A DNA stretch of 64,000 bases, taken from the IMG/VR virus record IMGVR_UViG_3300036886_000243, positions 1 through 64,000 of that record; one strand, 5' to 3'. Of this stretch, positions 1 through 64,000 are shown one piece after another. The notes under the pieces were generated by a model that made no database searches, was not told the DNA's origin, and was given only the letters and a program-made list of their open reading frames with translations. How positions within the stretch are numbered: position 1 is the stretch's first letter; every line of letters starts with the position of its first letter. The DNA comes from a virus. The position numbers and the translations under genes are program-made.

Positions 1-1
1 T

Positions 2-3000
2 GATGCATCCTTTGATTTGTATGGAAGCTATGGTTTCAAAGTTGGTTATTTCTCTAGCGCAGATTTATGTTATGGCACTAAAACCTTCACTTCACAAACT
101 GAAGTCTTTATGAGGGCTTATCTATATATTAGTCCTAATTATAAAGTAGCTGCTGCTGGAAACAGTATCAAAGTTTTAAGCTTCTTATCAACTGGTGGTG
201 GCCAGGAATTAGTTTCTTTATATTTGACTGCTAATGGTGCTACTAACATCATTAATAATTGGACCACATTTATAGATACAGTCGGCACACAAAACTTTGC
301 TACTAATTTCACAACAGGTAATTTTCACAAAATAGAATTACACTTTAGAGCTGGCACTGGTGCTGATGGTGGTGGCCAAATATGGGTAGACGATACGCTC
401 TTGGCTAGTAACTTAACTTTAAACTTAAGCGCATTAGCTTGTAACACTCTATTAGTTGGACCTAGTACTGCTGGTATAAATTCTATACAAGGTTCTTTCT
501 TGTACTTTGATGACATAAAAGTTGATAACTTCCCAGCAATTACTCCAGCAAGAATTCCCGACTATCATGATCTATATACCAAAGTATTTATCAACTCACC
601 AGAGACTAGAGGATATCAAGATTTCGGTTTAAATAAAGCTGATCCTAATATACAATTAACTATAACTGGTACATATGGTTTTTATATAACAGTAAATGGT
701 TATAGCTCTCCTGTCCTTGTCACCATTAACATAGTCGCTACCGATACTCTTAATACAATTGCATCAAAAATTAACCAGCAATTTGCTACACTAGCTTATA
801 ACGGAAGACCGTTTATATTTGCCTACGCTAGAGTTTTCTTAAGCCCTATAACAACTGGTTGGGACTTAAGGATATATAGTCAATCTAGTGGAGATTATTC
901 TACTATACTATTATGCGTATACGGCATTTGAAACTTAAACTTAGTTTTAGGTGGAACTGGATATTTAACAGCAGTTCCAGGCGTTAGCGATTGGAATATA
1001 ATAAATGATATCACATTAACTGATCATCAATTTATAGTAGCAAACGGTGTTACAACTCAGCCGCCTCCAGGATTAGATGTTGGTACGGTAGCCTATGAAT
1101 TGTATTATGCTATGTTAGCAGCTGGCACTAATTTCCCAGCAACAGCCCCACAAAACAACTTCACTATAGGGTTAAATAACTCTATAGGTTTTGATCACAG
1201 CAATCAACTCTATGTATACTCTAATTTAGCGACACAAGGCTTTCAAGCGTTGAATATGAGCGTACCTGATCCTGCTCTAAATTCTCTGCTAGCGCCATTA
1301 ACTACATATTATTTCAAATTAGTTGTAGACGGTGGACCTCTTACTGAGTATGCTATAATAACGACTACTGATACATCTTATCAGGGCGTAGTGAATTCAA
1401 TAAATAATGTACTGACTGGAATAGTCACTGTAAGCTTTAGTATAACAAACGACATCATATTCACATCTGATTCCTATGGACCTTTCTCGAGCGTATCTAC
1501 AGCTGACGGCACTACAGGTACTAGTTTATTTGGTTTTGCTTATCCTGCTGCTGGTTTTACACCTTCAGCCCTACATCTACCACCAGTCTTTGGAACTGGT
1601 ACTATAATTTCAATTAGGCCGTGTCCAATAAAAACGTTTGCAATAATAAAAGATTCAATTAAAGAAAGAGCCACATATAGTTATAATGATACTATAGTTT
1701 ATGTTACGCCCACAGCGCAATCTAGTAAAAGAGATTTTATAGATACCTATACAGCATTTTTAACTAGTACTAGTGCAAATAGATGGTCAACACAAAATAG
1801 TAGAACTATCGCCTTAGATTTAAGCGCTCATCCGAATTGGTTTGCTGGGTCGACAATAACTAAGTTATGTCCGCTTACTATTGGTCTTAATAACTACCTG
1901 TTAGTTGGTAACTCTAAAGGTCAAGTATTTTACTTTTTAGCTAATGTTACTTTGTATAACGAAGATATGATCATATCTTCTTCGACACCACCAGACCCTG
2001 CAACTTTTGTATACTTCACTAGCGCAAATTTAAGACAAGCTGGATTACCAACGCAAGGTGACCCTGAATTTATAAGCAACTTCTTTACTTATGTAGATTC
2101 TGTAAATAATAAGACTTATTTATTTATTTTAACTCAGAGCTACATATATTGGTCAGATATAACTGCTGGTCTAACGCCCAGTCAGTCTTTTAACATAGTA
2201 AATACTAGTAGTTCGTTAATAGTACCGAACGTAACTGACGTCGTATTCAAGGAAATAAGATCAGCAATAAGTTGGACTGCTACTGTTAATCCAACTACCC
2301 CATCAACAAATAATTATGTAATTTTTGTTGGTAAGTCTAACATAAGCACATGGAATCGCGCCCCTATTGTCTATGGACTGTATAATTATAATGGAGCGCA
2401 TCCTGAACAATCATTTATTTGGAATTCAGAAAGTGTATATGAGAAATCACAAATAGACGATATAAGATCTATATCTAAATTTAACAACTGGCAAGATCCA
2501 CAACAAACATATCAATTATTTATAACTAACAACGTTAACGGTCCAGAACTCTGGACTGGTAATTCTCAAAACGGTACGTTTGAGGTTGGTGGTGTAGGTG
2601 GCGACAACAGATTTGTAAGGTTTAGTTGGATAAATGCTAATCATGAAAATGGTACTGATCCTTTTGGAATAAATACTAGTTTGAGCTATTTAAGCTTTGC
2701 GACTGTTTATGATAACAAGTTATTCGTCGGCGGATTACGCTATGACATTAACACTATTGGTGGATTATATAGTTACGGGCTCAACCAGCTTCAAAATTAT
2801 TTTACAGTTGATTCAACTTTATCATCAGCCTTTGTTGATACCTCTGTAAGTAATTCTGCTTTATATGTTGTATTACATGATGGAACTACGGGCAACGCCG
2901 ATCCAGCTATTGCTAAAATAAATCAAGAGACCGATGCTGGTAGAGCTGTAATAGTAAGCGCTATAGATCTTGAAACAGTTTCTGAGTGGCCATCGCAATC

Positions 3001-6000
3001 TGCTTTTCAAGTAGTATTGCTTGGATTCACAGTCGGTGGTATAGTTTATGACGGCACTTACAATGTAGTATTTAATGGAAATTTCTCTGACATAAATGCG
3101 ATTGTGACGGCAATGAATGGTGGTGATGTAGCAGCTGCAGGATTTAAAACAGCTATAAATACAGCTACTAGTACTGTAAGAGATTTGACGCCAGCAATAG
3201 AAGCTGTATTATTGACTGATATAGTATTGTCTGGTTCTGTCTATATAAACAAATTTAAAATTGCAATTCAAAGTAAGACTTCTGATCCAGCCGATCACAG
3301 CGGGTTCACTAGTCCAACACAACCAACTCAATCTAATTGTACTATAACCATTAATAACCCAACCACTGGAACTACTATAGTTGGCGTAGGCCCCAACACT
3401 CTAGAAATATTGGCTGGCACTACAGCACACGCTAATTTACAATTAATAGATTGGAATAACGCGAAACTTAGACAAGTAAAAAGAGTCTCGACTGATTCAT
3501 TCGAATTAAATTTTGGAACGCTAAGCTATATTAACATTACTCCATATATACCCGGCGGATATTCTATACTAACTGGTAGCTTTAGATTGAAGGCAGATCC
3601 AAACGACGAGATTGGTTATTCACAAGGCGACGGCCTAATTCTAACTAGCGGCACTACGCTAACATCGTTATCCCCAATATATAATGGAATTTACACCTTC
3701 AAAGTTGAGTTTGATGCAACAAACATTGCGGGAACTGCCCAGGTTACTAGAATTGTATGCGCAGCTGACTCTAACGGATCTTTGAGTGGAACCTACTTCT
3801 TAATTAACACGCCAACTAAATATTATTATGTTTGGTACAATGTTACTGGTTTAGCCAGCCCATCTATAGACCCACAAATATTTGGATGTTCACCAATAAT
3901 GGTAACAATCCCAAGAGGTACCAGTGCAGCAACTGTAGGTACTACGACTGCTTCTGCCCTAACTACAACCTCAGACTTTATAGCCTCTTCAACTTTAGGC
4001 ATAATCACAGCAACAAACACATCTAATGGTCGCCTAGTACCAGCATCTGATGGAGATACTGGTTTTGGGATTACTACTACAAACATGGGATCTGGTGGAA
4101 ATGTTATCAACCAAATTGTAGTAAATTCGGCCAGTGTCACAACAATAAGTAGTTTAATAATTTCTATAAATTCACAAATATCTGGTGGTGTAGCAACTTT
4201 AAGCCCTATTGGTAATACAACTGACTATTGCGACATAGTAATAACTTCTCTCACTATTGGTAATAATTCTAGTGTAAGAATTTTCGCAGATACTTTGGGC
4301 AACTATCTATTTACTAAATATGGATTGGATATAATACCTAATCAGCCAGTTCAAGGAAGTACGGGTCTTAATACGGCTGGTTATCAGACACTAGGATTTA
4401 CTTGGACTAATTCTGACTATTTCTTAGAATATAGTTATCCCAACAGCCCAGGTACTGGCCAAGTAAGAATCTATATTCCGAATGGTTCTACTAGATTGAA
4501 CACTGGTTCTACTATTTATTTAGATTTTTGGGCTTGGACTACACTAACTAAGATTGCGGCCAAAGTCGGTAACCCGCCACAGAATACTATTCCAGTAGCT
4601 GGTCAGTGGACTTATAAGCTAGAATCTAAAGAAATTGTTTTGGCAGTAGCCCCAAGTACAGTAGCACCACAAGACATGATTTTTGTAGATCTAGAAGTTT
4701 ACAAAGTTTTAGCAGAATTAGATTTAGGTAATACGCCGCCAGTTGATCAGACTGCTATATCTGATACTTTCTATGGTACTCAACCATTCAATCTGACTAA
4801 CGGGGATGTAGCCTTAAACAGACCATTAGCAAGAGTAGAAGCTTTAGATTATGGTATTTTCTTGTTGAGTACTAATACTTCCAACTTAGACAACACTGGT
4901 TCTAATTCACCTATAGTAATAAACTATTCTTTCTTCTTGCCTAGAATAGATCTATTAATGGCTCAAAAAATGCCGGATCAATATGGTAATAGAGTTATAG
5001 AAGTGAAGGGATTATCAGATTCAATAATGCCATGGGCCGAAGTACCACAAACAACTTTAGACTCTACTTCGATGTTATACGGAGCCTTTGTTAGCTCTCA
5101 AGATTATAATAACAATAACATAATAAGTCTGCCATGGTATAGTAACGCTGATGTAGATAAAGACAAAGTTTATTTCACTGGTGAATCTGTACATTATTTT
5201 AGCTCCGATCAAAACTTTATATCAGCTAGTGGTCTTAAGTATATATCTAGAAATATAAACTTAGATAAATTCATTCTTAATAATGATTACGAATTAGTAG
5301 TAGTCACAGATCCAGTCGGAATCAATAGTTTCCGAAATAGAGACGCCAAATATAATAATCTAGATCAGTCTAAATGTATATTCGTTAATAATGATACTGG
5401 TAGTGATGCTTCTGATGGTCAAACTAAAAATTCGCCCGTTAAAACATTACAGAACGCAATAAATCTAGCCACCAACACTAGACCTTACGTCATAATAACA
5501 AGACCAGAGAATTTAAACCAAACTGTTTATACTTCAATTACTATTAATAAGGGTTTTGAGATTTTCATAATAGCTGAATATATTGCTGCTATCCCCCAAA
5601 TAACAATCAGCAGTCCTTGTTATTTACAGGGATTAAACGTTGGAGGCACGGCGGCGCCAGGCTTGGGTATATTAATATTGAATGGCCATGATTTAACAGC
5701 TAAATATTGCAATATTCAAACAATAACTACAGTAGGATATCCATCTGGATCTGCAACGTACAGTAGTATTAATGTAGCTGTTTACAATTCTATTATAGAA
5801 GTAAATGGTGTTGTAGTACTAAATAATCCTATAATTCCATTGAATATAACTGGAGCTACTAATGTATTATTTCAGAATGTATTTATTAGAAGCAGCGCAC
5901 AGATACTTAACTTCAGTCCGGCGACTTATAGTATAACAGCGACTAATACTTTTACATTTAACAACATAACTAACGGTCAAGGTCATGCTGGTACTACTAT

Positions 6001-9000
6001 AACAACTGCTGGTGGAGTATCTCAGAGCATTAATATAACAATTAATAATTCTATATTACCAGCTAACGACGCAGCTGGAATCACAAACTTTGCAACTAAC
6101 GCTGTGGTGACTATTAATAGATCGTTAACTTATAGATTGGTCAATGTTGATTCGGGATCTATTGTAACTGATAAATCTCAAATTGTAAGCGTGGGCGATA
6201 TTGGAATAAATCCTATTACCGGTTCATCAAACTCAATAGCGAGAGGTTTCGCAACTGATTCTTTCGCCATAAACTATATTGATAGACACATAGACGCAGG
6301 AGCTTTCTTAGAAAACAGAATAGAATTAGGAATAGCTAATCAGGCAGCTCCTTCTCTAACCGAATCGTTTATGCACCTACATGAACAAAGATTACAATAC
6401 AGATATAGTATGTTGGGAGATAAGTTTAGCTTCTGGATCCGATTTCAATTGATGACAGACTATACCGTTCCATTTGTATTATTCGATACACGTTATGATG
6501 GCGACTTTAATGTTGATTCAGGATTGTGGAATTTAAACGGTAATGAATTTATACAGATTGTGTATGACAACAACACCTATGCTTTACCATATCTTGATGA
6601 TTCTAAATATTGTTTCAAGGTCGTATTTAGTAATAACTTTGCAACTTACGTAGCAGTCATTGGCCCATATTTTACAGCCTCAGACAATCAGGAATTTGGC
6701 GGACCGAGTGGTCCCAATGGATTCTGGCACGAACTAGGTGTCGTCTATTCTTTAAAGGATATCTATGACAATAAGTATGATTCAATTACAGGCACAGGCG
6801 TTTCTAGCTTAACTCCTCAAACAGTAGGTAGTCCTATTTCTAAGAGTGTAGTAGTTGATAGTAATAGAAAACAAGGTGTCGTTATTACTTTATGGGATAG
6901 TAAAGTAGACAAGATCTACGCACCTTCGTTACCGTTATTTGAAGATCTGAATGGTAATCCAGTTGCTAACAGTAACTGGTACCCCGGCGTATCTATAAGT
7001 AATTTCTTTAATATCGGTGGTGGTTGGTCAGCGGAGTGGGATGGAAGTATATGGTCCACGTGGATACCTTCTAACGGACATCTTTCAATTGATAGATTCT
7101 TAGTTAGTCACGAGGTAATTCCAGCCAATGTATTAGTCAGCATCGGACCAAGAGAAGTTATAATCTTAGATGAAAACGATTGGCGAACGGGTAGATGGGA
7201 TGACAAAGATACAGACATAATAATACATTGTCAAAATCCAAATCCATTCTCAGAAAACGGACTTTATCCAGAACCAGGATATCAAGTTTCATTCCGCCCA
7301 TATGAAGGGTTTGAAGGCAACGCAATAGCTATAGAAGAAGCAAGTCCAAACCTTATACAATATGGTCGCTTCCAGATGGGTCAATGGTTTGATAGAACTG
7401 CTGCAAGTCAATGGGCTACAGGACCTGTAACTGTTTATGAAGAAGTTCAAGCAACTAGTCCTGGTGTAGCTATAGCAGACCTTAGAGGTGGAAATTTAGT
7501 AGTCGATTTCTTGAACACTTCTACATTAGTTATAGCACATTCAACTACAGTATTAATTGGACCTACTTTACCCTTCTCGCCTCCAACAGTTTCAATGGAT
7601 ATTACCGGAAATAGTATAGTAGTGGGCTACATTTATTCTGATAGTTTCTTCTATTTTAATACAGTCAACACTAATACTTATTTATTGGGAACAACAGCGC
7701 CGGGATATCAACTTGCTAATACAGCTGGTGCTACCTATATATCAGTTACAGCTGGTGCTACTAGTTCACAAGCAATATTTACTTACGAACATACTGGTTT
7801 AGGTTACATAGTAATAATAGATGTAACTACTAATACTGTAATCGCTGGCCCAACTGCTTTTAGTATCGCTCCAATAACTTACAGTAACGCTAACACTTCT
7901 GTAGACAAAGATGGTAACCCAACTTACGTTATAGTTTATGTAGATGCAGCCACTAAGTTCTTGAACTATGTAATGTATAACTCAACCCTAACAGCCACTG
8001 TTTACCCAATAGCCACTTTAGTTCAAACAGAAAATCCAACTCATCTAGAATGCAATAGCTTTGGGGCTTTTGGAAATACAGCTATAAAGTGGATTAATAA
8101 TACCGACATGGTGGTTGGTGGAAATTGTGAAAGTATTACAGCTCCATTCTTGTTTGGACAAGTTCCAGCAGCAACTGTAAATGCAACGTGGGCCCAAAAC
8201 GCTTTAGTACCGCATACCGGTGGTTTTTCATTCGAGCTTACATTAACTCCCGCAGCAGCTGACGCCCAAGCTTTTTTGGGACCATCCTCTTCGGTAGACA
8301 TGAGCGGTTTTATTGCAGGGCACACATATAAATTTGCAGCATGGATTTACATTCCAGCCCAAGCTGTAGTAAATATTGCAAACTTCAGTCTCACATTTGG
8401 TTACTACAATGGATCTTGGACGTATGTTCCAGCTACACCCACGGCAATATTCAATGCATGGCAATATATTACTGCCTCAATTACGATACCTGGTGGTGCT
8501 ACGGGTGCTCAAGTCTTTGTTCAAATAACTTCGGCTGAAGCTATTGGTACGCATTGTTATTTTGATGATATTCAAATAATAGATGCAGCAAATCCGACTA
8601 CTCTAAAAACTGCATTGATTAACGACACTGGATTATTAGCAGTTTCACCATTTCCAGTATATGCTAACGCAGACACTGGATTACAAGCGGATGATGTATT
8701 GCTAACATCAAATAACAACATGTTATTTGCTGTAAAAGATTTTACTACACAACACATAAACTTTGCTATATACAATAGTGCACTAGACTTAGTACCCAAT
8801 TCGTCTAATATAAGACCTTACAATATGAGCGACGTTGACGGAAAAATATTATTATCTAATGTGTATAACTCTAACGACTATGTAATTATTACAGACAACA
8901 TTGCTGGTAACGCTAATATCATAACATTAGCTACAGATGTACCTACATTATGGTATAAAGATTTTACAGGAGTATTTCAGACTTTCATTGCGGATGTCGA

Positions 9001-12000
9001 ATCAACTAATAGCTTATTTGGTGAAGCGGCCTTTATCGATTTTGCCCACGAGCCAATGGCTGTAGAATCAGATGTATTTGTAGCTGACGCTGAAACAGGT
9101 AACATATCGCAATGGACGACGAACGTACAATCTGGTGGTAGTATAACTGCTGAAAATGCTATAATAATTCATGGTAATTATAGCTACCAATTTCAATACA
9201 ATGGATCAGGCAATGCAGTATATCTAAGTAAGAATGCTGGCCTTAACCCTGGTGGCAATCCAACGTTGTTTGGTAGATTCTACATTCAGTTGGATAGTTT
9301 TTTCACTTTAACGGGCGTCAACCCACAACTTGTTATAGCTCAATATGGGCCATCAGGTAATCCACTAGTTCTAAGTATAGTCTATAATTCAGTTGACAGA
9401 AAATATAAGTTATCAGGTTCTGCTGGCGCTTTCGGTAGTTTCCTTACTGCCAATAGTGTCATCGATTATAGTACTTCACACTATATTGATATAGAGTGGG
9501 TAAATAATGTTTCAATTGGCGGTTGGTCGGTTTGGGTAGATGGTACATTAGTTGCTAGCGATTTAGCTCAAGACACATCTTCGCTTGGCAATCCTTCAAT
9601 TTTCATAATAGGAAACACAGTTGCTCAAGCTACACCACCAGCTACATTAGCTAAGATCTATTTTGACGACGCCAGATCAGGCTACACTGGACCAATAGGC
9701 GCTTATACAGCAGGATTGGGACAAGGTCAGATATGGCAGCCAGTAACTGTAGTTAACTCAGGACAATATTTCATATCTGGATTTTTTGCAGTTACCTCAG
9801 GCAATTTTATACTTACATTAGAAAGTACTAGCACAGGCGCTGGTGGGGCACTAAGTAGCCCAATTCAATATGAGTTTAGTAATTTAAAAATCGAGGGAGA
9901 TATAGCTAACGCTATACACCTGACTAAAGGAACAGACACGGTAAATAATTTTACTTTGAACCAAGTAAATACTAATAGAATTGCTAGATTTACAATTGGA
10001 TTCACTGTCCCGAATGCCGGCTATATAAACGTTAGACTACAAACTCCCTATATCTCTGGCTCAGAAATAGACACTCTATTTGTGGACAATCTTAAATTAG
10101 AAAATAACGCTCATGCTACGAGTATAATAACTTCGGGCACAGGTAATGCTGTTTATGATATTCACTTGAAAGAGAAGGGTAATGCCTACTTTAGAATAAC
10201 CCCAGAGTTTTTCACTACTACAGCAACTAACCATACTATATTTTCTGGATACACCACTAACAGTTTGAATGTCGTATATACAACGCATGAATTATATTTT
10301 AGCGGAGCAACTAAACAATTTATTTTCTATATTCAAAATCTTGACTTGACAACAGTTCAAGTAGCGTCAGCAATATACGGAGATGCTATATCAATACCAG
10401 CCTTCACAGACTTAAATTCTCCGCATACAATTGTAGTGAACTGGGATTTATTCCACGGCTATTTGGAAATGTATATTGACACTATTTATTATTCTACTAC
10501 ATTCCCAGTTCAATCTAGAATAGCAACATTTAAGGAAGCTGATTTTACAGTTATTGGTAATGTATTTGATCTAAGCCGACATGCTGGTTGTCTATTTGAT
10601 TTAATACGAGTTGGTGAAACTCCACTATCTACAGACGAAGTTCTGGATCTGACTTTAAAGGCGAATCCTTTCGTTCATCCATCTGATACATACATAGGCT
10701 CAGTAGGAGTAACTGGTCTATCTTTCTTTGGATTAACCAGCGGTGATTTATATGATCAAACTATATATTCAAGACAAGTTGGTAACGGTTGGGATCTAGT
10801 TATTGATACTGGTAACAATTTTCTTAACAACTTAGTAGTTCAAGTTAACGGATCTCCGTTAGCAACTTTCACAGCCCAGGGCGTCGTAATAAATGGTAGC
10901 CTAGAGGTTACAAACTTAATAGCACAAACTACGACGACACTATCAACTACTGGAGATAACATAACTCTAAGATTTGGATTTACAGGAATCCCACAACCAT
11001 CTAACAATGGTTATTTCCAAGTAGATAGAGGTAATTTAGCTGACTCTCAAATTATTTGGCTAGAGGCTATAAAGGCTTGGGCGTTTAACGATGGAACTAA
11101 TACCAATATCGCTATTGATGGAACCTCTATAGGAACTTGGAACGCTGCCGCTCCTAATTGGAGCATAGATGTAAACGCAAGTGGCAATTTAACGTTCTTG
11201 AGTGGAACTACCACTAACTCTAACACCACGGCCAGAACTGGTGGCGTAGAAATGTTAAGAGTGAACTCAGCTGAAGTTGCATTTAACAACTCTAATCTCC
11301 AAACTATAAACTTTAGAATGTCTGGCGGTTCCAGAGATCATATGTTCTTCCTAAATACCAATTTAGGAAACTTAACTGTGGGTAGAAGCGCTGGATTGAT
11401 TCCAACTTTTACACCAAGTTACACACCTATAATGGCTGTAGATACTTTATTATCTGTGGTAAACGTCAACTCCAATAACTATGGATCTATAATGTTTGCT
11501 GAAAATGCAGGAACAGTTGGTGGTCATATAGGTTGGGGTAATTTTACAAGCTCGCCAACTTATTGGGAAATTGTAACTAGAACTGGTCAACTTAGAGTTT
11601 GGGGTAGTGACCTTGTAATGGGTAACACCGACGGATCTCGAGGAATAACATCTACAGGCTTAGGCCTAAGCTTTTTCGAGGATCCTATAAATGCTAGATT
11701 GGCATTTACTTCAAACGCACAAACACAAACTACCGGAGTTTCTTTAGCTGGCGTATATTGCTGGGGTAGTTTTACAGCCTACAAGGTATTTAACAATGTT
11801 TGGAACGATTACGCAGAAGCTTTCGATTTTGATAAACAAATAGAAAAAGATCCTGAACCAGGATTTGTTTACGAGCAAACGGAAAAAGGTCTGATCAAGT
11901 CTACTAAGCGAGCTAGTAAAGCTGCAATAGGTATTTACTCAGACACTTATGGACAACTTATGGGATCAGAAGGAAAACTATACGATGCTGAACATTTAGA

Positions 12001-12211
12001 CGGATCCAAGATCCCAATAGGCTTGATGGGAAAAGTTAAAGTATGGATCAAAGAAAAACTTGAAATCGGCGACTCGCTAGTTTCTGCACCTAATGGTTTT
12101 GCCACTAAAGCTAATGAATATGAAAGAACTTTCAGTGACTTAATACTTGGTAAAGTTCTCGAGACCTCTAATGATAATTCTGAAAAAAGAGTTTGGGTCT
12201 TAGTGAAATAA
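2..12211 (+). CDS. Giant tail fibre/tailspike-like virion protein (5' end upstream of the window; one in-frame TGA at 929-931), with LamG/ConA-like, beta-helix and CBM-like domains and a C-terminal Peptidase_G2-like intramolecular chaperone
   Basis: ORFs 17..931 and 1100..12211 are in the same frame, which is open from nt 2 and between 932 and 1099. T/S/G/N-rich. Beta-helix cap motif IFVNNDTGSDASDGQTKNSPVKTLQNAI (~5380-5465). C-terminal WNDYAE...IPIGLMGKVKV...IGDSLVS...ILGKVLE. Confidence 0.8.
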
Positions 12212-12250
12212 ACACATAATTTAATTCTATACCAAAATTAGGAAGCTTCT

Positions 12251-15064
12251 ATGACAAACTTTACGCAACTTTTAAAAAAAGTAATGCTATTGAGTGATCT
12301 CAATCAAGCTCAAACTGCTATAAATAACGAGAGAGCTAGGCGTACCGCTATAAATGGCAGTACTATACCGGCATGGTCGTTTTTACCAGTTAGTCGATAT
12401 GATTACGCTTCTGGTAATTTAATTACCAACGGCAATGGCGAAACAGTTTCACCTGCTCCTGCTATTTTTGGGAAGACTGGTGCAGCAGTAAATTCAACTT
12501 TTACTCAAAGCTCAACACACGTTCACTTAGGCTCTAACGCCTTCAACTTAGCTTACACGTCTGGTCTTACTCAATTTTATTGGGACTTTGCATCGCCTGA
12601 AAGTTTCACCAACTTGGGAGGCTTAGTACCAAATACTACTTATACACTTACTGCTTGGGTTTATGTGCCTTCGTCAATAATTTCATTATCAAACGTTACG
12701 CTTGCCATTTATTATAGCACAGATGGTGTTAGTTGGACAAACTTTGCCCAATCTAATTCACCAACTGCTTACAATGATTATCAGCGCTTAACTTTAATTT
12801 TTACTTTGCCACCAAGCACTACTGGAACTATTTTAAAACTACTCGTTAATGAAGTCGGGGCCACTAAACAACTTTGGGTTGATGATATATATCTTCGATC
12901 TAATACTCCAGCTGTAGTAGCTGATTTAAGAAATTCTATAAACAACATGATAAACTATAGCTGGACACAATCGGCTGTTGAATATGGTTATGAAACAGCC
13001 CTAGGTCAAAGCGAAATACTTTGGAAAATTAACAGACTAGAAGAGAACGCTGAAACTTGTAATTCTTCTTGTATTGGATTCTGTCAAGGTTGTTCAACAC
13101 AATGTGGAACTGCATGTGCTACTGGTTGTGGTGCGGCTTGTGCTACTGGTTGCGGTGGTAGTTGTGCAATTGGCTGTGGAACTGCTTGTGCAAGCGGTTG
13201 CGGGGCAGCATGTCAAATTACTTGTGGTGGAACTTGTAATGAAAGCTGTAGCAGCTGTACTGGTAGTTGTGCTACTGGTTGTTCAGGTACTTGTTTCCAT
13301 GGCGCTACAGGTGCTGGTTTATATACTTCGTGTAATTGTGGTACTAGCTGTAGTAGTACTTGTGGCTCTTCCTGTTCTGGATGTTATACGACATGTACGT
13401 CGAGTTGCGGAAGTGCTTGCGTAGGTGGTTGTGGTACCTCTTGTCAAAGTGGTTGTGGTACTGGATGCGCTGGAGGTTGTGGAACTGCATGTACTAATGG
13501 TTGTGGAACTGCATGTCAGAGCGGCTGTGGAACTTCTTGTCAAGCTGGCTGCGGAACCTGCGCATTACAATGTTATAATGCATGTACAGGAACTTGTGGT
13601 GGATTATGCGTTGTTACTTGTGGATCTAACTGCACAGCTATCGCATCATATGCAACTAGTTTAAGCCGATTTATTACATCGCCTTATTATTCTATTCTTC
13701 CAGGTACTATAGTAGAATCACTCTATGATGATCAACAAGTTGTGGGAACTACCGATGTTACTGCTTCGGTAGTTTTTGGATCTTACGTTGTAGTGGGATC
13801 TTCTAGTGGACGTATTGCTTCGTTTGATACGGTCCATAATTATTGGAAGTGGTATACTGGTTATTCAAACGGAACTTCAAATGGGCCGTTTAATGTTGGA
13901 ACAGCTGTAAACAATCAAGCCGTAATAAAGTTACTAGTCTTAGGCACTAAACTTATAGTAGTAACACAGAATTATGTTGCTTCTTATGACGGCACTAATT
14001 GGAAAAATTATGACGGGACTGGCACCGGAACTGGACCATTCGATAATAACACAGCAACGGGCGGATATGGTAACTCAGATGCTGTCGTATGGACTACTAA
14101 ATTAATCATCATTGGACTTACTACAACATTTAATGGTACAAATTTCCTTGCACATAATAGATTATCTTCTTTTGACGGCACGAATTGGAAATATTATAAT
14201 GGAACTGGGACTGGAACTGGACCATTTGCAATAGATGTAAAATCAGATAACACAATTGGAAATCTTTGGGGAGTTTCAGGTTGGTCTTTTAGTTACAACG
14301 TCAAATTAACAACCTACAACACTTATCTTATTGTGTTTGGCGGATCGTTAATTACAGAAGGTCCAGGTACACCATTTACCCACTCTAACGCTGGCTGTGC
14401 TTCATATGATGGGAACTGGAAATATTTTGATGGAACTGGAACTGGAACTGGGCCATTCTTTAATAGCGCTCTAGCCAACGGCGGCCCATTGCCACACGTT
14501 AATGGCACGCTCACGACTATAGCCACAATTGGTGCTTGCGGAAGTTATAACGGGCAACTGATAGTGACTGATTTTGCTTATGGTAATACTAGAATAGCTT
14601 CCTGGGATGGTAGCCATTGGAAAAATGCTGATGGTACAGGGACAGGGACTGGTGTCTTCTATACTGGTACAGCTATTTTAGGAGCTAGCGCTCATATATT
14701 AAAATTATTAGATTACGCACCCGGCGCAACGCATTTCTTAGTAATAACCTCTGATATAGCTAGTGCTTTAGCTTCTTGGAATGGAGCTAGCTGGAGAAAC
14801 TCTGATGGTACAGGTACTGGCACAGGACCATCAAACTCTGGCACTGCAGTAAATTCTCAAATAATTCAAACACTATCTACACTAATATACAGTGGTAAAA
14901 ATTATTTGGTACTTGGAGCTAGTGGTGGAAATATTGCATCTTATGACGGGACTACATGGCTAAATTACAATACTGTGCCTACAATAATTACAACTGGAAC
15001 CTATTTTACAAATAATCCACCAGCTGAGTATTTTGGAGTGACTGGTTATTATACGTCAATTTAA
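12251..15064 (+). CDS. Fibre-like protein with CBM-like domain, Cys-rich CXXX-repeat tract and 7-repeat (probable beta-propeller) C-terminus; putative radical SAM modification target
   Basis: CBM-like NLITNGNGE...YTLTAWVYVP...LWVDDIYL; 48 Cys in 192 aa (13058-13633); seven AS(Y/F/W)DG..WK..DGTGTGTGPF-type repeats. Confidence 0.85.
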   Translation: MTNFTQLLKKVMLLSDLNQAQTAINNERARRTAINGSTIPAWSFLPVSRYDYASGNLITNGNGETVSPAPAIFGKTGAAVNSTFTQSSTHVHLGSNAFNLAYTSGLTQFYWDFASPESFTNLGGLVPNTTYTLTAWVYVPSSIISLSNVTLAIYYSTDGVSWTNFAQSNSPTAYNDYQRLTLIFTLPPSTTGTILKLLVNEVGATKQLWVDDIYLRSNTPAVVADLRNSINNMINYSWTQSAVEYGYETALGQSEILWKINRLEENAETCNSSCIGFCQGCSTQCGTACATGCGAACATGCGGSCAIGCGTACASGCGAACQITCGGTCNESCSSCTGSCATGCSGTCFHGATGAGLYTSCNCGTSCSSTCGSSCSGCYTTCTSSCGSACVGGCGTSCQSGCGTGCAGGCGTACTNGCGTACQSGCGTSCQAGCGTCALQCYNACTGTCGGLCVVTCGSNCTAIASYATSLSRFITSPYYSILPGTIVESLYDDQQVVGTTDVTASVVFGSYVVVGSSSGRIASFDTVHNYWKWYTGYSNGTSNGPFNVGTAVNNQAVIKLLVLGTKLIVVTQNYVASYDGTNWKNYDGTGTGTGPFDNNTATGGYGNSDAVVWTTKLIIIGLTTTFNGTNFLAHNRLSSFDGTNWKYYNGTGTGTGPFAIDVKSDNTIGNLWGVSGWSFSYNVKLTTYNTYLIVFGGSLITEGPGTPFTHSNAGCASYDGNWKYFDGTGTGTGPFFNSALANGGPLPHVNGTLTTIATIGACGSYNGQLIVTDFAYGNTRIASWDGSHWKNADGTGTGTGVFYTGTAILGASAHILKLLDYAPGATHFLVITSDIASALASWNGASWRNSDGTGTGTGPSNSGTAVNSQIIQTLSTLIYSGKNYLVLGASGGNIASYDGTTWLNYNTVPTIITTGTYFTNNPPAEYFGVTGYYTSI
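13058..13633 (+). repeat. CxxxC (Cys every 4th residue) coding repeat, two blocks joined by FHGATGAGLYTS
   Basis: CGTACATGCGAACATGCGGSC...; 12/24-nt periodic tgtggaactgcatgt-like DNA units. Confidence 0.95.
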
Positions 15065-15076
15065 GGAGAATTTAAA

Positions 15077-16168
15077 ATGCCTGTTTTCATAAATCAAAAT
15101 TATACCGGGATAACATTCGCAGATTATCCAGTTTCAAATGTTGGGGTTTCAGCTTTTAATCTACAACACGACTGGTTTACTCAACAAGATTTATCAATCT
15201 ATACTGGAGCGGGTCATACTGGAACACAGCTTCTATTAGGAGTACACTATATTTTGGTAACACAAGCCACTGACTTGTCTGCTAACTGTACAGCTGTTCG
15301 AGGTATAACTATTAACGCTTACTATCAGATTCAAATAATAAATGTTACTTATCAAACAGGCAATCTATTTATTAGCGGTCGATATGTAGCTGACTCGCTT
15401 GACGCCTCAAAAGTTGAAGTATCGCCTACTATAGCAATATCAGGTAACTACACAATAATTCAAGACAAAATAAGATCTGTCCACGCTACTACTGGTGGTG
15501 GTACTGTAACTTTGACTTTACCTACAGGAACTATCAATGATTATCGAAGAGTGCGTTATGTCAAAGCAGACGCTGGCATTGGCACTGCCGTATTGGCTGT
15601 TGATATTAGTGATACAATAGGTCCTAGTGGAACAAGTTTCACATTATATTCTCAGGGTGATTATATTGATGTAGAGTATGAAGCACTAACTCATATTTGG
15701 TGGCCAATTGGTAATCGTGTATTACCAACAGCAGACATTTATTTGGGCAAACCGATTTATTTTACAACAGCCAACACAAGTAGATCGTTAGTTTCGACAA
15801 CACCTCCAATCGTAGCAAACTTTTCCACAGCAATACAAGCCACTGGTTTGGTTGGTATTCCTGCTAGCGCTAAAGCTATTATAGTAACTATTGATATAGA
15901 AGGGACAGTAGATAACACACCTTGTGAATTGTTGTTAGGCTTCTCAGATAACAATACAACTACCCCTTCTATTTCAACTAGCCATGCAAAGGCTCGTCTA
16001 TATGCTTCTGTAGGTGGGACTTTTAGTGGAACATGGAAAAATGATCCTGTCCAAGTTATCATACCATTAAATTCACTTGGGCAATTCTATACTTATACAA
16101 TAACTTTGAGTAACATCACAGGATCTACATATAACGTAATTGCTAACGGATATTACACCGGTCTTTAA
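15077..16168 (+). CDS. Putative tail fibre/virion protein
   Basis: T/G/I-rich, TVTLTLPT...VKADAG..AV fibre-type segment, SD aaggag, lies in the tail module. Confidence 0.6.
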   Translation: MPVFINQNYTGITFADYPVSNVGVSAFNLQHDWFTQQDLSIYTGAGHTGTQLLLGVHYILVTQATDLSANCTAVRGITINAYYQIQIINVTYQTGNLFISGRYVADSLDASKVEVSPTIAISGNYTIIQDKIRSVHATTGGGTVTLTLPTGTINDYRRVRYVKADAGIGTAVLAVDISDTIGPSGTSFTLYSQGDYIDVEYEALTHIWWPIGNRVLPTADIYLGKPIYFTTANTSRSLVSTTPPIVANFSTAIQATGLVGIPASAKAIIVTIDIEGTVDNTPCELLLGFSDNNTTTPSISTSHAKARLYASVGGTFSGTWKNDPVQVIIPLNSLGQFYTYTITLSNITGSTYNVIANGYYTGL

Positions 16169-16182
16169 AGAAAGGTCATTAA

Positions 16183-17409
16183 GTGATAAGTGAAAAGCTA
16201 GATTCTCAAATAGCCAAAGGCGCTCCGCAATACAAAGCGGGAGAAGCCAAAGATATAACTTTCTGTGTCACACAAGCTTGTAACTTAAGATGTCGCTACT
16301 GCTATATTGTAGGAGCTGATAATCATAAGAGTCTTACTAAAGATCAAGCCAAGAAAAACATAGATTTTATTTTTGATAATCCCGAACTCTTTTATGAGAA
16401 CTCTGTTATTTGGAATTTTATAGGCGGAGAGCCTCTCTTAGAAATTGAGCTGATTGACTACATGTGCGACTATTTAAAAATAAGAATGTATGAAAAACGA
16501 TCAGATGATTGGTTAAGCGATCACATGTTTTGTTTTTCAACTAATGGAACATTGTATCATAAGCCGGAAGTTCGAAAATTCATAAATAAGAACAAGGATC
16601 ATCTCTCAATTGGTTTTTCAATAGACGGCGTAAAAGAACTTCATGATAAATACAGAGTTTATCAAGATGGTAGAGGTAGCTTTGAAGATGTTTTAAAAAA
16701 TGTACCTTTATATGTAGCTGATTTTCAACATCACCCAACTACTAAAGCTACTTTATCACATGACTCTTTACCTTATATTTTTGAGTCAATCAAATTTCTT
16801 TCGACTTTAGGTTTAGACATTTACATGAATACCGTCTTTGAAGATATTTGGCAAGATGGTGATGATGATATATACTATGACCAGCTTTTACAAGCAGCTG
16901 ATTGGCTTATTGAAACAGGAAAGTGGCGTACACAGGTTGTGAGTTTGTTTGACTCAGCATTAATTGGACCACGCAATAATAATAACAAAAATTGGTGTGG
17001 TTCTGGTAAGATGTTGCACATAGACATAAACGGTAAACTTTTTCCATGTACTCGACTCGCTCCATATTCTATGACTTATAGAAAAGAAGGATTTTCTTTT
17101 GGAGATATAGAGCGGGGATATGACCAAAATAAACTAGATGCTTTTCTCAATTTGACTAAGCCTGATCAGAGCGATATGAGTTGTTTAAGTTGCGACATAG
17201 ATGATGGATGTGCTTGGTGTACAGGCTGGAACTATGATAGATACGGCTCAATATTCAAAAGAGCCACCTTCATATGTAAAATGCATAAGGCCAGAATGAA
17301 AGCCAATAGATACTACTTTAATAGACTAGAAAGCTTGATAAAAAGTGAAAGTTTTGAAAACAGTCTAAAAGAGAATGCTCCCATCTGGGAAGCCTTAGCA
17401 AAGGAATAA
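16183..17409 (+). CDS. Radical SAM/SPASM peptide maturase, CXXX-repeat target family (TIGR04115-like)
   Basis: CNLRCRYC SAM motif, FIGGEPLLE, STNG, SIDG; SPASM NWCGSG..LFPCTRL..CLSCDIDDGCAWCTGWNYD..RATFICKMHKAR. Confidence 0.93.
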   Translation: MISEKLDSQIAKGAPQYKAGEAKDITFCVTQACNLRCRYCYIVGADNHKSLTKDQAKKNIDFIFDNPELFYENSVIWNFIGGEPLLEIELIDYMCDYLKIRMYEKRSDDWLSDHMFCFSTNGTLYHKPEVRKFINKNKDHLSIGFSIDGVKELHDKYRVYQDGRGSFEDVLKNVPLYVADFQHHPTTKATLSHDSLPYIFESIKFLSTLGLDIYMNTVFEDIWQDGDDDIYYDQLLQAADWLIETGKWRTQVVSLFDSALIGPRNNNNKNWCGSGKMLHIDINGKLFPCTRLAPYSMTYRKEGFSFGDIERGYDQNKLDAFLNLTKPDQSDMSCLSCDIDDGCAWCTGWNYDRYGSIFKRATFICKMHKARMKANRYYFNRLESLIKSESFENSLKENAPIWEALAKE

Positions 17410-17410
17410 T

Positions 17411-18115
17411 ATGGTTCTTTATTATCTAAGTGGTAAAATTCATAGCGACTGTCATTATGAAGACTTAGAGCTTGATGATATTGACATAGCCTTAGCCACA
17501 AAATTAGCCGACGAGAAACAAATATATTTGCAAGAATTTAGTGCATCGGAGTTTTCAGAGGACGGTTTAGATTTTCCAATTAATGAAAGTACTTGCAATA
17601 AAAGAATTTTAGCACCTGACATGAACATCTATTATTGTCCTGGATTTGTAGAATTGAAAGAACCTATTTGCTCTCTGAGAGAGTTTAATGAAGAAGATTT
17701 CGATAAAAAGCTTGAGGACTTCTATTTCAAAAAACTTTATATGTGTACAAGTCCCAACGTAGAAGACGTGAGAAGATTTTGTCCGGTGAAAACTAAATGT
17801 GATAAAAAAATGTGCTATTATCTAAATCACAAACTGACTGGTGATAATAGATTTCCTTTTAGCGATTTCTGCATAGTTAAGGAAAACAGGTACACTAAAA
17901 AAATGGACACGAATAATATAGATATTTTACCAATACTCTTAAATTGTTTAATAAAACAAAATGAGGCTATTCACTCTTTGGGAACTGCTCATCCAAATCC
18001 AGTAGTCAAAAATAGACTGCTCAATTTAGTTGAAGAAGTCAATGAAAATATCTCGACTGTTATTGACAGAATGGAACAAGCTGTAAAGCAAGATGGAGAA
18101 GAGGATGTCCCTTGA
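17411..18115 (+). CDS. CXXX-repeat peptide maturase partner (TIGR04119-like), shortened SPASM-type protein
   Basis: N-terminal SDCHYE; CNKRILAPDMNIYYCPGF; KCDKKMCYYLNHKLTGDNRFPFSDFC; starts 1 nt after the radical SAM stop. Confidence 0.72.
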   Translation: MVLYYLSGKIHSDCHYEDLELDDIDIALATKLADEKQIYLQEFSASEFSEDGLDFPINESTCNKRILAPDMNIYYCPGFVELKEPICSLREFNEEDFDKKLEDFYFKKLYMCTSPNVEDVRRFCPVKTKCDKKMCYYLNHKLTGDNRFPFSDFCIVKENRYTKKMDTNNIDILPILLNCLIKQNEAIHSLGTAHPNPVVKNRLLNLVEEVNENISTVIDRMEQAVKQDGEEDVP

Positions 18116-18293
18116 AAAAGGAATATATCACGGCAAAGAGAAACGCAAGCCCTATTACGACTCGCGCAGATTTGATTGGTCTTGTAAGCAGCATGGTGGA
18201 TGTGCCTGGTGCTATAGCAATCGTAAAGGGAAAGATTTAACTCGACTTCGAGAATGGACTCGAGCACAAATAGAAGAAATAGAAAGGAGCTAA
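18105..18293 (+). CDS. Small basic phage protein with CxxHGGCxWC motif
   Basis: MSLEKGIYHGKEKRKPY..SCKQHGGCAWCYSNR; ATG 18105 preceded by purine-rich ggagaagagg. Confidence 0.6.
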   Translation: MSLEKGIYHGKEKRKPYYDSRRFDWSCKQHGGCAWCYSNRKGKDLTRLREWTRAQIEEIERS

Positions 18294-18294
18294 G

Positions 18295-18576
18295 ATGCGA
18301 AAAATAGTTGGTCATGTCACTCAAGCGGAGAAAGAAGAAATTCAAAATATCTTCAATCGAAAACGAGGTCTAGAAGAGTTATTCAATTCTCTCGTATCAA
18401 CTAAGGCTGACGTCAAAAATAATCCAACTTATGATAGGCTGCTAAAAGATTATACTGACACTACTACTCAGTTTCACGATTGGTGGAGCATGACATCTCA
18501 GAGATATCTTTGGGAAGGCATAGACAGTAAATCTTGGTTGATTGATTTTAATACTAACGAAATTTACTTAGAGTAG
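18295..18576 (+). CDS. CXXX-repeat peptide modification system accessory protein (TIGR04116-like)
   Basis: MRKIVGHVTQAEKEEIQNIFNRKRGLEEL...YDRLLKD...FHDWWSMTSQRYLWE...WLIDFNTNEIYL matches my recollection of the family; SD aaggag. Confidence 0.85.
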   Translation: MRKIVGHVTQAEKEEIQNIFNRKRGLEELFNSLVSTKADVKNNPTYDRLLKDYTDTTTQFHDWWSMTSQRYLWEGIDSKSWLIDFNTNEIYLE

Positions 18577-18589
18577 AGATACTCTCCTT

Positions 18590-18618
18590 AGCCGGTACTC
18601 TTTTGGTACCGGCTTTTT
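18590..18618 (+). terminator. Intrinsic terminator closing the tail/CXXX operon
   Basis: agccggtac-tcttttg-gtaccggct followed by tttt. Confidence 0.85.
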
Positions 18619-18622
18619 GTAG

Positions 18623-18630
18623 CAAGATAA
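18623..18630 (+). promoter_or_regulatory. CAAGATAA putative phage (late-type) promoter
   Basis: Recurrent intergenic motif; ATG 4 nt downstream, no SD. Confidence 0.65.
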
Positions 18631-18634
18631 TTTC

Positions 18635-18910
18635 ATGAGATGGGAAGCGGGACAAAAATATTACTACATCATCCACTACAAAGAAGGCGAGATTGGTGCT
18701 GTTGTAGTAGTTCCCAAAAAAGACTCTAACGACTTTTATCCCATACTTAAGATTGAAAAAATACTAACACCCGATGTATATTTAGGACACTCTGATAGAA
18801 TTATCGAAGGCCACGAGATTAGTGCTAATGAACTACAAGGCGGGGCTGCCGAAAATCATTATTTTGATCAATATGAGTTTATAGAAAGAATTTTTATCGG
18901 AGATCCTTAG
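18635..18910 (+). CDS. Hypothetical protein (C-terminal FIERIF motif group)
   Basis: ORF directly after the CAAGATAA motif. Confidence 0.55.
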   Translation: MRWEAGQKYYYIIHYKEGEIGAVVVVPKKDSNDFYPILKIEKILTPDVYLGHSDRIIEGHEISANELQGGAAENHYFDQYEFIERIFIGDP

Positions 18911-20091
18911 TCGGGTAGTTTGTGGAAGTGGGCAATCACTTCGGAACAAGATTCGCCGCTCAGTTTAAGTGAAGGCTCCTGTTCAAGCGATTCTTCAAAG
19001 TTTATCAGAGCTTCATCACTCAAAAAATCCCACGGCTCAATCAACCCTTTTATTTCTTCTTCAGAAAGAGTAGGCATAAAAATAGTAGATTCAAAACGCT
19101 TGGCCCGAACTACTTCTTGTTCTTCTTCTAACTCATCAGCAATAGACTTACGAAGAATTCCTATCAACCAGCTATTAGCCCAATTAAAATCAGGCTTCTT
19201 GGGTAGTTTTGTAGTCTTGTAGGCCTCATCAGCTGCTTTCTCGTATTTGTCATATAAGGCCATCAACTCATTCAAGTCTAGTTTAGCCTCTCGAACAGCA
19301 AGAATATCTTCTCTGGCTTGACCAGAGATAGGATAGCGTAATTCACCAGTAGCGAGAAGATCTACAGCCTCAGCGAGAATACGAATCAGGTGATAGCCGA
19401 ATTTCACATCATAGCCAAGGGTCTCAAAAGTCTTTGTGTGTACTCTCCAGCCATATGTGTCATATTCGGTCTTGAGGTGTTCATAAATCATTTTGATACT
19501 CATGCCAAGGTGAAAAGACTCGCAGTTCGCTCGCATGTTCTTGTAATACTTCAACATGCTGTTAAGCTGGTTGGCGTCAGTTTCGTTTATAGCAATATCG
19601 TCTCTATCTCTTTCTTCAGGACTGAAGGAGTCGACTATCCAGTCTAGGCCTTTAGCCAGGCTGGTGAATCTCTCACTCTTTACGGTGAGTTTCTTCTTTT
19701 GAGAATAAGCGTAGCCTTTGAATGTGTGATAGATTTTTTGAGAGATGATTTTGTCTCTGTTCGCCACAAGACTTTGCCATTCTGGTGAGGTCATCAAGAT
19801 GTTTTCTGGCGTAGCGAAGAAAAACTCTACAATGTTAGGGTTGTTTTCCAAAGCTAAGTGAAGATATTTGGGTAGGGCGTAAACCTTATCGTCTATATCT
19901 TCTGAGGTGTTTCTTGTTCCTGCTGCGGAACTCTTAGTCGAGTTATCTACTTCTTCTACATGCTTGAGACCAAGAATATACTCGCTCTTGGGAATAAACA
20001 CACCACCAAAGTCCTCATCCGACTCTGGATGATTCAGACCATAGAGATGGGACCCCGTGCGCAGTTTGAAAATCAATCGTCCTTGTTCCAT
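18907..20091 (-). CDS. RlaP/YcgL-like (Pol-beta superfamily) nucleotidyltransferase
   Basis: TGSHLYGLNHPESDEDFGGVFIP, NNPNIVEFFF, FKGYAYSQ, YDVKFGYHLIRIL, LPKKPD. Confidence 0.85.
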   Translation of the reverse strand: MEQGRLIFKLRTGSHLYGLNHPESDEDFGGVFIPKSEYILGLKHVEEVDNSTKSSAAGTRNTSEDIDDKVYALPKYLHLALENNPNIVEFFFATPENILMTSPEWQSLVANRDKIISQKIYHTFKGYAYSQKKKLTVKSERFTSLAKGLDWIVDSFSPEERDRDDIAINETDANQLNSMLKYYKNMRANCESFHLGMSIKMIYEHLKTEYDTYGWRVHTKTFETLGYDVKFGYHLIRILAEAVDLLATGELRYPISGQAREDILAVREAKLDLNELMALYDKYEKAADEAYKTTKLPKKPDFNWANSWLIGILRKSIADELEEEQEVVRAKRFESTIFMPTLSEEEIKGLIEPWDFLSDEALINFEESLEQEPSLKLSGESCSEVIAHFHKLPD

Positions 20092-20104
20092 ACGTGTGTT
20101 TCCT

Positions 20105-20122
20105 ATATTAGATTACTATCGA
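20105..20122 (-). promoter_or_regulatory. TCGATAG-N5-TAATAT promoter (TCGACAG class)
   Basis: Reverse complement reads tcgatag taatc taatat agga..ATG. Confidence 0.6.
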
Positions 20123-20133
20123 AGCTAAATATG

Positions 20134-20141
20134 CAAGATAA
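20134..20141 (+). promoter_or_regulatory. CAAGATAA putative promoter
   Basis: ATG at 20148, 6 nt downstream. Confidence 0.65.
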
Positions 20142-20147
20142 TTTCTA

Positions 20148-20432
20148 ATGGAAATAGTAACTAGATTTATGGACGTCAAACCCGGAATGTATTTTTCAAG
20201 TGAAAAATGGGGTGCTGGCCGTCGGGCACTTGTACTTAAAAAAAGTGCTGAGAAAATCACAATGTTGATGTTATCCAAAGATTCAGCTGAAGTTTGGGTT
20301 TCATCTAATGAATGGCGATCGTCAGAATGGAAAGAAACATGGATGGGACTTGAGAAGCCAGCCCTGCTTAGTTTTTCTCAACGCAGAAATATATTTAGGG
20401 AAATATTCAAGAAAGAATTGAGGTACGCCTAA
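20148..20432 (+). CDS. Hypothetical protein (RRNIFREIF C-terminal motif)
   Basis: ORF track; stop coupled (TAATG) to the next gene. Confidence 0.55.
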   Translation: MEIVTRFMDVKPGMYFSSEKWGAGRRALVLKKSAEKITMLMLSKDSAEVWVSSNEWRSSEWKETWMGLEKPALLSFSQRRNIFREIFKKELRYA

Positions 20433-20760
20433 TGGCCTTTCATATGTGTCCCAGGTGTAGCAACCCGATAGCTCATTATGACCGCGAGGATAGCGAACAA
20501 GAAGATGTATATTATTGTAACTTGTGTGGTTGGTCGTATGAAAACGAAGAACACAAAAATCCAAAAAAAGCAAATTGATAGAAGCTAGAAAAATGGCCAA
20601 AATCATTAGGCTAATTGATAGTGAAAAGCTCAACAATAAAGACTACTTTAACCACTTGATATTAGACATTGAAGATATAATAGAAAACGAACCTAAATCT
20701 ATTTCTTATAGGGACTTTAGTAAGATAGTAATAGGACTTATTTTTTCACCAACTCAATAG
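20432..20760 (+). CDS. Zinc-ribbon protein, paralog of 21530..21904, frameshifted in an A7 run (20563-20569)
   Basis: MAFHMCPRC..YYCNLCGWSYEN..NPK joined to SKLIEARKMAKII aligns with CPYC..CPLCGWQLYEN..PKPRQLKEAKKIVAVI. Confidence 0.6.
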
Positions 20761-20769
20761 GAGGAATGG

Positions 20770-21530
20770 ATGGATATTTTACAGGACTTGATTAGACCTT
20801 TTATGCCGAAGCCGAATTTACTTTATCCCACAAGAATAGACTCACGAGGAGACCATGTTAATGTAATATCTGACCTACAAAGAGATCTATTACCCGGAGA
20901 TGTTCTCCTATTTAGAGTGTTTGATAAAAACGATTTCTTAGGCAACGTTGTTAGCCATATTACAGATTCGCCCTATTCTCACGCAGAGTGGCATATAGAA
21001 CACGGTTATGCTATTTCAGCTGACGCTGGCGGAGTAGGCTACGAAGACGTCATCAATCAAACTAACCACTTAGACGTTCTTAGGCTTAATAGACCGTTGA
21101 CAGAGGATGAATATATTGGAATGAAAGTAGCTGCACTTAAAGCTATTGGCTTACCCTACAACTATCTTAATTTAGCTGCCTTTGAATACTTGAGTGAAGA
21201 AGAAGCGCTGCAAATGTCTGGCGGACAATCTTTTATGTGTAGTCAATTAGTGTCTTGGTTATTCTTGCAAAAGAACATTCAGCTCATTACTGGGCAATCT
21301 ACAGCAAAGCAATCACCTTGTGATCTTGGAAGATCAGCAATTCTCAATTATATTGGTACTTATGTGTATATGGTAGAAAAATTGAGGGCTATTGGAGAAA
21401 CAAAAATTTGGAAGATCATGATAATGCTTTCGCAGATTTCATTGCCAACTTTATGGATCTATTTTCAAAAAAGGACGAATTCTATAAGGGCTTGGCCGAA
21501 CGAAATGACTTTTTAGCAGGCAAGGATTAA
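20770..21530 (+). CDS. Permuted papain-like (YaeF/YiiX, NlpC/P60) amidase/peptidase; probable frameshift near 21365
   Basis: LLPGDVLLF, SPYSHAEW, GLPYN, FMCSQLV; the alternative frame continues YGRKIEG..LAGKD to a TAA coupled with ATG 21530. Confidence 0.75.
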
Positions 21531-21904
21531 TGGCAACCACAATAGATACTACCGAATGTCCTTACTGTGAATTTCTCAACGCGATAGTAGAAAGTGATTA
21601 TGAAGAAATGTTTCAATATGAGGGCGAAGATTTTACTATACACAATAACTGCCCTTTATGTGGTTGGCAGCTGTATGAAAATAATTTTGGTAAAGAGAAA
21701 TCTGAAATAGAGCCTAAACCAAGACAACTTAAAGAGGCTAAGAAGATAGTAGCCGTCATAGACGAAATAGACATTGGCAGTTGGGTCGATGAATTAATTA
21801 CGGACTATATAATAGATAAATTCGAAGACTTAAAACCGGAAGAAAAATTAGCTAGAACTTTCTTTATAGATTTGATCAAGCTTGTGTTTGAGAAAAAGAA
21901 ATGA
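21530..21904 (+). CDS. Zinc-ribbon hypothetical protein
   Basis: CPYC..CPLCGW. Confidence 0.6.
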   Translation: MATTIDTTECPYCEFLNAIVESDYEEMFQYEGEDFTIHNNCPLCGWQLYENNFGKEKSEIEPKPRQLKEAKKIVAVIDEIDIGSWVDELITDYIIDKFEDLKPEEKLARTFFIDLIKLVFEKKK

Positions 21905-22137
21905 TTGAGATAAGGAAATATGTTTGGGGCGAAGAAGAAGATGTGGAAGATGGTTATGCTTTATCAAACACAAAAGCTAGATGGTGGTGTTATGTGGCGA
22001 TTAGAGATAGCAAAGTTTATGGTAGAGGTATAATTGTTAGTGATCGCAATAATGATGCTTGGATAATAAAAGATCATCAGCTACCAAGAATAGCCAAATA
22101 TGGCTTTATTCAAAATATATTTGAGAAGAAAAAATGA
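21901..22137 (+). CDS. Hypothetical protein
   Basis: ATGA coupling; ends FIQNIFEKKK like the preceding gene (LIKLVFEKKK). Confidence 0.55.
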   Translation: MIEIRKYVWGEEEDVEDGYALSNTKARWWCYVAIRDSKVYGRGIIVSDRNNDAWIIKDHQLPRIAKYGFIQNIFEKKK

Positions 22138-22415
22138 AACATAATCTATTCACTTGGCATTATAGATTTGGTAAAGCTGGCGAAGATAATCCTACATCTA
22201 CTAAACACTTTTTAATTAAGCCCCACAAGACAAAAGGATGGCTTTGTGTTTTATACATTCCAAAAAATATCGGTCGTGGGCGTTGGCTTTTAGTCCATTA
22301 TATTTCTATTGGGAATCCCACCAGTTCACCCAAGTTAATTTCTACAGATAGGCATAACCTGATTTTAAAATGCTGGGAAGATTGGCCCAATCAAAATTGG
22401 GCTCCTTCAAATTAA
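22134..22415 (+). CDS. Hypothetical protein
   Basis: ATGA coupling. Confidence 0.5.
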   Translation: MKHNLFTWHYRFGKAGEDNPTSTKHFLIKPHKTKGWLCVLYIPKNIGRGRWLLVHYISIGNPTSSPKLISTDRHNLILKCWEDWPNQNWAPSN

Positions 22416-22417
22416 AA

Positions 22418-22642
22418 ATGAGATTGGAACAATTAGTGGAACTTAAATCTAGGGAAGACCTCAAATCTTGGAACGACGAACAAAAACGTTTAATTCAGTA
22501 TCTAATAAATGCTGGTTTACTCACAAAAAGCTATGAAGACATAACAGAATTCGGAAAATTCTTTTCAGATTACTTAAATAATTACGGCGAAACTCCTACG
22601 TTTGAAGAGGCTGAGAAACACTTCAAATTAAAAGTAAGCTAA
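22418..22642 (+). CDS. Hypothetical protein (MRLEQLVE N-terminus)
   Basis: ATG just after the preceding stop. Confidence 0.5.
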   Translation: MRLEQLVELKSREDLKSWNDEQKRLIQYLINAGLLTKSYEDITEFGKFFSDYLNNYGETPTFEEAEKHFKLKVS

Positions 22643-22667
22643 AAACACAGAAAGCCTTAAAAGAAGT

Positions 22668-22675
22668 AAAGATAA
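22668..22675 (+). promoter_or_regulatory. AAAGATAA putative promoter
   Basis: Intergenic, upstream of the structural-type gene at 22729. Confidence 0.55.
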
Positions 22676-22728
22676 TAATAAGAGCTTTCCTATGGGCTTT
22701 TAGCTAAAATATACGGAGGAAAATAATT

Positions 22729-23127
22729 ATGGCACTTTTAGTTCCACTGGTTGGAGAAATAAACCTACTTGGCAGAATGTTGAATTTCGCCAGCCCAGAT
22801 GATGTTAAACTTCACCTTTATACCAATAACCACACACCTACAAGCTCGGATACTACAGCAAACTATACTGAGTCGTCAGGTGCTGGATACGCTGCTATCA
22901 CACTAACCGGCTCAAGCTGGGTAATCGCAGGACCTACGCCAGCAACAGCTTCTTATCCACAGCAGACGTTTACTTACACAGGTGCTGAGCCAACTATTTA
23001 TGGTTACTATGTAACAAATAACGCTGGCACGACTCTAGAGTGGGCAGAGCTATTCACAGATGGCCCCTACGCGATTCCCTCGGGCGGTGGGAGTGTTAAA
23101 ATAACTCCCAAGATTTCCTTGCAATAA
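22729..23127 (+). CDS. Small virion fibre-associated protein (paralog of 37205..37861)
   Basis: LHLYTNNHTPTSSDTTANYTESSGAGYAAITL..; strong SD ggagga; own terminator. Confidence 0.65.
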   Translation: MALLVPLVGEINLLGRMLNFASPDDVKLHLYTNNHTPTSSDTTANYTESSGAGYAAITLTGSSWVIAGPTPATASYPQQTFTYTGAEPTIYGYYVTNNAGTTLEWAELFTDGPYAIPSGGGSVKITPKISLQ

Positions 23128-23160
23128 TTCATTGTAATATAAGCAATTACATAAAATTAG

Positions 23161-23189
23161 AGGGTAAGCAAAACAGCTTACCCTTTTTT
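23161..23189 (+). terminator. Intrinsic terminator
   Basis: agggtaagc-aaaaca-gcttaccct-ttttt. Confidence 0.85.
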
Positions 23190-23246
23190 GTTTGTAAGAT
23201 GCCTCCTTATGTTGATATCGCATATATTATTCATAAGAGGAAAGTT

Positions 23247-24154
23247 ATGGATTTTGATTATAGTAAAATAGTAGGATGGACTGAAGAGCAAATAAGGTCA
23301 GGCGTCTATCATGATTATTCTAACACTAAAATTGTTAAAGACACAAGAAAACAAGATCGGAGATATAAAATATTTCCCGGTGGTAAAATTAAATACACTT
23401 ACTGGGTTTGGGAAAAATGTTACGGAACTCAAGCCCCATTTAATTTGATAATTCATCACAAAGACGAAAATCCTTTAAACGACAACATTGAAAACCTCAC
23501 CCTTATGACTAGAGGCGAACATTCTAAGTGGCACAGCCAAAGATTAGTTGGCAAAACTTACGACGAAATACATGGAGCTGAGAAAGCTGAAGTTATAAGA
23601 CAAAGAATAATTGACAATACAAAAGAAGCATTAGCATCTCCCGAAATGCGACAAAAAATTTCTGAGACTACTAAAGAAGGAATGATAGGTGTCAAGATCT
23701 GGTGTGAAGGTGGTCATCTTCCTGAAGAAGTAAAAGCTAAGATTAGTGAGAGTCGCTCTGGTAAATGTATGGGAGCGGACAATCCTAGTTTCGGTAAACC
23801 TTGTCCTGAGAAAACTAAAGAAGCAGTCAGTAAAGCTAATACTGGTAGAGCGCCATGGAATAAGGGCAAGAAGATTTCTCTAGAGCGCCCAGATATAATT
23901 GAAAATCAGAAAAAAAGTCATGCTGATATGAAAGGCGAAAATAATCCGTTCTATGGTCAAAAGCAAAGCAAAGCGAAGAATTGAAAAAGCATCTAGCTGC
24001 AATTAATACTAAACATCAAATTGGCGACGTCTGGAGAGACGAAAAAGGAATTCTCAAGTATAAAAATGAAGCCGGTAGGAATCGCCGAGTTCCTGACATA
24101 TTTAATCGTATACCAGAGTTCATAAAAGACAAAGTAAAAGAAGCAAGACAATGA
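23247..24154 (+). CDS. HNH-NUMOD3 homing endonuclease, frameshifted by a 5-nt duplication near 23961-23975
   Basis: IHHKDENPLNDNIENLTLMTRGEHSKWH; NUMOD3-like HLPEEVKAKISES, GENNPFYG; the alternative frame KQSEELKKHL.. ends in ATGA at the next gene. Confidence 0.75.
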
Positions 24155-24438
24155 TATATGAAGGACCTAAAATGAAACAACTAAAATATAAACTGTATGC
24201 TTGTAGTTATGGCAGCATTCTTCTTTATGAGGATGGCACAGTGGAGTTCATTCCTATGTTGTCTATCACCGTAAATGAAACGTTAGCAATGAGCGAGCTT
24301 GACGATTTAGATTTTGACAACAACGAGGTGTGTGAGTTCTTAGACGAAGATATTGAAGAATTTGAGGAGGATGAAGAAATCCACTCTACTGAAGATGTGC
24401 TGAAAAAGATTTTGGAAACGCCTGAAGAAGATTTGTGA
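24151..24438 (+). CDS. Acidic hypothetical protein
   Basis: D/E-rich ORF. Confidence 0.5.
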   Translation: MIYEGPKMKQLKYKLYACSYGSILLYEDGTVEFIPMLSITVNETLAMSELDDLDFDNNEVCEFLDEDIEEFEEDEEIHSTEDVLKKILETPEEDL

Positions 24439-24439
24439 T

Positions 24440-24619
24440 ATGGTCCCAGGCGATTGGATTGTTAATAAAGAAGTCATCAATTTATTGAAAGGTCATTCAT
24501 GTGAAGATTGTTGTATGGGTTGCGGTGGAATGGATTGGGCAATGATTTGTCAGATGTGGGAGTCTAGTGAGTCTTATAAAAAGAGAATGGAAGTTCTAAT
24601 GAAGGGTAGTCGTGCTTAA
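24440..24619 (+). CDS. Small Cys-rich NLLK-family protein (copy 1)
   Basis: Manual translation: KEVINLLKGHSCEDCCMGC..ICQMW. Confidence 0.55.
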   Translation: MVPGDWIVNKEVINLLKGHSCEDCCMGCGGMDWAMICQMWESSESYKKRMEVLMKGSRA

Positions 24620-24633
24620 GCATATATCTCTTT

Positions 24634-24825
24634 ATGATTGACTTTCTACTAACGGCTTTAGGAATACTTGGATGTATATTTGCTGCAGCTATTCTTATAG
24701 CTACAGGCATGGTGACCCTTTATTTTCTTCACATTGGATTGTGGGGCTTAGCGCTTGTAATTATTCTAATAGGCTGGCCTCTTGAGATTGCTGCAATAAT
24801 AAAAATTGGAACAGATTTCTTTTAG
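24634..24825 (+). CDS. Small membrane protein
   Basis: Two hydrophobic segments. Confidence 0.55.
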   Translation: MIDFLLTALGILGCIFAAAILIATGMVTLYFLHIGLWGLALVIILIGWPLEIAAIIKIGTDFF

Positions 24826-24833
24826 GAGGAAAT

Positions 24834-25040
24834 ATGGGGTGGGCGAGTGGTAGCAGTCTTTTTTCAGAAATAATTCACGCCTCCAAAAAAGCGATTCCGA
24901 ATTCAATTCATAGAAAGAATTTTTATATAGAAATCATTCAAGCTTTTGAAGGTGAAGATTGGGACACTCAGGATGAATGCAGAGGCTTAGATATAGCCTA
25001 CGACGAAGCATTAGCGGAGCTTCATCAAGTGAGAAAGTAG
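24834..25040 (+). CDS. Phage hypothetical protein (MGWASGS..EDWDTQDEC)
   Basis: SD aggagg; motif common in phage genomes. Confidence 0.6.
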   Translation: MGWASGSSLFSEIIHASKKAIPNSIHRKNFYIEIIQAFEGEDWDTQDECRGLDIAYDEALAELHQVRK

Positions 25041-25049
25041 AGGACACCT

Positions 25050-25307
25050 ATGGGTATTGATAGAGGTGGGATGTGCGACACTGGTGAAAGTTATGATTCT
25101 TTTATCGCTAGGGTAAACGCAAAGCGAAGAGAAGAAAAATTAAGTCGGGTTTTAAGTTTAACCGAAAAAGAAGTGGCTAATCTTAAAAGATCTGTAGCCG
25201 CTTATCGCAAGAAACCCTTCGGAGCGCCTGACTTAGTTCTTAACGAAGGCTGGTTAAAAAGCATAGAGAAGCTTATTCACGATTGGGAATTTTTGAGAGG
25301 ATCATGA
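25050..25307 (+). CDS. Hypothetical protein
   Basis: SD agga, ORF. Confidence 0.5.
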   Translation: MGIDRGGMCDTGESYDSFIARVNAKRREEKLSRVLSLTEKEVANLKRSVAAYRKKPFGAPDLVLNEGWLKSIEKLIHDWEFLRGS

Positions 25308-25433
25308 ACGTCTCTACACACAACAACATTTGCTATATTGACTCTTCTGATTTAGATTGGTTTATGAAGATGCTAGAATTGTTTTGGTCAGAGCAACTTT
25401 TTGATATAAAAACTGGCGAGGTAGTTAAACACT

Positions 25434-25640
25434 TTGTTGAGTGGAAAACAAATAACACTGAATCTTCTGAAAGATAAAACTTGTCAGTGGTGCATAAACA
25501 AAATAACACTTCATTGTTTCTATAAACCTGGCCAACCTTTACCGGTAAATTGTACATGCCCTAAATGGAAATTTACTTTTTCATTTCTATCAAATTGGGA
25601 AGCTGTTTTTAATTGTGTCAAAAAAGAAACCTATTTATAG
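25434..25640 (+). CDS. Small Cys-rich NLLK-family protein (copy 2)
   Basis: KQITLNLLKDKTCQWC..CTCPKW. Confidence 0.55.
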   Translation: MLSGKQITLNLLKDKTCQWCINKITLHCFYKPGQPLPVNCTCPKWKFTFSFLSNWEAVFNCVKKETYL

Positions 25641-25939
25641 ACCGCCTCTTCCGACGGCTTGTAATACAAAACAAAAATACGAAAGAAAAGAAATTGCTGA
25701 TTGGTTTTTAAGAGAAGGCATGTCCTCCTATGAATGCCCTGTTTGTGGATATTGGCATATAGGTCACAAGAGAGAAGAAAAATGACTGATAAACTATTAC
25801 ATGAAATTCGTGTTTTCTTAAATGAAGTTGCTCAGCGTGATATGTATGGATCTTATCGTTTAATAGCTTATAGTTTACTTGACGATATATTTGAAGAGCT
25901 AGAAGCAGAAGTAGAAAAAAATTCACATACTTCTTAAAT

Positions 25940-26116
25940 ATGATTCAACGTGGCGATATTAACACTATAAACCGTGAGATAACCAAAAATCTCCTGAGGG
26001 ATAGAACTTGTAACAATTGTCGTCGAACAATAAATGCTGCGTGTGTAGTTAATCTTGGAACTTGTTTGTTTTGGAAAGAAAAGATAAAGCCATTCCGATT
26101 ACCTTACGAAGAATAA
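25940..26116 (+). CDS. Small Cys-rich NLLK-family protein (copy 3)
   Basis: Manual translation: REITKNLLRDRTCNNC..AC..GTCLFW. Confidence 0.6.
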   Translation: MIQRGDINTINREITKNLLRDRTCNNCRRTINAACVVNLGTCLFWKEKIKPFRLPYEE

Positions 26117-26477
26117 AGGGGAGAATATGAAACTTTGGAAACGCATTCTTATTACAATAGGAGTTTTTGCTTTCTTTGTTGTGCTAGGGACACTTCTTTC
26201 GTTAGGCTTTAGTGCCCTAAGTCCAGTAGGCATAATAATTGTATGCGGCATAATAATTGTAGGTTTTATTATTTTTGTGTTTCATCAAACTGGGAAGATG
26301 TGATACCAAAACAAGAAGTCCTAATGCTCTTAAGATACTCTCCTTTGCATGTGGCAATATGGAAAGACCATATTCATAAATGTAGAAATGCGCCTGAGTA
26401 TCACAATGGTCATAAATACGATTGTACTACTTGTGAAAAAACAGACCCAGATTATTTCAGTTATTGTAAAGACTTTT

Positions 26478-26669
26478 ATGGACACCAAACAGCAAACTAA
26501 GAATTTACTCAAGAATAAAACGTGTGATACTTGTATACGAAAAGATCCCTTCTATAGTTGGCGTTGTGGCGAGGAATATGAAGACCGTCTTACCTGCGAA
26601 AACTGGTTAAGAGATATGAGATTCAAGTTTGTAGACGGTCAAGTGATTAAAAAGAGAAGGGGCGACTAA
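26478..26669 (+). CDS. Small Cys-rich NLLK-family protein (copy 4)
   Basis: KQQTKNLLKNKTCDTC..RC..LTCENW. Confidence 0.6.
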   Translation: MDTKQQTKNLLKNKTCDTCIRKDPFYSWRCGEEYEDRLTCENWLRDMRFKFVDGQVIKKRRGD

Positions 26670-26872
26670 TGTTTTGTTTTCATAAATACGGCAAAAGACA
26701 AAAAGACGGTTATCAATATTGTAGCAAGTGTGGCAAGGCTCACAGAGTACCTTGTAATCATAAATGGAATTTAACAGAACAAATTTCATGTTATTTCTTT
26801 AACGATCTAGACCATTATGTAAATGTCTATGAGTGTGAAAATTGTGGAAAGATGAAAAAGAAGAGGATATGA
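26669..26872 (+). CDS. Small Cys/His zinc-finger protein
   Basis: MFCFHKY..CSKCG..CNHKW..CENCG. Confidence 0.55.
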   Translation: MFCFHKYGKRQKDGYQYCSKCGKAHRVPCNHKWNLTEQISCYFFNDLDHYVNVYECENCGKMKKKRI

Positions 26873-27396
26873 AAATGAGTAACATGTATTGCCTTGATTG
26901 GATAGCACCACAAGATATTGACTTAGAATGTAAAAATCTGTGCATTGCTCTTAATGCTTTGCCTGGAATAGAAACTGATGAAAGTTGTTGTGGTCATGGC
27001 AAAGAGTCGTATCGTATTTGGTTTCGTGTAACAGATTATACCAGAAGAGGCTTTTTGTTTCTTTCGAGATTAATGTGTACCAGATACTACAATTTCCTTG
27101 AGTGGCAAGTTACATTACAACACAGTGATTCTACTGGCTTCACTCGCAAAAGTGGTTGGAGACAAATTGGATATCTCTTAGAGGGGCCACCAGGTAGTTA
27201 TACCTTTGATGGTAAGTCTGAGGGAGGTTTTGCTGAAGCTGAAAGCATAGCTGAAATAATCAGACGGCATATTTCTAAGAAGGAGCTAGGATATAACCTT
27301 CTTTATCATTCAGTCAACGACAAAACATATGATGAGTATTGGGAGAACGGTAAAAAGGCTCACGATACTGAGGAGTTAAAGAAAGATGCCGACTAG
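26869..27396 (+). CDS. Phage protein with T-x-x-SCCGH motif
   Basis: LNALPGIETDESCCGHG. Confidence 0.55.
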   Translation: MKMSNMYCLDWIAPQDIDLECKNLCIALNALPGIETDESCCGHGKESYRIWFRVTDYTRRGFLFLSRLMCTRYYNFLEWQVTLQHSDSTGFTRKSGWRQIGYLLEGPPGSYTFDGKSEGGFAEAESIAEIIRRHISKKELGYNLLYHSVNDKTYDEYWENGKKAHDTEELKKDAD

Positions 27397-27541
27397 AAGG
27401 ATTCGCGACATAAAGCCGCCGTGCAATCATCCAGATCATAGACCTCCAATGCATATGGTTTTTAAGCCTGGAGTATATGAACACACTTGCCCAGCTTGCG
27501 GCGAAGTAATTACTTTTACAGTACCACTTATAACGTGCTAA
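27386..27541 (+). CDS. Small zinc-binding phage protein
   Basis: Manual translation: PCNHPDHRPPMHMVFKPGVYEHTCPACG; SD aggag. Confidence 0.55.
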   Translation: MPTRRIRDIKPPCNHPDHRPPMHMVFKPGVYEHTCPACGEVITFTVPLITC

Positions 27542-27573
27542 CCGACAAAGATAATTCCAAGTCGGGGGATTAT

Positions 27574-27885
27574 ATGAATCAAAATGACGTAGCCACGTTT
27601 ACAAATGCCATTACTCAAAAACTATATCAGATCTTAGTTGATCAAGCCAAGCAAATGAGTTTCGACGAAGTGCAGTCCAATATACTTGCCAATCAAATTG
27701 TTCCGCCTTGGAAAGAGCGTATTCAAGCCAAGTTGGCCTCATCTACCGTAGCAAAGGCAACAATTGCCATGATTGAAATTAAACCCAGATCTGTGTACTA
27801 TAAAGTACCACCTCAGACTCAAAAATTCAACAAACTTAGTGAACTGGCAAAGCTTTGTCTTGAGGCATGTTTTGCTAAATTATGA
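27574..27885 (+). CDS. Hypothetical protein preceded by AAAGATAA (27547-27554)
   Basis: SD ggggga, MNQNDVATF. Confidence 0.55.
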   Translation: MNQNDVATFTNAITQKLYQILVDQAKQMSFDEVQSNILANQIVPPWKERIQAKLASSTVAKATIAMIEIKPRSVYYKVPPQTQKFNKLSELAKLCLEACFAKL

Positions 27886-28051
27886 AAACCCCAATTGATG
27901 TGAAATGTCTTTGCGGACGCACAGTTAAAACAATGCAAGAAACTTTACCTATGTTAGTTGAGGTTGATGAAGATAAAGATTTGATCTTTATGATTTGTGG
28001 TCATGGCGTCGTCCTTTTTGATAAGAAGTCTTTAGAGAAAAGACGTAATTA

Positions 28052-28312
28052 ATGACTTACCCGACAATGAATGAATTGCATTCAGTTGTAAAAAAGCAAA
28101 TAACTAAGAATTTACTTAAAGACAGAATTTGTGATAATTGCAGACATCGTGGGAAAGGCGCAGACAGACCATGTCCGCATAATGAAACAATCACTTGCTG
28201 TCAATGGGAAAAAGATGAACGCGTTTTATTCCAAGGTGGCGAAAGTGATTGGACGTGGGCTGACGGCACAGAATCGAGATGGAAGTGGTATACTGTTGAC
28301 TCCGAAAGATAA
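28052..28312 (+). CDS. Small Cys-rich NLLK-family protein (copy 5)
   Basis: KQITKNLLKDRICDNC..RPC..ITCCQW. Confidence 0.6.
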   Translation: MTYPTMNELHSVVKKQITKNLLKDRICDNCRHRGKGADRPCPHNETITCCQWEKDERVLFQGGESDWTWADGTESRWKWYTVDSER

Positions 28313-28550
28313 AACAAAAAATCTTCTCAAAGACAGGACTTGTGATAATTGTGGCGCTGCATATCGTCCTTGTCATTCGATTGACAGAACCTGTAAAGAT
28401 TGGGTGGAATCGAGTGCAGCTTGGACAGTAGAGTTTAAAGAAGCTATTGACCAAGAGGTCATAAAAAATCTTCAGCAGTGGATGAAATTAGCAACACCAG
28501 AACAAGAGCTATGGATACCCTCCGATATAATTGAAATCACACATGACTAA
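28296..28550 (+). CDS. Small Cys-rich NLLK-family protein (copy 6)
   Basis: KDKTKNLLKDRTCDNC..RPC..RTCKDW. Confidence 0.6.
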   Translation: MTPKDKTKNLLKDRTCDNCGAAYRPCHSIDRTCKDWVESSAAWTVEFKEAIDQEVIKNLQQWMKLATPEQELWIPSDIIEITHD

Positions 28551-28782
28551 AGAGATCACGAAAAGCCTTCTTAAAAATGAGACATGCGACACTTGCATAT
28601 TTAAATTTAAAAAGAATTGTTCGTGTCCCGAGCTAACTTGTAGTGGGTATTTCAAGGCAATTGAGATGAGCTGGGAACAACTAAATGGGACTAAGCATCA
28701 TGGTATTATTGTAGACATTGAGGATGATGCATTCTACATTTATTGCGACATCCACAATAAGGAGTGTTGTTGCTCATTATGA
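28543..28782 (+). CDS. Small Cys-rich NLLK-family protein (copy 7)
   Basis: KEITKSLLKNETCDTC..NC..LTCSGY. Confidence 0.6.
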   Translation: MTKEITKSLLKNETCDTCIFKFKKNCSCPELTCSGYFKAIEMSWEQLNGTKHHGIIVDIEDDAFYIYCDIHNKECCCSL

Positions 28783-29399
28783 AAGTTAAAGATCTAATAA
28801 AAGAACTACAAGAAGCTGATCCCACTGGCGAATGTTATGTTCGCTGTGATGCTGGGGCTCCTTTCTTTGTCGAACGTAAAGAGGGATATTGGGATGGACC
28901 ATACCACTATATAGAAGATGGCAAATATCACATCTCTTCTACTCATGACAAAGTTGACATCCAATCTATGGACTATGAATCTTGGATATGGGATCACGAC
29001 GGTGATTACTCTAGCATTGAAGTAGATACTTCAGTCTATTGCGCATCGGCCGAACGAAAGAAAGAGTGGCTAGAAAAGTTTGAGAAGATTTCTAAAGAGT
29101 GCAAGAAGTTCAAAGAACAATGTCTCAAGGAAATGACTTTTGATGTTCTTAAGCGACTCAACGATGATTGGCACATTTATCAAGATACCGATAAACCAGT
29201 CGGTCACTATAATGCAATGTATTATGAAAAGTATACTCCACTGCCAGGAAATCAAACAGAATTTGCGAGGGATAGACTTTGTCAAGGTGAAACTGAAGTT
29301 CTCTTAGAATCTGGTCTATTTTGTATTAATCCAGCAAATATTCATGAGTGGGTTTTAGCGTCTCCAAATCATCAGAAGGGATACAAGAAAAATGGCTAA
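28779..29399 (+). CDS. Phage hypothetical protein
   Basis: MKVKDLIKELQEADPTGE..EGYWDGPY. Confidence 0.6.
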   Translation: MKVKDLIKELQEADPTGECYVRCDAGAPFFVERKEGYWDGPYHYIEDGKYHISSTHDKVDIQSMDYESWIWDHDGDYSSIEVDTSVYCASAERKKEWLEKFEKISKECKKFKEQCLKEMTFDVLKRLNDDWHIYQDTDKPVGHYNAMYYEKYTPLPGNQTEFARDRLCQGETEVLLESGLFCINPANIHEWVLASPNHQKGYKKNG

Positions 29400-29598
29400 G
29401 CCACGTTTCGATAAAGACAAAGATCCTGCCCGCGCTCAGCAACGTTGGCATGAGCTGTGGAAAGAATGGTCGCCATATATGAATAGAGAAAGTTTTAATC
29501 TCGAAGAAAAAGAGGCCTTTATAGTTCAAAAATATTTCGAACGTAAATGGGCTGAAAAACATGTTCACCAAGAAACAACTGACAATTCTACTACTTAA
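29392..29598 (+). CDS. Hypothetical protein
   Basis: ORF overlapping both neighbours. Confidence 0.45.
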   Translation: MAKPRFDKDKDPARAQQRWHELWKEWSPYMNRESFNLEEKEAFIVQKYFERKWAEKHVHQETTDNSTT

Positions 29599-29842
29599 AG
29601 GTGCAATTTGTAGTGATTGTATAAAATCGATGAATAGTGAATACTTGATTGATAATTCCTTTTGTATTCATAAACATCCAATGACGGTAGACAGCTTTGG
29701 ATTAATTCGATTTGCGTTTGCTGATGGCAATTATTGTATAGACGAATTGGTAAGAGATAAAAAATTAGATTATAGACATACTGACCACTCAGAGATTAAT
29801 AGAATATTTGAAAAATATTTTCCTGAATTGAAACACTTATAG
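29561..29842 (+). CDS. Divergent NLLK-family protein (copy 8)
   Basis: KQLTILLLKGAICSDC. Confidence 0.45.
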   Translation: MFTKKQLTILLLKGAICSDCIKSMNSEYLIDNSFCIHKHPMTVDSFGLIRFAFADGNYCIDELVRDKKLDYRHTDHSEINRIFEKYFPELKHL

Positions 29843-30013
29843 GAGCTAAGATGGAAAATAAATATGGCATTCTCCCTTACGCTTTTGAAGAAATGAACTC
29901 TGAAGTATTTGCAGCTGCTGAAAAAGAGTGGGGCATAGTAATAATCAAGAGAAGAGATTTTACAAAACTTTCTATTTTACAAAAAGAATTAGTTTACGTC
30001 GAAGCCGATAAGA

Positions 30014-30361
30014 TTATACAGGCGTCAGAGTATTTACAGTAATTCCCGCCAAATCAGGACTGTCTGTTAAATAAGCAGTCACGTAATAAGTAAAGCCACC
30101 GCTCGGCATTTGAACTGCCCAACTACCATTTGAGCCTGAAGTGGTAGTAGCTGTTAGTATATTTGTGTCAGTTCTAAATACATTAACTGTAGCATTAGAA
30201 ACTACCATACCAGTTATAGTATAAGTAAAACCCGCTAACGTCCAAGTATGAGAGGCATTATCTCCAGAGTGGATTGGGCCCTGGACAGGAACAAATCGTT
30301 GAGGCCGAAAAGGGCCCTGCCCAGGCCAAGAGTGGGTTCTAAATACGCGGGTCAATACCAT
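30014..30361 (-). CDS. Putative virion protein with carboxypeptidase-regulatory/CnaB-like beta-sandwich
   Basis: VSNATVNVFRTDT..TTTSGSNGSWAV. Confidence 0.55.
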   Translation of the reverse strand: MVLTRVFRTHSWPGQGPFRPQRFVPVQGPIHSGDNASHTWTLAGFTYTITGMVVSNATVNVFRTDTNILTATTTSGSNGSWAVQMPSGGFTYYVTAYLTDSPDLAGITVNTLTPV

Positions 30362-30924
30362 TAGTTAGATGCCTCTAATACATAATCTAATAGAGTAATA
30401 GCGTTACCAGCGTTGTTTACGCTGAATTGGGCAAATAAGTTAGCCTGCTGAGTAGTAGTAGCGTCCCATCCTGCGCTAACTGCTGGAGCAGAAGTTGGGA
30501 ACACAATAGAGCCAGAACCACCTGTTCCTGGGACTAGTGAGCCTACATAGCTCTCTGATTGGAATGTTCCAAAGAATATGTTATTGGTACTTGTTCCTGA
30601 ACCTAACGCCCTTACAGTACCAGTCATCTCCAATTGCCAAGAGACGTTAGTTTTAGCTACAGCATTCATTTGTAAAGCACCGCTAGTGCAAACTACTACT
30701 GCACCAAATTGAAAGTTAAAAGTTATTGTGCCAGGCGTAGTAACTATATTGCTCATTTGGCCATATGCCTTGAGATGCCACTTCTGTCCTATAAAAGAGA
30801 AAAAGTTTGCAGGAAAAGTGAATAGAGCCGAAGTCGGCAATATAGTAGTATTTGCAGTTGAGGCTGAAAGTGTTGTTCCAGCGGTCTGAGCTGTAGTTAC
30901 AGCTTGCATCCAAGATTGATTCAT
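30361..30924 (-). CDS. Putative virion structural protein
   Basis: T/S/G-rich; SD aaggag; AAAGATAA on the minus strand at 30944-30951. Confidence 0.6.
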   Translation of the reverse strand: MNQSWMQAVTTAQTAGTTLSASTANTTILPTSALFTFPANFFSFIGQKWHLKAYGQMSNIVTTPGTITFNFQFGAVVVCTSGALQMNAVAKTNVSWQLEMTGTVRALGSGTSTNNIFFGTFQSESYVGSLVPGTGGSGSIVFPTSAPAVSAGWDATTTQQANLFAQFSVNNAGNAITLLDYVLEASN

Positions 30925-30943
30925 AGTTTAATTCTCCTTGGAG

Positions 30944-30994
30944 TTATCTTTCGATGCAATGTAGTAAATTTCTCAGCTCTTTTTCTCAAGTTAA
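30944..30994. promoter_or_regulatory. Divergent pair of AAGATAA-class promoters
   Basis: ttatcttt (rc AAAGATAA) at 30944-30951 and caagttaa at 30987-30994, 6 nt before ATG 31001. Confidence 0.55.
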
Positions 30995-31000
30995 TAATAA

Positions 31001-33532
31001 ATGCCTACGACTACTACTTGGATCTACACTACACAAACTAATACTGGATGGACTAATGGCCCGAGAGCAGTAGATAATACTGGTGGAACTTTTGCAACTA
31101 TTAGTATCGGCCCTCCTAACGGACTGCATACTACTACTCCTATAACTACTAGCGCTGGCAATTTTACAACAGCTCAACTACCTACGCCGACAGTTATACA
31201 ATTGGGAATTCAAGGATTAACGGCTAACACAGCCAACTGTCAACCCAGAGTAATACCACTTTTCAACGGCGTTACAGCTGGTGCAACTTATACTGTAACT
31301 TGGGCATTGGCAGAAACTACTGTTTTTGTAGATGTGACCAATGATGCTGCTGGCCCCGGTTCTGGTAACTGGACTTGGGCAGATGTTGACGCTCTTGAGT
31401 CGCGGGTTATAGGAAACCGAGTAGCCGGTACTACAACTCTATCGTTAGACCAATTTTTTATTCAAGTTACTTACAACGATCCACCAGATCCTACAGGTGG
31501 AGGAACTTTTTCTGGTTCAGGCATTACTTCATATACACCTAACTATAAGTATACAGCCGATGAAGGTTTTGGTAGCAGTAATGTAACTCTACATAATGTT
31601 TCAAATTACGTTAGTGGAAGTATAATAGTTTATCTTTATTCAACAGCGGACGTCAATCTTATAGCTTTTGGATCTGCACTTACGCAACAATTTTCTATAA
31701 ATGCTGAAGTTTCTGGTGGAGCTGTACTTTCAGGAGCTGTTACTAACAATGTAGTTGATATAGTAGCTACTGTTCAAAGTGGCACAGCTCATCTATCGGG
31801 TACAGCTACAACACAAGTCAATGTTATATATACAGCCTCAGGCACAGCCCACTTAAGTGGAGCTGTAACAGCTACATTAAATTTCTCTTACACAGCCTCA
31901 GGTACAGCCCATCTAAGTGGAACTGTTACTACTCAAGTCAATGTTATATATACAGCCTCAGGTACAGCCCACTTAAGTGGAACTGTTACTACTCAAGTCA
32001 ATGTTATATATACAGCTTCAGGTACAGCTGTATTAAGCGGTTCAGCTAATTATTCTCACGGCGCTGATTTTAGTTATACTGGTACGGGAACTGCTGTATT
32101 ATCAGGTCATATTACAGCTACATTAAACTTCTCCTACACAGCCTCAGGCACGGCTCACTTAAGTGGAACTGTTACTACTCAAGTCAATGTTATATATACG
32201 GCCTCAGGTACAGCTCATCTTTCAGGAACAGTTACAGCTACATTAAACTTCTCTTACACAGCTTCAGGCACAGCTCATCTTTCAGGAACAGTTACAGCTA
32301 CATTAAATTTTTCCTATACGGCCTCAGGCACAGCTCATCTTTCGGGAACTGTTATTAATAATGTAGTCGATATAGTAGCTACTGTTCAAAGTGGAACAGC
32401 TATATTATCAGGAACAGTCACAGCCACACCGGACTTCTCTTATGCAGCATCTGGTACAGCTACACTATCAGGAGCTGCCGACCATACAATAGTATTCAGT
32501 TATACAGCTAGCGGTACAGCCCATCTATCAGGAGCTGCTATAACATCTTTTACTCCGACTGCTGTATATGTCGCATCAGGAACAGCTATATTTTCTGGTA
32601 GCGCCAACCATACAATAGTGTTTTCTTATACAGCCACGGGAACAGTTATATTAAGTGGGACAGTTACAACACAAGTCAATGTTATATATATAGCGTCAGG
32701 CACGGCCCATCTATCAGGGGCAGCTATAACATCTGCAGAGCCAGCTTTCACATATACCGCTTCGGGTACTGCAATATTATCGGGAGCAGCTAATTTTAGT
32801 TTCCCTGGTCAATTCCATTATATTGCATCAGGAACTGCAAATCTATCAGGAACTGCAATTACCCAGGTTAACGTTATATATATCGCCTCAGGTACGGCCC
32901 GTTTATCAGGTGCTGTAACTACACAGGTTATTGTTATATATATTGCTTCGGGTACAGCCATATTATCTGGAACTGCAATGGAACAGGAAAGTTTTTCTTA
33001 TACAGCTTCAGGTACAACAATACTCTTAGGAACTGTAACAGCTACATTAAACTTTAGATACACAGCTTCAGGTACTGCCCATCTATCGGGCCATGTCACA
33101 GCGGAGTTAAATTTCTCTTACACAGCTTCAGGCACGGCCCATCTATCTGGGGCTGCTATAACTAGTAACTTAAGAAACTACTTCTATACTGGCTCTGGAA
33201 CTGTAGTCTTATCAGGGTCAGTCAATTTTAGTTTCCCTGGTCAATTCCATTATATTGCTTCGGGCGATATATTCATGTCAGGTACAGTTGAAGCCAAATT
33301 GGAATTTTCTTACACAGCTGCAGGTACGGCAATATTAAGTGGTACAACTATACGAGTAGTCAATATAATTTACACAGTTGTACCATCTACTATGAATTTG
33401 TTTGGGGCTGCAATTACTAGCGGTACCAAGTTTATAGTTTATACTAACCCAATTGTAGGCTCCATGTTGGCCTTTGCTCCACCTGCAAAAGTTGCTGTTA
33501 GAGCTTTTTTCACGATAGTCCCTAACAGTTAA
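31001..33532 (+). CDS. Repeat-containing fibre/virion protein (~20-aa YTASGTAHLSG repeats)
   Basis: More than 25 imperfect repeats of YTASGTAHLSGTVT(T/A)xxxx. Confidence 0.75.
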   Translation: MPTTTTWIYTTQTNTGWTNGPRAVDNTGGTFATISIGPPNGLHTTTPITTSAGNFTTAQLPTPTVIQLGIQGLTANTANCQPRVIPLFNGVTAGATYTVTWALAETTVFVDVTNDAAGPGSGNWTWADVDALESRVIGNRVAGTTTLSLDQFFIQVTYNDPPDPTGGGTFSGSGITSYTPNYKYTADEGFGSSNVTLHNVSNYVSGSIIVYLYSTADVNLIAFGSALTQQFSINAEVSGGAVLSGAVTNNVVDIVATVQSGTAHLSGTATTQVNVIYTASGTAHLSGAVTATLNFSYTASGTAHLSGTVTTQVNVIYTASGTAHLSGTVTTQVNVIYTASGTAVLSGSANYSHGADFSYTGTGTAVLSGHITATLNFSYTASGTAHLSGTVTTQVNVIYTASGTAHLSGTVTATLNFSYTASGTAHLSGTVTATLNFSYTASGTAHLSGTVINNVVDIVATVQSGTAILSGTVTATPDFSYAASGTATLSGAADHTIVFSYTASGTAHLSGAAITSFTPTAVYVASGTAIFSGSANHTIVFSYTATGTVILSGTVTTQVNVIYIASGTAHLSGAAITSAEPAFTYTASGTAILSGAANFSFPGQFHYIASGTANLSGTAITQVNVIYIASGTARLSGAVTTQVIVIYIASGTAILSGTAMEQESFSYTASGTTILLGTVTATLNFRYTASGTAHLSGHVTAELNFSYTASGTAHLSGAAITSNLRNYFYTGSGTVVLSGSVNFSFPGQFHYIASGDIFMSGTVEAKLEFSYTAAGTAILSGTTIRVVNIIYTVVPSTMNLFGAAITSGTKFIVYTNPIVGSMLAFAPPAKVAVRAFFTIVPNS
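31770..33420 (+). repeat. Coding tandem repeat, ~60-bp unit
   Basis: Near-identical tacagcctcaggtacagcccatctaagtggaactgttactactcaagtcaatgttatata units. Confidence 0.9.
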
Positions 33533-33542
33533 TAGGAACGAT

Positions 33543-33986
33543 ATGAATTACATTTATATAGCGTCTGGAATATTAAAATTTGATACTGGGGCTAATTGGC
33601 AATTTAATGGTATTGAAACAATAAGAGCATATACTGTATCCAGCGATAGTACTAAATTTTCGGGCGAAGCTATAACTATTAAGTTCACAGCTAGCTATAT
33701 TTATTTAGGCACAGGAACTGCTCATGTTTCTGGTACAGCTTCCAATATAGATATAGGTTATATCTATATTGTAATACCTGCTGCTGGAACTAGACTTGGC
33801 GGAGCTGCTATCTATTCTTTTAAAAACTTTCAAGCAAATTTTAATTATTTCGCATTTGGAAAAATCGTTCTATGGAATACTGGTGTAGATGTAGAACAAA
33901 TTAGATATTTTGGAAATGTGTATACTCGATTCGGACCGATCATATCTCCGTTAGTGAATAACAATCAGCCTTTTACTATTAATTAG
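33543..33986 (+). CDS. Short paralog of the repeat fibre protein
   Basis: YIASG, YLGTGTAHVSGTAS, RLGGAAI repeats. Confidence 0.55.
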   Translation: MNYIYIASGILKFDTGANWQFNGIETIRAYTVSSDSTKFSGEAITIKFTASYIYLGTGTAHVSGTASNIDIGYIYIVIPAAGTRLGGAAIYSFKNFQANFNYFAFGKIVLWNTGVDVEQIRYFGNVYTRFGPIISPLVNNNQPFTIN

Positions 33987-33987
33987 C

Positions 33988-33995
33988 AAAGATAA
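33988..33995 (+). promoter_or_regulatory. AAAGATAA putative promoter
   Basis: ATG 34000 is 4 nt downstream. Confidence 0.6.
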
Positions 33996-33999
33996 TAGT

Positions 34000-35580
34000 A
34001 TGGCTAGAGTATATATTGGTCAAACTGCTCTACAAATAAGGCTTAATTTAAATCAGAACATTACTGACGCCTACAAAAGAATTTTGATAAAGTATAAAAA
34101 ACCAAATGGCGTTAGAGGTTTTTGGGAAGCCGATGTTTTAGATCCCAGTATTGGCTTGATTGCTTTCAATATGGATCCAAATAAAGATGGATTTACGGAC
34201 ATAGGCTATTGGATGGTTTGGGCCCACATTTATTTTAAAGACGGTTCAGAGATAGCAGGCGAAAGAGTTCAAATAGGCGTTTATCAACAAGGTAAAACTT
34301 ATGTAGCTTTTCCGTATGGCCAATTTTCTAGCGTTGGAGAGGATACAATAATGGCACAAGAAGCTTTTGAAATTATATACAACAATTCAGAATCAGCTTT
34401 AGCAGCAACAAACGTTCAAGACGCGATAGACGAAGTTAAGTCTGATGTAGATCACGTAACTATACCTGACGCTGCCCAAATATCTTATAACAATTCTAGC
34501 TCTCACTTACCAGCTATTGATGTACAATCGGCAATAGATTTAATAGACCAAACTATTGATAGAAGTTTAGCTCTAGTATCTAGTACTGACGGAACTATTT
34601 ACATTGATCCCAATAGAACGGATAATTATGTACCAACTGGTAATGTTCTGACACCTTTCAAAAGCATTGCAGCAGCTTTAATAAATATACCTTCTGGATC
34701 TTCTATATCGCTTGCTCCTTTTACTTATTTTGAAAATGTTGCATTACCCGATGGTGTAAGTATGTTTGGAACAGAGCCAACTTTTACTATCATAAGCGGC
34801 GATATATCTACTGGAAACTATTTTACATTATTATCTAACTTTACACAGCGAGGCAGACTAACTACTTTTGGAACAGCAGTAGTCTCGAGCGTAGTAGTTA
34901 ATGGAAACGTAGTAGTCAATGGGGATTTTGATAGTTCTGATTTTTCGATATTCCCCACTAATGGGGTGCCATTAACTGTTAACACTGGTAATTGTAGTTT
35001 ACACTTCGTAAGAACTACTGCTATAGATAATTCCTCTTCTATAATCCAACATGGTGGCGTCATACAATTTTCCTTTTGCCAAGCAAATAACAACAGTCCT
35101 GTTAACGCTACTATATTTTCCGATGGTGGTATAATAAGAACAATTTCAACTACTGCAATAAATATTGGTGGCGGACCATCATTAAATATAGATAATGACG
35201 GTAGTTTAATATCGCCAAATGAGTTAACAGCTGTAGATTTTGTCGGCCGCATAGAAGCCGGTGATGCCTATACAATAGTAGAGCTTATTCACTTTGCTGT
35301 GCCAACTACAATAAGTGGTACTAATATAATATTAAGACCAGCATCATTTATAGCATATGATACTAGTAATACACATCTGCCTTTACCAAACATAGATCCT
35401 GGGGCTCCAGCTTTTAATACCACTGTTCAAACAGCAATAGATTTTATATGGAGTTCTTGTAAAAGTGGTATAACAAATCCAGTTTATACGCCAATTAAAG
35501 CCCCAGAACTATATGTAAATACAGCTACAAATACTTTGTGGATATGGACAGGTACATGGCACTTTGTCACACTAACTTAA
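34000..35580 (+). CDS. Baseplate-upper (BppU-like) domain, TNVQDAIDE repeats and beta-helix; receptor-binding-type protein
   Basis: IKYKKPNG..W..GYWMVWAHIYF; ATNVQDAIDEV; GNVLTPFKSIAAA..YFENV. Confidence 0.7.
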   Translation: MARVYIGQTALQIRLNLNQNITDAYKRILIKYKKPNGVRGFWEADVLDPSIGLIAFNMDPNKDGFTDIGYWMVWAHIYFKDGSEIAGERVQIGVYQQGKTYVAFPYGQFSSVGEDTIMAQEAFEIIYNNSESALAATNVQDAIDEVKSDVDHVTIPDAAQISYNNSSSHLPAIDVQSAIDLIDQTIDRSLALVSSTDGTIYIDPNRTDNYVPTGNVLTPFKSIAAALINIPSGSSISLAPFTYFENVALPDGVSMFGTEPTFTIISGDISTGNYFTLLSNFTQRGRLTTFGTAVVSSVVVNGNVVVNGDFDSSDFSIFPTNGVPLTVNTGNCSLHFVRTTAIDNSSSIIQHGGVIQFSFCQANNNSPVNATIFSDGGIIRTISTTAINIGGGPSLNIDNDGSLISPNELTAVDFVGRIEAGDAYTIVELIHFAVPTTISGTNIILRPASFIAYDTSNTHLPLPNIDPGAPAFNTTVQTAIDFIWSSCKSGITNPVYTPIKAPELYVNTATNTLWIWTGTWHFVTLT

Positions 35581-35581
35581 T

Positions 35582-35941
35582 ATGGCAAAAATATATGTAG
35601 GTCAGACGGCTTTACAAATAAGGTTAAATCTCAATCAAGACATTTCTAATGTTTATAATCGTGTCCTGATAAGATTTAAAAAACCTAATGGCATTATGGG
35701 ATTTTGGCCAGCTGAAGTATTAGATCCAATCTGTGGAATAGTAGCTTACACAATTCCACCCGGAGGTATGGATTTAACTGACTCTGGACTTTGGATGGTT
35801 TGGCCCTATGTTTATTTTAAAGATGGATCAATTACAGTTGGCGACCCGACACAATTAGAGGTATTTGAAGAAGGAGAAAGTTATATAGCTTATCCTTATG
35901 GTCAAGTTTCAAGCATAGGAGAAGGTGAGGTTCAACAATAA
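35582..35941 (+). CDS. BppU-like domain, paralog of the N-terminus of 34000..35580
   Basis: MAKIYVGQTALQIRLNLNQDI vs MARVYIGQTALQIRLNLNQNI. Confidence 0.75.
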   Translation: MAKIYVGQTALQIRLNLNQDISNVYNRVLIRFKKPNGIMGFWPAEVLDPICGIVAYTIPPGGMDLTDSGLWMVWPYVYFKDGSITVGDPTQLEVFEEGESYIAYPYGQVSSIGEGEVQQ

Positions 35942-37176
35942 TGGCAACATTTACACCCCAAGAAGCTTTTGAAATAGCTTACAATAATAGCGTATCACAC
36001 TTAATATCTACTAACGTTCAAGATGCTGTTGACGAACTTAAATCAGACATAAACGGTATAACTCCAGCTGATGCATCTCATGTTCCATATAGTAATGCCG
36101 TCTCTCATTTACCAGTCACTAACGTTCAGCAAGCAATAGACACACTCCATAGTAATGATGCATTTCAAACAGCGTTACTAGCTAACACTAATGGTGTATT
36201 ATATGTAAATCCAGCAAGAACTGACCCATATCAACCAACTGGTAATATCAACATGCCTTTCAAAAGCATATCTGCTGCTATCAATGCATCATCGTCTGGC
36301 TATCTTTTATTTTTAGCACCCTTCACTTATTACGAAAATGTATTTTTGCCAGATGGAGTAAGTATAACTGGAACAGAGACTACATTTACAGTAATAACTG
36401 GTGATGTTAGAACTGGTAACTATGTAAGCGCTGTGTCTAATTTAACCGTAAACGGTAGTCTAACTACATTTGGCGATAGCGATCTTGATTCGGTGACAGT
36501 AAATGGAAATGTTATAGTCAATGGGCGACTGGATACAGAAGAATTAGTAGTAACAGCAGCTATTGGCGCCCCTCTAACTATAAACGCCTCAGCGGGTACT
36601 GAAGAAGTTAATTTACATTTTGCCGTTTTCAATACGGGCGATGCTTCTTCATGTATAATTCAACACGGCGGTTTATTAAGAACTTCATTTGCTTTCTTTA
36701 AAAATAATAGTCTTACTGCCCCATGTCTCTTGTCCGATAATGGATCTTTTAGAATAATAAGTTCTAATTTCCTCAACGTTGGTGGTGGACTTTCCATAAG
36801 TGGCAATAATGGATCTACGATAAGTAGCCCTAACGTTTTAGCAGATCAAGTTATACAGGGTAATGCAGTTTTAGGAGATGCTTTTACTTATTTGGAAGCT
36901 ATACACTTTGTAGGAGCTTCAACTATAACTGGCTCTCAGATAGTAACAAGACCAGCTACTTTGATAAGTTATAACGTTGCTAACACTGGTATTCCTTTAG
37001 TGTATCCTAATCAAACAGTTCAAGCAGCTATTGATTATACTTATTCTAGTTCGAAGAGCGGCATTACAGATCCAACATACACGCCTGTTAGAGCTCCAGA
37101 ATACTTCTTTAATACTGTCAATCATAAGCTTTGGATTTGGGATGGTACAGGTTGGCATTACACAACATTGACATAA
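35941..37176 (+). CDS. Beta-helix receptor-binding-type protein, paralog of the C-terminus of 34000..35580
   Basis: QEAFEIAYNNS, TNVQDAVDEL, PFKSISAA, WIWDGTGWHYTTLT. Confidence 0.75.
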   Translation: MATFTPQEAFEIAYNNSVSHLISTNVQDAVDELKSDINGITPADASHVPYSNAVSHLPVTNVQQAIDTLHSNDAFQTALLANTNGVLYVNPARTDPYQPTGNINMPFKSISAAINASSSGYLLFLAPFTYYENVFLPDGVSITGTETTFTVITGDVRTGNYVSAVSNLTVNGSLTTFGDSDLDSVTVNGNVIVNGRLDTEELVVTAAIGAPLTINASAGTEEVNLHFAVFNTGDASSCIIQHGGLLRTSFAFFKNNSLTAPCLLSDNGSFRIISSNFLNVGGGLSISGNNGSTISSPNVLADQVIQGNAVLGDAFTYLEAIHFVGASTITGSQIVTRPATLISYNVANTGIPLVYPNQTVQAAIDYTYSSSKSGITDPTYTPVRAPEYFFNTVNHKLWIWDGTGWHYTTLT

Positions 37177-37204
37177 GATAACTATACATTTGGAGGATTT
37201 TTAA

Positions 37205-37861
37205 ATGGCAGAAACTTTAGTTTTTTCTTCTCAGGGTCTTACAGAAGCTTTGCAAGCTGCAGTAGGTACTAGGAATGCATTGACGTATACACTGACAGAT
37301 ATAAGCTTTATAGCTTTAGACAACTCTATTAATACGGCAGGTGGTAACTTTGTAACAGCTGGTTTTGCAGTAGGACAAATAATAAATGTCACAGGCAGTG
37401 TATCTAACAACATAATTGGCGGTCTAGTAGAAAGTGTCACAACTCTTAAAATCATAGTAGCTATTGTTACTTTAACTGATGAAAGCGACGCAAACAGTAT
37501 TTCACTTCATACAACTACACCAGCTACGACTTGGATTGCCCATTTAGCGAGCGTAGGTCCAGTAACGCCTGGATTTACTGATACTGTGTCAAGCTATACA
37601 GAATCCACGGAAACGGGCTATGCCCCAGTTACATTAGCATACACAAACTATGTTTGGACTGTACTTAATCCTAACGCAATTGGTACTTATGCCAACTTCT
37701 CTTATACTTTTACAGTAGCATTTGCAACAGTTACACACGTATTCATTACAGACAACACTGGATTGATCCTAATTGGCGGTTCTAAGTTAACCACACCAAA
37801 CGTATCAGGAACTGCTGGTGGAACGATAAATATCGACAGTTTAGCTTTTGCAATTAGTTAA
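37205..37861 (+). CDS. Small virion fibre-associated protein with an inserted domain (paralog of 22729..23127)
   Basis: TPGFTDTVSSYTESTETGYAPVTL..GGTINI; TAAGATAA at 37174-37181; SD ggagg. Confidence 0.6.
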   Translation: MAETLVFSSQGLTEALQAAVGTRNALTYTLTDISFIALDNSINTAGGNFVTAGFAVGQIINVTGSVSNNIIGGLVESVTTLKIIVAIVTLTDESDANSISLHTTTPATTWIAHLASVGPVTPGFTDTVSSYTESTETGYAPVTLAYTNYVWTVLNPNAIGTYANFSYTFTVAFATVTHVFITDNTGLILIGGSKLTTPNVSGTAGGTINIDSLAFAIS

Positions 37862-37874
37862 TAGAAGAGGCTAA

Positions 37875-39815
37875 ATGGCCCTAAATACTTTCACAGGTGT
37901 AGGTAACTGGGAGAACGCGTCTAACTGGAGCTTGGGTGTACCAGCTGCCGGGCAATCAATTAAGATAAGCGGTAGTTGTACTATAAATGAATTTGAAACA
38001 CTAGGCTATACAGACCTAACTGTAGATACAGGTGCTTTATTATTATCCTCTAACACAGGTACTACTCTTTTAGAAGTTAATGGCTCTGTAGTTTTAAATG
38101 GACAAATTGGCAAGATAAACGACCAACAACTCCAGTTAGTAATTGCAAATACTTCCAGTGCTACATTAAGTAGCACAAACAACATTCTCAATAACATTTC
38201 TCTAACAGCCGCCGGAACGACATTAAACTTGGCCAGTAATATTGTTGTTGCTAGCTTGGTGTTGATGAATGGGATTTTAGACGTTACTCCCGCTAATTAT
38301 CAAATTACTACATCATATTTTGAAATATATCCAGGTACTTCCTTTAACCCCCAAAATGGTACAATAGTATTTGTAGGCAACGCTAGTCTAATAGTTAGTA
38401 CTTCTTCAAATTTATCGTTTTGGAATTTGACCGTAGCTCCGCTGAGTAATCTAACAATATATGGTGATGATACGCCGCTAATAGGCAATACGCTAAATCA
38501 CGCTGAAGAAATTATTTATAAAAGTGTTTTCGCAAGTTGGGCCAATCAGATTTGGTATCAGAATTTCAATCGCGCTCATTTAACTCTTACTTCAAATTTT
38601 TTAGATAGAAGAACATATGACAATACTTTTACAACGCAATTAATTATAGATAGCTCTTTCATTAACAGCAACATACAAATAGATGGCAACAACATATTTA
38701 GCCGATCTGACCACGCTTTAACAGGCTCGTTTGCCAATACATTTACAACAGATAGTACCGACACGTTTAATAGAACAAACCTGATAATAACTGAGTCTTA
38801 TTTAGATTTAGTAGACAAGAGAACATATACAAATACTTTCAATACGACTAGCCTTAATATTGCAACTTCTTACAACGAGAGCGGTACAACTGATAATACA
38901 AATAATTTCGACGCAGCTAATCTTAGTATAGCTGCATCATTTACAGACAGCAACACGACCAACAGCGTAGATGTTATCAATGGTAATAGTTTCATAGCTG
39001 TATCATTTACAGACAGCAACACGACCAGCAGCATGGACGTTATTAACGCGTCTTTAGTGGCTAGTGCGTCTTTTGTCAATTCTTATACAGTCGTTTATAC
39101 CAACATATTTAATACAGCGCAAGGTGTATTAACTGGATCTTATTTGGATCGAAGAACATACACTAATAGTTTTGATACCGCATTACTTTCCCTAGCTGGA
39201 TCTTTTGTCAATAGCAACATAACAAGGAGCAACAATAATTTCTTGGCTAGTTCAAACTTAGTAGCGATTGATTCGTTTGCTGTAGTCAACATAACAAGTT
39301 CAGCCGACATATTTAACAGAGCTAATTTGATTGTGACTGACTCTTTTACAAATAACAACTCTAGAACATACACTAATACTTTCAATCATACTAATTTAGT
39401 TGTAGCGTCTAACACTTTCCATATTGATGAGCCTGTGAGAAACTATACTAATACCTTCAATCCTGCCACTTTAACAATTACAGGAACTCTTTTAGACATT
39501 TATCATAGAGTTAGTGTATATGTTTTCATAAGTGGTAGTTTCACAGATAGCAACGCAACTAACAACATAGACGCATTCAATACAACTGATTTAGTAATTG
39601 GTAGTTCTTTCGTAAAAGTATATACTTCTAATCCGACGTCTTCAACTAATACTAATACCTTTAACGCAGTGGATCTAACAATGACTGGTGTATTCACAAA
39701 TGGCACCAAGATAAACTGGACTGATACTTTTGACCCATCCAATACTGTAGTTAGTAGTTCGTTTGTTAACAGCTACTCAACAGATTGGTTAGACGACTTT
39801 GACAGCTTATCATGA
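37875..39815 (+). CDS. Fibre-like protein: autotransporter-like beta-helix N-terminus plus N/T-rich RTYTNTFN repeats
   Basis: GNWENASNWSLGVP; repeated RTYTNTFNxxxLxxTxSF. Confidence 0.65.
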   Translation: MALNTFTGVGNWENASNWSLGVPAAGQSIKISGSCTINEFETLGYTDLTVDTGALLLSSNTGTTLLEVNGSVVLNGQIGKINDQQLQLVIANTSSATLSSTNNILNNISLTAAGTTLNLASNIVVASLVLMNGILDVTPANYQITTSYFEIYPGTSFNPQNGTIVFVGNASLIVSTSSNLSFWNLTVAPLSNLTIYGDDTPLIGNTLNHAEEIIYKSVFASWANQIWYQNFNRAHLTLTSNFLDRRTYDNTFTTQLIIDSSFINSNIQIDGNNIFSRSDHALTGSFANTFTTDSTDTFNRTNLIITESYLDLVDKRTYTNTFNTTSLNIATSYNESGTTDNTNNFDAANLSIAASFTDSNTTNSVDVINGNSFIAVSFTDSNTTSSMDVINASLVASASFVNSYTVVYTNIFNTAQGVLTGSYLDRRTYTNSFDTALLSLAGSFVNSNITRSNNNFLASSNLVAIDSFAVVNITSSADIFNRANLIVTDSFTNNNSRTYTNTFNHTNLVVASNTFHIDEPVRNYTNTFNPATLTITGTLLDIYHRVSVYVFISGSFTDSNATNNIDAFNTTDLVIGSSFVKVYTSNPTSSTNTNTFNAVDLTMTGVFTNGTKINWTDTFDPSNTVVSSSFVNSYSTDWLDDFDSLS

Positions 39816-40168
39816 AATTAAGTAGAGTTCTTAAAGAAGCATTAGAACAAGAAATTCGAAAAGGCCATATTGCATTAGCGCCCTTTCCATATTCAGACAG
39901 AGATGAATCTAAAGTTCGACCCTGTTTAGTGTTAGCCAAGAAAGGTGATGATATTCTGTGTGCTTATATGAGCAGTAAGCTGGAGCGCGAAGGTGTTCTA
40001 ATAAAGTCGGTAGATTTGAGCTGGAGTGAATTGAAAGATCCAACTGCATTGATTCGACCAGACAAACTTGCTACTATAGACGTAAAACGAATAGAAAAAA
40101 TAGTAGGCCACCTAATAGAGCCTAAACGAAAAGAAGTGGTCAACCGCATAAACAATCTAATACAATGA
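39812..40168 (+). CDS. mazF: PemK/MazF-family endoribonuclease toxin (orphan) with N-terminal extension
   Basis: KGHIALAPFPYSDRDESKVRPCLVL..AYMSS..IRPDKLATID..IVGHL. Confidence 0.85.
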   Translation: MKLSRVLKEALEQEIRKGHIALAPFPYSDRDESKVRPCLVLAKKGDDILCAYMSSKLEREGVLIKSVDLSWSELKDPTALIRPDKLATIDVKRIEKIVGHLIEPKRKEVVNRINNLIQ

Positions 40169-40506
40169 AAGAGCCTGAAAAAATACTTGGTGGACTTTAT
40201 TTGAGTACGTGGTTTAACACGGAAGGGCTCTTCGTCTGTGTGAAAATAAATCAATACAAAGGAATAGCTAGTGTTAGCTTTCAATACACGAAAACAAAAA
40301 AACCTGATTCTGTGGGCGGCTTCAAGCCAATCTGGCCACAAAGTTTAACAGACCATTTTAAAGCTATGAAATGGGCTCCGTCTTACCTTCCATCCGTTGG
40401 TATAGAGTGGGTCGATGTAGAGTTGGCCACTCCATCAAGCGCTAAAGATATCATAAACAAAATTGATAAGAGAAATTTTATCATAGACCTTTTCAAATAT
40501 GAATGA
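40165..40506 (+). CDS. Hypothetical protein (KRNFIIDLF C-terminal motif)
   Basis: ATGA coupling to mazF. Confidence 0.55.
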   Translation: MKEPEKILGGLYLSTWFNTEGLFVCVKINQYKGIASVSFQYTKTKKPDSVGGFKPIWPQSLTDHFKAMKWAPSYLPSVGIEWVDVELATPSSAKDIINKIDKRNFIIDLFKYE

Positions 40507-40516
40507 AATAATAGGC

Positions 40517-40550
40517 AAGCCCACTAATCTTTAGATTGAGGATAGTTCAC
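40517..40550 (+). mobile_element. Possible degenerate IS200/IS605- or IS607-type (tnpB) right-end remnant
   Basis: aagcccactaatctttagattgaggatagttcac resembles the AAGCCC..CTTTAG..GGGTAGTTCAC ends of tnpB elements; no transposase nearby. Confidence 0.4.
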
Positions 40551-40558
40551 TACTAGCC

Positions 40559-40576
40559 TCGACAGTTCTATATACT
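40559..40576 (+). promoter_or_regulatory. TCGACAG-N5-TATACT promoter
   Basis: ATG 40584 is 7 nt after the -10-like hexamer, no SD (leaderless geometry). Confidence 0.65.
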
Positions 40577-40583
40577 ATATTAA

Positions 40584-41081
40584 ATGGGCGATTCAAAACG
40601 CTTTGATTTATTTGCAGAGTATATTGCTCGCAACTTTCCTGTTTCAAAATATAAGCGTGTAGCTGATATTGCTGGTGGCCAAGGTTACCTACAGCAAGCT
40701 CTCCGTAAGTTAAGCTATGATGTCACTACGTTTGATAAGCGCCATAAACATGTTAAGAGCAACAAGATTCAATACAAGTTCAAGTATTTCGACTCTAGTA
40801 TAAAGGACGACTATGATCTCTTAGTGGGAATGCATCCAGACGAAGCGACTGACATTATCATAGCTGAAGCTATTAAAAGGAACATTCCCTTTGTAGTTGT
40901 CCCTTGCTGCATTAAACCAACTGTCACGACATTCAAAGGTCAACAGGACTACAAAGCATGGGTCAATCATCTCAAGTTTTTTGCTATGCGACAAGGATAT
41001 CACGTAGAGGAATACCAACTGAAAATGGCCGGAAAAAATATTCTTCTAAAAGGTTCGCCTAAATCTGCTTCACGGCGCTGA
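40584..41081 (+). CDS. SAM-dependent methyltransferase (Methyltransf_32/UPF0146-like)
   Basis: VADIAGGQGYL, LVGMHPDEATD, PFVVVPCC. Confidence 0.75.
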   Translation: MGDSKRFDLFAEYIARNFPVSKYKRVADIAGGQGYLQQALRKLSYDVTTFDKRHKHVKSNKIQYKFKYFDSSIKDDYDLLVGMHPDEATDIIIAEAIKRNIPFVVVPCCIKPTVTTFKGQQDYKAWVNHLKFFAMRQGYHVEEYQLKMAGKNILLKGSPKSASRR

Positions 41082-41087
41082 GAAGTT

Positions 41088-41105
41088 TCGAACGCGGCAT
41101 ATATT
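41088..41105 (+). promoter_or_regulatory. Variant TCGAACG-N5-TATATT promoter
   Basis: Same spacing as the TCGACAG class, upstream of a strong SD aggaggt. Confidence 0.5.
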
Positions 41106-41144
41106 AAGGCAAAGAGATTCACCATCAACCAATAGGAGGTAAAG

Positions 41145-41576
41145 ATGGACGACACCAAGAAGAAGACGACTCCGGCTCCGGTTGCAGAGCAGACCGATTC
41201 AACTCCGGCTGCGGCCTCCGCCGCCCCTGTAGTCGCCGCCCCCAAGAAGGCATCCCCCGCAAAGAAGCCAGTCGGCACCAAGCCCACCCAGGGCACGAAG
41301 GGCACCAAGCCCACGAAGTCGACCGGTGACAAGCCGAAGGCCCCGAAGGCTCCCAAGGCCCCCGTGGCCCCGAAGACTCCCCGGGTGAAGAAGTCCGCCG
41401 AGGACAAGAGACTCGCTCGCCGGGCCAGGGCCAAGAACCGACGGGTCAAGGCGAAGGCTGCCAAGCTCCACATTTCCGAAGCCGAAGTCCTGAAGCGCAT
41501 GGCCGAACGGAAGACCAATGCCGCGGCACGGAAGGCCGAGAAGGCCACCAAGATGGCCGCCAAGAAATCGGCCTAG
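41145..41576 (+). CDS. Histone H1-like K/A/P-rich basic protein
   Basis: PKAPKAPKAP, KKASPAKK; GC-rich codons; SD aggaggt. Confidence 0.7.
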   Translation: MDDTKKKTTPAPVAEQTDSTPAAASAAPVVAAPKKASPAKKPVGTKPTQGTKGTKPTKSTGDKPKAPKAPKAPVAPKTPRVKKSAEDKRLARRARAKNRRVKAKAAKLHISEAEVLKRMAERKTNAAARKAEKATKMAAKKSA

Positions 41577-41592
41577 CTCCATCATCCTGATC

Positions 41593-41626
41593 ACTGAGGC
41601 TGCCTGGGTATTTCGGCAGCCTCAGT
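41593..41626 (+). terminator. 12-bp stem-loop without U-tract (terminator or processing site)
   Basis: actgaggctgcc-tgggtatttc-ggcagcctcagt. Confidence 0.55.
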
Positions 41627-41644
41627 CGCGTGTAAAGGGAAATA

Positions 41645-41824
41645 ATGGCTACCAAGGAAGAAGTCTTGGCAATGCTCAAGTGGAAACCAAATCCTGAGTA
41701 CGTTTGCTTAGACTGTGGTAATACTTCTGATTTTCAAGCAATTCAGGCTGACTACGATCTTCAGCTAGAATGTCTAACTTGTGGGAGTAAGAGAGTAACG
41801 GAAAAACAACAGCTTCGACAGTGA
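41645..41824 (+). CDS. Small zinc-ribbon protein
   Basis: Manual translation: YVCLDCGN..LECLTCGS. Confidence 0.55.
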   Translation: MATKEEVLAMLKWKPNPEYVCLDCGNTSDFQAIQADYDLQLECLTCGSKRVTEKQQLRQ

Positions 41825-41832
41825 TATATTAT
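41815..41832 (+). promoter_or_regulatory. TCGACAG-N5-TATTAT promoter
   Basis: Upstream of SD aggagg and ATG 41855. Confidence 0.7.
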
Positions 41833-41854
41833 AAAGCATCAGGAGGAACCTGCA

Positions 41855-42430
41855 ATGGCTTTCGGTAGAAGAAGTCGGATAACTGGGGATGAGGCGGTAG
41901 TCGCCCAGTCCACCAGCAGCAAGCTTGGCGAGGAAATGCAGTGGTTCTATGATCAGGTCAGGACCTTCCGAGGCAAGGTGACCGATGAAGCTATTGCAAA
42001 GGTTGAGGCGGAAATCGAGGAAAGGCACATTTGCCACCTGGTCGATATCTGTACTCTCTTCGGCTGGGCAAAGGGAACTCACACAGAGCTTCGCAATAAA
42101 CTGTCTCACCTGTCCTATGTAATACTCATGAACAATAACGGCCAGGCAGATACAGCAACTATCCTCTTCTCCGCTATGAAGAGGGGTCTCAAGGATGACT
42201 ACAAAGACCCAGTTGACTTGGTCCTATCCAAGAAAGAGAGCCGGAAGGCCAGGAAGCTCAGGAAGTCCCTCGAGAAAAACGACATTGACCTTGCCAAGAA
42301 ACTCAGACTGCCCAAGACTGACGACGCCAAGGCGGCTTCTAGGAAGAAGAGGCAGGAAATTCGGAAGGCTGCTAAGGCTGCTGGACTTTCTACAGCCGAC
42401 TACAAAGCGAAGATAGAGAAGGCAAGCTAA
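41855..42430 (+). CDS. Hypothetical protein with basic C-terminal tail
   Basis: SD aggagg; GC-rich codons. Confidence 0.65.
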   Translation: MAFGRRSRITGDEAVVAQSTSSKLGEEMQWFYDQVRTFRGKVTDEAIAKVEAEIEERHICHLVDICTLFGWAKGTHTELRNKLSHLSYVILMNNNGQADTATILFSAMKRGLKDDYKDPVDLVLSKKESRKARKLRKSLEKNDIDLAKKLRLPKTDDAKAASRKKRQEIRKAAKAAGLSTADYKAKIEKAS

Positions 42431-42432
42431 AA

Positions 42433-42669
42433 ATGATCTGGTTCATTCTAACCATATTTCTCACCTGGTGGCTGATCGGATTCACCGGAATTGCTTTTTG
42501 GTGGATGGGAGAATTCGGCGACCTCGAAGGATATGTCAACATGTCAATCGCGTTCGGATTGATAACTGGCATATTCTCTTGGCTCATTGGTATTTTCATT
42601 CACGAGCCGTGGAACTGGTATCATCCGTGGAGGTATGATCACCGTAAGCCGTTCTGGATAAATGACTGA
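42433..42669 (+). CDS. Small membrane protein
   Basis: Two hydrophobic helices. Confidence 0.55.
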   Translation: MIWFILTIFLTWWLIGFTGIAFWWMGEFGDLEGYVNMSIAFGLITGIFSWLIGIFIHEPWNWYHPWRYDHRKPFWIND

Positions 42670-42680
42670 ATACATTTACG

Positions 42681-43448
42681 GTGAAGCTCTGCCTACTTCA
42701 AGCCAAAGCTAGACTTCTACGAAAAAGGAATGAGTCAATGATCGAACGAACCATTGAATATATCCAAGACGACGAGAAGGCAACACTTCATATCATCGAG
42801 CGGCTCGCCGAATACTACGACGACGACAAAAAACATCTGAAAGAAATCAGTCTCATAGTAGACAATCAATTCAGTGGCGATCATAGAGGCTATTGGCCAA
42901 ACGGCTCTATCAAGTTCCGGCATCATTACACTCACGGCGTCTTTCATGGGGCCTACTATGAATACGACGAGAACGGCAAAATCATTACACGACTTTTCTA
43001 TTGTAATGGCGAACTGTCTAATTCGCCGAATGCAAACAAGCCTATCACAATCAAAACTATCAACCAGTATGGCCTTCAGGAAATGTTGGAATGGCTCAAG
43101 CACGCCAAGAAGCCATTCGACTATTTGCCTGGAGGTTTCAAGGTTCACACCAACTCCAATCGGCTAAAGCTTTTCCGCCAAACTCAAACATGCGTAGCCT
43201 GTGGAATCAGAGGTGATCACTTCCAACTCAATTGGACAAAGAACGACGTCATTCCTCACTTGAATATGTACGCTACCAAAAACGGAGCCTCTATTCTGAT
43301 GACAAGAGATCATATCGAACCGAAGTCATTAGGTGGCGGTAACGGTTTGGCTAACTCTCAAGTCATGTGCTGCCATTGTAATAGTAAGAAGGGGAACAAA
43401 AGAGATCACGAGCTAGCTCAGGGTTTTTGGAAAGTAAAAGCAAGTTAA
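42681..43448 (+). CDS. MORN-like repeats fused to an HNH endonuclease (start may be 42738)
   Basis: GYWPNGSIK..HGAYYEYDENGK; CVACG..TRDHIEPKSLGGGNGLANSQVMCCHCNSKKG. Confidence 0.75.
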   Translation: MKLCLLQAKARLLRKRNESMIERTIEYIQDDEKATLHIIERLAEYYDDDKKHLKEISLIVDNQFSGDHRGYWPNGSIKFRHHYTHGVFHGAYYEYDENGKIITRLFYCNGELSNSPNANKPITIKTINQYGLQEMLEWLKHAKKPFDYLPGGFKVHTNSNRLKLFRQTQTCVACGIRGDHFQLNWTKNDVIPHLNMYATKNGASILMTRDHIEPKSLGGGNGLANSQVMCCHCNSKKGNKRDHELAQGFWKVKAS

Positions 43449-43486
43449 TAATAAATGAGACATAAAAAAATGTCAAGGAGAATTTC

Positions 43487-44476
43487 ATGAGTTTGGGTTT
43501 TACAATTGCAATTGTTCTTTGGTTTCTTGCCTTTGGTTTTATAGGCTATCTAATCGGTAATTCAAAAAAGCAACCGATCCTTGGTCTTGTGTTGGGTTTT
43601 CTTTTGGGGCCGATTGGGATTGCTATCATTCTGCTTCTTAAATCAAAAGCGGCGCCTACTACAAGCGGAGGCAAGGCTACGCTTGAATTTACTCATAACG
43701 TTTCACCAACAAGTATCAAGACAGCAGCAAGAACGCTAGCAGCACCAGCGAAAGTAGCTGCCGAATCTGTTGCTGTAATAGATCCGAATAGCGGAATGAA
43801 TATTGTCAATAATGATTTTCAAGCTGCGTATGATGCTCTGGATCAATATATGACAACAAATCAAACGGCCACTGTCGAATATCTTACGCCCTCAGAGTTT
43901 ACAATCAAGACCTATGGAATAGACTTCTATGGCTCAGCTGGTAATAGCATTTTATTTGGAAATACTGATCAATCAATTGATTTTATTGATGCCCCAACAT
44001 CTATTACATCAGATATAAAATCCGACACTTATATTTGCTTTGAATTTGATTTAACCCAAGGAGGAGAAATTAAATTTGGTGGAAGTAACATTGTCACTAC
44101 TTTTAAAGACCTCCTTTCAAATTTCATAAATAGCGATTTGTTTGCTGTTATTGGTTACACTTCATGGCCGACAGATGATCCATATCTTGTACCAGATAAT
44201 ATCACAACTTTCGCTTGGGCAAGCGATACGACACCACTTAGCTATCATAGACCAAGCGATCCGAATGGACATCTACCATTACTTCTTGGTAACAACAATA
44301 GTTTCCCACTTCCAATTGATGCTGTAGCAAACAACTATACACTGACACTTAATTGGGATCTCGCCAATATCATTGCGCACTATAACATTAACGCAAAGGA
44401 TTATTATATTTTGAACAAAGATTTCATGGATAGGATGACTGTCACAGTTTTAGCAACTGCGATAGCGGCACAATGA
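43487..44476 (+). CDS. Membrane-anchored protein with a large soluble domain
   Basis: Two N-terminal TM segments (LGLVLGFLLGPIGIAII); caagttaa at 43441; SD aaggag. Confidence 0.6.
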   Translation: MSLGFTIAIVLWFLAFGFIGYLIGNSKKQPILGLVLGFLLGPIGIAIILLLKSKAAPTTSGGKATLEFTHNVSPTSIKTAARTLAAPAKVAAESVAVIDPNSGMNIVNNDFQAAYDALDQYMTTNQTATVEYLTPSEFTIKTYGIDFYGSAGNSILFGNTDQSIDFIDAPTSITSDIKSDTYICFEFDLTQGGEIKFGGSNIVTTFKDLLSNFINSDLFAVIGYTSWPTDDPYLVPDNITTFAWASDTTPLSYHRPSDPNGHLPLLLGNNNSFPLPIDAVANNYTLTLNWDLANIIAHYNINAKDYYILNKDFMDRMTVTVLATAIAAQ

Positions 44477-44844
44477 GTAAAAAAGAACCAAAAGACCCAG
44501 TGAAATGGAATGGCTTCAATTACATGGAGCTGAAAGATTATGTGGGGCCGGAAGTCCGGCTCCATCCTTTTCTTTACGGAGATAAAATAGATCTTGACAA
44601 AGTAGTCATTGAAGGTTTCATCGTCGAGCTTCACAACATAATTACAAAGACTGTTACACAGGATAATGGAGAGGCTATCTCTCCACCAACTGAATTGGAA
44701 CTTAAAAAAGTCACAGTCTCGAAAAAGAAGGGTGTGAACCGAAGAGTAGAAATTGAATTTGCTCTTCCCGTTCAATCATACAAGCAGCATACGGTAGAAG
44801 AAGAGGCTTTAGATGACGACGACGGCGACCCATGCTCGATATAA
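44473..44844 (+). CDS. Hypothetical protein
   Basis: ATGA coupling. Confidence 0.5.
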   Translation: MSKKEPKDPVKWNGFNYMELKDYVGPEVRLHPFLYGDKIDLDKVVIEGFIVELHNIITKTVTQDNGEAISPPTELELKKVTVSKKKGVNRRVEIEFALPVQSYKQHTVEEEALDDDDGDPCSI

Positions 44845-45670
44845 TCTTTACAGGCAATTGCACATCTCAAGAAAGAAGGGTGTTCGTCTAGGTCAAGAAG
44901 CACTAGACATTTGTACCAATGGGTACTACATGGCACCTTCTGGCAACGAAGTTGATTTCACTTCCTTGCTTCTTCACGCTATGGAAGCGACATTATCCTA
45001 TCCGGAAGACCTAGAACTCTTACCGCCAAAGAATAACGGATTCACTACTACCTATGAAGTCCGCAACGAAACTACTCTCGCTGCAACCCGTAGATTAAAC
45101 ACTAAAGGCTTTCATCCAGTCGCTTTGAATATGGCATCAGCACACCGACCAGGAGGCGGCTTCCTTTCTGGAGCCGCCGCCCAAGAAGAATACTTGTGTC
45201 GGTCTTCCGCTCTTTATCCATGTCTTCTGGATAACCCAATGTATTCTTTGCCACGCGATCCATTCGCTACTGATTATACAATTTATTCTCCCGACGTTCC
45301 TATATTTAGGAACGATGAGGGAAGGCTGTTGGAAGCAGTAGAGCTTTATTCTGTCCTCACATGTGCTGCGGTCCACGCAAGAGTCATTGGCAGAGACATG
45401 CCAGAAAGAGTTTCTGAAATCAAGCCCGTTATGGAAAAGCGTATCAAAAGACTTCTCAACATCGCAGCTATCCAAAACCATAACTCTCTAGTTCTCGGAG
45501 CTTGGGGATGTGGCGTTTTTGAAAATAGCGGAGAGCTGATTGCTTCTCTTTTCAAGAAAGCTCTCAGGCACGAATTTAAGGGCGTCTTCAGTAAGGTAGT
45601 CTTTGCTATTGCTGATTGGTCTATAGAACAGAAATTCATCGAGCCATTTATCAAAGCTTTTGCAAAATGA
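44813..45670 (+). CDS. Microbial-type poly(ADP-ribose) glycohydrolase (TIGR02452/DUF2263 macrodomain)
   Basis: ALNMASAHRPGGGFLSGAAAQEEYLCRSSALY; IYSPDVPIFR; LVLGAWGCGVFEN. Confidence 0.9.
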   Translation: MTTTATHARYNLYRQLHISRKKGVRLGQEALDICTNGYYMAPSGNEVDFTSLLLHAMEATLSYPEDLELLPPKNNGFTTTYEVRNETTLAATRRLNTKGFHPVALNMASAHRPGGGFLSGAAAQEEYLCRSSALYPCLLDNPMYSLPRDPFATDYTIYSPDVPIFRNDEGRLLEAVELYSVLTCAAVHARVIGRDMPERVSEIKPVMEKRIKRLLNIAAIQNHNSLVLGAWGCGVFENSGELIASLFKKALRHEFKGVFSKVVFAIADWSIEQKFIEPFIKAFAK

Positions 45671-46134
45671 AAAAGCCTCTATTCCTTTTGCTATTTTTTA
45701 GTGTCGCCCAACTTTTCGCTGATCCCATTATCGGCTCTCGGCAACTGACAATCGATGTTGCTTATGCATACGTCCTAACTCACATGACTTATGTCAGCGA
45801 CACTGAATTGTATAAGGTGCACGAGGGAAGCTATGCTCCCTCACAAGAAGAGGTAGTCGCTCACAACTTCAAAGGTGACTGTAAAGCCTATGCCGTTTTA
45901 TTTGCATATATTGTCCATCGTATGTTGCCAGATGCAAAGATCGAATTCGTAGCTGTATATCAAAAGCATCACACTATGGGACACATGGAAGTTGATGTAG
46001 ATGGAACGCGATATTTCTGCGCCAAAGGCTACGCCATTGAAGTTCACAAGTGGAGCTATGATGAATATATGAACATAGTCCACTCAACGCATGATTTAGA
46101 AGTACCTGAATCAGATCTAATTAAAATACAATAA
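45667..46134 (+). CDS. Secreted transglutaminase-like cysteine protease
   Basis: Signal peptide MKKPLFLLLFFSVAQLFA; YVSD..KGDCKAYAV..GHM. Confidence 0.6.
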   Translation: MKKPLFLLLFFSVAQLFADPIIGSRQLTIDVAYAYVLTHMTYVSDTELYKVHEGSYAPSQEEVVAHNFKGDCKAYAVLFAYIVHRMLPDAKIEFVAVYQKHHTMGHMEVDVDGTRYFCAKGYAIEVHKWSYDEYMNIVHSTHDLEVPESDLIKIQ

Positions 46135-46137
46135 GCA

Positions 46138-46155
46138 TCGACAGTGATTTATTAT
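46138..46155 (+). promoter_or_regulatory. TCGACAG-N5-TATTAT promoter
   Basis: Upstream of SD ggagg and ATG 46173. Confidence 0.7.
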
Positions 46156-46172
46156 GTTCTTGTGGAGGACAC

Positions 46173-46574
46173 ATGAACCTTGAGATTCTTTCTGAAGACG
46201 TGAAAGAGTTTTGTCGAAGGGCTTCATCCAAGCAGGAGCTGGGAATGTCTTTCATCCAAGCAAACACAGAAGTCCTCAACGAGGTGCTCCCGAACTATGA
46301 AGCCTTTTGGCAGTTGGTCATCTTGGCCGTCATCTGCCGTCGCGGCGATTTTAGCGGCGACATTTTCATGGATTACTTCCTAGACCACACTGACCAGAAA
46401 ATCCACAAATTTGTATGGCAAGAGTTGGCTATCAATCGTCAGAATGGACTTGGTATTGGCAAGATGCACTTGAGCCACAAAGAGTGGAATGAAGAAGTCA
46501 AAGAGCTCATGGACATCATGGCCCAGAAAGACAAACGGACCGCTACCACTTGGCCCCTGACTTCAGAGGCATAA
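46173..46574 (+). CDS. Hypothetical protein
   Basis: SD ggagg. Confidence 0.6.
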   Translation: MNLEILSEDVKEFCRRASSKQELGMSFIQANTEVLNEVLPNYEAFWQLVILAVICRRGDFSGDIFMDYFLDHTDQKIHKFVWQELAINRQNGLGIGKMHLSHKEWNEEVKELMDIMAQKDKRTATTWPLTSEA

Positions 46575-46592
46575 AATTCCCAGGGAAAAGTT

Positions 46593-46610
46593 TCGACAGA
46601 ATGGTATTAT
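46593..46610 (+). promoter_or_regulatory. TCGACAG-N5-TATTAT promoter
   Basis: Upstream of aggagg and ATG 46634. Confidence 0.7.
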
Positions 46611-46633
46611 ATTCTATCAGGAGGAAGAAGGAA

Positions 46634-47233
46634 ATGGCGAAGAACTTCATGGATCAGGCAAAGGCAGCGGCTTCTACGGCAAAACCGGCCGCGAAGAAAT
46701 CTTCAGTTCCGGTCATCACCGACGCCCCGGCCGATGTCACGGCGGCAGTCAAGGCCTATGTCAAGGCAGTGGATTCCAAGAAGGAAGCCGAAGCCGAAAT
46801 GGCCAACCAGTTCACGGTGGTCGATGAATTCGTCACCAAGGTCCAGGACGAGAAGGCTTTCAAGGGTTCCTTCTCCAAGTCCTACAAGGTTCAGCTTGAC
46901 ACCGGAGACACGGTTCTCTACTCCAGCCAGAATCGCTTCAAGATCAACCCTGAGGCCGAAGAGGACATCAAGGCTCTCCTCGGAGACAACTTCGGGGCTA
47001 TGGTCCAGGAGAAGCTCACGGTCACGGTCAAGGAAGAGGTTTTCGAGGACGAGGCTCTGATGAAGGAGCTCGGCGAACTCCTCGGGGACAACTTCTCCAA
47101 GTTCTTCAACTCGAAGATGGAGCTCAAGGTCAAAGACAACTTCGACGAGAAGATCTTCGCAGTGGCCAAGACCGCCAAGAAGCTGGCCGAGGTCAGGACC
47201 TTCATCGAACCCTGGAAGCACACCCTCAAGTAG
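46634..47233 (+). CDS. Hypothetical protein, strongly codon-biased (probably highly expressed early)
   Basis: MAKNFMDQAK; almost all C/G-ending codons; own promoter and terminator. Confidence 0.7.
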   Translation: MAKNFMDQAKAAASTAKPAAKKSSVPVITDAPADVTAAVKAYVKAVDSKKEAEAEMANQFTVVDEFVTKVQDEKAFKGSFSKSYKVQLDTGDTVLYSSQNRFKINPEAEEDIKALLGDNFGAMVQEKLTVTVKEEVFEDEALMKELGELLGDNFSKFFNSKMELKVKDNFDEKIFAVAKTAKKLAEVRTFIEPWKHTLK

Positions 47234-47261
47234 GGCATACTTCCTACCAGGACAATCCAAG

Positions 47262-47288
47262 ATGGCCGGTTATCCGGCCATTTCTTTT
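47262..47288 (+). terminator. Intrinsic terminator
   Basis: atggccgg-ttat-ccggccat-ttctttt. Confidence 0.8.
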
Positions 47289-47304
47289 GCGTAAAGGATC
47301 ACAT

Positions 47305-47613
47305 ATGACTGAAGAAAACATTGGTATCGTAAGAGAGTTGAGGACGCACCAGGAGTGCACTCGACAGGATGCTAAGGTTGTGATCAAGATCTTGAAGGAT
47401 AAGAACGTTACTGTCATGGATAAATTAGCCATGCTATTCGCGTTTTCTACCAACGATAGATTTCTTGAGACTTTCCTTGATCGGAAACCAGAAGTCGACT
47501 ATTGGATTATAAAAAATCTGAAAGATCTAAACGAAGGTAACGAAAACTACGAAGAAGATAGGTCATTACTATACAAAGCAATTGCCAATGAATGGCTGAA
47601 GGAGACGACATGA
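47305..47613 (+). CDS. Hypothetical protein
   Basis: SD aagga before MTEEN. Confidence 0.5.
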   Translation: MTEENIGIVRELRTHQECTRQDAKVVIKILKDKNVTVMDKLAMLFAFSTNDRFLETFLDRKPEVDYWIIKNLKDLNEGNENYEEDRSLLYKAIANEWLKETT

Positions 47614-47970
47614 AATGTGCTTGTGGTTTCAAAGGCAAGTTCGTTCCACTTGGGAATGTCAACTCAGCTAATTTGGGAATGTACTACATTCTCAAGCCTA
47701 AAATGGAATCCAAGTATGAAGGCCTGGTAGAGCTTTACGTCTGCCCCAAATGCAAGACCGTTAAAGCTCTAACTGACAAGGAGGCTAAATGATTCTCTAC
47801 CACGACATTCCTGTACAGATCACAGATTCTTTCGTCAATAAGCTCAACGGCGAAATCTGTGTTAAGATTTCTACTGCTAATGAAAATCGTTGGTCAAACG
47901 GTTGGGTCCGAGGCAGCGATCTTACTTTTGTCGAGGGCGAAACTCTTGAATCTACTTTAAGGAGACTTTA

Positions 47971-48411
47971 ATGACAGCAAAAGAAATCGTAGACTTCGTC
48001 GTAGGTTGGCTTGAAGCTGGCCAAGCAAAGCGAACTCAGACGTTTTCTGAGGTAGCTCTCACCGGACAGTTCGGCACAGAAAGCCATTACAACCAGGATG
48101 ATGTCGAGAATCTCTATCAGCGCCTTGTGAAGCTGGACGAAATGGATGCAGTTTTGGTTATCAAGTGCATCTTAGAAAAGCTGAACTTCGCCGATCCTTC
48201 TATCCTCGACTCTGTCATGTCTTCGCACAACAGTCACTTTGATAAGACAGTCATCAAGATACTGAGCCAATACCAGCCGCTTTCACCGCCTACTCCTGTT
48301 TTGCTTGGGCGAATCCGGCGGTCCAAAAAGAATCCGCCAGTTGATAACCCTATGCGCAGCATCTTCGATCAACGGTGGGCAGAGGTTCAAGCCGCTTCGA
48401 CAGTATCTTAG
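47971..48411 (+). CDS. Hypothetical protein
   Basis: TAATG coupling, SD aaggag. Confidence 0.55.
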   Translation: MTAKEIVDFVVGWLEAGQAKRTQTFSEVALTGQFGTESHYNQDDVENLYQRLVKLDEMDAVLVIKCILEKLNFADPSILDSVMSSHNSHFDKTVIKILSQYQPLSPPTPVLLGRIRRSKKNPPVDNPMRSIFDQRWAEVQAASTVS

Positions 48412-48414
48412 AAT
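48397..48414 (+). promoter_or_regulatory. TCGACAG-N5-TAGAAT promoter
   Basis: ATG 48421 is 6 nt after the hexamer, no SD (leaderless geometry). Confidence 0.65.
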
Positions 48415-48420
48415 GATCGT

Positions 48421-49029
48421 ATGGAGATCACTACCTTTTCTTACTTCTATCCCGAAAAGCCGACCCTGATTTCAAAGGATCAGGATCTTTTCAAAAACAT
48501 CATCAAGTCGGGTCAATATGTAGCGGAGCGGAAGTATAACGGAATGAGACTTCAACTCCACTATCTCAACGGAAAGTTTCAGTGCTGGAATCGCCATCAT
48601 GAAGATCTGAGCCAGACGATCAAGTTCTGCCCCGAAGGTGCTTTGGCGGGAGCTCTGGCTGCTCTTCCTCTCAAAGGCTATTGTCTTTTTGATGGAGAGC
48701 TCCGCCAGAACAAGACCAAGGGTATCAAACAGAAGATGATGCTTTTCGATGTCTTCATCTGGCAAAACGAAATGCTTCTTGGAGTTCCCTTCGCTGAGAG
48801 GCGGCAGATCCTGGCCGACTTGATTCAGGTCGATGGCGACCCGCTCGGTATTCCCTTCCAGTTCGAGGGCGACTTCGAAAAGGTTTTCAACCAGGTCGTC
48901 GTGGACGAAGAGATCGAGGGCTTGGTCATGAAGAAGAAACAAGGCCAGTTCAAAATCAGCCGGAAGAACCCAGTTGACTCCACCTGGATGTATAAGGTTC
49001 GGAAGGCTAACAACAAATATCGATTTTAG
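48421..49029 (+). CDS. ATP-dependent ligase-like protein, adenylation domain only
   Basis: AERKYNGMR (motif I), FDGEL, LFDV, EGLVMKK, WMYKVR; no OB domain. Confidence 0.8.
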   Translation: MEITTFSYFYPEKPTLISKDQDLFKNIIKSGQYVAERKYNGMRLQLHYLNGKFQCWNRHHEDLSQTIKFCPEGALAGALAALPLKGYCLFDGELRQNKTKGIKQKMMLFDVFIWQNEMLLGVPFAERRQILADLIQVDGDPLGIPFQFEGDFEKVFNQVVVDEEIEGLVMKKKQGQFKISRKNPVDSTWMYKVRKANNKYRF

Positions 49030-49036
49030 GAGCAAC

Positions 49037-49405
49037 ATGGACAAGGTAGTTTTGCATAACAAAGCAGTTAGCTTCTTTCTCCGCTCGTATTGGAGATATC
49101 AGAAGATTTCTGACTTTGTTGTAGAAAAAGACGGTGAGAAGTTCACCGTAATAACAAATTTCCCAAAAAACAAAAACACTGGCAATATCTCTTTTAATCC
49201 AAATAGGATTGAGCAGATGTTGAGAGATGATTGCATAGGAGCAATCATTGTCCATTGCTTTGGATCAGACAACTTTGAGGTCTTTGGCATTACAACTATC
49301 AATGATCTTGCTAAAGGTATTGCTAAAACGTGGCAGCCAAACAAGTACGGTTACAATGATTACAAGCTGGCTGCTATTCGCCACCTTAACATTCAGGCGG
49401 CTTAA
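49037..49405 (+). CDS. Hypothetical protein
   Basis: SD aggag before MDKVV. Confidence 0.5.
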   Translation: MDKVVLHNKAVSFFLRSYWRYQKISDFVVEKDGEKFTVITNFPKNKNTGNISFNPNRIEQMLRDDCIGAIIVHCFGSDNFEVFGITTINDLAKGIAKTWQPNKYGYNDYKLAAIRHLNIQAA

Positions 49406-49415
49406 GGAGAATTAC

Positions 49416-49721
49416 ATGGCAAAGAAGAAAACAACGAAGAGACCCAAGAGCTATTACCAGAAGGTAGTAGACAAGATCCGGAAAGATCTTTTGTCCAACG
49501 TGAAAGGTATGCAGTCAGAATCAACTTCCGACGAAGAGCACGCCAGCTACGACGAAACCATCAGCAAAATCAAAGCAGCAAAGACAATCGGCGCTCTTTC
49601 AAACGTTGCCCAAGAAATGGCTTGGGACTACGAGTCCTTCATTGGCCTCTTGCTCGACTCTCTCGGTGGGAAAGAGCCGGTTGATTCGGCAATGTTTGAC
49701 GCTTTCGGTTGGGACACATGA
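49416..49721 (+). CDS. Hypothetical protein
   Basis: SD aaggag before MAKKK. Confidence 0.55.
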   Translation: MAKKKTTKRPKSYYQKVVDKIRKDLLSNVKGMQSESTSDEEHASYDETISKIKAAKTIGALSNVAQEMAWDYESFIGLLLDSLGGKEPVDSAMFDAFGWDT

Positions 49722-50014
49722 ACAGCCAAGAGCGCATCAATGAGCTCCAGCAGGAGATCGAAAAAGAGCGTTACAAAATCGATCACTGCTGCCACATCTT
49801 CGGCGAGCCTTTCAGCAACCCTGAAAAATTCATGGAAGGCTACGGTTCGAAACTCATGCATCAAGGCTCTGATTGCTGGACAGAGTTCGAGGGCTACAAA
49901 GAGGCCTTCAAGCCACGTTGGACAAGAACCTGCAACAAGTGTGGTCATCAGGAACATACCTATAAACGGAAGCCGGTCATATCTGATTATGTGCCAGACT
50001 TCGGAAAGGAATAA
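49718..50014 (+). CDS. Hypothetical zinc-binding protein
   Basis: CCHIFGEP..RWTRTCNKCG. Confidence 0.55.
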   Translation: MNSQERINELQQEIEKERYKIDHCCHIFGEPFSNPEKFMEGYGSKLMHQGSDCWTEFEGYKEAFKPRWTRTCNKCGHQEHTYKRKPVISDYVPDFGKE

Positions 50015-50153
50015 TTCATGTTCGTAGGAGCCGGAATAGTTCTAGCGTGTTTCGCCGCTTCGGGAGCTTTTCATGTCACCTGGTGGGCGGTGATTATTTG
50101 GATTTTGGGTAGCGCACAGCTCCTCAAGTGGATGCTCTAGAAAGGAGAATCAC

Positions 50154-50447
50154 ATGAAGGTCAACTTGGACATTCGAGACGACAAAGAGCTTCGTGACAT
50201 GGTCAAGGACATGATCCGCGGTCAGGTCAAGAGCGTTATGCGGACCGACATCGACGAGATCATGAAGGAAGTGGTCGGCGACAAGACGGCCAAGCTATCC
50301 GACGTCATGGCTAAAGAGATCACCAAGGTCGTTCGGGACTTCTTCCAGAGCGGCTATACTCGCGGCCCTGGTTATGCCATGATCGAGAAAGAGATCAAGG
50401 AACAGGTCGCTCTCACTCTCAAGAAGGTCATCCAGGAAGCCCGCTAA
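50154..50447 (+). CDS. Hypothetical protein
   Basis: SD aaggag; GC-rich codons. Confidence 0.6.
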   Translation: MKVNLDIRDDKELRDMVKDMIRGQVKSVMRTDIDEIMKEVVGDKTAKLSDVMAKEITKVVRDFFQSGYTRGPGYAMIEKEIKEQVALTLKKVIQEAR

Positions 50448-50713
50448 TGCAGGATCGGTCAAACGACATAGAAGTTAGCGGCGTCAAGATCAAAGACGAA
50501 TGCCTGCTCATGGTGCAAAAAGCCATGAGCGGGTTTCCGTCCATCCGTTTCCTCTACAATCCTATCAAGTATTTTCGAACTCCTTACTATGAGATTGCCT
50601 ATGGCGGCAAGAGCAATGATGTACGAGCATTTGAAGTTGCCATCCAGGACTTCTACTGGAACCCACCTGAGCCACCCAAAAGAACCTTCTTCCAAAAGCT
50701 TTTCAACATTTAA
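50447..50713 (+). CDS. Hypothetical protein
   Basis: TAATG coupling. Confidence 0.5.
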   Translation: MQDRSNDIEVSGVKIKDECLLMVQKAMSGFPSIRFLYNPIKYFRTPYYEIAYGGKSNDVRAFEVAIQDFYWNPPEPPKRTFFQKLFNI

Positions 50714-50725
50714 CAAGATAACTTC

Positions 50726-51055
50726 ATGTTGCTCTATGAAGATTTTGTATATAGAAAACCTGCATCTAGATATTTTGGAAAATGGCGTCTAAGTAGTTCT
50801 GGGCGATGGGGTCATTATGACTTATTCATAAAGGCCATCAAAGAGAATACTAATTCAGTCCACTTTTTAGTTTGGAGTCCAGGAGAACCAGAGTCGACTA
50901 ATCCAAGTTTTAAAAAACCTTATCTGAGCGATGAATTTCACCAATGGACTGCTAATTATGGCGGCGAACTCATACCGCAACCAAGCATTAAAGTTTTAAG
51001 AAACCTTATCAAATCCTTATTCGTCGAACATACTTATAGATTCATAAAGGACTAA
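50726..51055 (+). CDS. Hypothetical protein after CAAGATAA (50714-50721)
   Basis: Leaderless geometry; LRNLIKSLF C-terminal motif. Confidence 0.55.
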   Translation: MLLYEDFVYRKPASRYFGKWRLSSSGRWGHYDLFIKAIKENTNSVHFLVWSPGEPESTNPSFKKPYLSDEFHQWTANYGGELIPQPSIKVLRNLIKSLFVEHTYRFIKD

Positions 51056-51057
51056 TT

Positions 51058-51528
51058 ATGAACGATGAAGTATTCGCAGCCAGACAGTTTGTGCTTGTCA
51101 CGTTGAGGGAACGACATACAGGAACTCCATCTACAACTTTATCCGAACTAGGCGAGAAAGCCAATAAGCGCGGAAAGTCTTTCTCTTACGATACCATCAA
51201 ACAAGCCGCATGCGAGTTAGTAGCTGATCATAAAGCCAAGTTCATTTACCCCGTGTCAGATGCCAAAGTTTCTGAGAGAATTGAGGCCACTCCTATGGAT
51301 CATGTAGAAGAAGGTCAATCAGGAATCGCTTGGATGTCTGAATATTGGTCTGAGCTACAAGAAAAATATGGCGGCATGTGGGTAGCTATCAAAGACTTTG
51401 AAGTAAAATTTGCCGCTAAAAATCCGAAGCAACTCAAAAAACTTCTTGATGCCCATCCCGGACTTTGTCCTCTCTTGCAACAAATTAGTAAACCCAACAC
51501 TGAAAGGAAGTGGTTTGCAGTTTTCTAG
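51058..51528 (+). CDS. wHTH plus DUF5678-like protein
   Basis: ELQEKYGGMWVAI. Confidence 0.5.
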   Translation: MNDEVFAARQFVLVTLRERHTGTPSTTLSELGEKANKRGKSFSYDTIKQAACELVADHKAKFIYPVSDAKVSERIEATPMDHVEEGQSGIAWMSEYWSELQEKYGGMWVAIKDFEVKFAAKNPKQLKKLLDAHPGLCPLLQQISKPNTERKWFAVF

Positions 51529-51556
51529 CTCAAGATAAATTCTGGGAGGGATTCAT

Positions 51557-52081
51557 ATGATCCCAGATATGCATCGTGAAACACTAATGGCCATCCGGCA
51601 ATTAGTGCAACAGCACATTATAGATGGAAATTCAATTTTAGTGGTACGACCTATAGATACTTATCAATACAACCAATGGCTTAACAGCGTTCTTTTTGAT
51701 CTTAACTCTTGGTTGAAAGATGTCCCTTGGGGTCTCAAAGTTTTCAATTACTACACAGCCCACGTACCACCCAATCCCTCTACGAATCCAAACCTAATGA
51801 CGCCGACGCCTCCGCCAAGATGGTCGTTTATTCACTTTGATCGTTTTGAAGAAGGTGATGCAGAATGGCCAGATGTTTATGATAATGACGGACAGTATTT
51901 TAACTTCCCATGCCGATTCTTTCCTCGTCCAGTTCCGCCTCCACCAACTCCACCTTTAGAGCCGCTGACTACAGAAGAGAGTGCAGTCCAATTATTAAAG
52001 ACACAGATTGTAGCCTTACAAGCAATTTACGCTCGACTCAACGCAGAGACAATACCTACTGGGTCTATTGTATTCCCATAA
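51557..52081 (+). CDS. Pro-rich hypothetical protein after CAAGATAA (51531-51538)
   Basis: SD ggaggg. Confidence 0.55.
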   Translation: MIPDMHRETLMAIRQLVQQHIIDGNSILVVRPIDTYQYNQWLNSVLFDLNSWLKDVPWGLKVFNYYTAHVPPNPSTNPNLMTPTPPPRWSFIHFDRFEEGDAEWPDVYDNDGQYFNFPCRFFPRPVPPPPTPPLEPLTTEESAVQLLKTQIVALQAIYARLNAETIPTGSIVFP

Positions 52082-52341
52082 TGAAAGCTGGCGATATTAC
52101 TTACAGAAAAGATAAAGAAGTACCTGGTGAATTTTGGCACATAGCCACTGACAGCTTTAACATTCTACGTTTTACATCTTTAGAACCAAACAGATTCTTA
52201 TATTCTATGCCAAGCGGATCTTATCCATCAGCTCGTTTTATTGCTGGTCGCTTTGTCAAAAATCCAGATCTACACAGAAAGAGAATAATAAAAGCTATCT
52301 TCAAAGCAAAAGTGTTTCAAGAGCATTCAGCTATGAGGTAA
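52081..52341 (+). CDS. Hypothetical protein (RKRIIKAIF C-terminal motif)
   Basis: TAATG coupling, MKAGDI. Confidence 0.5.
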   Translation: MKAGDITYRKDKEVPGEFWHIATDSFNILRFTSLEPNRFLYSMPSGSYPSARFIAGRFVKNPDLHRKRIIKAIFKAKVFQEHSAMR

Positions 52342-52359
52342 ACAGCATATTTCTATTGT

Positions 52360-52710
52360 ATGATCAAGTCACTAAAAAACGCTTGGTTTGGCTTAAGGTA
52401 TACTTGGGCTACTCAAAGAAACCTCCGTGTCCAACTCATTATACTTTTCTTAGTAATAATTGCAGGATTTATATTTAGCATCACACCTATCGAGTGGATT
52501 TTTGTAATGTCAGCTGGTTTTATGGTGATTGGTGCCGAAGTAGCAAACACTAGCGTGGAAAGACTAGTCGACCTTATAGAACCCAAAAGAAATATCAATT
52601 GTAAGCTTGTCAAAGACATTACTGCAGGACTCGTAATGATCGTTTGCGTTTACGCAGCAATAGTAGGAGGCATAGTCTTTATTCCAAAGCTGGTTGCTTT
52701 ATTACTATGA
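52360..52710 (+). CDS. dgkA: Diacylglycerol/undecaprenol kinase family protein
   Basis: SLKNAWFGL..QRNLRVQ..IEW..AEVANTSVERLVD..KLVKDITAG. Confidence 0.85.
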   Translation: MIKSLKNAWFGLRYTWATQRNLRVQLIILFLVIIAGFIFSITPIEWIFVMSAGFMVIGAEVANTSVERLVDLIEPKRNINCKLVKDITAGLVMIVCVYAAIVGGIVFIPKLVALLL

Positions 52711-52744
52711 GCATAGTTATTATTCACATTGAAAAGGTTGTCTC

Positions 52745-53242
52745 ATGGCAAGAAAAGAAACATTCCGAGAGGAGTGTAATCTTCTAATAGAAGAAGTTCG
52801 TTTGTTAACGAATCTTTACAAAAATAAATATCTAAAAGACTGGAGTAAAAAATTAGCTGGTAAAGTTCTCTCTGATAGATTATGGAGATTCAAATCATCA
52901 GCCTATTGCGGTCTTATATCATTGAGCGCTTCGAAGTGGCCCGCTAAGGATAGGGTATTGGATCATGCTCTTGGGCGACTCAATAGCAGTCTTCAAATTG
53001 TGAAGATGATTGAAGCCAATGACGACACAAGAAATATCATAGCTTTTATGCGTAGAGCCGTTTCTACTATTCGTGTAACAAAAGACGAAAATATGTTATT
53101 GAAGAAGTCTCAGAGGCATGGGCTCATGACTCTCAAAAATTATGAATCTGTTTGTGGTAAATTGTATTGGTTAGAAAAGAGCGCTCGTAAACATAAAATT
53201 CGTTTAGCCACAGCAAGAGAAAAAAGAAAATTATTTGGTTAA
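52745..53242 (+). CDS. Hypothetical basic protein (possible degenerate HNH-like nuclease)
   Basis: LDH..VTKDEN. Confidence 0.45.
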   Translation: MARKETFREECNLLIEEVRLLTNLYKNKYLKDWSKKLAGKVLSDRLWRFKSSAYCGLISLSASKWPAKDRVLDHALGRLNSSLQIVKMIEANDDTRNIIAFMRRAVSTIRVTKDENMLLKKSQRHGLMTLKNYESVCGKLYWLEKSARKHKIRLATAREKRKLFG

Positions 53243-53262
53243 GCATAGTTCAAGATAATATC

Positions 53263-53655
53263 ATGAAAGTATTTGTTTTAGAAGATGACGAGAATAGACT
53301 ATCAGTGTTCCACAGAGAAATTCCAAGAATTTTTCCAAATTGTGAATATTATTTTTCAATAAGCGCTTCAGGCGCTAAGGCTATTTTGGCTCAACATAAA
53401 GTGTTTGACTTGATTTGTCTTGATCACGACTTAGGCGGTCAAATCTTCGTAAATTCTTCAATGGAGAATACAGGATATCAGGTAGCTAAGTTCATACGGC
53501 AAAACGGCATAAAAAGCCGATTTCTTATTTGCCATAGTTTAAATCCTGTAGGAACAGAGAATATTGTAAACGTTTTCCCAGGATGCTTCCGTGTACCATT
53601 TCCAACTTTAATGTCTTACTTACGCTTGTTAGCACAGGAGCTTAAAAATGAATAA
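53263..53655 (+). CDS. Cyclic-phosphate-processing receiver domain protein
   Basis: FVLEDDENR..CLDHDLGG..NTGYQVAKFI..HSLNPVG; CAAGATAA at 53251-53258. Confidence 0.8.
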   Translation: MKVFVLEDDENRLSVFHREIPRIFPNCEYYFSISASGAKAILAQHKVFDLICLDHDLGGQIFVNSSMENTGYQVAKFIRQNGIKSRFLICHSLNPVGTENIVNVFPGCFRVPFPTLMSYLRLLAQELKNE

Positions 53656-53899
53656 AAGCATAGAATACTATATGACTCTCAACTACGAAGTCAAGACTGA
53701 AAAGATACCAACCGAAGAAGGTGGCGGATGGACTGCTTGGATTCCTTTGTTAGGTGAATATTTTTGCGTAGGTGATGGCGATACCGAGGAAGAGGCAATA
53801 AAGGATTTAATGAAGTGGAGGGCTGAGTGCTTCAAGATTCTCATTCAACAGGGAATACATATTCCTGAACCAGGGGGCAAAAATCTTGAAGATAATTAG
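53648..53899 (+). CDS. HicB-like antitoxin (orphan)
   Basis: EEGGGWTAWIPLL..CVGDGDTEEEAI..IPEP. Confidence 0.8.
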   Translation: MNKSIEYYMTLNYEVKTEKIPTEEGGGWTAWIPLLGEYFCVGDGDTEEEAIKDLMKWRAECFKILIQQGIHIPEPGGKNLEDN

Positions 53900-54602
53900 C
53901 GCGCATGACACTAAGATCGCTCAATTAGATTGCTCGTGTTGCAGCGACAATGAACATATAATAATTACTAAAACTAAAAACTGGGACCCCATCTGGGATC
54001 CGGAAGATTATTGTTTTACATTCGAATTTATAGACAAAGATGAATACAAATCTCTTTGGCAAAGAATTAAAAGGGCTGTCTGGTATTTAAAAACTAAAGA
54101 AGGTAATCAACAGAACAGTGTCATGGTAGAGATCAGGGAGTTGAAGGAATTCTATAAATTACTCTATGAAGAGTCAAAAACATTCTTGGACCCTTCTCAA
54201 TATCTTTTGATAAACGAACCAGTACCACCAAAAATTCGCAAAGAGTATGGAAACTGGAAGCCAAACGATATGCCGCCGAAAATGTATGATGCTTACCTTT
54301 TTGAAACTGTAGATTTTGCTTTTGGTTTTTTTGGCGACGAAAGAGAAGGCTTATCGGCTGATCAAATGGACATTGATACTTTCATTTTTGATTTCAAGAA
54401 AGAAAAGTATTCATGGGAACGCCAACAAATTTGGGGTTGGTTACGTTGGGGTTATAAGAGCGGCATTGAACACCATGAAATTTGCATCAATAAGTATCAA
54501 CTGATCAACTTATTAGCTGCAATGAGTTGGTGCATTAAAAGTCACAGAGAAGATGCTAAGGATAAATACGGTCCAAAATATATCCAGCTGGAGATACTAT
54601 GA
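53886..54602 (+). CDS. Hypothetical protein with internal duplication
   Basis: CSCCSDNEH; LWQRIKRAVWYL and WERQQIWGWL halves. Confidence 0.5.
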   Translation: MKIISAHDTKIAQLDCSCCSDNEHIIITKTKNWDPIWDPEDYCFTFEFIDKDEYKSLWQRIKRAVWYLKTKEGNQQNSVMVEIRELKEFYKLLYEESKTFLDPSQYLLINEPVPPKIRKEYGNWKPNDMPPKMYDAYLFETVDFAFGFFGDEREGLSADQMDIDTFIFDFKKEKYSWERQQIWGWLRWGYKSGIEHHEICINKYQLINLLAAMSWCIKSHREDAKDKYGPKYIQLEIL

Positions 54603-54883
54603 CGTTTGTAGAAAAATGTGTCAACGGATTGGTTAAGCTCGAGGAAGTTGACGACTATGTTGAAGAGTGGCATAGAAATTCTGAGCATCACCACGAGTCT
54701 TTAAGAGAGTTCTTAGGAATGACCCAGAAAGAATTTGGTCGTTGGCTCAGAGAAGCAGAAGCTTTGCGTGAAATAATAAAAGAACATAAAATTCGAGAGG
54801 AGCCGTACTTAACGACGGAGCGAGGAAGAACAAGAGTAGACGGAATAACTCCCCTCGATAAAATTGGGGACAACCCCGACTAA
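54599..54883 (+). CDS. Hypothetical protein
   Basis: DDYVEEWH..SLREFLGMTQKEFGRW. Confidence 0.55.
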   Translation: MTFVEKCVNGLVKLEEVDDYVEEWHRNSEHHHESLREFLGMTQKEFGRWLREAEALREIIKEHKIREEPYLTTERGRTRVDGITPLDKIGDNPD

Positions 54884-54929
54884 ACGGAACTCATATAAAT
54901 GATAATCTACAGGAGGAAATATAGAAATT

Positions 54930-56734
54930 ATGGCACGAGTAATTGGAATTGATCTTGGAACCTCAAACTCAGCAGCAGCTGTTATGGAGGGTGATCGCCC
55001 GGTAATAATCCCCTCAGCCGAAGGAGCCGGAGTTTCTTCAGGTAAGGCATTTCCATCATTTGTGGCCTTCACCAAAGAAGGAGATCGTTTAGTTGGTGAG
55101 CCCGCTAAAAGGCAGGCCGCCATTAACCCAGATGGTACTATTTACGCTGCAAAGCGAAAGATGGGAAGTGATCATAAGTTTAAAGTTTTTGGTAAAGATT
55201 ATAGCCCTCAGCAAATCTCGGCGAAAGTGTTGAGGAAGTAGTCATTACATGCCCAGCTTACTTTGACGACAATCAACGTACAGCTACTAAAGACGCAGGC
55301 GAAATAGCCGGCCTGAAAGTTCTCCGTATTATTAATGAGCCCACTGCAGCGTGCCTTGCTTACGGTCTAGAAAAAGCAGGCAAAGAGCTTAAGATCCTCG
55401 TCTTTGATTTTGGTGGTGGAACTCTTGACGTCACCATTATGGAGATGTGGAAAGAAGGCGGCTTCAAGGTCATTTCCACTAGCGGCGACACCCAACTAGG
55501 TGGTACCGATATGGACAACGTTTTTGTAGATTACGTTGAAAAAGAATTCATGCGACAGACTGGTATCGATCTCAAAAAAGATACCATGGCTACACAACGA
55601 GTAAGAGAAGCAGTAGAGAAAGCCAAGGTAGAACTTTCTAGTACTCTCACTACCGACATTAGTCTACCTTTCATTACAGCCGACAATACTGGCCCTAAGC
55701 ACCTTACAATGAACATAAACAGAGCAAAGCTTGATGAACTCATTGAGCCCATTGTGCAACGCTGTAGGGCACCGCTAATGACTGCTTTACGTGATGCAAG
55801 GGCCGCCTTCCAAAAAGATGGTGCTCAATTCAGCGAAAATGGTGCCGAGATTGACAAAATTATCATGGTAGGTGGTCCCACTCGTATGCCAATCGTTCAG
55901 AAGTTTGTCGAGGACTTCTTCGGCAAGAAAATTGAACGCGGCGTAGACCCAATGGAATGTGTAGCACTAGGCGCAGCTGTTCAGGCTGCCATTATCAAAG
56001 GCGACGTCAAGGATATTCTACTTCTCGATGTTACCCCACTTTCACTTGGTATTGAAACACTGGGCGCCGTAAACACTAAGCTCATTGATCGCAATACTAC
56101 AATTCCCACACGAAAGAGCCAGATATTTTCTACTGCAGCTGAAAATCAAACAGAAGTTACTGTTCGAGTGCTTCAAGGCGAGCGTCAAATGGCTAACGAC
56201 AACGTAGAGCTTGGTCGATTCAATCTGGTAGGTATCCCAGCAGCTCCGCGAGGCGTCCCTCAAATTGAAGTAGCCTTTGACATAGATGCTAACGGTATTG
56301 TAAGCGTTACAGCTAAAGATCTTGGTACCAACAAGCAACAGTCTATCAAGATCACTGCACCAAAAAAGCTCTCCAAGGAAGAAATTGAGAAGATGGTTCG
56401 GCAAGCTGAACAATTTGCCTCAGATGATGCTAAGCGCAAAGAAGAAGTAGAGTCTACTAATCAAGCTGATGCCCTTGCCTACTCAGTAGAAAAATCACTT
56501 AAAGATTTCGGCGACAAAATAAGTCAGACTGAACGAGCCGACATTGAATCTAAGCTTAATGACTTAAAGACGGCTATCAAAGACAAGAATCTTGATAGGA
56601 TCAAAAAGGCCTCAGAAGATTTGACTACAGCAGCGCATAAATTAGCTGAAGTAGTTTATCAGCAAAAACCTGGACAGCAACCAAAAAATAAGAAAGAGGG
56701 TGACGACGTTATAGACGCCGAGTTCCATGAATGA
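54930..56734 (+). pseudogene. dnaK: Hsp70/DnaK interrupted by a short deletion/frameshift at ~55217-55222 (may be an assembly artefact)
   Basis: GIDLGTSNS; the second frame resumes [37 protein letters not shown] and is in frame with ORF 55439; ends DVIDAEF. Confidence 0.9.
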
Positions 56735-57177
56735 AATTGATGATAGTGGGTGAAAGTCCTAGTAAAACGCGGCCAGATGGAATGCAAGAGGTAGCGTTCT
56801 CTGGCCGCACTTCCCATATTCTTTGGGATGAACTTGCAAAGTATGGTATCACTCGTGAGAACTGCTATGTCACAAATATCATCACAGATCATATTGAGTG
56901 GAAAAATATAACTGATGAAATTGCCAAATGCAATCATGACCGACTTGAAAAAGAAATACAAGAACAGAAACCACACGTTATCTTAGCAGTTGGGGCTAAA
57001 GCACGCGAGTGGTTTGGTAGAGGAAAATCATATGATGGTTTCCTACTCCATAGCAAGCTTTACAATTGTTGGATAACAGCTTGCGTCCATCCAGCGGCCG
57101 TAGCCAGGAACCCACAACTGAAAAATGAATTCATAGATTGTATCTACGTTTTATCGGAGGTTCTAAACTTAGTATGA
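56731..57177 (+). CDS. Uracil-DNA glycosylase family 4-like protein
   Basis: MIVGESP..AFSGRTS..YVTNI..ILAVG..HPAAVAR. Confidence 0.8.
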
Positions 57178-57204
57178 CAAGATAATTAGTGAAGGTATCT
57201 AACT

Positions 57205-57468
57205 ATGAACTTACAAGAATTCATGCTTGAATTAGCAGGCAGCAAAGGTGATACTATAAAACTTGATGAATTATTAACATCAAAGGTAGAAGGCATCCAA
57301 GTAGTTGAAGATATGGATGATGGAATTAGGCTCTTAGTTGAAGAGCCAAAAAACATAACAACTATAAAAGAAAGAATAGTAGAAGTCTTAGATAAAGCTG
57401 GTTATGATGAATACAAAATTACTATAGAAAAGGATGGGCCAGTTAGGCATATTTTTATAGAAGTATAG
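57205..57468 (+). CDS. Hypothetical protein after CAAGATAA (57178-57185)
   Basis: MNLQEFMLE N-terminus. Confidence 0.55.
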   Translation: MNLQEFMLELAGSKGDTIKLDELLTSKVEGIQVVEDMDDGIRLLVEEPKNITTIKERIVEVLDKAGYDEYKITIEKDGPVRHIFIEV

Positions 57469-57482
57469 AGGTCCAAAATAAT

Positions 57483-58449
57483 ATGAAGTTGAGTAAGCTA
57501 TTAAGTAATGTCTTAGACGGACAAAAATTAGTCGACAATCTACCCGATAAAAATGAAGAAGCAAAACCTCCAGTACAAGAAGAGGAGATAATAACAAAGA
57601 AATCCAAGACAATAGAAACACCATCTGAACTTGAGCCTAAAGTAAAAGCTAAATCAACTAAAGTGAAGAAAACACCTGCTCCTGTTGCTGCACCAGTACC
57701 AGAACTTCCTACGCCAATTACGCCTGAAGCTAAACAGAAACATGATGAAGAAATTGCTGCAAAGATTAAAGCTCAGATTAAGAAGTCAACTAAGCCGGTA
57801 GAGCCGCCTGCCAGAACTATGAGCGTACCCGATTTTGCAAAGATAAGAGAGTTGACAAAGCAAGCTAAAAAGCCCGCTCCTCCTGTACAAGAAACTGCTG
57901 TTGAAAAAACACCAATTAAAACAGACACTCCAAAAACTTAATATAGCTTTATATGACAAACAAGAGGAAAGGGTTCTTGAAAATGGCATATTTGAATTAA
58001 CTGAGTTCATTGAAGACAATATAACCGAAGAAGAGCTAATAAAACAGTTTGAGTTAATAAGATTCAAAAATCTCATCCAAGATTTTGAAACCAAAGATCC
58101 GAAAGAATTTTATCGCCAACACAAAAGAACATTAGAGACAGACAAAGCCAAACAGATTGTTTTTTGTAAAGAGTTTGTGATTAATGATTTCACAGCCTTT
58201 AAAAAAAGCTTAGTAGAGGTGTATCCTGATGCTTTTTATGATGAGAGTCTAAGACACTTAATTTTAGAAGAACAGGATAACAGATGCCGCTTATGTCACA
58301 AGGATATTTCTTGGAGTGAGCCGCATTTACACCACGTGAATTACAACAAGCAAGACTGTGAAAGAAAGAATCTAGTTTTCTTATGCCCGCGGTGTCATAG
58401 TAAAACGAACCGTAACAGAGAATACTGGATGAGTGTGTTAATATCTTAA
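57483..58449 (+). CDS. MKLS leader, P/K/E-rich linker and C-terminal HNH nuclease; probably one gene with a +1 shift in an A-run (~57904-57936)
   Basis: ORF 57901 has no ATG or SD; removing one A joins TDTPK to LNIALYDK; CRLC..HLHHVNYNKQDCERKNLVFLCPRCH. Confidence 0.6.
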
Positions 58450-58464
58450 AATGTTGGAGTCAAT

Positions 58465-59418
58465 ATGTCTCTCGTTTGTATTTTGGATAAGACAACTAAA
58501 AATGAAAAGAGTGTTGAGTTAATAAAATCTAACGATATAGTCATTTTCATTTGTGATATTTGTTTTCGCAAATCCCAACGACAATATAGAAAAACTAAAT
58601 ATGGCTTGAAGCCTACTTGTCAAGAGTGTCTGACTAAACAAAAGTGGTTAAACAACTACAGTGTAGATAATCCATTCAAATATGGACCCATAATAGAGCG
58701 AGTTAAAAAAGCCGATAGATCTGAAAAAGTCCAACAAAAGAAGAGACTAACCTGTTTAAAGAAATATGGTGTAGACAATGTAAATAAGCTCAGCTCGACA
58801 AGAAGCAAAATAGATCGAACTAATTTAAAGAAATACGGCTCGAAGTTTCCTACACAGACGGATGCAATAAAAAATAGAACAAAACAAACTTGCTTAAAAA
58901 AGTATGGTGTTGAAAGCCATAACCAAGTTGAGTCAGTAAAAGTCACCAAACAAAAGGTTTGTTTAGAAAAATATGGCGTAGATAACGTAAGTCAAATTAG
59001 TGCAGTAAAAAATAAGAAATACCTAACTCATAAAAAGAATAATAGTTTCAATATATCTAAACCAGAAAGAGTCGCTGAATCAGCTTTGAGAGCTATATGT
59101 TCAGATTTGATTTGCCAACACAAGGAAGATAGATATCCATTTTCTTGTGATTTTTATTCTCCGACCAAAGATTTATTTATAGAATGTAATTTTCATTGGG
59201 CACACGGTAAAAAACCATTTGATTCCAACGATATGATCGACCTAGCAAAGTTAGGATATTGGCAAGAAAAATCTAAGAATTCTAAGTTCTATAAGCACGC
59301 TATAAAAACTTGGACAGTAAGTGATCTAGAAAAAAGAAATATCGCTGCTAAGAATAATCTCAACTATTTGGTATTTTGGTCTTTGAAAGATTTATTAAAG
59401 TACTGCGAGGTAAAATGA
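58465..59418 (+). CDS. Putative homing endonuclease with KKYGVDN repeats and a C-terminal PD-(D/E)XK/Vsr-like domain
   Basis: TCLKKYGVDN-like repeats; SKPE..YPFSCDFY..LFIECNFHWAHG..DLEKR. Confidence 0.75.
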   Translation: MSLVCILDKTTKNEKSVELIKSNDIVIFICDICFRKSQRQYRKTKYGLKPTCQECLTKQKWLNNYSVDNPFKYGPIIERVKKADRSEKVQQKKRLTCLKKYGVDNVNKLSSTRSKIDRTNLKKYGSKFPTQTDAIKNRTKQTCLKKYGVESHNQVESVKVTKQKVCLEKYGVDNVSQISAVKNKKYLTHKKNNSFNISKPERVAESALRAICSDLICQHKEDRYPFSCDFYSPTKDLFIECNFHWAHGKKPFDSNDMIDLAKLGYWQEKSKNSKFYKHAIKTWTVSDLEKRNIAAKNNLNYLVFWSLKDLLKYCEVK

Positions 59419-60290
59419 ATAAACATGTTGTTTCTACAAATGAAAATATAAATTGGCCCAGAGGGTTTACAATTTTAGATAATCGGATCCATGATGAGCT
59501 TCAAAGATATCTTAGGCCGTCTTCGTTTTGTATCTGGTGCCAATATCTTAGGTTTTGGGGTAGTGATAAAAAGAAAGCTTATCCAAGTTTATCCTATTTA
59601 AGTAATGTGACTGGTCTCGCTGAAAGAACAATCCGTAGTTGTAATACGGAACTTGTCGATAAGAAATTCCTAAAAAAGAAATCGGGTAGTTCTAACTCTT
59701 CAAATATTTACTACTATGTTCCTATTGATAAGATTCTTAAATACTACAAAGATGGGACTGAACCAGAAGCTGATAAAGAGAGCGTAAGTGAAACACAAGA
59801 TATCAATGACCTCTTGAAAGATGTAGCCAAAGGTAATCAAATATCAGCAGCATTATTCATAAAAGATTTTGAAGATGGTCATGGTGGACAATACAACCTT
59901 AACGACAAGGATATAGAGGCTCTTAACCAAAATTCAACTCAGCTAAGTCCTAAGCTTATAGACATTTTCTTCAAGACTAAGAACCCTTATATCGCAAACT
60001 CCGATCACACCATGTATTTCTTTTTCCGTCCGAAGACACAACAAGTATTAAAAGCTGAGTTTTTTAAGAGCGACATAGGACGCTGGACTAATCAAGCTGA
60101 AAGAGCATGGGCTGGTATAATGCCAGTCCTAAGTAATCCACAGACACCTGAGCTCAAGACTACAATTCTCAATGATCTAAATACTTTCATTAAAACTTAC
60201 GTAAAATTCAATCGCGGCAATTCAAGTAGAGATGCCTTTGTTTACAAATACTTAGAGCAAAAGATTGAGGCCTTCTTGAAAGATAAATAG
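59415..60290 (+). CDS. Helix-turn-helix (replication-initiator-like) protein
   Basis: AYPSLSYLSNVTGLAERTIRSCNTELVDKKFL..SNIY. Confidence 0.7.
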   Translation: MNKHVVSTNENINWPRGFTILDNRIHDELQRYLRPSSFCIWCQYLRFWGSDKKKAYPSLSYLSNVTGLAERTIRSCNTELVDKKFLKKKSGSSNSSNIYYYVPIDKILKYYKDGTEPEADKESVSETQDINDLLKDVAKGNQISAALFIKDFEDGHGGQYNLNDKDIEALNQNSTQLSPKLIDIFFKTKNPYIANSDHTMYFFFRPKTQQVLKAEFFKSDIGRWTNQAERAWAGIMPVLSNPQTPELKTTILNDLNTFIKTYVKFNRGNSSRDAFVYKYLEQKIEAFLKDK

Positions 60291-60293
60291 ACT

Positions 60294-60527
60294 ATGATCT
60301 TATATCGTTCTTCTAAAGGAGCTGTGCCTGGGGCATGGTTTATACCTATTTCTCGGCAAGGTAATTGGTACTCTTGGCTATCAATCACTAAGCGCGACGA
60401 ACTCTTCCTAGAAGAAATTAAAATTAACGGTTCTCATATATCAGGCGGCAACTCAGCAACTAAAGGTGACTTGAGACGTCTCGTCAGATATCTTTTTTAT
60501 TTGGATTTGAAGTATGAAGCAACTTAA
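60294..60527 (+). CDS. Hypothetical protein (LRRLVRYLF motif)
   Basis: ORF track. Confidence 0.5.
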   Translation: MILYRSSKGAVPGAWFIPISRQGNWYSWLSITKRDELFLEEIKINGSHISGGNSATKGDLRRLVRYLFYLDLKYEAT

Positions 60528-60801
60528 AGTTGGTGATAAAGTTTGGTGGGCGTGGTTTAAATATGGAGATAATGTCTTTGGCCGCGTTGAGATATTCGAC
60601 TTCGCTAAAGATGTATCACCGACTCACTACATATTGAAACCAATCAAAATCTATTTTGACGAAGCTTTTTCTGCTGAGAATGGCGTTCCTTTAAAGGGCG
60701 TCGCTATAGAACGTAAGCACTTATTCACTGATGAAGAGTTCAATCACCTCAAAGCAAAACCTCATCTCATTATATCTATTTTTCATTACAGATGGGATTA
60801 A
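60514..60801 (+). CDS. SH3/KOW-like hypothetical protein (LIISIF motif)
   Basis: LKVGDKVW. Confidence 0.5.
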   Translation: MKQLKVGDKVWWAWFKYGDNVFGRVEIFDFAKDVSPTHYILKPIKIYFDEAFSAENGVPLKGVAIERKHLFTDEEFNHLKAKPHLIISIFHYRWD

Positions 60802-60803
60802 CA

Positions 60804-60928
60804 CAAGATAACTACAAAAGAGCCGCAAGGCATCAACGACGCTTGCGGCTTATAACAGATTAAGGAAAGAGCCTAAAAAGACCCTTTAGAAAGAAATATG
60901 CGAATGGCTCTTAATTTAGGGGTATATT
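60804..60928 (+). ncRNA. Candidate structured RNA or 5' leader after CAAGATAA
   Basis: Stem agccgcaag (60821-60829) with cttgcggct (60842-60850); second stem agagcc/ggctct. Confidence 0.3.
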
Positions 60929-61231
60929 ATGGACGATATGGAGAATCCAGATAGCGGCAAAAGTAACAACAGTAAGGAAAACATTGCATGGTACGAAGCT
61001 GCTAGCAAAGGTAGGTTGCCCAGGGGAATAGACTTGATAAAGGAATATTCCAATGGCGGATGGGAAATTGTTATGGACGGCGAAATCAAGGAGATGAAGC
61101 CTTGTGAAATAATAGATGAACTATTGAATAGGTTCTGTAAAACGATACCACACGAACCAGGAGTGGGTGAATCTTTGGAAACCCTTAACGATTTTCTGAC
61201 TGAAGAAGTAAAGTCTTATAAGAAGAGGTAA
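60929..61231 (+). CDS. Hypothetical protein
   Basis: ORF track. Confidence 0.5.
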   Translation: MDDMENPDSGKSNNSKENIAWYEAASKGRLPRGIDLIKEYSNGGWEIVMDGEIKEMKPCEIIDELLNRFCKTIPHEPGVGESLETLNDFLTEEVKSYKKR

Positions 61232-61234
61232 ATT

Positions 61235-61733
61235 ATGTTGGACGAAAAGAAACGCGAACCCTATCTCCAAGCAGGAGAGGGCGACGACGAAATGGCTGAC
61301 ACTACTTTCAAGAAGAAGAAGAACTGGCAAAAGTTCTGGAAAACATCGAAGAAAGAGTTAAGCGGTGGACGTAAGAACAAGAAAAAAACTAACCGTTAAA
61401 TACGTATTCATATTCCCCCAGCAGACTATACTGCCAGACCTATTTAAGAAAGGTGTTGAAGATATGCAAGACGTAGAGTATGGAGTAGAGTGGCCTGAAA
61501 GTTGGAATGTAAAAGTAGAAAATATGGGCCGTGGCTATACTGGTCCCACTAACTACAAATTGCGATTAGTCGATAAAAACGAAGATCCTGGACCAGACGA
61601 AGAAGACCCATATGGCACAGCCACAAAATATACGTTTTTGATATGGTGCAATGAATCTAAATTGAAAGACGTAATTGATTTTCTGAAATACTTAGGTATG
61701 GGCCATAGCAACAATTTTTACAAGAGCATATAA
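61235..61733 (+). CDS. Hypothetical protein, possibly frameshifted in A7 (61382-61388)
   Basis: SD gaggt and ATG 61235; joins ORF 61365 with a +1 shift. Confidence 0.4.
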
Positions 61734-62119
61734 TGAAGAAGAAAGCATTAAGAGTCAACATTTTAAAAGATCTTGGACTAGGTAGGATGAACAGAGTTTA
61801 CAAAAAGAAAATATTCATTACTATCTTCAAGGATCTTAAAAGTGGTAAAGGCATGCTAGAACAATTTAATAAAACTGGTTTACTTGTTGCCTATAGCCTT
61901 AGAAGCAAAGTGCTTTTAGAAAAGATAAATACTTGGCTCAGATCTAAAGACAAATATATAGACATCGTAGATAAAACTATTTATGTAGAATTCTTGGATG
62001 ATGAAATAGAGATAAGTGGTAATTGGGATAATGAAAATTATGGACATAGTAATTTTTCAGTCTTTGCCGATTTATCTGGTAATTTAATTAACTTTGATAT
62101 TGATGAAAGCACACATTAA
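61733..62119 (+). CDS. Hypothetical protein
   Basis: TAATG coupling. Confidence 0.5.
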   Translation: MKKKALRVNILKDLGLGRMNRVYKKKIFITIFKDLKSGKGMLEQFNKTGLLVAYSLRSKVLLEKINTWLRSKDKYIDIVDKTIYVEFLDDEIEISGNWDNENYGHSNFSVFADLSGNLINFDIDESTH

Positions 62120-62182
62120 AATGAAGAGAGAAGAAAAACTCATACTCGACCCAAAATCAAAATTAACTAATGGGCTAACGGG

Positions 62183-63331
62183 ATGAAGGAACTATTGAGT
62201 AATATACTTGATGAGGCTTTTGACGTTAAATCTAATTTGGGTCAGCTATTAGAAATCAAAGGTTCAAGCCTAGAAAAATTAGCCAAAACAGACGTCTTGC
62301 GAGTAATGACTGATTTTCCAGTTGATATGGTTCGTATTTTATTTAACGCTTTAGAAGATGCTGATATAAAAATAAAGCCTTCAACTATAGAAGATTATGT
62401 TGGTAAATTTGGTGAAAGCACTAAAGTTCCTTCATATAGTAAAAACCCATGGTTCGATACTAACAATAGAAATGAGTTTGAATTCGGAGATGAAAATTCT
62501 CTTGATACTCGTGGTAAGCCAATTCGCATTAACATAGAGATAAAAATACAAGGGACTATAGCTCACTTTGGAATAGATGCCCATTTTCTTAGACGTATTA
62601 GTGTAGACGAATCTAAACCAATAAGGCTAGCTAATTTATCTGCAAGTGATTTCGCCAAAGAGATTGCCAAGAAAACTAAAAGTTTAATGACTAAATTAGA
62701 CCCAGATTGGGAAATTAGCATAAAGAGCGCAGAGCAAGCTATGAAGGATTTAGCTAAAGACAAACCTCCAATAGTTAATAAGTTGAAACCAATGGGTCAA
62801 GTTTATTTACTATGGGTTGCTGGTGAAAAAGATAAAGAATCAAAAAATATAGATTTGGTTACTTTCTATCCAAGCTTTGCAAAATTTGGGATAGGTTGGC
62901 CAGATCAAAATCCAGATTGGGATGATATCAATAAAAACTGGGGCAGCTTTAGCAGCGATAGAAATAAATTCAGAAATTTTTCTTACAGCTTTCAAACTGA
63001 ATTATTACTTGAAGCAATACCCATAATTTTTAAACGGTTAAGAGAAAATAACTTGACAATTATGAGCGCGCATTTAGATTCAGAAAGTATGGGTATTTTA
63101 GTTGCAGCCGTTGACAGGAATGCTAAATTTCCAGCTAGATATCGAGTTGCAGAAGGCGAGCAAATAAAAAAGCCAACTTATGCTGACATAGAAGAAAGCA
63201 AAAGAAAATTTATAATGGATCAAGCTCAAACTTTAAATGACAAAGCTATAAAAATGACTGTAGACGAATTTAGACATACAATAATTCAAAATGCTTTAGA
63301 CCCGACAGTAAAGAAAGAACCTAAAAAGTAA
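62183..63331 (+). CDS. Hypothetical protein with MKELLSNILDEA leader
   Basis: 382-aa ORF. Confidence 0.6.
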   Translation: MKELLSNILDEAFDVKSNLGQLLEIKGSSLEKLAKTDVLRVMTDFPVDMVRILFNALEDADIKIKPSTIEDYVGKFGESTKVPSYSKNPWFDTNNRNEFEFGDENSLDTRGKPIRINIEIKIQGTIAHFGIDAHFLRRISVDESKPIRLANLSASDFAKEIAKKTKSLMTKLDPDWEISIKSAEQAMKDLAKDKPPIVNKLKPMGQVYLLWVAGEKDKESKNIDLVTFYPSFAKFGIGWPDQNPDWDDINKNWGSFSSDRNKFRNFSYSFQTELLLEAIPIIFKRLRENNLTIMSAHLDSESMGILVAAVDRNAKFPARYRVAEGEQIKKPTYADIEESKRKFIMDQAQTLNDKAIKMTVDEFRHTIIQNALDPTVKKEPKK

Positions 63332-63558
63332 TGACGACTAAATATAATGAAAGTGGCAATTTAGAGTCTTCACAGCGCTACATAATGTTGCATATTTTTG
63401 AGCCTGATATTTATGGTTTCGATGTCTCTTGGAAAGAAGGTTCAACGCATTACAAAATACAGGGCTGGCAGATTGGTGGCGAAGCGCATGGCCGTTTAAG
63501 TAAAGGTGAAATGGGAAGTGATTTTAAATTTTGGGGTGAAGTAATTAAGAGTTGGTGA
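63331..63558 (+). CDS. Hypothetical protein
   Basis: TAATG coupling. Confidence 0.45.
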   Translation: MTTKYNESGNLESSQRYIMLHIFEPDIYGFDVSWKEGSTHYKIQGWQIGGEAHGRLSKGEMGSDFKFWGEVIKSW

Positions 63559-63559
63559 A

Positions 63560-63943
63560 ATGGCAATACTAAAGAAATATCAACTGAGTGGTCCAGAAAT
63601 TAAACACTATTTATTAAGAAAGGCGTGGGTAATTGATGACGAGTGGATACAACCAGAATTGATGGACCTTCTTAAAGAAGAGGCAGCTAAGCTAGGCATA
63701 TATGATATGGATGAGAGTCCTCTCGGTGGATGGGAATACGAACCACATGGCGAAAAAATTCCAGCTTGGTTTGTTGGTTTCCACGGAACTGATAGTAAAA
63801 TTGCTCAACAGCAAAAAGAAATATTAGTTAAGGATAAAAACTCAAAACTTGATCCTGATGAATTCGGGATGGCTTTCATATATTTCTATTTTAATTTGAA
63901 GAACGGTCGTCTATACAAAGTAGAATCTGAGTCCGTTCAATAA
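63560..63943 (+). CDS. Hypothetical protein
   Basis: ORF track. Confidence 0.5.
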   Translation: MAILKKYQLSGPEIKHYLLRKAWVIDDEWIQPELMDLLKEEAAKLGIYDMDESPLGGWEYEPHGEKIPAWFVGFHGTDSKIAQQQKEILVKDKNSKLDPDEFGMAFIYFYFNLKNGRLYKVESESVQ

Positions 63944-64000
63944 TTTTTAACAAGACATAGGATTGGTTTTATGAAAAAAGTAGCACTTGTTTATAGCGCC

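Follow-up and report, generated by a model that had tools for sequence, protein, structure and literature searches.

A CXXX-repeat maturation gene set and its candidate in-cis substrate in a T4-like phage

Does a phage encode both a large cysteine-rich protein and the enzymes that cross-link it? The question is raised by a locus in the window, the whole stretch of 64,000 nucleotides that was analysed here, from IMG/VR record IMGVR_UViG_3300036886_000243. The window belongs to a T4-like phage from peat, whose genes include those for the gp20 portal and the gp23 capsid; the record, at 91.5 kb, corresponds to ~45% of the phage genome. Judged by sequence, the phage has a CXXX-repeat maturation gene set of bacterial type (P0003, a remnant P0004 and P0005). 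The original prediction held that a RiPP core had been moved into a structural protein. The first part stands, in that the cysteine tract of protein P0001 is very probably the in-cis substrate of the phage enzymes; the structural (fibre) role is one that we infer only. The phage thus probably cross-links its own large surface protein enzymatically. To the whole reading, in which phage maturases staple the tract by thioethers and P0001 binds the host from the virion surface, we give somewhat better than an even chance.

The gene row and its enzymes

Positions 12251-18614 form a single co-directional row on the + strand, densely packed and closed by a terminator-like hairpin, as had been predicted. 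The five main genes are P0001 (937 aa, 12251..15064), P0002 (363 aa, 15077..16168), P0003 (408 aa, GTG start, 16183..17409), P0004 (234 aa, 17411..18115) and P0005 (93 aa, 18295..18576), with intergenic gaps of 12, 14, 1 and 179 nt. A giant ORF (3703 aa, 1100..12211, +) ends 39 nt upstream of P0001. The hairpin (18590..18614, +) has 10 pairs (6 G-C) followed by a T run and is the best of the region 11800-19200. The list of five genes is correct as first given, except that it left out a 66-aa ORF (18093..18293, +). This ORF occupies the gap before P0005, its stop overlapping the P0005 start (TAAGATG), and encodes a C-x2-H-G-G-C-x2-C motif; it has no family match, and its membership in the system is uncertain.

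P0003 matches TIGR04115, the radical SAM/SPASM maturase family with CXXX-repeat targets, over the full model at 430.1 bits (NCBIfam cut-off 350), and P0005 matches TIGR04116, a CXXX repeat peptide modification system protein, at 79.5 bits (cut-off 50). The motifs on which a radical SAM/SPASM enzyme had been predicted are present in P0003: CNLRCRYC at residues 33-40, GCAWC and FICKMHKAR. Its C33/C37/C40 (CX3CX2C) and seven SPASM cysteines are invariant among relatives.

The third proposed member is a different case. P0004 fails TIGR04119, and indeed has no HMM match at all. In a profile-profile comparison, nevertheless, its residues 64-157 align with columns 589-668 of fused TIGR04115-TIGR04119 proteins (hhalign probability 93%, E 2.4e-7), so that the predicted likeness holds for the C-terminal end of the module only: of the TIGR04119 SPASM-like module, P0004 retains just ~80 residues at the end. 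Six SPASM-like cysteines are kept and the radical SAM core is absent. Relatives of P0004 are rare (only 4 among 1.84 billion representatives), and it stands in the row where TIGR04119 would be expected. We regard it as a remnant of a second, SPASM-only module, a reduced and very divergent TIGR04119 counterpart.

P0002 separates P0001, the presumed substrate, from the enzyme P0003. It has no Pfam, NCBIfam or PHROG match and no tblastn match; weak language-model leads point to phage tail-fibre clusters (score 0.83), and its earlier label as a tail-type gene finds no backing from any family match. It is a real gene, because 23 of the 28 population differences listed for it fall at third codon positions. 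In P0003 all 12 listed differences do so, and purifying selection acts on the genes in the peat population. The stretch is present in at least 10 peat metagenome runs from several studies; sample oxygen status aside, a peat origin is compatible with an anaerobic host.

Cysteine tracts in P0001, in other viruses and in bacteria

From N to C terminus, P0001 consists of a helix, a jelly roll resembling a carbohydrate-binding module (CBM), a helix, a 192-residue CXXX tract (residues 270-461; 13058..13633, +) and a seven-bladed beta-propeller. The tract contains 48 of the 50 cysteines of the protein, in blocks of 21 and 27 with a 13-residue spacer between them. The predicted CxxxC spacing is borne out: 41 of the 47 gaps between successive cysteines are exactly 4 residues and four are 3 residues, far beyond the CxxxC counts in 5000 shuffles of the tract (mean 11.5, maximum 21) or in 2000 shuffles of the whole protein (maximum 9). 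Between the cysteines Gly, Ser, Thr and Ala abound; Asp is absent and Glu occurs once. Contigs from three independent peat runs span the entire P0001 gene and show neither a difference nor an indel, which rules out an assembly artefact as the origin of the tract.

Although the tract is the best match in the whole record to both TIGR04114 and TIGR04117, it falls below both cut-offs, so that the proposed match to TIGR04114 was not obtained. It is also the only cysteine tract in the 91.5 kb and the nearest to P0003, two genes upstream. Six-frame translation of these 91.5 kb (~45% of the phage) yielded no second tract and no free CXXX precursor, as had been noted for the window. The ~55% of the phage genome outside the record may encode another target.

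Phages show this arrangement repeatedly, and the present locus is one instance of it. The proposed synteny survey of IMG/VR found the enzymes together with cysteine tracts, some of them fused to tail-fibre domains. In 66 of 75 loci with a related enzyme a co-directional cysteine-tract gene lies within 3 kb, while the farther flanks of those loci (524 kb) have only two such genes. Of 57 distinct tract proteins (drawn from 80 IMG/VR loci plus L001, L002, L042 and L043), 24 have a tract that begins exactly C-x3-C-x-G-[LFM]-C, as it does in P0001 (C-x3-C-x-G-F-C, residues 270-278); no significant similarity links the P0001 leader region to the leaders of such proteins in other phages (7.8 bits). 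Among the most frequent PHROG matches of cassette-flanking genes, the named families belong, with few exceptions, to tail fibres, baseplates or virion structure. One tract protein (L094) matches tail-fibre PHROGs at 1e-31 and another (L046) tail-fibre and esterase families. Salmonella phage SPN3US also carries the arrangement, with enzymes gp163 and gp164 and tract protein gp166 (phrog_6085, phrog_1802); its tract genes come after tail protein gp168 and virion protein gp167 (PMC5105663). We found no paper describing such a system in any virus, and these cassettes are annotated merely as 'radical SAM' and 'hypothetical'.

These cassettes resemble the present one in a SPASM enzyme with TIGR04115 as its best NCBIfam match, a nearby co-directional tract gene with the start motif C-x3-C-x-G-[LF]-C, and large structural neighbours. 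They differ in that their enzymes score 126-300 bits, below the TIGR04115 cut-off, and form a separate clade, whereas P0003 groups in the tree with the bacterial TIGR04115 family and not with the main phage group. A TIGR04116 partner is missing from most of them (it was found in L003, L044, L045 and L052 only), and the tract usually forms the C-terminal tail of a 100-400-aa protein, while that of P0001 is internal and followed by the propeller.

The bacterial CXXX-repeat system is defined by models only (TIGR04115, TIGR04119, TIGR04116 and TIGR04114/TIGR04117); we found no biochemical study of any TIGR04115 member. Its gene order is target, TIGR04115, TIGR04119, TIGR04116 (seen in locus L041), and the target gene adjoins TIGR04115 on the same strand, mostly directly upstream. 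The phage row is the same, with P0002 inserted so that tract gene and enzyme are parted, unlike the bacterial order. Both targets have a cysteine at every fourth residue and a composition dominated by Gly, Ser, Thr and Ala besides. Bacterial targets had been described as short peptides, but in the loci examined they are proteins of 75-350 aa, many with leaders that look by eye like Tat or lipoprotein signals. The phage target is instead an internal tract in a multidomain protein of 937 aa that lacks a signal peptide, and it fails the target models as P0004 fails the partner model. The row is encoded by a T4-like phage and includes the additional 363-aa gene.

P0001 as a probable surface protein

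The CBM_4_9-like domain of P0001 (residues 56-215; 12416..12895, +) was recognised by BLASTP against residues 2336-2493 of the giant ORF (30% identity, E 6e-11), where PF02018, a CBM_4_9-type carbohydrate-binding family, matches residues 2399-2476 at 29.6 bits. The propeller (~residues 496-907; 13736..14971, +), with SxDGxxW (Asp-box-like) and GTGTGTG repeats, was modelled by AlphaFold2 at pLDDT mostly 60-94; the tract is below 30, so the model is silent on it. The top PDB match of the propeller is the bacterial PLL lectin 5c9o_A (Z 23.4, rmsd 2.9, 285 aligned), with many WD40 propellers level with it. Proteins homologous to the propeller domain (800-1600 aa) have no cysteine tract.

The predicted virion fibre is not identified as such by any family: P0001 has no tail- or virion-family match and no GenBank phage match. 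Most likely, from its context, P0001 is exposed on the virion as a host-binding protein (a fibre, whisker or decoration), since the stapled spacer would stand between the CBM and a lectin-like propeller, and the giant neighbour shares the CBM.

An unlikely alternative, though the one that survives best, is that the phage enzymes modify the tract of a protein that acts outside the virion, released or intracellular, such as a metal- or host-surface-binding factor. It would account for the missing tail and virion family matches, which extend to P0002 and to the giant ORF (the latter also without a tblastn match in GenBank phages), and it accords with the signal-like leaders of bacterial targets, which are probably exported and not virion parts. 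Modified CrpA, a cysteine-rich cellular protein discussed below, may bind metal (PMC13692751). P0001, however, has no signal peptide or hydrophobic N-terminus by eye, and it shares its CBM with a neighbour whose 3703 aa are a typical size for phage fibres. The tracts of other phages, fused to tail-fibre domains or in tail or baseplate modules, also argue for a place in the virion.

Proposed chemistry of the cross-links

In the proposed scheme, which plays out while an anaerobic host is infected, P0003 would bind SAM together with three [4Fe-4S] clusters and abstract a hydrogen atom from a residue beside each cysteine, whose sulfur would be joined to that carbon. Working along the tract, it would form one thioether per cysteine (-2 Da), with P0004 and P0005 as possible electron-transfer or substrate-holding partners. 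The spacer so made would be covalently stapled and resistant to reduction and proteases.

Among characterised families P0003 scores best on those that form cysteine thioethers: PapB of the PapB/PapA (freyrasin) ranthipeptide system, which is the second-best match of P0003 among all families (NF047865, 187 bits, cut-off 340), CcpM (132), QhpD (106, cut-off 453) and the SCIFF maturase (86). The PapA substrate also has repeated Cys-X3 spacing but is a short leader-core peptide, in which PapB joins Cys to Asp within C-X3-D motifs. Since the P0001 tract has no Asp, the acceptor of this nearest characterised relative, its links would be unlike the Cys-X3-Asp links of PapB, with Thr, Ser, Ala, Gly, Gln or Asn as acceptors.

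The same absence lends something to a second alternative, which we rate as quite improbable: that no thioethers are formed, and that the 48 cysteines are metal or iron-sulfur ligands loaded or scaffolded by the SPASM proteins, or that the radical SAM enzyme performs a formylglycine-type oxidation of cysteine or forms C-C links. Acceptors of the PapB/QhpD type are missing, P0003 has low-score likenesses to anaerobic sulfatase maturases, at 65 bits, and to enzymes that form cyclophanes, at 56-59 bits, and P0004 combines six SPASM-like cysteines with no radical SAM core. The characterised relatives on which P0003 scores highest are nevertheless all thioether formers, and thioethers on non-acidic acceptors have a precedent in CrpC.

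That the true substrate is elsewhere (a small CXXX precursor in the remaining ~55% of the genome, or a host protein), the P0001 tract being an unmodified disulfide- or metal-stabilised spacer that is merely nearby, fits the incomplete record, the intervening P0002 and the sub-threshold target-model scores, but is highly unlikely given the proximity of tract genes to enzymes in viral and bacterial loci and the small chance of finding 48 cysteines with the family start motif only two genes away from a dedicated maturase.

For thioether stapling of the P0001 tract, the nearest experimental precedent is CrpC/CrpA. CrpC, a SPASM radical SAM enzyme of Methanococcus voltae, installs ranthionine links on the 28.8-kDa cysteine-rich CrpA, using non-acidic acceptors in the motifs ACAGM and CPLVL (Dieter et al. 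2026, PMC13692751). As in QhpD/QhpC (quinohemoprotein amine dehydrogenase), the target is a cysteine-rich protein and not a short peptide, and the thioethers were shown experimentally; both systems are cellular, the present one viral. P0003 scores only 64 bits on the CrpC family (TIGR04463, cut-off 525) and has no N-terminal RRE-type extension, whereas CrpC has an RRE domain. CrpA has few motifs, against the 48 regular repeats of P0001.

The cassette and its enzymes

The cassette is a row of five co-directional genes at 12251-18614, separated by gaps of 12, 14, 1 and 179 nt. A terminator-like hairpin at 18590-18614, the strongest of the region, closes the row, in agreement with the single terminated unit originally described. 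There is no enrichment of the T4 late-promoter word TATAAATA, whose sole copy near the locus falls within the gene for P0001, the 937-aa presumed substrate.

The maturase and the accessory protein belong to the families first proposed for them. The 408-aa radical SAM/SPASM protein P0003 (16183-17409) matches TIGR04115 (radical SAM maturase, CXXX-repeat target) at 430.1 bits (E 8.7e-129; cut-off 350), over model positions 1-359 of 359. The 93-aa P0005 (18295-18576) matches TIGR04116 (CXXX repeat peptide modification system protein) at 79.5 bits (E 1.6e-22; cut-off 50), over positions 2-90 of 90. Both the CX3CX2C motif and the seven-Cys SPASM are present in P0003, and its residues C33, C37, C40, C272, C289, C334, C337, C343, C346 and C365 are invariant in phage and bacterial relatives. 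It has no N-terminal extension able to house an RRE domain. A literature search found no biochemical study of TIGR04115 and the related CXXX enzyme families, which are named in databases.

The assignment of the second SPASM-like protein, the 234-aa P0004 (17411-18115), to TIGR04119 failed: nothing was found even at E 10 (family cut-off 150 bits), and our own profile of the module was also without a match. P0004 is nevertheless a candidate by position. In a canonical locus of bacterial type (L041) the genes run target, TIGR04115, TIGR04119, TIGR04116, so P0004 occupies the TIGR04119 slot. Four relatives of P0004 turned up among 1.84 billion library representatives. When a profile of P0004 and these relatives was compared by hhalign with fused TIGR04115-TIGR04119 proteins, the probability was 93% (E 2.4e-7), for residues 64-157 only; the 77 columns fall at the Cys-bearing C-terminus of the TIGR04119 module, whose N-terminal two thirds are absent from P0004. 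We read P0004 as a probable reduced and divergent remnant of the module, and as a non-member by the family's own criterion. Two weak P0004 matches, P0154 and P0155, had no visible tie to the module.

A 66-aa ORF at 18093-18293 (+) carries a C-x2-H-G-G-C-x2-C motif and has zero family matches. Its stop codon and the start of the TIGR04116 gene overlap (TAAGATG), with GGAG immediately ahead of that start. It may add a further small, zinc-binding part to the cassette, or have nothing to do with it.

P0001 as the presumed substrate

P0001 (12251-15064, +) has 50 cysteines, 48 of them within residues 270-461, in two blocks with a 13-residue spacer between them. Exactly four residues separate successive cysteines in 41 of the 47 gaps; shuffled versions of the tract averaged 11.5 CxxxC spacings and reached at most 21. 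Apart from Cys, the residues of the tract are nearly all Gly, Thr, Ser and Ala, with no Asp and one Glu. Its DNA is built from diverged repeats of 12 and 24 nt that match one another at 68-81%. The whole gene occurs in contigs of three independent peat metagenomes with zero differences and zero indels, so the tract is not an assembly artefact. P0001 is also encoded on a 178-kb contig.

That P0001 is the substrate is very probable, judging from its holding the sole tract in the 91.5-kb record, from bacterial gene order, from a survey of IMG/VR and from a common start motif. Six-frame scanning of the 91.5 kb found a CXXX tract nowhere except in P0001, which extends to the record the earlier remark that the window holds no small free precursor. 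Small Cys-containing ORFs at 24.4-29.8 kb were rejected as CXXX targets, having none to two CxxxC spacings each. In the bacterial loci examined, the tract gene shares its strand with the maturase gene and is close to it, directly upstream in most; the P0001 gene is two genes upstream of that for P0003. The targets in those bacterial loci are 75-350 aa long, many with Tat- or lipoprotein-like leaders as judged by eye, so the original description of the system's targets as short peptides holds for only some of them.

The best TIGR04114 and TIGR04117 scores, 9.6 and 8.6 bits, both fall in the P0001 tract, the sole part of the record with any likeness to these target models, and lie far below the cut-offs of 20 and 50; hmmscan gave no match to either family. 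A profile made from the leaders of 27 phage tract proteins scored 7.8 bits against P0001 residues 1-269, at the top of 500 shuffles and not significant. A predicted complex of P0003, P0005 and P0001 residues 240-310, run without controls, scored 0.01. P0001 residues 224-336 match phrog_6085, the family of SPN3US gp166-type Cys-tract proteins, at 25.5 bits (E 2.2e-5; profile positions 6-119 of 129), a match that is possibly driven by composition; proteins of phage SPN3US score 140 bits.

Thioether formation by radical SAM/SPASM enzymes is established for small antimicrobial peptides, and has reportedly been shown on whole proteins only recently, with QhpC and, in 2026, CrpA. The CXXX-repeat radical SAM system is known and protein-level thioether installation has been demonstrated; for the viral setting, or for a multidomain, presumably virion-borne substrate, we found no description in the literature. 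The best-scoring characterised relatives of P0003 are PapB (187 bits), CcpM (132), QhpD (106) and the SCIFF maturase (86), all of them Cys-thioether formers. Scores on family models lie below cut-off, at 186.8 bits for the PapB family NF047865 (cut-off 340) and 64.2 bits for TIGR04463 (CrpC-type; cut-off 525). CrpC, a SPASM enzyme reported in 2026, makes ranthionine links on a 28.8-kDa Cys-rich protein, with acceptors that include non-acidic residues (PMC13692751).

Because of these thioether-forming relatives and the CrpC precedent we favour serial thioether formation. P0003 would form thioethers serially along the tract, and the stapled tract would be a covalent spacer joining the two binding domains of P0001. 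Less probably, the tract may be loaded with metal or Fe-S centres, or undergo a different radical reaction. A PapB Cys-Asp link is impossible, since PapB uses Cys-X3-Asp substrate motifs whereas the tract lacks Asp.

Residues 56-215 of P0001 form a CBM_4_9-type domain, 30% identical to that of its giant neighbour, the 3703-aa ORF upstream at 1100-12211 (+). Residues ~496-907 are confidently modelled as a seven-bladed beta-propeller with Asp-box-like repeats, for which the PLL lectin is the best PDB hit (Z 23.4), level with many WD40 propellers. In the AlphaFold2 model pLDDT is <50 for residues 1-495, so the model is uninformative on the tract and the CBM. By eye there is no signal peptide.

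Homologues of the propeller (800-1600 aa) have no tract. Two shorter tract relatives, P0156 and P0157 (460 aa), have an N-terminal domain that is jelly-roll-like by eye and a C-terminal tract. The contigs that encode P0157 and P0128, the latter a propeller protein, are 187,060 and 187,052 bases long. As P0157 and P0128 seem to be separate proteins of one large contig, P0001 may be a fusion of two neighbouring genes. The related tract proteins P0156-P0164 carry precomputed assignments to PF27846, which may be a Pfam family recently defined for such Cys tracts.

Related cassettes in other phages

An enzyme-profile search of IMG/VR gave 80 viral loci, 75 of them with a full-length enzyme. A tract gene, defined as one that is co-directional and encodes 10 or more closely spaced Cys, was found within 3 kb in 66 of the 75, and only two were found in 524 kb of more distant flanks. 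The survey thus supports the predicted co-occurrence of enzymes and Cys tracts. Many loci are near-duplicates; together with four other loci (L001, L002, L042 and L043, the last being SPN3US) they yielded 57 distinct tract proteins of ~40-820 aa. The tract starts exactly with C-x3-C-x-G-[L/F/M]-C in 24 of the 57, and likewise in P0001 (residues 270-278). A literature search found no paper on phage cassettes of this kind.

The placement of P0001 in the virion, as a putative fibre, is the weakest link of the case. Neither P0001, nor P0002 (363 aa, 15077-16168, +), nor the 3703-aa ORF matches a tail or virion family in Pfam or PHROG, and GenBank phages gave no match by tblastn to the giant ORF, P0002 or the propeller, nor by blastn to the region. 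P0002 gave weak language-model leads to tail-fibre clusters (score 0.83).

Support for a virion role comes by analogy with other phages. Genes flanking the cassettes in 37 distinct loci were compared with PHROG, and of the 25 families matched most often nearly every named one is a tail-fibre, baseplate, tail or virion-structural family. One locus (L094) has its tract fused to a domain with tail-fibre PHROG matches at 1e-31, and another (L046) to an esterase and tail-fibre-like domain; in L001 and L002 tail-fibre genes lie on both sides of the tract gene. SPN3US has two tract ORFs (both phrog_6085, one unannotated) between the gp168/gp167 genes and two radical SAM genes; gp168 is a tail protein and gp167 a virion protein (PMC5105663).

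Some of these loci have further features. The unannotated SPN3US ORF (JN641803; 130 aa, locus positions 5070-5462) lies between gp167 and gp166 and is followed directly by gp166, gp165 and both radical SAM genes; it has 21 closely spaced Cys and a phrog_6085 match at 8e-41, and gp166 is its paralogue. In L002 (IMGVR_UViG_3300042261_000329) a 353-aa protein at 4459-5520 has a Cys tract followed by a Hint/intein N-terminal-like sequence (C-F-P-x-G-T...), which hints that some tract proteins may self-process. Proteins of 716-784 aa in L102, L105 and L107, also from IMG/VR, have an N-terminal Cys tract of C-x2-C and C-x3-C spacings with Gln and Glu, a C-terminal region weakly matching an amidase PHROG, and adjoining distant radical SAM relatives; they may be a further variant of the theme.

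The window phage differs from most of these. Its maturase scores 430 bits on TIGR04115, whereas other phage enzymes score 126-300, under the cut-off; the other phage loci lack a TIGR04116 partner, except L003, L044, L045 and L052; and its tract is internal to a multidomain protein rather than a C-terminal tail. By its topology, a FastTree tree with the SPN3US enzyme as root unites P0003 with seven metagenome proteins (P0006-P0012, 61-80% identical) in one clade, which groups with the bacterial TIGR04115 family and with L045 and L052 from viruses, away from the main body of phage enzymes. Among the matches listed in a metagenome search, only bacterial-type loci appeared, at 41-48% identity. From the scores, the rarity of TIGR04116 and the tree, the window phage looks to use the bacterial-type three-part system, with the internal tract of a multidomain protein as its apparent target.

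It is possible, if somewhat doubtful as a whole, that a tailed phage here staples a 48-Cys rod of its own host-binding virion protein by radical SAM chemistry, as one of a widespread and undescribed class of systems for the enzymatic, post-translational cross-linking of virus structural proteins. If so, the purpose would be akin to that of capsid chainmail, built with RiPP-type enzymes, and the cassette would seem to derive from the bacterial Tat-exported CXXX system, joined to a CBM-tract-propeller fusion. Phages applying this chemistry to their own adsorption proteins would represent a new kind of virion maturation, which would explain why many phages, the cultured SPN3US group among them, have radical SAM genes in their tail modules, and would offer a natural, genetically encoded route to rigid protein rods that resist reduction. 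The value of the window is that a bacterial, database-defined enzyme set stands beside a presumed substrate that is unmistakably large and multidomain, which makes the step from peptide to protein directly testable.

The phage and its populations

The window covers the first 64 kb of a record of 91.5 kb that is estimated to be about 45% complete. In the remainder are genes for a T4-type portal that contains an intein (267 bits) and for a major capsid protein of gp23 type (212 bits), which mark a T4-like phage. In the portal gene, outside the window at 84229-86607 of the record, an intein splicing domain (PF14890, 41.5 bits) precedes the Portal_T4 match.

The stretch is present in at least 10 peat metagenome runs from several studies, with no RNA run among the sequencing runs listed as carrying it. 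An origin in peat would be compatible with an anaerobic host. All listed strain differences at 15147-17256 in the peat populations fall in the P0002 and P0003 genes, mostly at third codon positions (23 of 28 in P0002 and 12 of 12 in P0003), a bias that indicates purifying selection on both; the 2.8-kb P0001 gene is unchanged across three runs. The phage also carries an Hsp70/DnaK gene at 55205-56731 (+), matching PF00012 at 605 bits from profile position 127.

Follow-up and report, generated by a model that had tools for sequence, protein, structure and literature searches.

This locus raises the question of what role a long cysteine ladder, encoded close to a radical SAM maturase gene, could have within a large multi-domain phage protein, and of how such a protein came to be assembled. 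In the window, meaning the whole 64,000 nt stretch that was analysed, which comes from a large phage that is uncultured, an uninterrupted ORF on the + strand (positions 12251..15064; ORF listing and translation) predicts a product of 937 aa, the mosaic CXXX-target protein P0001. A predicted N-terminal helix is followed by a CBM_4_9-like sandwich, two predicted helices, the Cys tract and a C-terminal domain made up of seven repeats. This mosaic architecture, proposed in the first-pass annotation, is borne out by BLASTP, Cys counts, repeat motifs and an AF2 model of the propeller, and the overall reading of P0001 given there is supported in part. The best explanation of the whole, at a probability of roughly 0.5, is that P0001 is a mosaic appendage adhesin of recombinant origin, in which an enzyme-stapled ladder spaces two binding domains. 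Nine contigs encode a protein identical to P0001, the longest being 178,186 bases. Neither a tblastn search of P0001 against 50,697 phage records nor a pattern scan of viral contigs found a match, records close to the window's own possibly being excluded from both.

The Cys ladder, defined by residue counts and BLASTP, spans residues 270-461 (positions 13058..13633, + strand). Its 192 residues include 48 Cys in 41 CXXX units, and the spacing is exactly 4 in 41 of the 47 intervals, confirming the Cys tract that had been claimed for P0001. After Cys, the composition is Gly (43), Thr (28), Ser (25) and Ala (20), with one Glu and no Asp, and among the 41 units Gly is preferred in the first X position (16 units), Thr (13) or Ser (9) in the second and Gly again (12) in the third. 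The underlying DNA has an imperfect 12- and 24-nt periodicity. The ladder matches the Cys tracts of P0003, a protein with a precomputed Pfam assignment to PF27846, with an E value of 6e-32 (BLASTP). With Cys in every fourth position over a long stretch and a maturase gene 1.1 kb downstream, it has the features of a CXXX target. No NCBIfam target model matches P0001 at E ≤0.1, and Pfam gave no target family for the ladder; the Pfam copy used may be missing PF27846, since relatives with a precomputed PF27846 assignment also drew no match. Fold and composition suggest that the ladder could serve as a stalk.

The maturase gene (16183..17409, + strand) predicts a radical SAM/SPASM protein of the CXXX-repeat target family, scoring 430.1 bits against TIGR04115 (cut-off 350) with model positions 1-359 aligned to residues 22-378. 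The CX3CX2C motif is formed by Cys33, Cys37 and Cys40, which are invariant in 23 aligned relatives, and C272, C289, C334, C337, C343, C346 and C365 of the SPASM region are likewise invariant in 23 aligned sequences. A scan of viral contigs with the maturase alone, from which records close to the window's own may have been excluded, gave no confirmed relative. The CXXX repeat peptide modification system protein, or helper (93 aa; 18295..18576, + strand), scores 79.5 bits against TIGR04116 (cut-off 50), and the nearest Atlas clusters carry the same name; its profile found nothing in the PDB below an E value of 0.15.

Two further ORFs are found in this gene string. The first (363 aa; 15077..16168, + strand; ORF listing) lies between the target and the maturase, and has no Pfam, PHROG or NCBIfam match and no relative within the fetched loci. 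The second (234 aa; 17411..18115, + strand) contains Cys and is itself without a Pfam, PHROG or NCBIfam family, its sole signal being a BLASTP match (E 1e-4 over 94 aa) to a 321-aa ORF of locus L002 that has a weak Pfam SPASM match, so that it is possibly a SPASM-like remnant. Neither is related to the conserved middle ORF (~200 aa) of phage cassettes. The gene string from P0001 onward ends at a terminator-like hairpin (18590..18614, + strand; consensus match only) 14 nt past the helper gene; the stem has 10 bp, 6 of them G-C pairs, and a T run comes after it.

The CXXX-repeat peptide modification system was reportedly described by Haft and Basu in 2011, and we know of no chemistry determined for the TIGR04115 family. 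No paper dealing with CXXX systems of phages or bacteria came up in a literature search, and the system is absent from the available portions of PMC10352776, PMC12801897, PMC5332604 and PMC10288494. The comparison covered 80 viral (IMG/VR) loci that encode a related maturase and the 80 best-matching bacterial loci; some counts refer to 81 other phage loci. Maturase identity is 39-48% to the best 80 bacterial loci, mostly from Bacteroidales or Clostridia, and 26-45% to the best viral loci. Judged by sequence, the predicted enzyme set at the P0001 locus is of this bacterial (Bacteroidales/Clostridia) type, and the helper gene follows that of the maturase; both features set the locus apart from the phage CXXX cassettes (phrog_6085 and phrog_1802, Salmonella phage SPN3US, and the 80 IMG/VR loci). 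It resembles those cassettes in the ladder ORF with a maturase, in the fibre-type ORF with an IMC-type end, and in a phrog_6085 match. In SPN3US itself, a pair of small ladder ORFs and a pair of rSAM genes lie next to genes annotated as virion and tail genes.

Viral CXXX targets are 40-522 aa, usually with a conserved N-domain of ~110 aa preceding a ladder that extends to the C-terminus, and have at most 154 residues beyond the ladder, whereas P0001 has 476 residues past the ladder and an additional sandwich ahead of it. The bacterial system defined by NCBIfam (TIGR04115/TIGR04116) is alike in that the phage maturase and helper score above its curated cut-offs and Cys occupies every fourth residue. 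However, bacterial targets are small (median 110 aa, largest 346), have twin-arginine-like N-termini in 79 of 108 cases, and come without a sandwich, propeller or fibre neighbour, whereas the P0001 ladder is embedded in a 937-aa protein belonging to a phage tail module. As the closest bacterial systems modify small proteins, a structural role would not be the sole use of the CXXX family. No sandwich or propeller was found in any other CXXX target of the 80 viral or 80 bacterial loci. Among further ladder proteins, P0013 (964 aa) has a ladder followed by a C-terminal part with a sub-threshold propeller match, and P0007 (560 aa) has a ladder and then a C-terminal part of ~165 aa without a family match. 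By eye alone, the viral CXXX target of L012 appears to have a GDSL-type hydrolase at its N-terminus.

Ladder ORFs occur together with the maturase in 73 of 80 viral loci and likewise in 73 of 80 bacterial loci, and the helper family is present in 68 of 81 phage and 72 of 80 bacterial loci (iterated profile). This co-occurrence makes the ladder the likely substrate, and argues against a reading in which P0001 is a virion fibre part with a ladder that is not enzymatically cross-linked, its Cys serving instead to bind metal or iron-sulfur clusters or to form disulfides after release, and the radical SAM enzyme acting elsewhere or, for example, oxidising Cys as anaerobic sulfatase maturases do. 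Cys-rich tracts can bind metal, the maturase does match the anaerobic sulfatase maturase model (E 4.7e-18), the ladder has no Asp acceptor, and the literature search found no chemistry for the maturase family; this reading is nevertheless considered unlikely, as the best-scoring characterised model is that of the thioether-forming PapB (186.8 bits, E 5.8e-55). With PapB, which acts in freyrasin biosynthesis, and with the SPASM maturases of ranthipeptides and sactipeptides, the maturase has in common its radical SAM core and a C-terminal region of SPASM type, but it falls under the PapB cut-off of 340, as it does under that of the SCIFF model (85.6 bits, cut-off 425). Its candidate substrate is a multi-domain protein of 937 aa where those enzymes act on short leader-core peptides, and no genes for cleavage or export were seen near the locus. 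PapB forms thioether links from Cys, according to the available portions of PMC10739248 and PMC12373016. The Cys-Asp link of PapB is ruled out as the product here because the ladder is without Asp.

The enzyme-stapled adhesin reading also depends on the association of P0001 with a virion appendage. The CBM_4_9-like domain, a predicted beta-sandwich (residues 55-217; 12413..12901, + strand; BLASTP, Pfam, phmmer and Foldseek), had been related by eye to a domain of the 3703-aa protein encoded directly upstream (1100..12211, + strand). Pairwise alignment agrees: residues 55-217 align with residues ~2336-2493 of the larger protein (nt ~8105-8578), with 48 of 164 positions identical (29%; BLASTP E 8e-17; phmmer 49.7 bits, E 1.2e-15). 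CBM_4_9 scores 29.6 bits at residues 2399-2476 of the 3703-aa protein, above the Pfam cut-off of 25.9, and 38 bits in P0025, whose CBM_4_9 domain matches the P0001 sandwich with an E value of 1.6e-10 (phmmer). The P0001 domain is named CBM_4_9-like because its own score (23.4 bits, E 8.6e-5) falls short of the gathering cut-off of 25.9 while its homologues pass. The top Foldseek matches of the sandwich model (pLDDT 51) are CBM16, CBM22, CBM4 and CBM11 modules, with TM scores of 0.5-0.6 by target.

The 3703-aa protein is tentatively assigned as a fibre or spike because its last 170 aa (nt 11699-12208) match Peptidase_G2, a self-cleaving chaperone domain, at 24.6 bits, just under the cut-off of 25. 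Among aligned members of this C-terminal domain, 13 of 17 match Peptidase_G2 at E ≤0.1 (best 7.4e-7). The profile of the domain matches phi29 gp12 (6qz9, 3gqh) and the chaperone domain of tailspike Dpo31 with E values of 1e-4 to 2e-4, and values of 1.6e-4 to 1.4e-3 were obtained for 6qz9, 3gqh and 3suc. The likeness to phi29 gp12 and Dpo31-type tailspikes is therefore borderline (24.6 against 25 bits; PDB E ~1e-4), and it is the neighbour, not P0001, that carries the domain; phi29 gp12 is not known to be accompanied by a ladder protein. The link between P0001 and the adsorption apparatus that the first-pass annotation drew from the shared domain is upheld, with a CBM-like domain common to P0001 and its neighbour and with a Peptidase_G2/IMC-type end on the neighbour that resembles phi29 gp12.

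The surroundings of P0001 also bear on whether it is on the particle at all. It could be a free late adhesin or decoy, released at lysis or put on the host surface, that may bind mucus or polysaccharide or block superinfection, the ladder then providing extracellular stability. P0001 lies only 39 nt downstream of the fibre or spike gene, with gaps of 12 and 14 nt to the next genes, and 40 of the 81 other phage loci holding a CXXX maturase include a fibre-type ORF ending in the same Peptidase_G2/IMC-type domain along with the ladder gene (4-406 nt upstream of it in the five loci compared). By inspection, the N-terminus of P0001 is neither twin-arginine-like nor otherwise signal-like. Set against these points are the closest enzyme relatives, which serve small proteins (twin-arginine-like N-termini in 79 of 108) and not virion parts, and the two ends of P0001, neither of which has a recognisable baseplate- or fibre-docking domain. 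On balance a role off the particle appears improbable.

The C-terminus of P0001 is, in the structural model, a seven-bladed beta-propeller (residues ~496-905; 13736..14965, + strand), supported by sequence repeats, AF2 and VIA-align. Of the earlier description, the seven ASxDG..W repeats stand, [AS]S[FYW][DN][GT] occurring at residues 523, 577, 639, 717, 783, 841 and 896, but GTGTGTG is not in all seven; the exact motif occurs in five, with GYSNGTSNG in repeat 1 and none in the final repeat. The AF2 model of residues 465-937, built from a 5-row alignment, has seven strand clusters (pTM 0.80, mean pLDDT 73.7), and its structure matches are exclusively beta-propellers, in agreement with the propeller fold that had been proposed. 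The closest include 2z2n (Z 25.1, rmsd 2.6, 281 residues aligned) and the Photorhabdus lectin PLL5 (Z 24.4), both by VIA-align, and Z values range over 23.6-25.4 for 2z2n, RACK1 (4aow) and the PLL lectins, all of which we take to be seven-bladed propellers.

The Photorhabdus lectins PLL2, PLL5 and PHL are alike in fold (Z 23.8-24.4, rmsd 2.7-2.8, 284-288 residues aligned) but only 12-13% identical to the P0001 propeller, and enzymes and scaffold proteins match equally well. As WD40 proteins and a lyase fit as closely as the lectins do, only the fold is common to the propeller and the lectins, and it is from this fold that a lectin function is suggested. In the 5-row alignment the best-conserved columns are S-DG-NW and G-GTG, within the repeats. 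An enzymatic propeller, such as a lyase or depolymerase that attacks a polymer of the host surface and is positioned by the ladder and sandwich, is very unlikely, since neither a catalytic motif nor a match to a Pfam enzyme family was found, identity to all structural matches is 6-13%, and the conserved positions, read by eye, are presumably structural or surface features of the blades, even though virginiamycin B lyase (2z2n) is among the top structural matches, depolymerases are common on phage spikes, and the L012 target has its apparent hydrolase.

Outside this protein, the propeller has 53 sequence relatives among 1.84 billion representatives, none of which (0/53) has a Cys tract, and the family occurs in 16 large ORFs (422-2455 aa) on 15 viral contigs. 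Given the 80 viral and 80 bacterial loci and these 53 relatives, the combination of sandwich, ladder and propeller in one CXXX target is unusual.

The first-pass annotation had further proposed that the CBM was inserted between the two halves of a leader recognised by the maturase. The segments concerned are the N-terminal predicted helix (residues 1-34, including LSDLNQAQTAINNERARR; 12251..12352, + strand) and the pre-Cys segment with two predicted helices (residues 218-269; 12902..13057, + strand). In the AF2 model of residues 1-275, helices are predicted at 3-34, 220-235 and 248-269, the first in keeping with the helical N-terminus noted earlier; the model is of low confidence, and with a mean pLDDT of 51 the packing of the helices is not readable. 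Positions 6-119 of the 129 in phrog_6085 match P0001 residues 224-336 (E 2.2e-5), a score judged to be carried mostly by the Cys part of this region.

A leader profile, built from 40 viral N-domains to represent the conserved N-domain (~110 aa) of viral CXXX targets, aligns weakly and with residues 13-53 only (hhalign E 0.069, probability 0.8%). The corresponding HMM scores -2.8 bits against the whole of P0001 and 3.8 bits against residues 1-60 alone, neither being significant. When residues 1-55 were fused to 54-residue windows as a join control, the real continuation (216-269) ranked ~101st of 820. Residues 1-60 and 216-272 found nothing at E <0.4 among 6226 ORFs of the fetched loci (phmmer), and the viral N-domain profile found nothing in the PDB below an E value of 0.17. 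Co-folding the maturase and helper with residues 216-300 gave scores of 0.02 and 0.00, the threshold being 0.32, a result that counts neither way on binding. As the leader profile, join-control and phmmer tests gave no significant support, no claim is made here of a sandwich splitting a canonical leader.

A different history is offered by the relative P0025, in which the same CBM and, directly after it, the same propeller are present but a Cys tract is not. Because the CBM and propeller are joined there without a ladder, insertion of a leader-plus-ladder cassette between CBM and propeller is possible, and accounts for the data no less well than insertion of the CBM. P0001 would then have arisen by recombination of a CBM-propeller adhesin module with a leader-plus-ladder cassette such as belongs to the CXXX systems of phages and bacteria.

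In the enzyme-stapled adhesin reading, P0001 would be part of the phage adsorption apparatus, where it would most likely serve as an adhesin of the fibre tip or of a side fibre. The helper and the helical segments preceding the ladder would guide the maturase, which would cross-link the ladder at many sites in the reducing, anoxic host cytoplasm. The cross-links are probably Cys-derived thioethers, as made by the relative PapB and other SPASM enzymes, and would turn the 192-residue Gly/Thr/Ser/Ala/Cys tract into a stapled spacer resistant to proteases and reduction. This spacer would keep the distal propeller apart from the proximal CBM-like domain, and both domains may bind host surface glycans or other receptors.

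P0001 is the clearest case for the ladder as a spacer, because folded domains of binding type flank it on both sides, and it suggests a modular shaft for engineered phage receptor-binding proteins. Residues 218-470, with or without the enzymes, provide a defined construct for studying the chemistry of the ladder. If the reading is true, a RiPP-type modification would act on a 937-residue structural protein, and if the phage enzyme does cross-link the ladder, fibres would be stapled covalently by an enzyme in a reducing cytoplasm, giving stable appendages without disulfides. The uncharacterised CXXX radical-SAM family would also gain a large, easily assayed substrate. More tentatively, phages of anaerobes may build whole virion parts by radical-SAM chemistry, a portable leader-plus-ladder cassette being recombined into receptor-binding proteins and stitched into a disulfide-free covalent shaft, a rigid spacer that would hold two glycan-binding heads apart.

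P0001, the 937-aa mosaic protein placed by ORF listing and translation at 12251-15064 (+ strand), begins 39 nt downstream of a 3703-aa ORF (1100-12211). Its sequence was found identical on 9 contigs, the longest of 178 kb. The window covers the opening 64 kb of an IMG/VR record that totals 91.5 kb and is rated 45% complete by CheckV. Four genes follow P0001, spaced by 12 and 14 nt or with no gap, namely a 363-aa ORF with no Pfam, PHROG or NCBIfam match, a radical SAM/SPASM gene (408 aa, 16183-17409), a 234-aa ORF and a 93-aa ORF (18295-18576), and a terminator-like hairpin (18590-18614) is located 3′ of the last of these.

The 408-aa protein scores 430 bits (cut-off 350) with TIGR04115, 'radical SAM peptide maturase, CXXX-repeat target family', and the 93-aa helper 79.5 bits (cut-off 50) with TIGR04116. 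As both scores exceed their cut-offs, the enzyme set is a member of an already catalogued CXXX system. Across 23 relatives, the CX3CX2C motif of the maturase and seven Cys of its C-terminal (SPASM) region do not vary. Among characterised relatives, PapB, which forms thioethers, scores best (186.8 bits, under its cut-off of 340). We know of no determined chemistry for the TIGR04115 system, and a literature search found no paper on it, in phages included.

The first-pass annotation had described P0001 as a CBM-like domain common to this protein and the giant tail protein, a Cys tract and a seven-repeat GTGTGTG propeller. The first two are confirmed. Residues 55-217 of P0001 and residues ~2336-2493 of the 3703-aa neighbour share 29% identity over 164 aa (BLASTP E 8e-17; phmmer E 1.2e-15). 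Pfam CBM_4_9 scores 29.6 bits on the copy in the neighbour, above the cut-off of 25.9, and 23.4 bits, slightly under it, on that in P0001; a third copy (38 bits) is found in P0025, a metagenomic protein. The model of the P0001 sandwich has 11 strands and low confidence (pLDDT 51), and its best Foldseek matches are CBM16, CBM22 and CBM4 modules; tailspike 4 of phage CBA120 is also among the top hits, through its enzymatically active domain. The Cys ladder occupies residues 270-461, with 48 Cys spaced by exactly four in 41 of 47 cases, and is composed almost entirely of C, G, T, S and A, with Asp absent.

Seven [AS]S[FYW][DN][GT]..W repeats are present within residues 496-905, and the propeller fold is borne out, but exact GTGTGTG occurs in five repeats and not in all seven. 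AF2 on the C-terminal domain (5-row alignment) gave a pTM of 0.80 with seven strand clusters, and the top 50 Foldseek ranks are all beta-propellers or propeller-containing proteins. VIA-align returned Z 23.6-25.4 over ~280 residues against virginiamycin B lyase, RACK1 and the Photorhabdus lectins PLL2, PLL5 and PHL, which we take to be seven-bladed propellers. None of the 53 propeller relatives detected among 1.84 billion representatives carries a Cys tract. The family also occurs on 15 viral contigs, in 16 ORFs that range from 422 to 2455 aa; none of these contains a ladder, and no maturase or helper is encoded within 6 kb of any.

The further proposal, that a maturase-recognition leader is split by the sandwich, is attractive by eye but unsupported. 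Residues 13-53 of P0001 (LLSDLNQAQTAINNERARR...SRYDYA), immediately after which the sandwich starts, can be aligned by eye with the beginning of the viral N-domain through its YDY motif. However, the viral N-domain HMM gives 3.8 bits on residues 1-60, hhalign gives E 0.069 (probability 0.8%), and in an in silico control that appended each candidate continuation in turn to residues 1-55, the natural segment (216-269) came ~101st of 820. The phrog_6085 alignment begins at residue 224, and the Cys part is expected to dominate its score.

The 3703-aa neighbour can fairly be read as the 'giant tail protein', because its last 170 aa resemble chaperone-type domains. Peptidase_G2, a self-cleaving intramolecular chaperone domain, scores 24.6 bits (cut-off 25) and is matched by 13 of 17 aligned relatives. 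A profile built on this end domain finds gp12, the appendage protein of phi29, and the tailspike Dpo31 in its chaperone domain (E 1e-4 to 2e-4). Relatives of the maturase are found on at least 202 viral contigs, and in the best 80 loci a CXXX-tract ORF lies near the maturase in 73. With a GenBank phage included (81 loci), the same end domain terminates an ORF in 40 and the helper family is present in 68 (three profile rounds). In five loci with coordinates compared, the chaperone-domain ORF stops 4-406 nt upstream of the ladder gene. SPN3US, a cultured Salmonella phage (NC_027402), carries two small ladder ORFs and two rSAM genes, with annotated virion structural and tail proteins among the surrounding genes. 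One of its ladder ORFs (L004:5061-5459; 130 aa, phrog_6085 E 7.5e-41) is missing from the CDS annotation of the RefSeq record, where it falls between two annotated genes.

Ladder ORFs in the best 80 viral loci are 40-522 aa long, and usually consist of a conserved ~110-aa N-domain (..ISAEDFTELKKRVKAEIERRS..YDY..P..EHIQKIT.PLDAI..) and then a ladder reaching the C-terminus; in none do more than 154 residues lie beyond the ladder. Neither sandwich nor propeller was matched in any ORF of these loci. Two viral targets (L012:6252-7508 and L062:755-2296) have an extra domain N-terminal to the conserved N-domain, that of L012 resembling by eye an SGNH hydrolase with a GDSL-type motif at its start, and enzyme-plus-ladder fusions may therefore exist. 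In three others (L007:9230-9967, L011:3515-4789 and L013:9254-10114) the ladder precedes the conserved DF..LK..RR domain, so this domain is not always a 'leader' and may serve in docking or assembly.

At least 517 maturase relatives are found in bacterial genomes. The best 80 loci, 39-48% identical and chiefly from gut and rumen Bacteroidales and Clostridia, include 108 ladder ORFs in 73 loci (median 110 aa, maximum 346 aa) and no sandwich, propeller or chaperone domain. Twin-arginine-like N-termini (..SRREFFKK..) are present in 79 of the 108. As the Tat pathway exports folded substrates, this suggests that the bacterial products are modified and folded before export.

Elsewhere in the window, a 118-aa ORF (39812-40168, + strand) that matches PemK/MazF-like toxins of type II toxin-antitoxin systems (Pfam E 9.4e-10) overlaps a 113-aa ORF (40165-40506), and a 130-aa ORF (53263-53655, +) has a match to cREC_REC, the receiver domain of cyclic-phosphate processing (E 2.4e-11). 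An Hsp70/DnaK-like gene is in two ORFs 198 nt apart (54930-55241 and 55439-56734, +) that cover Pfam HSP70 positions 1-74 and 206-599, with ~130 ATPase-domain positions missing or lost. An 843-aa protein (31001-33532, +) with a 6-fold beta-flower domain (Bflower_3, 37 bits, cut-off 34) and weak pentapeptide-repeat matches may be a further structural or adhesin protein. HNH and homing endonuclease genes are located at 23199-23984, 42681-43448 and 58465-59418, and G+C is 0.42-0.47 at 40001-52000 and 0.33-0.42 elsewhere.

In P0025, a sandwich like that of P0001 (E 1.6e-10) is separated by only ~50 residues from a propeller matching the P0001 propeller (68% identity over 92 aa). Because P0025 joins the two directly, P0001 looks like a sandwich-propeller adhesin that received a leader-plus-ladder cassette, or the reverse. 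P0013 (964 aa) and P0007 (560 aa) likewise carry a C-terminal domain beyond their ladder, so this general layout is shared with P0001, and it fits a ladder acting as a spacer. Inside an anaerobic host, where the cytoplasm is reducing, the co-encoded maturase would probably stitch the P0001 ladder, and the stitched ladder would form a covalent spacer from proximal sandwich to distal propeller on a tail appendage. The CXXX system itself was already catalogued; what is new is that its probable substrate is a full-size fibre protein built of three modules.
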